NCBI GenBank assembly: GCA_964426185.1
Contig: CAYRPF010000028.1
Coordinates: forward strand, 1-32,000
Direction of reading: 5' to 3'
DNA from: an uncultured archaeon
GTDB taxonomy: Archaea; Asgardarchaeota; Lokiarchaeia; Sigyniarchaeales; Promethearchaeaceae
Length of the DNA stretch: 32,000 nt
Part shown: piece after piece, positions 1 to 32,000 of the stretch
How positions within the stretch are numbered: the first letter of the stretch is position 1
Layout of the letters: every line of letters begins with the position of its first letter
The notes under the pieces: model-generated
Told to the model about the DNA's origin: nothing
Databases searched by the model: none
Seen by the model: only the letters and a program-made list of their open reading frames with translations
Made by a program: the position numbers and the translations under genes

Positions 1-279
1 AAAGAAAAAACTCGTGAATTAGGAGAAAAAACAAAGGAAGTAACCAAAAAAAAAATTCATGAGCTGGGAAAGAAAGCAAAAGAAACTGCCGAAGCATCAC
101 AACCTAAACTTGAAATTGCTAAAGAAAAAGTTATGAAAATTGCCGAAAATGAAGTCACAAAAATTATATTAAATCAAGCCAAGGACATTGCTGTTGAAGA
201 AGCAAAAAAAATTGTAATAGAAAAAACCAAAGAAAAGTTACAAAAATTGGGAAAAAATACAAAACATAAAACAGACTGA
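1..279 (+). CDS. 3' end of a Lys/Glu-rich helical protein (partial, runs off window start)
   Basis: Frame 1 is open from base 1 to TGA at 277-279: KEKTRELGEKTKEVTKKKIHELGKKAKETAEASQPKLEIAKEKVMKIAENEV...KLQKLGKNTKHKTD. Amphipathic, LEA/apolipoprotein-like composition. Not in the ORF track. Confidence 0.6.
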   Translation, partial: KEKTRELGEKTKEVTKKKIHELGKKAKETAEASQPKLEIAKEKVMKIAENEVTKIILNQAKDIAVEEAKKIVIEKTKEKLQKLGKNTKHKTD

Positions 280-294
280 TAATTATAAGAAAAA

Positions 295-993
295 TTAAAA
301 GAAACTCTCTTCATCTTCCATAAAATCTAAGGGGGGAGAAAGATGAACTTCAAAGGGAATGGGTTCGCCTTTAAAATTATATACTCCTAAAGTATTAATG
401 GAAAATGGGGCGCCGATAATAGCATTGATAAAAAATTTCTTGAATGTATTAAGATCTGCTTGACTTGGATGGTTATTTGGACTAGGGTGTGAGTGACATG
501 TTGCAATTAGGGTTCGATCCCCTCGAATTCTACTGGGAAAAAATACTGCAGAAATTCCCGAGGCTTCTGTTCCTGGAGCAAGGACATATTCATGCAACAC
601 TCCATTAACAATTCTTAATAATGAGAAAAATTCTTTAGGATAAGCTGTTTTAGCCATGTAACAGATATCATTCAAGATTTTTTCAGAAAAATGTACCTTT
701 TTTCCCGCAATTGTTTCAAATCCATATTGAAGAGCTTTCAATATTTGAGAGATCTGTATTGGATGATTGCGATTCCATTTTTTATAAGTTGGTAGGAAAT
801 ATTCAAAATCACCAAATGCTTTCTGAAATTTTTTTGGAATGATTATTTTTGGGCGTTTGGGATATTTACGTAAATCTACCTGAATATTTGCGGAAGGAAA
901 CATAGGAACTTCCATTACTGCTTTTTTTTTCAGAAAGCTGCCTGGAAAAATATCCAATATTTCCGTAATCTGTTCATCCAAATCCATTATCAT
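295..993 (-). CDS. JAB1/MPN+/JAMM metalloprotease (Mov34 family) with N-terminal UBC/UEV-like domain
   Basis: Complete JAMM motif: E in YPKEF, then HSHPSPNNHPSQAD (H-S-H-x7-S-x2-D). The first ~95 aa carry YPKRP and LPTYKKWNRNHPIQISQILKAL, typical of UBC-fold domains, with no Cys. Confidence 0.85.
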   Translation of the reverse strand: MIMDLDEQITEILDIFPGSFLKKKAVMEVPMFPSANIQVDLRKYPKRPKIIIPKKFQKAFGDFEYFLPTYKKWNRNHPIQISQILKALQYGFETIAGKKVHFSEKILNDICYMAKTAYPKEFFSLLRIVNGVLHEYVLAPGTEASGISAVFFPSRIRGDRTLIATCHSHPSPNNHPSQADLNTFKKFFINAIIGAPFSINTLGVYNFKGEPIPFEVHLSPPLDFMEDEESFF

Positions 994-999
994 AAGTAA

Positions 1000-1476
1000 T
1001 TACCCTCTTAATGTGGCTCGTAAACTTTGGGGATTTTTTAGTAATTCTAAAGCCTCTTTAGGCGATTTGACTAGTAAATCTGAATGAATTAATGCTTCCT
1101 GAGCAATTCCTTCTTCGCCAATTATTCCAATTCCTATTTTTGCAGCTTGAAGCATTTTCCAATCATTTCGGCCGTTCCCTAATGCTACTACATGTTCGTT
1201 TCCTAATTTTTTTACAAATGATGCTTTTTCTTCAGCTCCCGATTGTTCTTGTTGTAGAATTTGCAAGCGGATTCCCATGTCATCGGCAATATTTGCTGCA
1301 TTTCCATATGTATCAGCGGATAACAAATAGATTTCCAAATTTTTTTTAAGTTCTTCGATTAAAGTTTTAATAATTGGATGGAGGTTTCCATATGAAGAAA
1401 TCGTTCCATTCAGATCCATCACCAAGAATTTCAACGATATTTCTCCATAATCTTCAATTTCAACATTGATTGTCAT
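1000..1476 (-). CDS. HAD-superfamily hydrolase, soluble P-type ATPase-like (COG4087-like)
   Basis: Motif I DLNGT, motif II LSADT, conserved Lys (EEKA), motif IV GNGRND. Confidence 0.85.
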   Translation of the reverse strand: MTINVEIEDYGEISLKFLVMDLNGTISSYGNLHPIIKTLIEELKKNLEIYLLSADTYGNAANIADDMGIRLQILQQEQSGAEEKASFVKKLGNEHVVALGNGRNDWKMLQAAKIGIGIIGEEGIAQEALIHSDLLVKSPKEALELLKNPQSLRATLRG

Positions 1477-1520
1477 TATTCCCTCTATTTAGTTAACATT
1501 CCCTTCCATCTAAAGTTGTG

Positions 1521-4175
1521 CTAAGCTAGGTATTTCTCAACAACTCCATCTAATGCTGGAAGAAGGAGCAAAGTTTGGTTGATTCCATAATAAATTCCAG
1601 TAAATTCCAAGTATGTCGATTTGTTCCAGGATAATTCCATGTTTGTGACCAGACGGGCTTTCAACCAGCTTTTCAAAACCAAAATGCTACCAATCTGAAA
1701 TGACCATAGATCTGGTTTCATCGGTATACATATTTTATTAGTCGTTGAATGGTCTTCATTAGAAAAATGGAGATCCAGTATATTTTGCTCCTCTGAATAA
1801 TGAAATGATTGAAGATCACGGTTGATCAATTCTAAACCAAAAAGTCCTGTCGCTAATTGGTGGATCTGAGTAAGATCATTTTTGGAAAGATTTCCTAAAT
1901 GAAAATTAAGTAATTGTTTTCCAAAATTAGCGATTTTTTTTACTAAAAAAGCGCCTTCTGAATGAGGCCGTAACACCACTCGGGGATATTCATGTAATAA
2001 AAAAGGTAAAAATTGTTCTCCATATGAAGGAGCCATCAATAATCCATACATAAAATCAAATGCGGTGATGGGCGGGATATTTGGAAAAAATTGCTTCCAT
2101 TTATGTAAGAATTCATCAGAAAAGTTAAGAGTGCTCTTTAAATACCAAGGTGCGATTTTTGCTGTTGAATACCCAAATAATCCTGAATCAACTAAACCAG
2201 TACTTACCCAGAAATGTCGAAAAGGTGGTTTTTGCACTGATTGAACAAAAGAAAAGGCAATTTTTCCATCATATTCTGAAGATTTTCCCGTTGGCGTTTT
2301 TAGTTGTGGTGTTTTATCTGTTCCTCTTGCTAACAAAATTTTATTCTGTATTAATTTGAGTTTTTCTAGCCAAAGTATATCAGGTGAATTGATGAAGTCT
2401 AACATCGTAGATTTGCCACATCTGCGATTAATGGTGTAGAAAATGGTATTTCTAATATCAAATGGGCGATAATTTATTAGGGAAATGTTTTTCTTCATCT
2501 GATCAAAATCAAATGAGTGAACGATTGAGTCATTTTCTAGTAAAGGATCTGGATTTCTGCGAATACGGCCATTATTACGAAGGGTAGTAAAGTCTCGCGC
2601 TTGTAGTAGGTTAATATTATCTTGTAATTTTTCAGGATTGATGTGAATCATGAATTTATCTCGGGAGGAGATTAATGCCCGACTTGATTTAATAAAACAA
2701 GTTGGTAATGGTAATCCATAATTTTGCCAAATCTGTTTTGATCGCTCAGAAATACTTATTGGAATATACAAGTATTGAGGTGGTATTAAAGGAACGAAAT
2801 TGTAAGAAAGATTCGAAAAACCATCTTGGAGAATTGATTTAATTTCTTTTTCAGTGCCAGTAATAGGACAATAATATATACCTTGTTTCTCCTTATAGGA
2901 AGTACTTTCTTTTTTTTCTTTCTTTGACTGGAATTTATAACAAATACTGATACATACACCAGTTTGAATCTTAAATAAATTAATTTTTCCTGATTTTTGC
3001 TTAGGATTACGAGAATCTCCAAAAAGATCAATTATATAGATTTTATCAAAGAAAGTGGCAAGTTTTTGGCGGAATCCATAGAATATTTTTCCATCAAGAA
3101 ATTTTCTATTAGTTATAAAGGCTAAAATCCCACCATTACGCTTTTTAATCAACCATTCCCCATATCGGAAGAATTTTACGTAATCATCATATAATCGGGT
3201 GATATTAGGTTCAGGAACCGCATACCTTTTCATTAACTTGGTTATCCAAGAATTTTTATTAATGCTTGAAACAGAATAAGGAGGATTTCCAATTACTACA
3301 ATGGGAATACCATTGGAATTCCTTTGGCTCTTTTGAGAGAAAATTTGTGCATTTTCATGATCTAAAGCCGTATAAAATCGGACTTCTAAATTAGATTCAA
3401 TTTTTTGAGCAACTACGGGGGGAAAGCAGTATTTTAACAGTAGTAGACCAATAAAAAAGGAAGATGGGTTAATTTCATTTCCAAAAATGGGAGATTTCCG
3501 TGGAAATGGAAGAATCTCTTCGGTTTGATTTTTGTATTTTTCTAGATAATGCGCTAGAAGACCTATTTCAAATGTCAATGGCCCTACTGCAGGATCATAA
3601 AAATCATAATTTTCATCCAAAATGCCGTTACTCAAATGAAAATCTTTAATGAGAATATTATTTACAGCATTTATCATAAAACGGGTTATTATTGCGGGGG
3701 TAAAAATCATTCCATCTTGCGCTTGCTTCTTTTTATTAAATTCTTGGACGAAAGGGTTATAATATTCTATCAATATCTCATTAAATCTTTCTAAGGAAGA
3801 ATATTGGTTAAATCTCTTGTTTATTGATTCACAAGTTTTTTGCGTGCTTTCTCGATGAATTATATTAGAGAATTCGACATATTTATTAATGAGATGCATC
3901 CATTCATTTTTTTTTGCAATATCTATAAATAAAGAAACAAAATTAATTGCTTTTTTCCAATTCAAATGAAAGTATTTTTGTAAAATGATAATTGTGGGAA
4001 TTAAATGCGCATATATTTGCCTAATTTCCTTTTTTGAAATTTTATCTTGCGCGATTTCACAAAAGAGAAATATCTCTCTTAGCCTTAACTCGATTTCGTG
4101 AGGGGATTGGTTATAAATTTCTTGAAAAATCGAATGCGCAAAATCTACTGCCGCTTTCAATAATTTTTGATTCAT
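1521..4175 (-). CDS. N6-adenine DNA methyltransferase with type ISP (LlaBIII-like) C-terminal specificity region; no helicase or nuclease evident
   Basis: GMIFTP, motif I variant DPAVGPLTF, motif IV IGNPPYS, LYDDYVKFFR, YRPFD and EYPRV segments typical of type ISP-related methylases. Confidence 0.8.
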   Translation of the reverse strand: MNQKLLKAAVDFAHSIFQEIYNQSPHEIELRLREIFLFCEIAQDKISKKEIRQIYAHLIPTIIILQKYFHLNWKKAINFVSLFIDIAKKNEWMHLINKYVEFSNIIHRESTQKTCESINKRFNQYSSLERFNEILIEYYNPFVQEFNKKKQAQDGMIFTPAIITRFMINAVNNILIKDFHLSNGILDENYDFYDPAVGPLTFEIGLLAHYLEKYKNQTEEILPFPRKSPIFGNEINPSSFFIGLLLLKYCFPPVVAQKIESNLEVRFYTALDHENAQIFSQKSQRNSNGIPIVVIGNPPYSVSSINKNSWITKLMKRYAVPEPNITRLYDDYVKFFRYGEWLIKKRNGGILAFITNRKFLDGKIFYGFRQKLATFFDKIYIIDLFGDSRNPKQKSGKINLFKIQTGVCISICYKFQSKKEKKESTSYKEKQGIYYCPITGTEKEIKSILQDGFSNLSYNFVPLIPPQYLYIPISISERSKQIWQNYGLPLPTCFIKSSRALISSRDKFMIHINPEKLQDNINLLQARDFTTLRNNGRIRRNPDPLLENDSIVHSFDFDQMKKNISLINYRPFDIRNTIFYTINRRCGKSTMLDFINSPDILWLEKLKLIQNKILLARGTDKTPQLKTPTGKSSEYDGKIAFSFVQSVQKPPFRHFWVSTGLVDSGLFGYSTAKIAPWYLKSTLNFSDEFLHKWKQFFPNIPPITAFDFMYGLLMAPSYGEQFLPFLLHEYPRVVLRPHSEGAFLVKKIANFGKQLLNFHLGNLSKNDLTQIHQLATGLFGLELINRDLQSFHYSEEQNILDLHFSNEDHSTTNKICIPMKPDLWSFQIGSILVLKSWLKARLVTNMELSWNKSTYLEFTGIYYGINQTLLLLPALDGVVEKYLA

Positions 4176-4210
4176 TATTCGAAATTAATTATAAGTATGA
4201 AATGAAAAAA

Positions 4211-4462
4211 TTAATTTCCACCTGCTTGAGTGGCCATTACAGTTATGATATCCGCTTTTGGATTCAAACCGATCTTAGAAAATTTAATATCATCTGCTAA
4301 GACTTTTCCCTTAAAGATGAATTGAATTGCTAAAATTGGATTTAGCTTGTATTCTTTCTGCACAACTTTCTTAATCTCACCAACAGTCTTACTTTGGTCC
4401 ACTTCTATCAATTTAATTGCTTGATCAGGTGGAACACCCGTTAATCTGAAGCGTAATTTCAT
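4211..4462 (-). CDS. Ubiquitin-like (beta-grasp) protein, precursor ending ...QAGG-N
   Basis: 83 aa. IEVDQSKTVGEIKKVV and QFIFKGKVLADD resemble ubiquitin LEVEPSDTIENVKAKI and RLIFAGKQLEDG. Di-glycine lies one residue before the C-terminus. Confidence 0.88.
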   Translation of the reverse strand: MKLRFRLTGVPPDQAIKLIEVDQSKTVGEIKKVVQKEYKLNPILAIQFIFKGKVLADDIKFSKIGLNPKADIITVMATQAGGN

Positions 4463-4517
4463 AATTAAATACTTGCGTTTCGTAACTTAAATTATTTTGC
4501 TTCGACTTCTCATTTTA

Positions 4518-4539
4518 TATTACTAAAGCATTAGTAATA
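4518..4539. promoter_or_regulatory. 9-bp inverted repeat TATTACTAA-agca-TTAGTAATA in the divergent Ubl/mutL intergenic region
   Basis: Perfect arms at 4518-4526 and 4531-4539. Operator role is inferred from position; the arms are AT-rich. Confidence 0.4.
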
Positions 4540-4594
4540 GAGTTGAAAAATTGCTGTTCTTAATAGATTATTAGATGGATAGAGGTGGATTAAA

Positions 4595-6631
4595 ATTAGA
4601 ATTAAATTAATTGAAGACTATCAAAAAATTGCTGCAGGTGAAGTTATCGAACGACCCGCTTCAGTTGTCAAAGAGTTAATTGAAAACGCAATTGATGCCG
4701 GAGCTACCAAAATTTCTATCATTCTAAAAGATGCAGGTAAAACGTTGATTCAGATTATCGATAATGGATGCGGTATCGACCCAGAAGATTTGGAGATTGC
4801 ATTTCAACGTCATACTTCTTCTAAAATCACCTCTGCTGATGAATTAGATGCCATCAATACTCTAGGTTTTCGGGGAGAAGCATTAGCCAGCATTGCAGCG
4901 GTATCTCAGATTGAAATTACTTCTCGTACTGCAGAAAAAGAAAATGGGATGAGATTACAGATAGAAGGTGGAAAGGTCATATCAAAAGCACCTTGTGGGG
5001 CTCCAATCGGAACTGATCTGAAAGTTCAAAATCTTTTCTTCAATTTACCCGTCCGTCAGAAATTTTTACGTTCTAATCGAGTTGAAATAGGACATATAAC
5101 GGATATTATTACTCGATATGCCTTGGCGTATCCATTAATTCATTTTGCTCTAAAACATAACAATCTTTCAATATTAAATTCTCCTGATTGGCGCGGCCAA
5201 ATAGATCATGTAATTAATAACAATAAGATTGATATTTCCACAAATTCTTCAAAGTTAACCGAAATTTATGGATTTACCGTGCAAACAATTTATGGAAAGA
5301 AAATTAGTACTCACCTTCTTCCTATAGATGTTGGGGGCGAAGATTTTCGTATCTTTGGATTTGTAGGTCAACCAGATATCGGCCGCTCGGAAAAAAATGC
5401 GTCTTCACTTTTTGTAAACCATCGCTATGTAATCAGTAAAGAATTTTTCGCCATCATGCAGGATATCTATAGGGATTATCTAATGAGACACAAATACCCG
5501 TTTTTTATCCTATTTCTGGAAATAGCTCCCAATAAAATCGATTGTAACGTCCATCCAACCAAGAAGAAAATTAAGTTTCTGAATGCTTCTCATTTTTTCG
5601 CTGAAATTCAGCAAGCTCTTAGTAAACCCATAAAAAATTCGATCTTAATGGCATCTCAAAGAAACAATCTTGGTGAATCTGCTAACGTCCAATCTTTTGA
5701 CACAGTCATGGATTACTGGACTCCATCTTCTCGCACTTCTAACCCATCTAACTCATCTAACTCATCTAATCCATCCATTTCATCTCAAATCTCTCACACA
5801 TCTTTATCCAAACATGATTCTTCAATTCGGGTTGAATCGTCTCATCAACACCATTTAACGAATCCCAAGCAAACTCACCTTCTCCCTACTCCAAAAAAAA
5901 TACAAAAACCCAGAATTAAGAGCCCCTCTTCAAAATACAATAAATTCAAGCCACAATTTTCACATGAATTATCTTCTACTTCTACTTCTCTTGAAAATCA
6001 ATCAATTTCGGAATCACCATATATTCTAGTGAAAAATCTGCCCCCTTTATTTAAGCTAAACGCTGGAATTCAAGCAGGAAATAATTATCTGGTATTTCAA
6101 AATGAAGAAGGTCTTATTTTAATTGATCAACATGCAGCACATGAGCGTATTAATTACGAGCGGGTGCAACAATGGCAGAAATTGGATCAAGTACCAATTC
6201 AAAGGCTTATTTTACCTATTCAATTAGAAGTTGCACCCAATGAAGTCGAATTTGTTAAAGACGCTGCACATGAGTTGAAATCTTATGGGTTTGAGTTGGA
6301 TCATTTTGGTAGCAAAACTTTCTTGCTTAGAACCGTACCGGCAATTTTACAGCCGAAACACATGGATTCTCAATTAATAGTGGATATATGTTTGGAAATC
6401 ATCAAAATGGGGCGGGAAAAATCCTTTTCTGACATTAAACGAGATATTTTTCAATATATCGGCTGTCATCAGAGTATTAGAGCTGGAGATGAAATCTGGA
6501 GTGAGTCTCAAATTAAAAAAATCATCAAAGATCTGGATGCTTGTGAAAATCCCCATCACTGTGCTCATGGAAGACCCACTTATATCAAAATTTCATATAA
6601 GAATATTGATAAATGGTTCCATCGCACATGA
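4595..6631 (+). CDS. mutL: DNA mismatch repair endonuclease MutL
   Basis: Frame extends upstream of the track start (4745): IRIKLIEDYQKIAAGEVIERPASVVKELIENAIDAGA. Also DNGCGI, TLGFRGEALASI, endonuclease motif DQHAAHERINYE, CHQSIRAG, CAHGRPT. Start placed at ATT 4595 by inference. Confidence 0.95.
   Translation: MRIKLIEDYQKIAAGEVIERPASVVKELIENAIDAGATKISIILKDAGKTLIQIIDNGCGIDPEDLEIAFQRHTSSKITSADELDAINTLGFRGEALASIAAVSQIEITSRTAEKENGMRLQIEGGKVISKAPCGAPIGTDLKVQNLFFNLPVRQKFLRSNRVEIGHITDIITRYALAYPLIHFALKHNNLSILNSPDWRGQIDHVINNNKIDISTNSSKLTEIYGFTVQTIYGKKISTHLLPIDVGGEDFRIFGFVGQPDIGRSEKNASSLFVNHRYVISKEFFAIMQDIYRDYLMRHKYPFFILFLEIAPNKIDCNVHPTKKKIKFLNASHFFAEIQQALSKPIKNSILMASQRNNLGESANVQSFDTVMDYWTPSSRTSNPSNSSNSSNPSISSQISHTSLSKHDSSIRVESSHQHHLTNPKQTHLLPTPKKIQKPRIKSPSSKYNKFKPQFSHELSSTSTSLENQSISESPYILVKNLPPLFKLNAGIQAGNNYLVFQNEEGLILIDQHAAHERINYERVQQWQKLDQVPIQRLILPIQLEVAPNEVEFVKDAAHELKSYGFELDHFGSKTFLLRTVPAILQPKHMDSQLIVDICLEIIKMGREKSFSDIKRDIFQYIGCHQSIRAGDEIWSESQIKKIIKDLDACENPHHCAHGRPTYIKISYKNIDKWFHRT
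5738..5773 (+). repeat. 4 x 9-bp imperfect tandem repeat (TCTAAYYCA) in the MutL linker
   Basis: tctaaccca tctaactca tctaactca tctaatcca, encoding SNP SNS SNS SNP. Confidence 0.75.
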
Positions 6632-6645
6632 TTAAATGTAATTCA

Positions 6646-6668
6646 CTCCTTGTGCCCAAGCAAAGGAG
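6646..6668. terminator. Hairpin between convergent mutL and EF-1beta genes
   Basis: CTCCTT-g-TGC-ccaa-GCA-a-AAGGAG; a nearby A-run gives a U-tract on the minus strand. Confidence 0.35.
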
Positions 6669-6691
6669 CGTAAAATTGTAAAAAAAATAAT

Positions 6692-6991
6692 TTAGGAAAT
6701 AATGGAAACCATGGTGCATTCTGATCTTTGAATTTCATCTAAGGACGAAATTGCATCTTCCAGTGGTTGGGTTCCACCCTCACGTTCTTTCAATAAAATT
6801 CGCGCAATTATTTTTTTTGCACCAAACGCAATAGGTTCAATCTTAAATGTTTCGACCATTCCACCTTCTTTTTCAACAATGGGTTTGACAACATTTTCCA
6901 TTAGTTCTTCTAATCCTTCAAAATCTTCAGGAATTATATCAAAAATTCCCAATAATGTCTTTGGGCCTTTCTTTTTTTTTTCGTCAGCCAT
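6692..6991 (-). CDS. ef1b: Archaeal translation elongation factor 1-beta
   Basis: EPIAFG motif, EGGTQPLED, C-terminal strand. The ATG at 6991 follows SD AGGTGA; the track's GTG at 7000 lies within that SD. Confidence 0.9.
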   Translation of the reverse strand: MADEKKKKGPKTLLGIFDIIPEDFEGLEELMENVVKPIVEKEGGMVETFKIEPIAFGAKKIIARILLKEREGGTQPLEDAISSLDEIQRSECTMVSIIS

Positions 6992-7007
6992 TATATTCAC
7001 CTATTAT

Positions 7008-7181
7008 TTAAGGTCCTTCAAATCCGCATTTAGGACATTTATATGCTCGTGCAAAGCGACGGCATCGTTCACAGCGCCATAACATGACGTCTCCACAGTT
7101 GGGGCAAATAAAGTGGACCGCATTTTCGTTTGGCTGGATCATTTTACCACAAGATGTGCACGACTCTTGATTATAACTCAT
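7008..7181 (-). CDS. Small Zn-finger protein, HVO_2753/DUF1610 (COG2888) family, 57 aa
   Basis: Hand translation: [57 protein letters not shown]. Four CxxC pairs and a terminal CGFEGP; sits upstream of EF-1beta as usual in archaea; GAGGT SD. Not in the ORF track. Confidence 0.93.
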
Positions 7182-7392
7182 TGTAAATATACCTCAAAAA
7201 GGCTACTTCTTGGTTAATTAATGCGGAGATTCTAAATTAATTTTATGGTATAATAAATAAGAAATTCTACTGAGAAAGGAATACGATTATATTAGGTCCA
7301 AGCGATTACTTTTTCACCGAATTATATCTATTTACTATGAGGTAATATTTTCAATAAATTGAGTTTTTTCTATTACAGATTGTGATTTTTAA

Positions 7393-8091
7393 TCATTTCA
7401 ACATAAAATCCAGAGTGCTCTCGACATGCAATTTGGTTGTGTTGAAAATAGGGATAGAAACATCTTCTTGGTGAATTAATAGTGGAATTTCGGTGCAACC
7501 TAAAATAACTCCCTCAGCACCTTTGTGATGGAGGTTGTTTATAATGGTTTTGAATGCTTGACGTGATTCTGGGCGAATTTTTCCGAAAGAAAGTTCCTTA
7601 AATATCACCTTATTTATCTCATCGCGCTCCGATTGTGAAGGAATTATCGTTTCTATTTGAAATTTATCCAAAAGTCGCTCTTTGAGGAACTCTTCTTCCA
7701 TTGATATTTTTGTTCCTATCAATCCAACCTTATTGATACCGAGTTCCTGAATTTTTAATGCAGTGGCATCGATTATATGAAGAATTGGAATTGTAAAACT
7801 CGTTAATGCCTCCATTGCGGGAACTATTTTATGAATTGTGTTGGTGCAGATAAGTAACGCTTCTGCCCCTATATCCTGCAAGTCAATGGCGATTTTCGTA
7901 AGAATTTGAGTGATTTTTCTCCAACTATTTTCTTCCATTAACTTGAAAATTTCGTCGAAATCTACTGAATAGAGAATTAAATGGGCGGAATGATATCCTC
8001 CTAATCTTGTTGCAATTCCTTCATTTAATAAGCGGTAATATTCAAGCGTTGATTCCCAAGTCATTCCGCCAATTAATCCAATTTTTTTCAT
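7393..8091 (-). CDS. Aspartate/glutamate racemase family protein (RacX/YgeA-like)
   Basis: IGLIGGMTWEST and both catalytic Cys motifs, CTNT and GCTE. Confidence 0.93.
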   Translation of the reverse strand: MKKIGLIGGMTWESTLEYYRLLNEGIATRLGGYHSAHLILYSVDFDEIFKLMEENSWRKITQILTKIAIDLQDIGAEALLICTNTIHKIVPAMEALTSFTIPILHIIDATALKIQELGINKVGLIGTKISMEEEFLKERLLDKFQIETIIPSQSERDEINKVIFKELSFGKIRPESRQAFKTIINNLHHKGAEGVILGCTEIPLLIHQEDVSIPIFNTTKLHVESTLDFMLK

Positions 8092-8152
8092 ATTATAATT
8101 GATTATCTATGAAGAATATAAAATTTTAGCTTTGTGAGCGGAGGGGTTGTTT

Positions 8153-9541
8153 TCATTCTTCTTCTTCTCGATTTGCCGAGGTATACTCTATTTCAGGATA
8201 ATATTTCACCGAGATTACTCCCGGAAAAGTTTCTATTTTCTTAGTTATCATAAAAAGTCTTGCTACAGATCGAAATGCTGCATGAAATATTATTCCAACG
8301 CGCCCAAAAGTTAGATACACTTCACTAATCTCTCGGAAACCATGAACATATTTCAAAAATGGTTCAATTTCGGAATTTTTTATCCTAATTTGGAACAAAA
8401 TTAATCGGTAGTTGGCACTTTCGTGCAAGTATCGAATAATAATTGAAATAATAAGAAAAATCGAGGTGATAATAACATAATTGAGCGAAATTGGTTCTAA
8501 CCAAATGAAAATTCCGATATATAGACCTACCAAAGGCTGAAGCACTGTTAATACGCTATTCCAAGAATCAAAACCTAATTCATGTTTTGGCCAATTTCCC
8601 GAGGCGAAGACTTGGATCATGTAGGGGATAAGAGTACAGAATACAGCTATGGAGAGAATTGCGGGATTTATTAGAAAATTTGGCAGTTTTTTTAAATCTT
8701 CAAATATAAATCTATGAGCTTCGGTGCCAGCAACGGTTGAATGGTCAGTAATACCTATTATCAACATTAGAATCAAAAATATAAGAGATCCCAACAAATG
8801 GATTCCAAACAATTTATAAAAAGAACGTATTAGTCCCAGATCTTTTCTAATTTCTTGAGAAATATCTTTTGAGATTTTGGAAGTTGGAATTAATTGAACT
8901 CTATATAAGGAATCTTGACTAATATAGACAGAATATAATATAAATGCAAAAGTTGTCAGAATTAGGATGAGAAATCCAAAAAATGTCAAATTGGCCTCTG
9001 AAGTTGATTCATAACTGAGCGTAATCGAAATTATTCCCGCTGTGAGTAAAAATAAATAAATTAACTTAAATCCATCCATTTCTTCAACTCGTCTTGTCCA
9101 GTTTTGAACTGTAATAAAGAGGATTGGGAGTGCATTTACAATTATCGTGCTCATAATGACCCCAACAAGCTGAAAACTTAAGTAATAAAAGGGAACAACA
9201 ATGCCTACTAATAAAAAACCAAGAAATGCTAAATAGAAAATCTGTGGCTTCCCACGTAAGAAAAATTTGTTTTTTCTAAAAAAATAGGATTTTAACGATG
9301 TTATAATTAAAAAACCGAGTTTTGGAGGGGAATTTTCCATACTTTTCTTACGTAGAGTGAGAAAAATGCGTCCCCAAAGAAAAATTAAAATCATGAATTC
9401 AAAAATTGCAGCAACGATGAAACGACTGAAGCCTATGGTGAAAGGGCTAATACCTGGAATGAATTTGATAAATAAAGGGCCTAACCCGATAAACAAATTT
9501 CCCAAGATTAATAAAAATAAGAATAAATTCATAATTTTCAC
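8153..9541 (-). CDS. DMT/EamA-like membrane transporter fused to a C-terminal Lrp/AsnC ligand-binding (RAM) domain
   Basis: About 10 hydrophobic segments with EamA-like signatures (ISPFTIGFSR, LQPLVGLYIGIFIWLEP). The last ~85 aa (EISEVYLTFGRVGII...IETFPGV) follow the AsnC C-terminal pattern. Confidence 0.7.
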   Translation of the reverse strand: MKIMNLFLFLLILGNLFIGLGPLFIKFIPGISPFTIGFSRFIVAAIFEFMILIFLWGRIFLTLRKKSMENSPPKLGFLIITSLKSYFFRKNKFFLRGKPQIFYLAFLGFLLVGIVVPFYYLSFQLVGVIMSTIIVNALPILFITVQNWTRRVEEMDGFKLIYLFLLTAGIISITLSYESTSEANLTFFGFLILILTTFAFILYSVYISQDSLYRVQLIPTSKISKDISQEIRKDLGLIRSFYKLFGIHLLGSLIFLILMLIIGITDHSTVAGTEAHRFIFEDLKKLPNFLINPAILSIAVFCTLIPYMIQVFASGNWPKHELGFDSWNSVLTVLQPLVGLYIGIFIWLEPISLNYVIITSIFLIISIIIRYLHESANYRLILFQIRIKNSEIEPFLKYVHGFREISEVYLTFGRVGIIFHAAFRSVARLFMITKKIETFPGVISVKYYPEIEYTSANREEEE

Positions 9542-9602
9542 TTATATATTGAAAGATTTTTTCGTTTTTTTTGAATTTTAAGGCATTTTACCCTAAATAT
9601 AA

Positions 9603-9854
9603 TCATTTAAGGGAAAATTTCTTGATAACTACTTGTGTGTAAGTTTCTTGGATTCCAGGCAAATTATCTAAATGTTGGTGATAGAATTCATAAATATCTT
9701 CAGTATCTTCCCCTTCAATTTCAATCATTCCATTATAATCTCCTGTTAATCGATAATAAGCCTTAATTTGGGGACATTTTAATAAATAGTCCTTTACCTT
9801 CTCTCGCTCATTTCGTTCGATTTGGAGAAAACAAAAAGCTGTCAGTTTTTTCAT
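9603..9854 (-). CDS. Stand-alone Lrp/AsnC ligand-binding (RAM) domain protein, no HTH
   Basis: YYRLTGDYNGMIEI...LDNLPGIQETYTQVV; ATG at 9854 preferred over GTG at 9866. Confidence 0.85.
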   Translation of the reverse strand: MKKLTAFCFLQIERNEREKVKDYLLKCPQIKAYYRLTGDYNGMIEIEGEDTEDIYEFYHQHLDNLPGIQETYTQVVIKKFSLK

Positions 9855-9905
9855 AATTTCACACAAAAAAAAGCAATCAAAACCAATAAAAATTTGTATT
9901 ATTCG

Positions 9906-10412
9906 TTAAGTCGAATCATTTCGGTGTTTTCGGGGAGGTTGATGTTTATCTAAAAATTTTTTTAGATTTGAATCCAATTGGCTCCTTAAATCAGAATCAT
10001 AAAATGCAGATAGTTCTTCTTGGGCTTTTGGATAAAATTTCTTACTTAAGAGTTCTTCCTTGCGTTCATAGTATTCTATTAAAAGAGTAATATTTTCATC
10101 AATAACATCTGCTGTGGTTGATTCAGATTCTAAAATCCGTAGTATTTTCATTAACAAATCTAAAAAATGATATGAATAACCCAGAGCTGCTTTTTGTACT
10201 GCTTTTTTTGTTTTACTGCTGCTCGAATAATTTATTTGATTGTATTTTTGCAATACTTTGTTAAGAATTCTATTATATTCTCCTATTGCAGGGATGATTA
10301 ATTCATGCAATCGATTTCGCGCAGTCAACTCCTTCTCTGATTCATCTTCACATTTCTGGTAATTTTTAGAAAATTTTGTGATCTTTTGTTCTAAAAGATG
10401 TAGCGCTTTCAC
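9906..10412 (-). CDS. Hypothetical alpha-helical protein
   Basis: 168-aa ORF, co-oriented with neighbours, no recognisable motif. Confidence 0.6.
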   Translation of the reverse strand: MKALHLLEQKITKFSKNYQKCEDESEKELTARNRLHELIIPAIGEYNRILNKVLQKYNQINYSSSSKTKKAVQKAALGYSYHFLDLLMKILRILESESTTADVIDENITLLIEYYERKEELLSKKFYPKAQEELSAFYDSDLRSQLDSNLKKFLDKHQPPRKHRNDST

Positions 10413-10597
10413 GATTAATATTCTCTAGAGAGCTTGTAAATAAATTGTTTGTTTTTTTCAAATATTTGTTAGCTTCCATCAAGTACTTTATTTTCATACC
10501 ATACTGAGAAAAGATCGTCATATTACCTTGAATTATATCAACCGAGCAATTTTTGTCAAGTGGTTATTAAAGTTACATTGATAAATTGTTATAGTGA

Positions 10598-13195
10598 TTG
10601 TGGCTCATGATAGGGGATAATTCCAAGGTTTCATCCAAGATTTCTTTTGATATTTCATCCAAATCAACTGATTTTCTTAAGAAAAAATCTGAAATTGATT
10701 ATTCCATGCAAGAATTTACCACAATGTTTCACAATGTGCTTATAAAGATAAGAGATGAACTCCTCATCTCATTTTCTGAAAATCCGACATTAATTAAACC
10801 TTCAAATGATTTATATGAATTTCTCAAAGATGAAACTCTTTTGGAGCTGAAAGATGAAAATTTTTTGCTTCAAGCTTCAGAAATGGGTGCATTCTATCTG
10901 TTGAATAAAATTTTTTATTATGAATTTATACGACAACAAGTTCGAGAATCACATGCCATAAAACTTCCCCAAATTTATTCCTCCAAATTATCTGAAAGTC
11001 TTCCTTGTCAAGTTTTGAAGAATTTTAAGATTCTTGAAGAACTATTTGAAGTCGCGCCAATATTCAGTAACAATCCTTATTTTAAAATCCTCGAAGTTTT
11101 TCCTTCATTCAATAATGTCATTGCCATACTCTCTACTTTTATTTCAGAGATAAGCCGTATGAACTTTCTGCATCTTCAAGTAGATTTTTTGGGGAATTTT
11201 TTTCAAGAATTATTACCTGGATTAGATCGAAAATTACTCGGCCAAATCTATACTCCTCCAGAAATTGCGAAACTAATGGTTGAGCTGGCTATCCGTTCAC
11301 CTAATGATACGGTGCTGGATCCAGCTTGTGGATGTGGTAGTTTGCTTTTACAAAGTTATAGGCGCTTAAACAAGTTAAAAGATCAAAATATTTCAAAATC
11401 TTCCCCAAATTCGAAGGAATTTCTAAACTCCTTTCATAATCATGTATTAAATCAATTATGGGGGATCGAAATTAATCCTTTTCCAGCGCATATTTCCATG
11501 CTATCTCTTTCACTCTTGAATTTATCATCCATAACTGATAGTGTGGGTATTTTTTTAGAGGATTTCCTTAAATTAGGCCCATTAAAAACGTATATAGTGA
11601 AATCGAAGAATTTACAAAATGGGCATATTATCACGCGCGTATTGCCTTCTTTTTTTGATGTTGTTATCGCCAACCCTCCATATATTAAACAGGAAAAAAT
11701 CCCGAATAAGAAAGAAATGATGTGCCAATTACCCTTATTTGCTTCTCAAAGGGTTAATTTCCAAAAAAAAAGGAATTTTTCTGGTGAAATCCCTTCAAAA
11801 AAAAGAATTAAATTAGGTCTCACGGGAAAAACAGATTACTATGGCTTCTTCTTATGGTATGCTACCTATTTTTTGAAAGAAGGAGGTCGACTTTGCTTTA
11901 TTCTTCCAAATAAGTGGATGGATGTTAAATATGGTGAAAAATTGAAGGAATTTCTATTGGCAAATTATAAAATTAATGCGATAATCGGATTTGACCAGAA
12001 TGTTTTCCCAAAAGCACAAGTTTCAACAGTAATTTTATTAGCAGACAGATGCAATTCAGCCACAATGCGTAAATCTACCGAAGTGCAGTTTCTTCGCCTG
12101 CAATCGCCGAAAGTTTTTCCCCTCATTACGAAGATATTAAAATCCAGAGATCAAGATGCTATTATTCCATCTAACGAGGGTGAATCTTTCAGTGGATCCC
12201 GTGAACTCACTAAACACAACCGAATTCAGAAGGATTTTCATCCAAATCTTCATAATATTACCTATATTTTTGACAATTCAATATCTGGCATTTCCCGAAC
12301 AATAATCCGGCAAAAATTTCTGGATGCTGAAGAAAAATGGTCCATGAAGTATCTTTTTCAAAGCAGGTTCGCCCGTTTTCTGTCTCAATGTGACCTTCTA
12401 TCATTGGATAATGGAATTTTCACTCGAGTGGTAGGAGGAATTAAAACTGGAGCAAACGCATTTTTCTTTCCTTCTTCAGAATTAATCGAGCAATTTTGTT
12501 TTCCTTCACATTATCTGAAACCTGGAATTCGTTCGGGGCGAAATTTACCCGATACTTTTATAATTAATTCATCCATCGACCTATTTGTATCAATCCCTCC
12601 AGAATTAAATTCCCATGAATCTCCGGAAATTTCTGCCTACATAAAATACGGAGAAGAAAAAGAAAAATATCCCAAGCGACCTTCGCTGCATTGGAAACCT
12701 TGGTATGCAATTCCCGAAAGTCAACAAGATTCTCCTGATATATTATTTTTACGACATATTGATAAAAATTTTCGGGCTTTTTGGAATAAAATTGGGGCAA
12801 TTGTTGCTGATGGAATACGGGGTATCAAGGTTTTAGATTCAAAATGGCTCTACTTTCTATTAGGTCTATGTAATTCCACCTTTTTTTATTGGCAAGCGCA
12901 TATGTTAGGAAGGTGGGAAGGACAAGGTGATCTTCAATTATTGGTTTATGAACTAAGAAGATTTGTTATACCGAATTTAAACAAAATTTCAGATAGGCAA
13001 AAATCTCGAGTGGTCCATGCGATGAAATCAATCTTAAGCAATTCTCCAAGGATAGATCAAGTTTCCCTTTCACAACAAGAATCATTAGACAGAGCAGTGC
13101 TGGCTTGTTTTGATTTAGAAGGAAAATATGACTTATTGGTGAAAGAAACTCTTGATTTGGAACGAAAACGTATAAATAAGGGGAAATCAGAGTAG
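10598..13195 (+). CDS. N6-adenine DNA methyltransferase, Eco57I/type IIG-like (gamma class) with TRD
   Basis: LGQIYTP, motif I VLDPACGCGSLL, motif IV FDVVIANPPYI, GGIKTGANAFF. Start codon uncertain. Confidence 0.88.
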   Translation: MWLMIGDNSKVSSKISFDISSKSTDFLKKKSEIDYSMQEFTTMFHNVLIKIRDELLISFSENPTLIKPSNDLYEFLKDETLLELKDENFLLQASEMGAFYLLNKIFYYEFIRQQVRESHAIKLPQIYSSKLSESLPCQVLKNFKILEELFEVAPIFSNNPYFKILEVFPSFNNVIAILSTFISEISRMNFLHLQVDFLGNFFQELLPGLDRKLLGQIYTPPEIAKLMVELAIRSPNDTVLDPACGCGSLLLQSYRRLNKLKDQNISKSSPNSKEFLNSFHNHVLNQLWGIEINPFPAHISMLSLSLLNLSSITDSVGIFLEDFLKLGPLKTYIVKSKNLQNGHIITRVLPSFFDVVIANPPYIKQEKIPNKKEMMCQLPLFASQRVNFQKKRNFSGEIPSKKRIKLGLTGKTDYYGFFLWYATYFLKEGGRLCFILPNKWMDVKYGEKLKEFLLANYKINAIIGFDQNVFPKAQVSTVILLADRCNSATMRKSTEVQFLRLQSPKVFPLITKILKSRDQDAIIPSNEGESFSGSRELTKHNRIQKDFHPNLHNITYIFDNSISGISRTIIRQKFLDAEEKWSMKYLFQSRFARFLSQCDLLSLDNGIFTRVVGGIKTGANAFFFPSSELIEQFCFPSHYLKPGIRSGRNLPDTFIINSSIDLFVSIPPELNSHESPEISAYIKYGEEKEKYPKRPSLHWKPWYAIPESQQDSPDILFLRHIDKNFRAFWNKIGAIVADGIRGIKVLDSKWLYFLLGLCNSTFFYWQAHMLGRWEGQGDLQLLVYELRRFVIPNLNKISDRQKSRVVHAMKSILSNSPRIDQVSLSQQESLDRAVLACFDLEGKYDLLVKETLDLERKRINKGKSE

Positions 13196-13261
13196 TTGCA
13201 TATCTGTTTAATTATAAATTGTAACCCTAAATTTTATTATGTAGAACAACATATTGATCAT

Positions 13262-14149
13262 ATGGTATCTACATATCAATCTGTTTCGTCATTGATTTTG
13301 AATCAAAGAAAAATATGTGTGGTTACCGGTGGTACGGATGGAATTGGGAAGGCGATTGCCGCTCAATTGGCTTTGATCGGTCATTTTGTAATAATTGTTG
13401 CCCGAAATGAACTAAAAGGTCAGCGAGTTGTTCAAGACATCAATGAAAAATGCTGTGAATCGCGCGTTGTATTCTACAGGGCTGATTTATCTCTTCTTGA
13501 GGAAACCCATCGAGTGTCTAATTTAATTTTGTCTCATTATTCTCGAATAGATCTATTAATAAACAATGCCGGGGTATTTTCTTCTGTACGCAAAGAAACC
13601 AAGGAGGGTTTTGAACTAACTTTTGCCTTAAATTATTTATCTCCAGTGTTGCTTACTATTTCATTACTTCCAGCACTTAAAGCAAGTCATTCTGCACGCA
13701 TTCTTAACATGACATCGGTGGATCATAAGCTGGCTAGAATTAGGTTCAACGATCTCCAAAGTAATAAATATCCTCTTGGAACCCGCGCTTATGGGCAATC
13801 AAAATTAGCTTTAATGATGTTTACACGCACTTTAGCCAAGAAATTACAATCCTCAACTATTAGAGTAAATGCGATTCATCCAGGTATAATACGTACAAAA
13901 ATTACCGAAAAAACACCTGGTTTTGAAGGTTTTATTACCAAGTGGCTGGTCAAGATATTCGGAACCCCGCTTGATAAATGCGTTAAGAATATTCTTCGGT
14001 TTGCACTGTCTCCCAAATTTGCTAATACAAATGGTGTATATTTTTCCAAAAATAGAATAGGAAGGTGTTCCCCTAGAGCTCGAAACACTAAAGCTGCCGA
14101 AAAATTATGGAAAATTACGTTAAAACTGGTGGAAGGGGACGTTGAATGA
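13262..14149 (+). CDS. Short-chain dehydrogenase/reductase (retinol dehydrogenase-like)
   Basis: TGGTDGIG, NNAG, catalytic YGQSK, HPGIIRT. ATG at 13262 preferred over TTG at 13196. Confidence 0.92.
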   Translation: MVSTYQSVSSLILNQRKICVVTGGTDGIGKAIAAQLALIGHFVIIVARNELKGQRVVQDINEKCCESRVVFYRADLSLLEETHRVSNLILSHYSRIDLLINNAGVFSSVRKETKEGFELTFALNYLSPVLLTISLLPALKASHSARILNMTSVDHKLARIRFNDLQSNKYPLGTRAYGQSKLALMMFTRTLAKKLQSSTIRVNAIHPGIIRTKITEKTPGFEGFITKWLVKIFGTPLDKCVKNILRFALSPKFANTNGVYFSKNRIGRCSPRARNTKAAEKLWKITLKLVEGDVE

Positions 14150-14182
14150 AAAGAATTCGTGAAAAAAATCCTTAATTTTGGC

Positions 14183-15058
14183 TTAAAAGTTAGTAATAAG
14201 CACTTCCGGAATGGCTCCGCGTTTTTTACCATTGCTGTTAATTGCTCTTTTTGCAGAAAGAGTGTGAATATTGTATTCAGAAAACAAATCTAAAATGAAA
14301 TCACAGTAGGAATTTGATAGCATTATATTGCATCCAAGTTCGTTCAATTGTTTGATAATTTCCTTTAAACGAATTTGATCTTCCTTACGGAACAACTCTT
14401 TGGTGTATCCGGTAAAATTTGAAGTTTTAGATAGAGGCATGTACGGGGGATCGAAATAAATAAGACTTTCTTGAGTAGCATAATCCAACACAGATTCAAA
14501 GGAAGCTTCAATAATTTTAATGCCTTGCAGGGCTTCATGAACGGTTCGCAGGTTCTTTTCATCGCAAATTACTGGATTTTTGTATTTACCGAAGGGAACA
14601 TTGAAGTATCCTTTGGAATTAACACGATAAAGACCGTTAAAACAGGTGCGGTTAAGGAAAATCGTGCGAGATGCCTTTTCCATTGGGCTTAAATTAGCAA
14701 ACGAAGAAAATCTGTCCAGCTCTCTGATTTGATAAAAGTATTCCTTTTCATTTTTGTGCTGTTTGAGATGTTCGATAAGTTCATCCACAGATTTCTGGAT
14801 AACCTTATATACATTTATCAAAACTGGATTATTGTCAATTAGAACCGCATTTTCTGGAAGTAAATAGAAGAAAAGAGCGCCACCCCCCACAAATGGCTCA
14901 ATGTAGTGCTTAATTTTGGAAGGAATAAATGGATCTAATTGTTTTAAAAGCTGCCGTTTACCTCCTGCCCATTTCAGAAAAGGGTGCGGTTCTGAAACTA
15001 TTTTAAGATTTTTTCTATTTTGTGCCCGCAATTTAGAGCGATCTAAGGTATCCGACAT
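14183..15058 (-). CDS. dam: Dam-family (D12 class) DNA adenine methyltransferase
   Basis: PFLKWAGGK, EPFVGGGA, FNGLYRVN, YFDPPY, EVLITNF. Confidence 0.93.
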   Translation of the reverse strand: MSDTLDRSKLRAQNRKNLKIVSEPHPFLKWAGGKRQLLKQLDPFIPSKIKHYIEPFVGGGALFFYLLPENAVLIDNNPVLINVYKVIQKSVDELIEHLKQHKNEKEYFYQIRELDRFSSFANLSPMEKASRTIFLNRTCFNGLYRVNSKGYFNVPFGKYKNPVICDEKNLRTVHEALQGIKIIEASFESVLDYATQESLIYFDPPYMPLSKTSNFTGYTKELFRKEDQIRLKEIIKQLNELGCNIMLSNSYCDFILDLFSEYNIHTLSAKRAINSNGKKRGAIPEVLITNF

Positions 15059-15193
15059 CTGTATGTAATAATTGAAGATAATTTAAAAGTTGCATCATGT
15101 TATCGAGTTAATTTCACTAATATGGGAAAATTCCAGATGTCATTTCTTCAAAAAATAAACGGCGAAATCAAATTATAATTGTGATTCGTAAGC

Positions 15194-15244
15194 TTTAAAT
15201 ATTCATTTTTACTATTATAATATAGATGACAACTAAAAGTTGTC
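15194..15244 (+). promoter_or_regulatory. TATA box (TTTAAATA) followed by palindrome GACAACT-aaa-AGTTGTC upstream of the hsp20 cluster
   Basis: TTTAAATA at 15194-15201; perfect 7-bp arms at 15228-15234 and 15238-15244. Confidence 0.55.
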
Positions 15245-15287
15245 TAATGGTTGAATAAATTATAAAAATAAAATTTAGGTGAGCAAC

Positions 15288-15641
15288 ATGACCGATGGTA
15301 AAAAAAATCAAACGAAAACCGAAGAAAATCCTAAAACTGATGAACACCGACTAAAATATCGAATTACACCAAAGTATGGTGTCTATACAGAAGATGACAA
15401 AGTAATTTTACAAGTCGCAATCCCTGGTGTTAAAAAAGAAAACATTCAAATGAAGGCATTAAAAGATTATTTCACCTTGCGGGCTCAACGTGATGAAGAC
15501 ACGGTTTACATGTTAGATTTGGACTTTGGGGTGAAGATCGAGCCAGAAAAAACTTCTTCGAGTTATGAAGAAGGACTATTACGCTTAGAATTTAAACGAT
15601 TCAATCCCTTGGAGCACGCTTATACCGTTCCAATTCAATAA
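15288..15641 (+). CDS. hsp20: Small heat shock protein, Hsp20/alpha-crystallin family (copy 1)
   Basis: IPGVKKENI, YEEGLLRL, C-terminal V-P-I motif; SD AGGTGA before ATG at 15288. Confidence 0.88.
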   Translation: MTDGKKNQTKTEENPKTDEHRLKYRITPKYGVYTEDDKVILQVAIPGVKKENIQMKALKDYFTLRAQRDEDTVYMLDLDFGVKIEPEKTSSSYEEGLLRLEFKRFNPLEHAYTVPIQ

Positions 15642-15697
15642 TACATTTTTTTCTTTAACTAAAACGATAAATTTGAAAAAACAAAAAGGTGATGAAT

Positions 15698-16057
15698 ATG
15701 GCACTCGTAGAAAATGAAAAATCCAAAGCAATGCAAGAATCAAAAACCAAAGAAGAACAAGATGAAGTCTATTATCGGGTTTTCCCCGACATGCGACGCC
15801 GAATCAACTACGAAGATAAGAAAATTTTCATCGAAGTTTCCCTCCCAGGAGTTAAAAAAGAAAACATTACTCTGAAAGTATTACCCACCTGGTTCCATTT
15901 AATTGGTCGACGCGGCCACATGGAATACAGTGCCAACCAAGCTTTTGGTGCTGAAGTGGTGCCTGAAAAAACTAAGGCAAAATATGACAACGGTTTGCTG
16001 GAAATAACCGCCTACATCCGTGATCCAATGGATGATGCTAAGGAAATTTCATTATAA
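15698..16057 (+). CDS. hsp20: Small heat shock protein, Hsp20 family (copy 2)
   Basis: LPGVKKENI, AKYDNGLLEI, C-terminal I-S-L; SD AGGTGA before ATG at 15698. Confidence 0.9.
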   Translation: MALVENEKSKAMQESKTKEEQDEVYYRVFPDMRRRINYEDKKIFIEVSLPGVKKENITLKVLPTWFHLIGRRGHMEYSANQAFGAEVVPEKTKAKYDNGLLEITAYIRDPMDDAKEISL

Positions 16058-16149
16058 TTCAGAAAATATTCAATTTTTTAATTCTCTGTAAATCTCTTTA
16101 CAATAAATTATTAATATCAACCGTAAAAAAACCAAGAAGGTGATAGATT

Positions 16150-16521
16150 ATGTCAACAGTGGAAAAAGAAAAAGAAATGGTGGAAAAAAAGGAAGAAGTA
16201 GCTGAATCCAAAAAATCTGAGGAAGAAATCAAATATCGCATTCGTCCAACCCGATACTTGAATTATGATTGCATTGAAAACAAATGGGAAATGGAGTTTC
16301 ATTTACCTGGTGTTCCAAAGGAGAATGTGAAATTTAAGATCTTAAACGATGCCTATTCTCTCGAAGCTAAGCGGGATCAAGCACTGTATCACTCTAGTGA
16401 GTATTTACCCTTTGAAATAGACACAGACAGCGTTAAAGCGGAGTACAACAATGGACTTCTATATGTGTCAGGAAAAATCAAAGATCCCATGGCTGATGCG
16501 GTAGAAATTAAATTGAACTAA
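16150..16521 (+). CDS. hsp20: Small heat shock protein, Hsp20 family (copy 3)
   Basis: LPGVPKENV, AEYNNGLLYV, C-terminal I-K-L; SD AGGTGA. Confidence 0.9.
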   Translation: MSTVEKEKEMVEKKEEVAESKKSEEEIKYRIRPTRYLNYDCIENKWEMEFHLPGVPKENVKFKILNDAYSLEAKRDQALYHSSEYLPFEIDTDSVKAEYNNGLLYVSGKIKDPMADAVEIKLN

Positions 16522-16625
16522 AAAAAATGGTAATATAAAGCAAATCCAGCTAACTTAACATTTTTTTCTCATTCTTTCAATTCTATTTATTTTTTAACCG
16601 ATTATTTCCTTTATATTAATGATAT

Positions 16626-17696
16626 ATGGGATCAGAAGATTCTAAATTACCTAAAATTCTTTTAATCGGAACCGGTGGGACCATTACTGCCCAAAAAATC
16701 GACCAAGCGTGGTCTCCCGGTAAATTCACCGAAGAAGATTTGCTCCAATTCATCCCGGAAATTCGCAAATTAGCCGAAATCGATACAACTAACCTGTTCA
16801 ACATAGATTCAGTCTGCATGCAGCCAAAGTATTGGGTAAAAATTGCCGAAACCATTCGAAAGGAGTATGATAATTATCAAGGTTTTGTGATCACACACGG
16901 AACCGATACTTTACATTACACTGCTTCATCACTTTCCTTTTTGATGCAAAATTTGACTAAACCTGTTGTTTTAACCGGATCCATGGTGCCACCTCACGTT
17001 CTAGGGACTGATGCTTGGCGGAATTTAACTGATGCAATTAGGGTGGCGGTAGAAACGAAAATTCATGAGGTTTTGATCGTTTTCAATCGAAAAATTCTCC
17101 GTGGCAATCGTACCAAGAAATTTCGGGAGGTGGAATTCGATGCCTATCAATCCATCGGGATGCAACCCATTGGAATAGTCGAACAAGACATTCGCTATTC
17201 GGGAGTCCCCTATTTTTCTCGAGATCAAAATGAAAAGCCAATATTTTACGATAAGATGGAATTGGAAGTCTGTATTCAAAAAATTACTCCTGGATATAAT
17301 CCCGAAATCATTGCTAAGTTGAGAGAAATTGGATATAAAGGTATAGTTACGGAAGGTTTTGGGTCGGGAAATATTCCAATTTATGAAAATTCGTTGATAA
17401 AAGAAATAGAGCAATCTACGCGGGCCAAAATACCTGTAATTGTATGTTCGCAATGTGCTATTGGATTTTCTTGGATGGATTTGTATGAATCGGGGAAAAT
17501 GGCATTGATAGCGGGAGCAATTCCTGGATACGATATGATCGCTGAAACAGCTATGACTAAATTAATGTGGATTTTGGGTAACTTTCCTAATTTGACCATG
17601 GAAGAAATTCGTGCCAAGGTTTTGGAAGATGTTTCAGGTGAGATTTCATCAATAAAAACTCCTAAAGAAAAACGCGCTTGGGAATATGCATTTTAA
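16626..17696 (+). CDS. ansA: L-asparaginase type I (cytoplasmic)
   Basis: GTGGTI, HGTDT, LTGSM, EGFGSGN. No GatD N-terminal domain and no signal peptide. Confidence 0.92.
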   Translation: MGSEDSKLPKILLIGTGGTITAQKIDQAWSPGKFTEEDLLQFIPEIRKLAEIDTTNLFNIDSVCMQPKYWVKIAETIRKEYDNYQGFVITHGTDTLHYTASSLSFLMQNLTKPVVLTGSMVPPHVLGTDAWRNLTDAIRVAVETKIHEVLIVFNRKILRGNRTKKFREVEFDAYQSIGMQPIGIVEQDIRYSGVPYFSRDQNEKPIFYDKMELEVCIQKITPGYNPEIIAKLREIGYKGIVTEGFGSGNIPIYENSLIKEIEQSTRAKIPVIVCSQCAIGFSWMDLYESGKMALIAGAIPGYDMIAETAMTKLMWILGNFPNLTMEEIRAKVLEDVSGEISSIKTPKEKRAWEYAF

Positions 17697-17771
17697 CTAA
17701 AAAAGAAAAAGGTAAAAATTGTTACTTAAAAGAAAGATAGATAAAAAATATAGGATATTTTTATGTAAATA

Positions 17772-19223
17772 TCAACGATAAGCATCAAAACGGGGATTTG
17801 GCTCTAATTTTTTCATCATTTCTTTCAATCCCGGCTCTACCCCTTGTAATAACATATACCCCTTGTTAGGTTCTCTATTGGTGATTTCTCCCCTCAAGTT
17901 GGTGGTCATAATCTTTCTTACTTCTTCATAATTGCGTGTTTGCCCAAGTGTCCAAATCATTTTGGCATAAGCTGCGGAAGGCAACATGTTTGCACCCTCA
18001 ATCACCCCACGCGCCAACATATCACGCCCTGTTTCATAAACTCGTAGATTTGTAAAACCAAAAAGGGGTTCAACCACAATTGCCACTGGTATTTCTTCTT
18101 CTTGGGCTCGCTCTAATGCCTTAAAAAGATATGAACTAACATGTCCAAGTCCTGTTCCAATTATAACCATTCCATGATACTGCTTATCAATCACTGAGTG
18201 AATCAAATCTTCATCCATTCCAGGATAGAAATAAAGCATTGCCACTCGTTCATCGATTTTATCGTTCAACCATGTATCTTCAATATTTCCCCGCCGCTTT
18301 ACATCATCCTTCAGCCAAGTGATATTCTGATTGGCATCAATATAACCTAAAGGCATATCACTTAAAGTTCTAAATGCATCACGACGACTAGAGTGCATTT
18401 TTCTAACCCGAGTGCCTCGATGAATGAGGTTGTAGGAGTCGCTGGTGTTTCCGTGCATGGATACAACTACTTCTGCCAAGTCTGCATGGCCAGCAATGGT
18501 ACTTGCATCAATAATATTTAATGGGCCATCGCTGGAAGGACGATCGCTGCTTCGCTGTGAACCTACGCAAACGATGGGACGGGCAAGATCTTGAAACATG
18601 AAAGAAAGAGCAGAGGCAGTATATGCCATTGTATCAGTTCCATGACCGATAATCACACCATCTGCCCCATTTTCAAACTCTTTCATTATTTCCCTTGCAG
18701 TTTTAACCCAATATTCGGGTTTGAAATTTTCACTTAAAATTCCATAGATTTTTTTTGGTGTGAGGTTACAAATATTCATTAATTCGGGAACAGCAGAAAA
18801 TAGTTCCTCGGGGGTAAATGCAGGTAATACGGCACCGGTACGGTAGTCTAAACGACTTGCCACCGTTCCACCCGTTCCTAAAAGCGTGACATTAGGTAGT
18901 CCCGGTTTAAACTGGACGTTGACTTTGGGTAATTTATATGTCCCTTTCCGATAACCCAATTCTTCAATGTGACAATCATCGGTGATTCTCACACCCACAT
19001 TATATCCCGTATCTACTTTAATTACCAAGTAATCTTCAGAAGTATGTTCACTTCGCGGTAAAATGACACCTTCATATTCAGCTTTACCTCGAGTAACTTT
19101 TACCACACTCCAAACACCTACTCCTTCTTTAAGTAAGCGTTCTCGGAGTTTTCCCCTATAGCCGGTTGGTTCTTTCTGTAATGATTTTGATGAATCAGAT
19201 GTTTTAGTATTCGGTTCGGTCAT
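17772..19223 (-). CDS. gatD: Glu-tRNA(Gln) amidotransferase subunit D (paralog 1)
   Basis: GatD N-terminal domain (GVILPR...TGYNVGV), GTGGTVASRLDYRTGAV, HGTDTM, GSQRSSDRPSSD, RVRKMHSSRRDAF. Confidence 0.95.
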   Translation of the reverse strand: MTEPNTKTSDSSKSLQKEPTGYRGKLRERLLKEGVGVWSVVKVTRGKAEYEGVILPRSEHTSEDYLVIKVDTGYNVGVRITDDCHIEELGYRKGTYKLPKVNVQFKPGLPNVTLLGTGGTVASRLDYRTGAVLPAFTPEELFSAVPELMNICNLTPKKIYGILSENFKPEYWVKTAREIMKEFENGADGVIIGHGTDTMAYTASALSFMFQDLARPIVCVGSQRSSDRPSSDGPLNIIDASTIAGHADLAEVVVSMHGNTSDSYNLIHRGTRVRKMHSSRRDAFRTLSDMPLGYIDANQNITWLKDDVKRRGNIEDTWLNDKIDERVAMLYFYPGMDEDLIHSVIDKQYHGMVIIGTGLGHVSSYLFKALERAQEEEIPVAIVVEPLFGFTNLRVYETGRDMLARGVIEGANMLPSAAYAKMIWTLGQTRNYEEVRKIMTTNLRGEITNREPNKGYMLLQGVEPGLKEMMKKLEPNPRFDAYR

Positions 19224-19226
19224 TTT

Positions 19227-21206
19227 TTATAACCCCCCTTGTAGCTTATTATTAACAAACTCTGCTACTTGATTTCCAGGAAGTGCATGATTAATCTTTC
19301 TCATAATTATACCGATTAATTGATTCGATTTATAATTCAATATATCTTCTTTTGATAAATGCTTTAGAACTTCTTTTTTCTTCGATTTAGCTTCAAAATT
19401 TTTGTAAACTTCTAAAGCATATAGGTATTCTTGTTCCAACTGTTCCTCAGACAAATCTTTTGTGCCGAATGCTTCTAATAATTGATCTAAAGTTAGTTCT
19501 GGATGATTCAAGGTAGAAATGACTAAATTGGGCAATATTGACCAATCAAAGTTCTTATCTTGTGCGCCCTTTAATAACTCGATAATTTTCTCATCAGAAA
19601 GCTTATCGATTTTTATACCATCCCGTTTTAAGCCCAATAAACTATCTTCTAAGAAGTAATATGCTCGTTTAATGGGAATTTTATGTTCATTAACTAAGTT
19701 TTCAAAAAGAATAATATGATCATGTCGAATTAGCTGTGTCAATTGATCGAAAGTTATTCTTGATTTTCCACAATACATTTTTTCATATTCCCACGGCCGT
19801 TTTCCTACTTTAACCACCAATTTTGAAATCGCTTCCATATCCATATCTAGGACAGGTGTATCAGTATCTGGATACAATCGCTCTTTTCCATGAATTACTC
19901 GGAGAAATTCGGAATTTCCATTAGGCAAAGCACGGCGAGTTTCTTGAGGTACTCCATCAAAGGCTATTTTAATGCGTTCAATTACCTTTTTCATGGCGTG
20001 AATTGCCCATTTTTGAGAACCTAAAGCCAAAACATAAGCATCTTCACCGGAACAACTCAAGGTTTTAGCGATTTCTTGACGACGATTTTGATCTATTAAT
20101 GGTTTAAAGAAATTTCCTTGTGAATTAATGGGGGAATTAAACATATCTGAATGATAAAGATTCCAAATGGGAATACCACTGATAAGCGAAGCTTTCTCCA
20201 AAATATCTTGGCCAAAATCTTTTCCTGGCTGTTCTTCCTTTCCTAGTATTCCAGCTAATTTAGGTAGTCGAATTCCCATCACAATGGAATTTTCGGGAAT
20301 ATCTTGGAAATGATGGGTAATATCTATGTAAGTGTGCTCAAAATTATCCTTTTTTAAACCTCTTTGCTGAAGTTCTTGTGCAATTTCAATTAGGGTCTCT
20401 TGACGGCACACCTCATATCGGCAGAGCTTCTCAAAATTATCTAAATCTTGCACTCCTTTTAATTCAACTCGATCTCCTCCAGTAATACTGATATTTACAT
20501 CTTGGCGAACAGTTCCGATTCCTCTGCGCCCGATTCCGCTTAATCGTAAAACAAGACCAATAGTTTTAGCGGTTTTAATTAATTCTGCAGGATTGGAAAC
20601 ATCTCGATGATCAGTAATTACTTCAACTAAAGGAATGCCTAGACGATCTAAGTTGTAATAAACTGTTCTGCCATTATTTTCCGTTTTAATTTTACGTGCA
20701 CTGTCTTCTTCCACTGTAAGATTGGTGATCTTTACTTTTTTGCCATCCACCTCTACCCAACCATCACGAGCAACAATAGTAGTCCGTTGAAAACCGGTAG
20801 TGATGCTTCCATCAAGATACTGCTTTCGGGCAAAAATAATTTCATCCACCATAGCTTGACAGTTCAACCAATGAGCGAGTTCATATCCTCTCATCAAAGC
20901 CTCTACATCCGGATGCATGGGCGGCTGTTCATCTTGTTCATAAATACAATCGCATTTTTCAAAAGCATGATAGATCACCCGATACCCTTTCTCATATTCA
21001 ATGAGCATCCCAGGATCGAAGTCACCCATTTCACCCAACACTGGTCGAAAGTATCGTTCAAAGCGATAATCTGGTTTTGTTGAATTTGGGATCATAATTG
21101 GGGGGCAATGGCAGAAAAGTTTGCGTTTTGAGTTAATTTGATGATGGATTTCTAAACCAGCATGAAACCCAATTTTTTGAAAATCAATATTATTTGGATC
21201 TAGCAT
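19227..21206 (-). CDS. gatE: Glu-tRNA(Gln) amidotransferase subunit E (paralog 1)
   Basis: GLEIHHQ, KLFCHCP, DGSITTGFQRT, EEDSAR, LDRLGIPLVEV, GTVRQDVNISI, RVELKGVQ, RLYPDTD. Confidence 0.95.
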   Translation of the reverse strand: MLDPNNIDFQKIGFHAGLEIHHQINSKRKLFCHCPPIMIPNSTKPDYRFERYFRPVLGEMGDFDPGMLIEYEKGYRVIYHAFEKCDCIYEQDEQPPMHPDVEALMRGYELAHWLNCQAMVDEIIFARKQYLDGSITTGFQRTTIVARDGWVEVDGKKVKITNLTVEEDSARKIKTENNGRTVYYNLDRLGIPLVEVITDHRDVSNPAELIKTAKTIGLVLRLSGIGRRGIGTVRQDVNISITGGDRVELKGVQDLDNFEKLCRYEVCRQETLIEIAQELQQRGLKKDNFEHTYIDITHHFQDIPENSIVMGIRLPKLAGILGKEEQPGKDFGQDILEKASLISGIPIWNLYHSDMFNSPINSQGNFFKPLIDQNRRQEIAKTLSCSGEDAYVLALGSQKWAIHAMKKVIERIKIAFDGVPQETRRALPNGNSEFLRVIHGKERLYPDTDTPVLDMDMEAISKLVVKVGKRPWEYEKMYCGKSRITFDQLTQLIRHDHIILFENLVNEHKIPIKRAYYFLEDSLLGLKRDGIKIDKLSDEKIIELLKGAQDKNFDWSILPNLVISTLNHPELTLDQLLEAFGTKDLSEEQLEQEYLYALEVYKNFEAKSKKKEVLKHLSKEDILNYKSNQLIGIIMRKINHALPGNQVAEFVNNKLQGGL

Positions 21207-21215
21207 TATTATTCA

Positions 21216-21278
21216 CAAAAACCACTAAACTGAATTATTTGAGTTAAGAACGGAACCTTTTTGAAGTCGTGGTTTTTG
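21216..21278 (-). promoter_or_regulatory. 10-bp perfect inverted repeat in the gatE1 leader
   Basis: CAAAAACCAC at 21216-21225 and GTGGTTTTTG at 21269-21278, 43-nt loop; the proximal arm ends 10 nt before the ATG. Confidence 0.4.
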
Positions 21279-21305
21279 CAAGGAGCACGGGAAGAAAATG
21301 GGATG

Positions 21306-21716
21306 TTAACATAATTGAAATTCAGAAAATTTCGTGTTGATTAATACATCTATCTTCTTTTTAAGCAAGTCTACATCGAAATTTGAAACATTAAGGATAC
21401 CTTTATTCTCTATATAAATCGTAGTGGCGATCTCCCTCAATCTTTTTAAATCACAATTATCCTTTAAATAGAAGACGAAATAGATGGCTTTTTTCTGAAA
21501 ATATAAATTTTTGGCAATCACAACCATATAGGTTAGATCTACACCAGAACCGAATGAAATGGTGGCTATATCTTGATGAAAGAGTTTTTGTCCCAAACTT
21601 CCTATAGCCGAAACCATTCCGCTAAGAAGCACACCATTAATTTCGGGAAATCCTGCGAATGTGCGTGTAAAAAAAGGAAATCCTCGTGAATCACAAATTT
21701 GTAGGCATAAAATCAT
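21306..21716 (-). CDS. Stand-alone longin-like domain protein (Asgard eukaryotic signature type)
   Basis: Pattern ILCLQICDSRGFPFFTRTF...LLSGMVSAIGSLGQKLF, then three beta strands and two helices, fits longin topology. Confidence 0.7.
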   Translation of the reverse strand: MILCLQICDSRGFPFFTRTFAGFPEINGVLLSGMVSAIGSLGQKLFHQDIATISFGSGVDLTYMVVIAKNLYFQKKAIYFVFYLKDNCDLKRLREIATTIYIENKGILNVSNFDVDLLKKKIDVLINTKFSEFQLC

Positions 21717-21836
21717 AAAATCTCTAAGAGATTAAAGGAAACGCACCCAAATTAATTTAATCGATTTGGAAGCATTAAAAATGAAGCATTTATTCGGAAT
21801 ATCAAATTATAAAAATTTTTGACACCTTTAGTTCAT

Positions 21837-23828
21837 ATGGGAAAATCGATAGACTATGCCGCAGTCGGGCTTAAATGTGGGATTGAAATCCACCAACAAT
21901 TGAATTCTGCCACTAAACTCTTTTGTGCTTGCCCAAATCAACTACAAGGCACCCGAGATCCAGATTTCAGAATTTTAAGAAAACAAAGACCAGTTTTAGG
22001 GGAAGAAGGGAAATTTGACGAAGGTATGCTGTCTGAATTTTTGAAAGGTGGTTCAGTCATTTACGAAGGATATTATGATTGCACCTGCACTTACGAACTT
22101 GATGAAACTCCTCCGTTTGCATGCGATGAAGAATGCATTGATATTGCACTGGAGATTTGTGCGCTTTTTAAAATGGATATCGTCAGAGAAATGCATGTAT
22201 GTCGAAAAAATTATGTAGATGGAAGTGTGCCGGCTGGGTTCCAGAGAACCATGGAAATCGGCCAAAATGGCAGATTAACCTTAAAAAACGGGGAAGAAAT
22301 CGGAATTGAAAATATATTTTTAGAAGAAGATGCCGCCCGTCGAATAAAAACTGAAGGAAAAATCTCATATTTTCGAGTTGATCGATTAGGAATTCCTTTG
22401 GTCGAAATAACTACTACTCCAGACATCCATGATCCAGAAGATGCACGAGAAACGGCCTATCGCATTGGTTTATTATTGCGTTCCACAAACAAAGTCAAAA
22501 ATATAATTGGTTCCACTCGTCAAGATATAAATGTCTCGATTGCAGGAGGAAAACGTATAGAAATTAAGGGTGTCCAGAAATTAGATTGGATACCGTTATT
22601 AATCCAGAATGAAGTTCTCCGACAGCAGAAACTGATTGAAATTAAGGACAAATTGAAGCAAAAATCATTCTCAGCCACAGATATCAAGAACAAACCCGTG
22701 GATTTAACCAATGTTTTTCAAAAAACCAATTGCAAATTTGTTAAAGCAGGGATAAAACGAAAAGAAAAATTAATAGGTTTGAAAATTCCTGGTTTTAAAG
22801 GCATATTTGGAACGGAAGTCCTACCAAATCGTCGATTCGGAACAGAAGTTGCCGATAAAGTAAAAGTAATTACTGGTTTAAAGGGTCTTATTCATTCAGA
22901 CGAACCATTAATTGAGAAATATCAGTTTTCTGAAGAAGAAATAGAACAAGCTAATCAAAAATTGGAAATTAATGAGGGAGATCTATTTATCTTATTACTC
23001 GCAAAAGGAAAAGCTTTAGAAACCGCCCTTAATGTGATTATTGAACGTTGTAAACAAGCATACATCGGTGTTCCTGAAGAGACTAGGCAAGCCCAAGAAG
23101 ATGGTATTCATGTTTTTCTGAGGGAATTGGGAGGCGAAAAAAGGTTATATCCAGATACAGATACTCCTCCAATAATCCTTTCTGAAAATCGTATCAATGC
23201 CTTTGAAGATAAGTTACCTCTTTATCCATGGGATGTCATTAAGATTTACTCTAAAAAATATCAGCTCGAAGAATTTCTCATTGAAGATTTAATAATGACG
23301 GGTAAACTTCCGCTATTTGATGAGTTAATTACAAAGTATCCTGATAATCCCATGTTAATTGTCCGAGCCATAACCGATATGGTTAAAGTTTTACATCGCG
23401 AAGAAAAAGATACTAATAATTTGCACCCCAATCATTATCATCAAATATTTAAGGGTTTAAAGGAGGAAATCATTGCAAAAGAAGCTATTCAGAAAATACT
23501 ACGGGTCTGGTGTGATGAGCCTAATTTACCTTTAACTCGAGCGAAAGCTAAAGCGGGAGTTCAATCGGTAAATGAGTCAAAATTAGACGAAATTATTACA
23601 GATCTCGTTAGGAAAAATCAAGATCTTATCAAATCACGAGGACGGGGAGCAGTGGGGCCATTAATGGGTGATTTAATGAAGATTGTGGGTAGAGGGTCGA
23701 TAGATGGGAAAATTTTATCATCCAAATTAAGCCAAGCAATCAGTAAAATCCTCCCAAATTCTCAAACAACTCCAAAGAAGAAAAAGGAAAAAAAAAATAC
23801 TACAAAATCAAAGAAGGTGAAAAACTAA
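21837..23828 (+). CDS. gatE: Glu-tRNA(Gln) amidotransferase subunit E (paralog 2)
   Basis: GLKCGIEIHQQL, KLFCACP, DGSVPAGFQRT, LEEDAAR, DRLGIPLVEI, RQDINVSI, RIEIKGVQ, RLYPDTD, YqeY-like GPLMGDLM. ATG at 21837 preferred over TTG at 21819. Confidence 0.95.
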   Translation: MGKSIDYAAVGLKCGIEIHQQLNSATKLFCACPNQLQGTRDPDFRILRKQRPVLGEEGKFDEGMLSEFLKGGSVIYEGYYDCTCTYELDETPPFACDEECIDIALEICALFKMDIVREMHVCRKNYVDGSVPAGFQRTMEIGQNGRLTLKNGEEIGIENIFLEEDAARRIKTEGKISYFRVDRLGIPLVEITTTPDIHDPEDARETAYRIGLLLRSTNKVKNIIGSTRQDINVSIAGGKRIEIKGVQKLDWIPLLIQNEVLRQQKLIEIKDKLKQKSFSATDIKNKPVDLTNVFQKTNCKFVKAGIKRKEKLIGLKIPGFKGIFGTEVLPNRRFGTEVADKVKVITGLKGLIHSDEPLIEKYQFSEEEIEQANQKLEINEGDLFILLLAKGKALETALNVIIERCKQAYIGVPEETRQAQEDGIHVFLRELGGEKRLYPDTDTPPIILSENRINAFEDKLPLYPWDVIKIYSKKYQLEEFLIEDLIMTGKLPLFDELITKYPDNPMLIVRAITDMVKVLHREEKDTNNLHPNHYHQIFKGLKEEIIAKEAIQKILRVWCDEPNLPLTRAKAKAGVQSVNESKLDEIITDLVRKNQDLIKSRGRGAVGPLMGDLMKIVGRGSIDGKILSSKLSQAISKILPNSQTTPKKKKEKKNTTKSKKVKN

Positions 23829-23829
23829 G

Positions 23830-25218
23830 ATGACTAGCCAAACTCAAGAATTTTACAGTGGTTATAAGCCTCAAACCATTAAAATTATGCAAAAATTTGA
23901 TGTAAAGATTTGGGATCGAATTGAAATTACCACCTCCAAAGGAAAAGCCCAAGGTGTGGTTCTTCCCCGCAATAAATTTGCCCCCGATGGTTTTATTGAA
24001 ATAAAACTCAAAAATGGATACAATATTGGTATTCCTGTGGATGAATCTTCTAATATCAAAGTATTGGGAACTGTGCCTCCGATGAAAGTATCATTTGAAC
24101 AAAAAACTCTTCCACACAACAAAAAACTTCCCACAGTAAAATTAATTGGGACGGGAGGGACAATCGCTTCCCGCTTGGATTATACTACAGGTGCGGTAAT
24201 TCCCGCATTTGAACCAGGAGAATTATTTACTGCAGTGCCAGAATTAGCTGAGATCAGTAATATAGAGACTGAGGTGGTATTTCAACTTCTTTCGGAGAAT
24301 TTATCCCCCCAGAACTGGCTTGAATTGGCAAAAAAAATTGTTTCTATAGCGAAATCGGAAATTGATGGAATCATAATTGCTCATGGAACCGATACTTTAA
24401 GTTTCACGGCCGCAGCTTTATCCTTTTTGTTAAAAAATGTTTCTATTCCAATTGTACTGGTTGGATCCCAGCGCTCAAGCGATCGACCTTCTTCAGATGC
24501 TGCCTTAAACTTGATTAATGCCGTAAAAGTTGCTAGTGAAGCCAATTTAGGAGAAGTCGTTGTCTGTATGTTGGGTTCATCAGCGCATGATTACGGTTTT
24601 ATTCACCGGGGTACCAGAGTTCGTAAGATGCATTCATCCGCGCGCCACACTTTTCGATCGATTGGAGCATCTCCTCTGGGGATGGTACGAAATCAGATAA
24701 TTACCTATTTTAGTCCTGATTATAATCCCAGAAATAAGAATAATCTCAGTAAAATGGATTTTTGGCCGAAAATTGAAGATAAAGTGGCTTTAATTTATTC
24801 ACATCCTGGTATGCAAAGCGATGTTTTAGATTTTTATATCAATAACGGATATAAGGGCATTGTTTTTGCTGGTTCAGGATTAGGACATTTACCAAAAACG
24901 ATGTTTCCTGCTTTGAAGCGGGCGCAGCAAGCTGAAATTCCCGTTCTAATGACTGTCCAAACTATTTGGGGTTATACTGGAATGGATGTGTATGAAAGTG
25001 GTCGAGAATTACTGGAATTGGGGGTAATTCCCGGAAAAAATATGTTACCTGAGGTGGCTTTTGCTAAAATGTGCTGGGCTTTGGGAAATTTCGAAGGATA
25101 CAATAAGGTTAAAGAAATCTTAACCACCAACATTGCGGGAGAAATCACTCTGGGAGAACCGATGAATGGATTTATGGTGCTACAAGGGGTAGAAGATAAG
25201 ATACTACCCTTAAAATAA
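23830..25218 (+). CDS. gatD: Glu-tRNA(Gln) amidotransferase subunit D (paralog 2)
   Basis: GVVLPR...KNGYNIGI, GTGGTIASRLDYTTGAV, HGTDTL, GSQRSSDRPSSD, RVRKMHSS. Starts 1 nt after the gatE2 stop. Confidence 0.95.
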   Translation: MTSQTQEFYSGYKPQTIKIMQKFDVKIWDRIEITTSKGKAQGVVLPRNKFAPDGFIEIKLKNGYNIGIPVDESSNIKVLGTVPPMKVSFEQKTLPHNKKLPTVKLIGTGGTIASRLDYTTGAVIPAFEPGELFTAVPELAEISNIETEVVFQLLSENLSPQNWLELAKKIVSIAKSEIDGIIIAHGTDTLSFTAAALSFLLKNVSIPIVLVGSQRSSDRPSSDAALNLINAVKVASEANLGEVVVCMLGSSAHDYGFIHRGTRVRKMHSSARHTFRSIGASPLGMVRNQIITYFSPDYNPRNKNNLSKMDFWPKIEDKVALIYSHPGMQSDVLDFYINNGYKGIVFAGSGLGHLPKTMFPALKRAQQAEIPVLMTVQTIWGYTGMDVYESGRELLELGVIPGKNMLPEVAFAKMCWALGNFEGYNKVKEILTTNIAGEITLGEPMNGFMVLQGVEDKILPLK

Positions 25219-25316
25219 CTTTTTTTTATTTATTTCACCCTATTACTTCATCCTCATTAGCAATTAGAATAAATCAGAAAAAAGAGTGAGAAGCAGGAAA
25301 AGTGGGAAAAAATGGA

Positions 25317-26615
25317 TTAAGGGGTATTTCGATTCATTACCCTGGGATATGCAATAGTATCTCGAATATGATCTAATTTTCCCACCCAGCGAAGTAGTCT
25401 TTCGATTCCTAAACCAAAACCTGAATGAGGTACGCTTCCGTACCGGCGTAAATCTAAATACCATTGATAATCTTCGATATCTGAGCCGTCTCGCTTAAGA
25501 TTAAAGATAATATTGTCAATGTCATCCTCGCGCTGACTGGATCCAATAATTTCACCATAACCTTCAGGTGCTAATAAATCGTTGCATTCCGCGTATTTCC
25601 CATCCAAAGTTTTCATATAAAATGCTTTAATATCTCGAGGAAAATGAGTTATATGAATTGGGGCTGTAAGATCCTCGGTTAAGGCACGTTCGTGATGGGT
25701 TCCAAAATCTTCACCCCACTCGATAGGCACACCCTTATTTTGAATGCGTTCCACAGCTTCATCGTAGCGGATTCGGTCAAATGGTGGTTCGATTTTTAAT
25801 AATTCTTCAGGATCGCGGCCCAATTCCTTCAAATCTCGGGATACTTCCTTAGCTGCGTGATGAATCATGGAAGTAACCAATCCATCTTCCAAATTAATTA
25901 TTCCCTCCAAATCCACAAACGCAGCTTCAGCTTCCAAATGCCAGTATTCTGCCAGATGACGAGTAGTACGAGATTTTTCTGCTCGAAAACTGGGTGTCAA
26001 AGAGTAAACTTTTTGATGAGCAAAAATTAAGGATTCTAAATACAATTGAGCGGATTGAGAAAGATAAGCTGGTTTACCGAAATACTTAATTTCGAAAAGG
26101 GTGCTTCCTCCTTCACAAGAACTTCCTGTAATTATGGGAGGAAACATTTCCCAATAGCCTTGCTCTTTGAAATAAGCCCGAGCACCTTCCAATAATGCAG
26201 CTTTAACCCGAAAACTACTGGTAAGTTTTTGACTCCGGACCCAAAGATGGCGATTGTCCAAGAGAAAGGCTTCACTTTGATCCTTTGAAATCGGAAATGG
26301 TTCTGCCTGATGAATGAGTTTGTATTCTGAAATTTTTAACTCATATCCGTTTGGTGCTCGTTCATCTGGTTGAATTTTGCCACCTACCCAAAGTGAAGAT
26401 TCATACCGAATTCCACAGATATCTTCAAATTTTTCAAGTTTAAAATCTGAAGCTTTGGCAGTGCATTGTAAAATACCCGTTCCGTCTCGAATAATTATGA
26501 ATGCAATTTTCTTACTGTTCCGTTGGCGATATACCCAACCACGGACCCGGACTTCTTTTCCCGCAAATTCTGGTGATATCACTTCTTCAATACGATAGAA
26601 TTTTTTTTCTTCCAT
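25317..26615 (-). CDS. asnS: Asparaginyl-tRNA synthetase (archaeal type)
   Basis: OB-fold (VRGWV, IRDGTG), motif 2 FRAEKSRTTRHLAEYWHLEAE (AsnRS-type rather than AspRS-type), GEIIGSSQRE, motif 3 PHSGFGLGIER. Confidence 0.95.
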   Translation of the reverse strand: MEEKKFYRIEEVISPEFAGKEVRVRGWVYRQRNSKKIAFIIIRDGTGILQCTAKASDFKLEKFEDICGIRYESSLWVGGKIQPDERAPNGYELKISEYKLIHQAEPFPISKDQSEAFLLDNRHLWVRSQKLTSSFRVKAALLEGARAYFKEQGYWEMFPPIITGSSCEGGSTLFEIKYFGKPAYLSQSAQLYLESLIFAHQKVYSLTPSFRAEKSRTTRHLAEYWHLEAEAAFVDLEGIINLEDGLVTSMIHHAAKEVSRDLKELGRDPEELLKIEPPFDRIRYDEAVERIQNKGVPIEWGEDFGTHHERALTEDLTAPIHITHFPRDIKAFYMKTLDGKYAECNDLLAPEGYGEIIGSSQREDDIDNIIFNLKRDGSDIEDYQWYLDLRRYGSVPHSGFGLGIERLLRWVGKLDHIRDTIAYPRVMNRNTP

Positions 26616-26815
26616 ATATCGTTCACAAGGTAAAATTAAGGTTGCTAATTAACATTTACGAGAAATAATATGAATGGATATTGTGTTCAACATTTTTATC
26701 GTGACGATCCGATGCATCATTGTACCAAATGGAATTTCACATTCTACTTTTCTCCCCATTTATAGGAATGGAATAATTTTACTTATTTAGAAATACCTGG
26801 AATCGGGGTGATAAC

Positions 26816-26941
26816 ATGACTCGAAAAAATATGAAAATTTATCGGATCGCCAAAGATTTTGTGGAACAAACTAGCGGAATTGAGCGAGAATTAGATGATA
26901 TGAAGAGAAATCTGCACAGGACTTATTTGTTTTTCTTCTAA
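26816..26941 (+). CDS. Putative 41-aa small protein
   Basis: MTRKNMKIYRIAKDFVEQTSGIERELDDMKRNLHRTYLFFF; SD GGGGTGA 4 nt upstream; stops 4 nt from the convergent gene. Not in the ORF track. Confidence 0.5.
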   Translation: MTRKNMKIYRIAKDFVEQTSGIERELDDMKRNLHRTYLFFF

Positions 26942-26945
26942 TTAT

Positions 26946-27209
26946 TTATATCTTTTTAACCAATTTCATGGTTTTACCACATTTTTCACAGCGGTAATCT
27001 TCTTCAGAAAGTTCTCGTTTGCGGAGTGTCCGTTGATAACCGCATTTTGTTGTGCATTTTAGGTAAAATTTTCTGCGTATTCCTGCAGTTGTTTTTTTTT
27101 TTATGGATATTTTACTTGACTTTTTAGTGGACTTTTTGCTTTTTTTATCTTCAGGCTGTGTTTTAGATTTTACTTTAACACCAAATTTATCCAAGCTCAT
27201 GATTATCAC
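26946..27209 (-). CDS. Small basic Zn-ribbon protein
   Basis: Lys-rich N-terminus, then CTTKC...CEKCG. Confidence 0.75.
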   Translation of the reverse strand: MIIMSLDKFGVKVKSKTQPEDKKSKKSTKKSSKISIKKKTTAGIRRKFYLKCTTKCGYQRTLRKRELSEEDYRCEKCGKTMKLVKKI

Positions 27210-27288
27210 AATATGATAATTATTCTAAATAATATTCAAAATGCATCTGTGCTTATTAAGAAGAGCAGAATTTGGGTTTTTTTAAAAA

Positions 27289-28557
27289 TTATTTATTACT
27301 AATTGTATCTTTTGATTCTTCTTCATGTTCTTTTTCATGTTTTTTCTCATTTTTCTCCTTCTTTTTGTCATCTGTATATTTTTTGAAGAGTTTTTCTTTT
27401 ATACCTAAAATTGCAGCTAATTGTTCTTTAGATTTCTTCTCTTCCCGACTTTTTTCTCTTTCTTTTGCTTCAATGCGGGCTAATTTCTTCCGTTCTTTTT
27501 CAATTTTCTTTTCTAACGCAAGTTTTGCAGCTTCCAATGCTTTCAAAGATTGAATCTGTTTTAATTCAGCTTTGTATTCGTTTTTATCTGCTTTCCATTC
27601 TAAGCGTTCAAGCCGTTCTCTTGCTTTTTCCCGTTTTTGTTGAGCTTTTTCCAGTAATTTCTGGGCTCGGCGATCTTTGTATTCCGTCTTTTTCAATTGA
27701 TAATAGGCAATTGGTGTTTTCCGACCTTTTAGTTCTTCATGTTCTGCAATTATTTCTTCCACTTCTTTGATTGGTTTTATTTTGGCGCGTTCTTCTGCAG
27801 TAAGGTCATCCTTTTCTCTAAATTCGCTGGGTCGATATTTCATAGCTGGGGTTCCCATATACACCCAATTGGGTTCCAACTCTTGATGGAAAGAAGTGCT
27901 GGAAAGGGCACCTAGAATGGTGTTATCTCCTATAATTGTTCCTGGACTGACCACAGAGTGGGCTCCAATCAAGCAATTTTTTCCAATCTTTACTTTCTTT
28001 ATGATGAGAAGTTCAGTGGTAATTAAGGAAGTCATGATTACAGAACCTTGCCCGATAATTGTTCCAGGTCCGACTTCTAAGAATTCTGAATCCACCCATG
28101 CATCATATGTGGGTGTAGAGAATGATACTCGGTTTCCAAAGACCTTAAGAGCAAGTGAATCTGCCCAAGGAACGGGAAAATTATGGCAAATCCACAGAGT
28201 AAATTTTTTAATTACTGCGCGAAGACTCCAAAATCGATAATCGCGGTTTTTAGAAGATCTTTCAAAATATCCCTCACGTGGACGATGGAATAGGTTAATT
28301 ATTTTAAGAAAAAGCCAAGACCACCATATTGCTCCAAAAATCAATAGAAAATAGCCCAGAAAGAAAAGAAGGGGGAATATTCCCAAAAACCAAGCAAGTG
28401 AAATTTCGAAAGATGAAAGGATCTTAAAAATAATATATGTTTCGGGAAACAAAGTTAACCAAATCAATAAAACATATAGTAAAATATCCCATTTTACCAA
28501 TAAAGTATTTGTGGTAGTCGGTCCTGCTTTTAAACTGGTCGGTAGTTGATTTGACAT
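27289..28557 (-). CDS. Membrane-anchored left-handed beta-helix (hexapeptide) acyltransferase-like protein with a long charged C-terminal coiled coil
   Basis: Two TM segments, PREGYF...YRFW, hexapeptides VGPGTIIGQGSVI and VKIGKNCLIGAHSVVSPGTIIGDNTILGALS, YMGTPA, then a K/E-rich tail. Confidence 0.8.
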   Translation of the reverse strand: MSNQLPTSLKAGPTTTNTLLVKWDILLYVLLIWLTLFPETYIIFKILSSFEISLAWFLGIFPLLFFLGYFLLIFGAIWWSWLFLKIINLFHRPREGYFERSSKNRDYRFWSLRAVIKKFTLWICHNFPVPWADSLALKVFGNRVSFSTPTYDAWVDSEFLEVGPGTIIGQGSVIMTSLITTELLIIKKVKIGKNCLIGAHSVVSPGTIIGDNTILGALSSTSFHQELEPNWVYMGTPAMKYRPSEFREKDDLTAEERAKIKPIKEVEEIIAEHEELKGRKTPIAYYQLKKTEYKDRRAQKLLEKAQQKREKARERLERLEWKADKNEYKAELKQIQSLKALEAAKLALEKKIEKERKKLARIEAKEREKSREEKKSKEQLAAILGIKEKLFKKYTDDKKKEKNEKKHEKEHEEESKDTISNK

Positions 28558-28608
28558 TTTGAATTACTCCCTCTTTATTGTTGTATATTTTTTATTCTTG
28601 CATATTTT

Positions 28609-29487
28609 TTACTTTTGCGTATTTTTCGCTTCTTTATATCGCTTTTTTCGCTGTTTATTTTGAAGCACCAGCGGTTCAAGCTCATCTGGAATTTCAAGCA
28701 TCCTTATATAACGTTTAAGCGAAATCTTTCCGACGGGTAAACCGAAATATTTGCCAAATCCCTTAACTCTCCGAAATTTCACCACTCCCGACATTGGTAA
28801 AAATTCTGTATAGGGGTCCAATTCAGTTCCAGGAGGAATTGCATTAAAAGCACCCACAACGGCATGATCTCCAATTTTCACTTTTTTTAAAGTTATGGCA
28901 CCGTATTTTCCTTCCACAAGATGGCTGCTTACTATTGCACCCTGCCCAATATATGCGTTTTCTCCCATCTCCAAAAATTCTTGGGTATAAAACTGATCTT
29001 CTAACACAGAATTTTTTCCAATTTTGTTCGCACCTACAAATGCAAAAGCCCAAGGAACCAACCAGGGATATATTGATTTAGAAACTTCCCATTTTAAGAT
29101 ACGTAAAATTAATCCACGCAAGTGATAATAATTTAGCGCCCGAACTTCAGCTCTATTTACACCAGCAGCTGCCACCAATTCCGTTTGAGGCGACCGCCAA
29201 TTACAAAATCGTATCACCCAACGGCTGAACAGGATTAAAATCATTAATCTAATAAAAAAGAAGAGTATAATAATTATGGGGGTAAAAATCCATATCGCAA
29301 TTAATCTAAGGTCTATAATAACTAACGAAAATTGAAGCAAACTTGGCAAATTTGGATATACTGAAAATTTTACATAATAATACAAACCAATTGATGGAAA
29401 AAACCAAGAATATCCCCAAATAAATAAGATAATTGGAACATACCGTTCATATTGAATTCTAACCTTAGGGACAGCGGAAGAGATCAT
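28609..29487 (-). CDS. Membrane-anchored left-handed beta-helix acyltransferase-like protein (paralog)
   Basis: Two TM segments, MGENAYIGQGAIVSSH, VKIGDHAVVGAFNAIPPGT, YFGLP. Confidence 0.8.
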   Translation of the reverse strand: MISSAVPKVRIQYERYVPIILFIWGYSWFFPSIGLYYYVKFSVYPNLPSLLQFSLVIIDLRLIAIWIFTPIIIILFFFIRLMILILFSRWVIRFCNWRSPQTELVAAAGVNRAEVRALNYYHLRGLILRILKWEVSKSIYPWLVPWAFAFVGANKIGKNSVLEDQFYTQEFLEMGENAYIGQGAIVSSHLVEGKYGAITLKKVKIGDHAVVGAFNAIPPGTELDPYTEFLPMSGVVKFRRVKGFGKYFGLPVGKISLKRYIRMLEIPDELEPLVLQNKQRKKRYKEAKNTQK

Positions 29488-29541
29488 TAATCATCAAGAA
29501 TTGATTATTTTGATCAAATAAAAAGCAAATCATCTAAAATG

Positions 29542-29949
29542 TTAACCATCGGGATTTCGCTTGTTAAACAACGATTTCAATTCATCCATGATACTGCCCC
29601 GAAGACTCACCGGATTAGCTGGAGCGGCATTTGCTTGTGGTTTCGGCGCTGGAGGTGGAGGTGCTCCAGGTTTTGACCCAGAAGGTGGTGGTGGGGCTCC
29701 AAGACCTGCTGCGCCACCGCCTTGTGCAATTTTTCGTTCTAATGTACCAATTTTAGATTCAATTGAACTTATTTTTTTAGATAATCCATTAATTTGATTT
29801 GTAATTACTTGAATCTGAACATCTGTCATTTCTGGAATCTTTAAAACAATTTGCATAATCTTCTCTATCACATCCGCCAACCCTTCTACTCTTTCTTTTA
29901 AGGGTGCTTCAGAATTAGCATTCATCATCTTGAAAAATTCTTCTGCCAT
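29542..29949 (-). CDS. Coiled-coil + polyproline + C-terminal WH2/FAB-like helix protein
   Basis: Heptads ITNQINGLSKKISSIESKIGTLERKI; GAPPPPS and GAPPPPAPKP; terminal LRGSIMDELKSLFNKR. Confidence 0.75.
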   Translation of the reverse strand: MAEEFFKMMNANSEAPLKERVEGLADVIEKIMQIVLKIPEMTDVQIQVITNQINGLSKKISSIESKIGTLERKIAQGGGAAGLGAPPPPSGSKPGAPPPPAPKPQANAAPANPVSLRGSIMDELKSLFNKRNPDG

Positions 29950-30075
29950 TAACCATTCACATTCCGTTTCAATATTATATAAAAATTTTCTCTACAATAG
30001 AGAATAATAGTTGTTCTTATTAAGAATTACTTTTCCAATAATTCCAATTTTGGCATGAGGAAAAATTAAAAAAGC

Positions 30076-30696
30076 TTAGAATTCGAGAAATCCAGGATCG
30101 CCTAAAATTTCTTCTATATTTGCTCGTTTTTTTGGCTTTTCTGAAGGAATATCTTGCTCTTCCCCAAATGGATTCATTTCTTGTTCATCGTAAATATTTT
30201 CTTCTAATTCCGCATCAACGATCAAACCAGCTTTCAATTGTTCCAATAGGCGTTTCTCATTTTCTTTATATTGCTTGGCGGTTTCTTTCCACCGTTCTGC
30301 ATTTTCTAAATCTTTCGGATCATTATATTTCTCAAATTCTTCCAAAGCCTTATCTGCATTAATTTGAGCATTATCTGATAGGAAAGAATATACTAAAGCC
30401 AATTCGGAATATTGTTGCTTTTCCTTCAAGATTTCTTCGCGTCTGGTTAATCTTTCATATTCTTGATCTTTATAGTAGATATCAATAAAAGAACCAAATG
30501 CATCAACGGGTTCACTGATTTCATTCTTAGGAACTACCTGCTGCTCACCGCAATGCCCGCATTCAATCAAAGCTTTGTCATCGCTATACTTCATATTCGC
30601 TTTCATGGTTTTATGTCCACATTTCGGGCAAGTAAAAATTTTAGGAACGGCTCTTACTCTTCTATAAACTACTTTTTTTCGCTTTCTTCTTCCCAT
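30076..30696 (-). CDS. elf1: Transcription elongation factor Elf1 with a ~130-aa C-terminal extension
   Basis: MGRRKRKK, FTCPKCGH, CGHCG, EPVDAFGSFID match the Elf1 signature. Confidence 0.9.
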   Translation of the reverse strand: MGRRKRKKVVYRRVRAVPKIFTCPKCGHKTMKANMKYSDDKALIECGHCGEQQVVPKNEISEPVDAFGSFIDIYYKDQEYERLTRREEILKEKQQYSELALVYSFLSDNAQINADKALEEFEKYNDPKDLENAERWKETAKQYKENEKRLLEQLKAGLIVDAELEENIYDEQEMNPFGEEQDIPSEKPKKRANIEEILGDPGFLEF

Positions 30697-30742
30697 TATA
30701 TTTCATATTATATAAAAAATCCATTTCCAAAAAATTTTCGCA

Positions 30743-31708
30743 TTATTTTTCTTTATCGATTTCATCCATAATTTCTTTGGCACAAGATGGGCAGTAACTA
30801 TGAGAAAAATAAACATCATTGTGTTTTGCCAAATATTCTTCTAATTGTTCCCAATAACCTTCATCTGTGCGTATTTTCTTACATTTAGAACAAATGGGTA
30901 AAATAGTTCGCAGTTCATTTATTTCCTTTTTTGCATCTTCATACTTTTTTAACAAACTTTTACGTTTGGGCGGTAAAAAATAGCGAATGAAAGAAAATTG
31001 AATGGATGTGAATTTTTCCAATTTCGATGGGAATAAATTTAAGTAGATGAATAGAAGTAATCCAAATCCTCCCCCAAAGATTAGTTTTGCATAAATTCCA
31101 TATTTTATAGATAGGTTACTGCCTGAAAATAATATGTTTATCCCTACAGGGTAGAGAATTCCATCTAAAATCATAATTATTATGAATATAATGGTAATAA
31201 CTCCCGAAAGAAGCAAATTATGTTTTTTCTTCTGGAAGAAAAGACGGAAAGTAAAAAGTAATAGCAATAATTCTCCACTAATCAAGAGATATGAATATAA
31301 AACCGATTTATAAGAAAATTCAACAATCATTTCTGAATAATCCAGATAAATAACATTAACATTAGAGGCAAAAACTCCATTTAATAAAATAAACAATAAG
31401 GAAATAAAAAGATTCAAGATGAAAATGAAATTTATTAGATTTCTGACATTTTCAGGCTCAGGATGTGTTAACACAAGGAAAATGGCGGCGAACATCAAGG
31501 CACTGTATGCAATATCGCCCCCGTTAAGTAAAAAATTCTTTGATAATTGAAGTGAATATAAGGAATTGAATATTTTAGTTAGACAAAATACTGCTCCCAG
31601 ATAAGCATAACTAAAATACAACTGATATTTCGGCTTAAATAAGGTAATGAAAAAAATGGGGAAGGCATAAATCGCAAAATGTAATAAAATTACTATGATT
31701 GAGTTCAT
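30743..31708 (-). CDS. Multi-pass membrane protein with a C-terminal Cys/His metal-binding domain
   Basis: About 7 TM segments, a short coiled coil, then LPICSKCKKIRTDEGYWEQLEEYL...FSHSYCPSC. Confidence 0.75.
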   Translation of the reverse strand: MNSIIVILLHFAIYAFPIFFITLFKPKYQLYFSYAYLGAVFCLTKIFNSLYSLQLSKNFLLNGGDIAYSALMFAAIFLVLTHPEPENVRNLINFIFILNLFISLLFILLNGVFASNVNVIYLDYSEMIVEFSYKSVLYSYLLISGELLLLLFTFRLFFQKKKHNLLLSGVITIIFIIIMILDGILYPVGINILFSGSNLSIKYGIYAKLIFGGGFGLLLFIYLNLFPSKLEKFTSIQFSFIRYFLPPKRKSLLKKYEDAKKEINELRTILPICSKCKKIRTDEGYWEQLEEYLAKHNDVYFSHSYCPSCAKEIMDEIDKEK

Positions 31709-31832
31709 GGAATAAACCTTTTTCCTAGAAAAAAAATATTTAATGTATTTAGTTCTCCTTTGAAAATATTAATTATTTGATTTAAAATTATAACGGGGAA
31801 AAAAAATATGCAAATAATCTAAAAGATCTTTT

Positions 31833-32000
31833 CTAATGCTTTTGAATGATGTTTAAGGCAGCAATAGTCCCATCAGACACAGCAGTTGTAATTTGCCATT
31901 GGTATTTATCCCGTAGATCACCTACAGCATAAACACCAGGAATATTGGTTTCCATGGTGTGTTCATCGGTTGGAATATAGCCATAATCGTTTAAGGCAAG
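31833..32000 (-). CDS. trxB: Thioredoxin reductase C-terminus (partial, runs off window end)
   Basis: Hand translation: LALNDYGYIPTDEHTMETNIPGVYAVGDLRDKYQWQITTAVSDGTIAALNIIQKH*; TNIPGVYAVGD and QITTAVSDG are FAD-binding motifs. Confidence 0.85.
   Translation of the reverse strand, partial: LALNDYGYIPTDEHTMETNIPGVYAVGDLRDKYQWQITTAVSDGTIAALNIIQKH

What the first reader, a model, noticed from the sequence alone, without database searches (positions are those of the whole stretch)
16626..26615. Two complete, divergently transcribed GatDE amidotransferases in a mirror-image cluster flanked by asparaginase and AsnRS
Seen: ansA > < gatD1 < gatE1 < longin | gatE2 > gatD2 > < asnS. Both GatDs keep GTGGT, HGTDT and QRSSDRPSSD; both GatEs keep EIH, EED, RQD and KGVQ. 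The copies are strongly diverged but share unusual features (RPVLGE, RLYPDTD, G[YF]M[LV]LQGVE), indicating an old, retained duplication. Knowledge: GatDE is normally a single-copy enzyme specific for Glu-tRNA(Gln), while Asp-tRNA(Asn) is amidated by GatCAB. Inference: one pair may be neofunctionalised, for example as an Asp-tRNA(Asn) amidotransferase, an Asn-donor specialist, a tRNA-isoacceptor specialist or an amidase for a non-tRNA substrate. The Asn-centred neighbours suggest an undescribed Asn/Gln amide-homeostasis system.
Basis: partly seen in the sequence, partly recalled or inferred. Interest (0 to 1): 0.85.

Follow-up and report, generated by a model that had tools for sequence, protein, structure and literature searches.

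The report
Second, foreign-lineage GatDE amidotransferase pair
Beside its normal enzyme for making glutamine-charged tRNA, this Asgard archaeon has an intact second copy from a separate, apparently undescribed branch of the family that has lost its tRNA-gripping motifs and was never found together with the usual asparagine-making enzyme GatCAB, so it may be a new route to asparagine, though this is untested.

Summary
Observation confirmed: two intact gatE-gatD pairs lie back to back, in the same order as in the closed Ca. Harpocratesius repetitus genome, so this is not an assembly error. GatE2/D2 is the vertical Lokiarchaeia enzyme. GatE1/D1 belongs to a separate subfamily shared with Heimdallarchaeia and Bathyarchaeia; a duplication inside Lokiarchaeia is rejected (p-AU 0.0001). 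GatE1 keeps every catalytic residue but has lost the tail motifs that GatE and GatB use to grip the tRNA elbow; one genus lacks the tail altogether. None of 50 carriers tested has GatB. Carriers lacking GlnRS keep a canonical GatDE; GatE1 stands alone mostly where a bacterial-type GlnRS exists. Best reading (0.5): GatDE2 makes Gln-tRNA and GatDE1 amidates aspartate in place of GatCAB, on free aspartate or on tRNA(Asn). A second Glu-tRNA(Gln) enzyme remains a strong rival (0.32). The asparaginase and AsnRS neighbours are confined to this genus, so no 'amide-homeostasis system' is supported. I found no paper on this subfamily; the scan noted it before in other Asgard genomes.

The parts
19227..21206 (-). 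gatE1: kinase/amidase subunit of the second GatDE subfamily (659 aa); catalytic cradle intact, insertion domain remodelled, tail motifs lost
17772..19223 (-). gatD1: glutaminase/asparaginase subunit of the second subfamily (483 aa); the slowest-evolving gene of the cluster
21819..23828 (+). gatE2: vertical Lokiarchaeia GatE with canonical insertion domain and tail motif (probable start ATG 21837)
23830..25218 (+). gatD2: vertical Lokiarchaeia GatD (462 aa)
21306..21716 (-). 136-aa longin/roadblock-like gene between the pairs; has two paralogs elsewhere in the genome; between the pairs only in this genus
16626..17696 (+). ansA: stand-alone type I asparaginase; neighbour only here and in H. repetitus
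25317..26615 (-). asnS: asparaginyl-tRNA synthetase; neighbour only in this genus

Best explanation
Division of labour. GatE2/GatD2 is the housekeeping Glu-tRNA(Gln) amidotransferase (shown: vertical ortholog with all canonical features, no GlnRS in the genome; function inferred by homology). GatE1/GatD1 is a horizontally moved sister enzyme that keeps the same chemistry: GatD1 releases ammonia from Gln or Asn, and GatE1 phosphorylates a carboxyl group with ATP and amidates it (shown: catalytic residues invariant; activity inferred). It no longer reads the tRNA elbow as GatE does (shown: motif loss, faster tail evolution, tail absent in one genus). I infer that the carboxyl group it amidates is aspartate, so that it supplies asparagine in place of GatCAB. 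Within this reading I put about 0.27 on free aspartate (a glutamine-dependent asparagine synthetase whose product is charged by AsnRS) and about 0.23 on Asp-tRNA(Asn) or both mischarged tRNAs.
For: No GatB in 50 GatE1 carriers: 43 by the GatB family model, 6 Bathyarchaeia by cross-hit, 1 more. In the window's own family 9 genomes have GatE1 without GatB, 4 have GatB without GatE1, 1 has neither, and the split runs through one genus. Sixteen carriers in three lineages keep a canonical GatE as well, and GlnRS was absent in all 9 of them tested; GatE1 is the only GatE mainly where a bacterial-type GlnRS is present. Two closed genomes with GatE1 only have AsnRS but no AsnA, AsnB or GatB. Nearly all carriers have AsnRS. 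In six matched genomes the cradle is equally conserved in GatE1 and GatE2 (0.77 vs 0.81) but the helical (0.44 vs 0.60) and tail domains (0.46 vs 0.67) are not. Tail residues shared by canonical GatE and GatB are gone. [quoted passage not shown] M. thermautotrophicus GatDE rejects Asp-tRNA(Asn) through tRNA features (PMC2330236), which suggests the site itself can take Asp.
Against: GatB is also missing from many genomes without GatE1 (17 of 31; most Bathyarchaeia), and carriers are kin, so the exclusion is partly background. This genome and nine other carriers already have AsnA over cut-off, which with AsnRS makes GatCAB dispensable by itself; one carrier has an AsnB-family gene over cut-off and three have AsnB-like genes below it. 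GatE1 keeps the basic loop that lies at the first base pair in GatE, while tRNA-Asn here is G1:C72. It keeps an insertion domain, predicted to block ND-AspRS docking (PMC2943598). AspRS has the discriminating-type Lys or Gln in at least six carriers, against the tRNA-bound form. The tail still folds and is under purifying selection here, against the free-aspartate form. No biochemical data exist.
Confidence: 0.5

Rival explanations
1. GatDE1 is a second Glu-tRNA(Gln) amidotransferase (a xenolog), relying on the A1:U72 pair rather than the D-loop, kept for a different amide donor, isoacceptor or growth condition, or to clear Glu-tRNA(Gln) where GlnRS exists.
For: Passes GatE and GatD cut-offs; fold closest to GatDE; first-base-pair loop kept; tRNA-Gln is A1:U72 here and also in GatE1-only genomes; in one Heimdallarchaeia family genomes carry either the canonical or the GatE1 type, rarely both, as expected for interchangeable enzymes; works with either AspRS type.
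Against: It did not displace the canonical pair in any of 16 carriers from three lineages; the GluRS-docking insertion domain and D-loop tail are remodelled; it does not explain the complementary pattern with GatB in the window's family.
Confidence: 0.32
2. GatDE1 amidates some other carboxyl group (a small molecule, cofactor, protein or another RNA-linked acid), or makes free glutamine from asparagine.
For: Tail decay and loss; many subfamily-specific invariant residues in the cradle; a glutamine synthetase gene is next to the pair in six related loci.
Against: No neighbour is conserved across the subfamily; glutamine synthetases are present in the five carriers tested; does not explain the GatB pattern.
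Confidence: 0.14
3. Local duplication within this lineage, a decaying copy, or a chimeric assembly.
For: The two pairs are physically linked in all 8 family genomes where both are on one contig.
Against: Same order in a closed genome; no joints in four runs; p-AU 0.0001 against a Lokiarchaeia-only clade; dN 0.06 for gatD1 and 0.17 for gatE1 against saturated dS.
Confidence: 0.02

Closest known systems
Archaeal GatDE, Glu-tRNA(Gln) amidotransferase (M. thermautotrophicus PDB 2D6F; P. abyssi PDB 1ZQ1)
   Same: Two-subunit make-up, gene order gatE-gatD, GatD catalytic Thr/Thr/Asp/Lys, GatE Mg ligands, overall fold. GatE2/D2 fits in every tested respect.
   Different: Two pairs per genome; GatE1 has a shortened insertion domain, no tail motif, a poorly conserved or absent tail, and forms its own clade.
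Archaeal GatCAB, Asp-tRNA(Asn) amidotransferase
   Same: Same cradle chemistry; GatDE1 was found only where GatB is missing, so it may fill the same role.
   Different: Uses an asparaginase-type GatD, not GatA/GatC; keeps the GatE insertion domain; no convergence on GatB in cradle or tail.
Archaeal AsnA (AsnRS-like asparagine synthetase, NF005054) and AsnB
   Same: Precedent for a tRNA enzyme turned amino-acid synthetase by losing its tRNA-binding domain (Roy et al. 2003, seen only as a reference in PMC4206432; the mechanism is from my own knowledge). AsnB would be the functional analog if the substrate is free Asp.
   Different: Unrelated folds; AsnA uses free ammonia and an adenylate; AsnA is present in this genome as a separate gene.
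Bacterial GatDE branch noted earlier in this scan
   Same: Also lacks the canonical tail motif in the representatives I saw.
   Different: The unnamed 28-member clade that I take to be this branch groups with a canonical Heimdallarchaeia GatE, not with GatE1; I did not confirm its taxa.

Membership tests
GatDE (pair 1) | GatD: N-terminal domain plus type I asparaginase with Thr nucleophile and Thr-Asp-Lys triad | tested here: met
GatDE (pair 1) | GatE cradle with Mg ligands His15, Glu157, Glu184 (M. thermautotrophicus numbering, PMC2330236) | tested here: met
   His21, Glu166, Glu195 invariant
GatDE (pair 1) | AspRS-like insertion domain that docks ND-GluRS | tested here: inconclusive
   present and folded but 7-10 residues shorter, no PF02938 hit, and a basic insert in most of the clade
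GatDE (pair 1) | YqeY-like tail with the GXXAXGX motif that reads the tRNA D-loop | tested here: not met
   motif and 7 of 8 conserved tail columns lost; tail absent in one genus. The strict motif also varies among canonical Asgard GatE
GatDE (pair 1) | Amidates Glu-tRNA(Gln) with A1:U72 and nothing else | not testable with these tools
   needs an in vitro assay
GatDE (pair 2) | Catalytic residues, insertion domain and tail motif all canonical; vertical ortholog | tested here: met
GatCAB | GatA amidase and GatC subunits | tested here: not met
   no gatA in the genome (92% complete); the partner is GatD
GatCAB | GatB-type cradle without insertion and GatB-type tail | tested here: not met
Asp-tRNA(Asn) pathway | A non-discriminating AspRS in the same genome | tested here: inconclusive
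   own AspRS has Pro where S. tokodaii 1WYD has Pro and T. kodakarensis 1B8A has Lys, but Phe at the His/Trp site; several carriers have Lys or Gln; meaning of these sites is from my own knowledge
Asparagine synthetase AsnA / AsnB | AsnRS-like or Ntn-hydrolase plus ATP-pyrophosphatase fold | tested here: not met

The most novel reading that the evidence does not exclude
GatDE1 is a tRNA amidotransferase that has become a tRNA-independent, glutamine-dependent asparagine synthetase: a third kind of asparagine synthetase, built from GatE and GatD and using a phosphoryl-aspartate intermediate, which let several Asgard and Bathyarchaeia lineages drop GatCAB.
Probability: 0.27. Interest if true: 0.85.

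Novelty: new variant of a known kind. Interest (0 to 1): 0.62.

Why it matters
Reviews treat GatDE as a single, strictly Glu-tRNA(Gln)-specific archaeal signature enzyme and call the reason for the GatDE/GatCAB split an open question (PMC2330236). A conserved sister subfamily that coexists with the canonical enzyme, was not found with GatCAB, and survives where GlnRS has arrived is a natural experiment on how amide amino acids are made and charged. Both cultured Lokiarchaeia (P. syntrophicum MK-D1 and Ca. L. ossiferum) carry it, all four subunits can be expressed in E. coli, and standard assays and an Asn-auxotroph strain exist. It also means gatE is unsafe as a single-copy marker in Asgard archaea.

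Tried and rejected
1) GatE-GatD fusion in a related family (open frames near 1100 aa): rejected, the genes are separate with an in-frame stop. 2) Conserved neighbourhood: none across 50 GatE1 loci except gatD1 itself. 3) Convergence of GatE1 on GatB: none seen. 4) Retuned tRNAs as a smoking gun: tRNA-Asn is G1:C72 and tRNA-Gln A1:U72 in all carriers read; a pattern search for tRNA-Gln found nothing; own tRNA-Gln(UUG) and tRNA-Asp were not found, and the ARAGORN call on contig 39 looks like an intron-containing tRNA-Lys. 5) Expression: no RNA holder listed. The MK-D1 table (PMC7015854) gives 250/307 RPKM for gatE1/gatD1 and 234/287 for gatE2/gatD2 (assigned by gene order), but the whole page is flat (143-529), so it says nothing either way. 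The L. ossiferum supplement held only annotations. 6) The sigma-70 promoter scan was at chance level and unsuited to archaea. 7) Literature searches found no description of two GatDE pairs; three key papers were not held. 8) Plasmid search found no GatE1. 9) No complex prediction was sent: GatD-GatE pairs would pass by likeness to solved structures. 10) In the GatD tree the GatD2 rows of two genomes were overwritten by a name clash; this does not affect the GatD1 clade.
Full report
Check of the observation. The seven genes are as described. Both GatD and both GatE exceed NCBIfam cut-offs, ansA is a type I asparaginase and asnS an AsnRS. The paralogs are 35% (GatE) and 45% (GatD) identical. The window comes from a close relative of Ca. 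Harpocratesius repetitus FW102 (Lokiarchaeia), whose closed chromosome has the same gene order. Contigs from four public runs cover the region without joints. Against H. repetitus, dN is 0.057 for gatD1, 0.173 for gatE1, 0.160 for gatE2 and 0.164 for gatD2, with dS saturated. The cluster is real and all four genes are under purifying selection.

Genome inventory (92% complete). No gatA, no gatB, one archaeal GluRS and no GlnRS, no true AsnB. AsnRS, an archaeal AsnA over cut-off, one AspRS and two glutamine synthetases are present. tRNA-Gln(CUG) has A1:U72, tRNA-Asn G1:C72. So at least one GatDE must make Gln-tRNA, and a direct route to Asn-tRNA already exists.

Origin. GatE2/GatD2 groups with the single GatDE of other Lokiarchaeia and in several relatives still sits after the elp3-like gene. 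GatE1's closest relatives outside the family are 54-59% identical proteins named from Heimdallarchaeota and 46-51% ones from Bathyarchaeia and Heimdallarchaeaceae, far closer than GatE2. GatE1 forms a clade with SH-aLRT 100 and a long stem, which holds among 139 added family representatives; GatD1 mirrors it. A clade of only Lokiarchaeia GatE1 and GatE2 is rejected (p-AU 0.0001); sisterhood of the whole GatE1 clade with Lokiarchaeia GatE2 is not rejected (p 0.076). Among 400 Asgard genomes the GatE1 type occurs in 9 of 14 of the window's family and in four other families, and in none of 135 genomes of the large sister family; it occurs in 6 of 61 genomes around a Bathyarchaeia carrier. This patchy range implies horizontal movement; the donor is not established. 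Family names are hidden by the tool; I infer Heimdallarchaeia from protein names and genome sizes.

Anatomy. GatD1 keeps the full catalytic set. GatE1 keeps His21, Glu166 and Glu195, the equivalents of the Mg ligands shown essential in M. thermautotrophicus (PMC2330236). Its model (mean pLDDT 90.8) matches GatDE structures best and has folded helical and tail domains. The changes are in the parts that bind partners. The insertion domain that docks ND-GluRS (PMC2943598) lacks a 7-10 residue segment throughout the clade and has a basic insert in most members. The tail lacks the GXXAXGX motif (PMC2811023) and nearly all residues conserved in canonical tails: 1 column against 8 at 85% conservation. 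In six matched genomes cradle identity is 0.77 (E1) against 0.81 (E2), helical 0.44 against 0.60, tail 0.46 against 0.67. One genus has a 573-579 aa GatE1 with no tail. The basic loop at the first base pair is kept. Nothing has converged on GatB; GatE1 has lost tail residues that GatB and canonical GatE share.

Co-occurrence. None of 50 carriers tested has GatB. In the window's family the pattern is complementary: 9 with GatE1 only, 4 with GatB only (80-85% complete), 1 with neither. Elsewhere GatB is often missing anyway, so the count overstates. Sixteen carriers in three lineages keep the canonical GatE too; GlnRS was absent in the 9 tested. Where GatE1 is the only GatE, a bacterial-type GlnRS is usually present (11 of 12 tested in one family, 3 of 5 in another, and a GlnRS-like gene in one further genome); the three exceptions are 89-92% complete. 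Two closed GatE1-only genomes have AsnRS but no AsnA, AsnB or GatB. AsnA is over cut-off in ten carriers. The AspRS anticodon loop has the non-discriminating-type Pro in most carriers, this genome included, but Lys or Gln in at least six, among them the tail-less genus, and Pro in some genomes with neither GatB nor GatE1; the signature is therefore weak.

Neighbours. gatD1 follows gatE1 in nearly every locus long enough to show it. ansA, asnS and the longin-like gene are beside the pair only in this genus; six related loci have glutamine synthetase nearby; nothing else recurs widely.

Mechanism. Shown: two intact enzymes of different descent, chemistry residues kept in both, tRNA-elbow and GluRS contacts altered in pair 1. 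Inferred: pair 2 makes Gln-tRNA(Gln). Inferred with less certainty: pair 1 uses the same phosphorylate-then-amidate chemistry on aspartate and so replaces GatCAB as a source of asparagine (0.5). The tail-less, discriminating-AspRS genus argues that the job needs neither the D-loop contact nor Asp-tRNA(Asn), which tips me slightly to free aspartate (0.27) over Asp-tRNA(Asn) or dual use (0.23). Coexistence with ammonia-dependent AsnA is not a bar, as E. coli has both AsnA and AsnB (own knowledge). The main rival is a second Glu-tRNA(Gln) enzyme (0.32), favoured by the kept first-pair loop, A1:U72 tRNA-Gln in GatE1-only genomes and the either-or pattern in one family. Another substrate: 0.14. Artefact or local duplicate: 0.02. 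These odds are judgement, not computed.

Novelty. No paper in the library describes a second GatDE; databases annotate both copies alike. Earlier scan notes report the same subfamily in other Asgard genomes; I looked them up after forming my reading. It is a new variant of a known enzyme, with an untested chance of a new activity.

Noticed in passing
L150:401-2353:- and L151:136-2058:+ (G055, G122): Bacterial-type GlnRS over NCBIfam cut-off with an archaeal GluRS-like N-terminal domain in Heimdallarchaeia-type genomes; GlnRS found in three Asgard families, although reviews say archaea lack it (PMC9499178). tRNA-Gln genes lie next to it; A73 in four genomes, G73 in two. Noted before by the scan.
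   Followed up: partly
L044:7316-9034 and L046:16756-18483 (G004, G009): Tail-less GatE1 (573 and 576 aa) in a genus whose AspRS has the discriminating-type Lys; tandem order gatE2-gatD2-gatE1-gatD1.
   Followed up: partly
L139 and L140 (G125:C24, G126:C437; also G123:C30): 444-aa class IIb synthetase paralog that scores 290-300 bits on the AsnA model (cut-off 309) yet keeps an N-terminal region of anticodon-domain length: possible AspRS/AsnA intermediate.
   Followed up: no
G030:C42, G031:C119, G040:C197, G023:C36 and others: In the sister family an AsnRS gene lies 2-4 kb from gatB, so AsnRS and GatCAB coexist in archaea, against the statement in PMC2330236 that archaeal GatCAB is encoded only when AsnRS is not.
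   Followed up: no
L276:181-1701, L277:244-1737, L280:161-1687: AsnB-like proteins of about 500 aa with Thr in place of the N-terminal catalytic Cys, below cut-off.
   Followed up: no
window 15279-16521 +: Three tandem Hsp20-like genes, also in H. repetitus.
   Followed up: no
window 1521-4175, 10598-13195, 14183-15058: Three DNA adenine methyltransferase or restriction-modification genes, with mutL at 4745-6631.
   Followed up: no
window 27289-29487 -: Two membrane hexapeptide acyltransferase-like genes, one resembling heptaprenylglyceryl-phosphate O-acetyltransferase; conserved next to gatD2 across the family.
   Followed up: no
window 295-993 - and 30076-30696 -: A JAB-domain protein and an Elf1-like protein with a long extension (206 aa).
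   Followed up: no
L157 and L158 (G056:C1 near 2352164 and 2390470): Intron-containing tRNA-Asn with a partial second copy 38 kb away in the opposite orientation, like an element integrated at the tRNA.
   Followed up: no

Follow-up and report, generated by a model that had tools for sequence, protein, structure and literature searches.

A small Asgard protein with a coiled coil, a proline-rich arm and a conserved end helix as a candidate archaeal actin regulator

Introduction

A dynamic Lokiactin cytoskeleton underlies movement and changes of cell shape in Asgard archaea. The named Asgard actin regulators comprise profilins and gelsolins only, and polyproline-using nucleation machineries in these organisms are 'yet to be discovered' (PMC9433394; PMC13716822). 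A gene in the window analysed here (the whole stretch of DNA studied, 32,000 nucleotides from a Promethearchaeota (Asgard, Loki-type) MAG) raises the question of whether one such regulator is encoded there: a sequence-only reading had seen in its 135-residue product a minimal VASP/WASP-like protein. The three-part build of this product, as in the eukaryotic EVH2-type actin machinery, makes it a candidate for the missing regulator class.

Results

A gene with a modular product

An ORF of 135 amino acids at 29542-29949 on the minus strand runs from ATG to TAA (ORF list and translation), and its start codon is supported because the MAEEF N-terminus is kept in homologues. The parts of the gene and its product are as follows:

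29542-29949, minus strand: complete gene, with 135 codons followed by the TAA stop at 29542-29544
29908-29946, minus strand: short acidic/aromatic N-terminal helix, residues 2-14 (AEEFFKMM...), from the AF2 helix 2-14
29815-29904, minus strand: conserved head helix, residues 16-45 (PLKERVEGLADVIEKIMQIVLKIPEMTD), from conservation within the order
29725-29814, minus strand: heptad coiled coil, residues 46-75, Ile/Leu at a and d, from sequence and AF2
29614-29724, minus strand: Gly hinge and disordered proline-rich arm, residues 76-112, from AF2 and alignments
29683-29700, minus strand: GAPPPP tract 1, residues 84-89, from the translation
29650-29667, minus strand: GAPPPP tract 2, residues 95-100, from the translation
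29557-29613, minus strand: end-helix motif PVSLRGSIMDELKSLFNKR, residues 113-131, amphipathic helix and basic cluster, from conservation, AF2 and the tail matrix described below

The AF2 model of the protein, built on a 55-sequence alignment, has a helix at residues 2-14 followed by an unbroken helix at 17-75 (pLDDT 93-98), a region without secondary structure at 76-115 (pLDDT about 57-59) and an end helix at 116-131 (pLDDT about 91). The hinge QGGGAAGLG occupies residues 76-84, the C-terminal helix reads SLRGSIMDELKSLFNKR in the translation, and the protein ends ...PVSLRGSIMDELKSLFNKRNPDG after the second GAPPPP. All the parts that had been noted from the letters, namely a coiled coil, a Gly-rich hinge, GAPPPP twice and a terminal helix, are present in the translation and the model.

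An undescribed family found nearly throughout the phylum

Searched with the protein alone, 37 of 41 related genomes proved to carry a full-length homologue of the same layout. The sequence-only reading had proposed conservation across Asgard genomes as a check, and a family profile found members in 211 of the 251 Asgard genomes sampled across the phylum, in 55 of 63 genera and in 78 of 89 high-quality genomes, those of 1.3-1.4 Mb among them. Recurrence of the same layout in the relatives and across the phylum places it far beyond chance, and 29542-29949 is a real gene. Homologues bear the database name 'hypothetical protein', and no published description of the family was found. Against Pfam and NCBIfam, no model reached its cut-off for the window protein or for 55 members, the searches giving sub-threshold coiled-coil noise only. 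An exhaustive search of 1.84 billion cluster representatives matched just 66 clusters, all of similar size or with the module at one end; no longer fused forms were found in a 5.8-billion-protein set, where poly-Pro words crowd the candidate list, and a look-alike search of the ESM Atlas returned generic long helices only. The family is undescribed, pan-Asgard and nearly universal in the phylum.

Conservation is concentrated in the head and the tail, the arm between them varying in length and sequence. Within the order, E19, E29, M32 and P39 of the head are invariant and P16, K30, I38 and D43 nearly so, while the tail has twelve invariant positions (P113, S115, L116, R117, I120, M121, E123, L124, K125, F128, K130 and R131). 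A2 and F5 of the N-terminal helix are conserved in at least 90% of sequences within the order, and distant family members have analogous acidic-aromatic starts; in the end helix, E, L and K are conserved at 90% or more phylum-wide. Head and tail also change together between lineages. This joint change of the two conserved parts, and the high pLDDT of the end helix in a monomer model despite the disordered arm, would suit an end helix that folds back on its own head helix or coil, in autoinhibition or a helical bundle, with no external partner. However, phylogeny by itself would make the two parts change together, and the tail occurs without the head in a 697-residue protein and with a shortened head in GTPase forms (both described below). 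Folding back does not explain the tail in these other architectures, and we consider it very unlikely.

One genome (G251, L061:7001-7836) carries two family members in tandem, of 130 and 147 amino acids, abutting on the same strand; the pair is a lineage-specific duplication of the small form.

Head helix, coiled coil and arm

The heptad core of the coil is formed by I46, I49, I53, L56, I60, I63, I67, L70 and I74, with Ile or Leu at both core positions, and the AF2 helix is continuous across it (pLDDT 96-98). Searched against the PDB, the family profile matched trimeric coiled coils only (SadA stalks, reovirus sigma1 and P22 gp26); across this search and two more, one with a profile of the tail and one with the tail peptide, the PDB yielded nothing beyond trimeric coiled coils or noise. 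Judged from its heptads and these matches, the coiled coil probably oligomerises the protein, as trimers. The head helix is conserved beyond what a plain coiled coil needs and therefore presumably provides a second interaction surface.

Head and coil also gave recurrent sub-threshold matches to HSBP1, LPP, BRICK1/HSPC300 (WAVE complex) and CCDC53 (WASH complex). These matches to trimer-forming single-helix families probably reflect coiled-coil composition only.

In alignments the arm measures about 30-70 amino acids across the family. The two polyproline tracts that the earlier reading had pointed out are present and conserved within the order, with P87 of tract 1 and P97, P98 and P100 of tract 2 each kept in at least 90% of sequences, but they are confined to part of the family: tract 2 is not kept family-wide, true polyproline is typical of the Loki-type order, the arm elsewhere is merely Pro/Ala/Ser-rich, and many members have no polyproline.

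The end helix resembles the FAB motif of VASP

In human VASP, the FAB comprises residues 259-278 and the GAB residues 223-APGLAAAIAGAKLRKVS-239 (PMC10340426); the FAB sequence given in the sequence-only reading is correct by the same source. In order to measure the likeness, a position-specific matrix was derived from 68 distinct Asgard tails, no eukaryotic sequence being included. On this matrix, VASP FAB 259-276 scores 19.4 bits ungapped over 18 residues, a match of a length and score that would not reach significance proteome-wide, where a few chance matches are expected, and that belongs to a comparison chosen after the sequence was seen. The exact p-value per window is 1.1e-7 on a Swiss-Prot background and 1.5e-6 on a composition-matched background, and the score was reached by 2 of 200,000 shuffles of the peptide. 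Among 1.02 million windows from the ORFs of the genome, three reach the FAB score: the window protein itself (38.4 bits), a GTPase paralogue (28.5 bits) and a GlpA-like dehydrogenase (20.9 bits), the last an evident chance match. The WH2-type GAB of VASP scores -2.1 bits, and scores of 4-8 bits are obtained for the ESCRT-III MIM1 tails of this genome (DLExE(I/L)x(K/R)L(K/R)...); the likeness is therefore specific to FAB as opposed to WH2 or MIT ligands. Measured in this way, the likeness of the end helix to the VASP FAB appears non-trivial, exceeding what chance readily explains. Besides the Loki-type tail, a tail type ...LMGELKALLAARRRK occurs, and the tails of some lineages (...GGGLMGELKAALAARRRKA) are by eye still closer to FAB.

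The resemblance to Ena/VASP extends to the layout of the EVH2 region, which likewise has an oligomerising coiled coil, a G/A-PPPP(P) proline-rich region and an amphipathic helix with Gly before it and a basic cluster at its end; in human VASP, the tetramerisation coil spans residues 343-380, and FAB and tetramerisation domain together suffice for filament bundling (PMC10340426). However, the Asgard protein has its parts permuted and possesses neither an EVH1 domain nor a WH2-type GAB, and its coil is N-terminal, with a left-handed-type heptad, Ile-rich and of trimer type by its profile matches, whereas that of VASP is a C-terminal right-handed tetramer. No EVH1/WH1, VASP_tetra or other EVH/VASP model of Pfam matched the window protein or the 55 members. 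Of the VASP/WASP-like character claimed earlier, the coil, the proline-rich arm and the FAB-like basic helix stand, but EVH1, GAB and the VASP tetramerisation domain are missing. Membership of the Ena/VASP or WASP families was rejected on the same absences and on the N-terminal heptad Ile-zipper.

The end helix had also been likened to a WH2 motif. WH2 elements (PF02205; WASP, WAVE, WIP, thymosin beta4) are likewise portable short helices that follow proline-rich stretches, and the Asgard helix core R-x-x-(I/L)-(M/L)-x-x-L fits the WH2 pattern R-x-x-L-L-x-x-I; yet the Asgard end helix is two turns longer and has no LKKT/V. PF02205 gave no match to the window protein at E<=10 and did not appear in the top 25 families by number of matches to the 55 members. 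An LKKT/LKKV-type motif is absent after the end helix, which runs directly into F-x-K-R, as the sequence-only reading had itself cautioned, whereas the VASP GAB carries KLRKV. With these results and the negative score of the GAB on the tail matrix, the assignment of the end helix to WH2 falls.

A further precedent for the layout is arcadin-2 of Pyrobaculum (PDB 5LY3). Its core is followed by a linker that is neither structured nor conserved and by a conserved C-terminal helix, and this helix on its own binds in the hydrophobic groove of crenactin (Kd 31 nM; PMC5173319). Compared by description, both proteins join a core to a small conserved C-terminal helix through a variable disordered linker. 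They differ in that the arcadin-2 gene adjoins crenactin in the arcade cluster, whereas the target is unlinked to Lokiactin, which lies on another contig; in that arcadin-2 binding needs a Trp, whereas no Trp is conserved in the Asgard family; and in that arcadin-2 is a depolymeriser or sequesterer for which oligomerisation is not a described feature.

The end helix might instead hook another conserved partner, the protein then being an oligomeric adaptor for that system. Candidates include an MIT-domain protein or Vps4 (ESCRT), a GTPase regulator, a roadblock/longin module, or a cytoskeletal or ribosomal surface, and we regard this alternative as somewhat unlikely. The ESCRT-III proteins of the genome share the layout, in which a helical core is followed by a flexible proline-containing linker and, at the very C-terminus, by an amphipathic helix with hydrophobic residues spaced i, i+4, i+7 and a basic end. 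Compared with the MIM1 pattern (D/E)xxLxxRLxxL(K/R), however, the Asgard tail has Phe for the final K/R and does not conserve the defining Arg, the protein has no Snf7 core, and the low matrix scores of the MIM1 tails likewise count against an ESCRT partner.

Recurrence of the end helix in other proteins

The proline-rich stretch and end helix also terminate a conserved family of Arf/Gtr1-RagA-like GTPases of about 400-460 amino acids with an N-terminal helical region. The source genome encodes one such paralogue of 398 amino acids (contig C27, L053:561-1757, minus strand), which comprises the N-terminal helical region, the Arf/Gtr1-RagA-like GTPase, a shortened head helix, the proline-rich arm and the end helix, and ends ...DIMNELKALFALRK; the motif is found in this genome in these two family members only. 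Orthologues with the GTPase architecture occur in G004, G009, G011, G014 (two copies), G181, G196 and G223 (two copies), and the short N-terminal helix (residues 2-14) is missing from the GTPase-fused forms. Furthermore, the motif lies internally (...PQTLRGGMTEELKTLFSK...) in a mostly disordered protein of 697 amino acids with a C-terminal transmembrane helix, the gene for which in G011 lies on the same strand as a two-domain gelsolin gene and immediately downstream of it (locus L123:5612-8904). The same pair occurs in G013 (L122:544-5896) with an LVIVD-repeat beta-propeller gene inserted, so that the long protein is two genes downstream; the long motif-bearing proteins of the two genomes measure 666-697 amino acids. 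This adjacency, in one genus, is the sole link to gelsolin, and neither motif nor module was found inside the gelsolin ORFs of 26 relatives. Spread over several architectures is as expected for a short linear binding motif, and by its sequence distribution the end helix behaves like a portable motif of this kind. Its attachment to Arf/RagA-like GTPases would suit a partner other than actin.

The GTPase fusions also bear on the possibility that the end helix, amphipathic and polybasic at its end, targets the membrane in the manner of C-terminal helices of MinD/FtsA type, the family then being a set of peripheral-membrane oligomers. Such a role would make sense of these fusions: arm and helix of the paralogues would then correspond to the hypervariable region and anchor of Ras-superfamily GTPases. 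The position of the helix at the extreme C-terminus, both in the small form and at the end of small GTPases, is in keeping with this, as are neighbouring genes for membrane proteins in the Loki family and the helix measures (muH 0.38, z +2 and HeliQuest-type D 1.02 for the window protein; family medians of 0.35, +3 and 1.28), the medians falling in the 'possible lipid binder' range. Near-invariant R117, E123 and K125 within a tail of twelve invariant positions would nevertheless be unusual for a lipid anchor, and the basic cluster is immediately followed by net-acidic residues, with as many as eleven Asp, in 47 of 95 members. Nor does a simple lipid anchor sit well with the internal copy, since the protein that carries it is anchored by a transmembrane helix of its own. 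Overall, we consider membrane targeting unlikely.

Evidence bearing on actin

In the source genome, Lokiactin is encoded on contig C29; the genome also has two more genes of the actin family, one for a two-domain gelsolin and a weak profilin-like one, in agreement with the earlier supposition of an Asgard host with actin and profilin. Lokiactin is 86-98% identical across the order, and this conservation fits the invariance of the end helix, making it a plausible partner. Tested Loki profilins are reported not to bind polyproline (PMC8410842), which bears out a caveat already attached to the sequence-only reading.

Published proteomics of L. ossiferum allowed a closer look. In the genome carrying the L. 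ossiferum B35 proteins (G010), the monoisotopic mass of actin, counted from the second Met, is 42.747 kDa, compared with 42.75 in the table, and that of the Elf1 neighbour of the target is 24.013 kDa, compared with 24.01 for GNAMCCOK_02218; from gene order and these two mass matches we infer that the orthologue is GNAMCCOK_02219. In the whole-cell proteome, this protein is abundant, with a mean log2 of 18.47 and a rank of about 400-460 of ~3,000 detected proteins (for comparison, actin 21.69 and the co-purified Arf 19.68). In the published Lokiactin co-IP, GNAMCCOK_02219 is absent among the rows listed (log2 +10 to -1.06, with 841 further rows beyond), and profilin and five gelsolins are enriched. 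This negative result favours a different protein partner over the actin reading, although a co-IP of this kind could fail to retain a protein that binds the filament side weakly and transiently. Searches for an alternative partner yielded no candidate.

The Arf-GTPase that co-purified was considered as a carrier of the module and rejected, there being no profile match near its position. The Elf1 orthologue GNAMCCOK_02218 appears in the Lokiactin co-IP with a log2 of 1.36 (adjusted p 0.034), where it stands among many ribosomal and other likely background proteins.

Proposed mechanism

Weighing these lines of evidence, we tentatively favour, at rather less than even odds, an oligomeric protein built as hub, tether and hook, with Lokiactin as the likeliest partner of the hook. 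Head helix and Ile-zipper coil would oligomerise the protein, probably into trimers, and so form the hub; the disordered proline-rich arm of 30-70 residues would be a flexible tether; and the near-invariant basic amphipathic end helix would hook a very conserved partner. This hook may bind Lokiactin at the filament side or in the hydrophobic groove, as the Ena/VASP FAB and the arcadin-2 helix do with their own partners, in which case the oligomer would act as a multivalent F-actin tether or bundler; in the lineages that bear polyproline, it might also collect profilin-actin. Without a GAB/WH2 element, a multivalent filament tether or bundler fits better than a polymerase or nucleator. On the strength of its sequence features, we regard the small protein as a good candidate for an archaeal actin regulator.

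A true proto-Ena/VASP, in which a FAB-like helix acts on Lokiactin filaments and polyproline feeds profilin-actin, would be the first known elongation or bundling factor for archaeal actin filaments, and would make the FAB-type motif older than eukaryotes, a case of homology and not convergence; we rate this stronger version as distinctly improbable. Should the partner of the end helix not be actin, the family would still provide a new pan-Asgard short linear motif and adaptor, including an Arf/Rag-like GTPase carrier.

Genomic neighbourhood

None of the 21 loci compared across the phylum has a gene for actin, profilin, gelsolin or an ESCRT protein beside the small form, and no actin gene was found within +/-7 kb of the target; the missing linkage to ESCRT genes also counts against an ESCRT partner for the end helix. 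Small GTPases occur near these loci at about the background rate of the genomes. Within the Loki family, the gene order Elf1, target, two hexapeptide-repeat membrane proteins is kept in 7 of 11 loci, and Elf1 is still near the target in the sister family. The neighbours elsewhere in the phylum are lineage-specific housekeeping genes (phosphoglucomutase, molybdopterin oxidoreductase, LarA-like protein, PIG-L, glycosyltransferases). The target gene behaves as a stand-alone unit.

Other genes in the window were also identified. The minus-strand gene at 30076-30696 encodes an Elf1-type zinc-ribbon transcription elongation factor of 206 amino acids with an acidic coiled C-terminal extension of 130 residues, and that at 30743-31708 (minus strand) a VUPS-type (vitamin-uptake-like sensor) multi-pass membrane protein with a CxxC...CxxC zinc-ribbon-like cytoplasmic tail. 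On the other side of the target, 27289-28557 and 28609-29487 (both minus strand) encode paralogous membrane proteins that combine transmembrane segments at the N-terminus with a hexapeptide-repeat (left-handed beta-helix) domain. The product of 27289-28557 carries a long Lys/Glu-rich coiled C-terminal tail; the synteny of this pair with the target holds in a family-level clade. Next to them, 26946-27209 (minus strand) encodes a very basic protein of 87 amino acids, matched by no Pfam family, that bears a CxxxC...CxxC zinc ribbon at its C-terminus. Finally, a translation-related cluster at 21819-26615 comprises, on the plus strand, two subunits of the archaeal Glu-tRNA(Gln) amidotransferase, one GatE-like (669 aa) and the other GatD (462 aa), and, on the minus strand, a class II Asp/Asn-tRNA synthetase.
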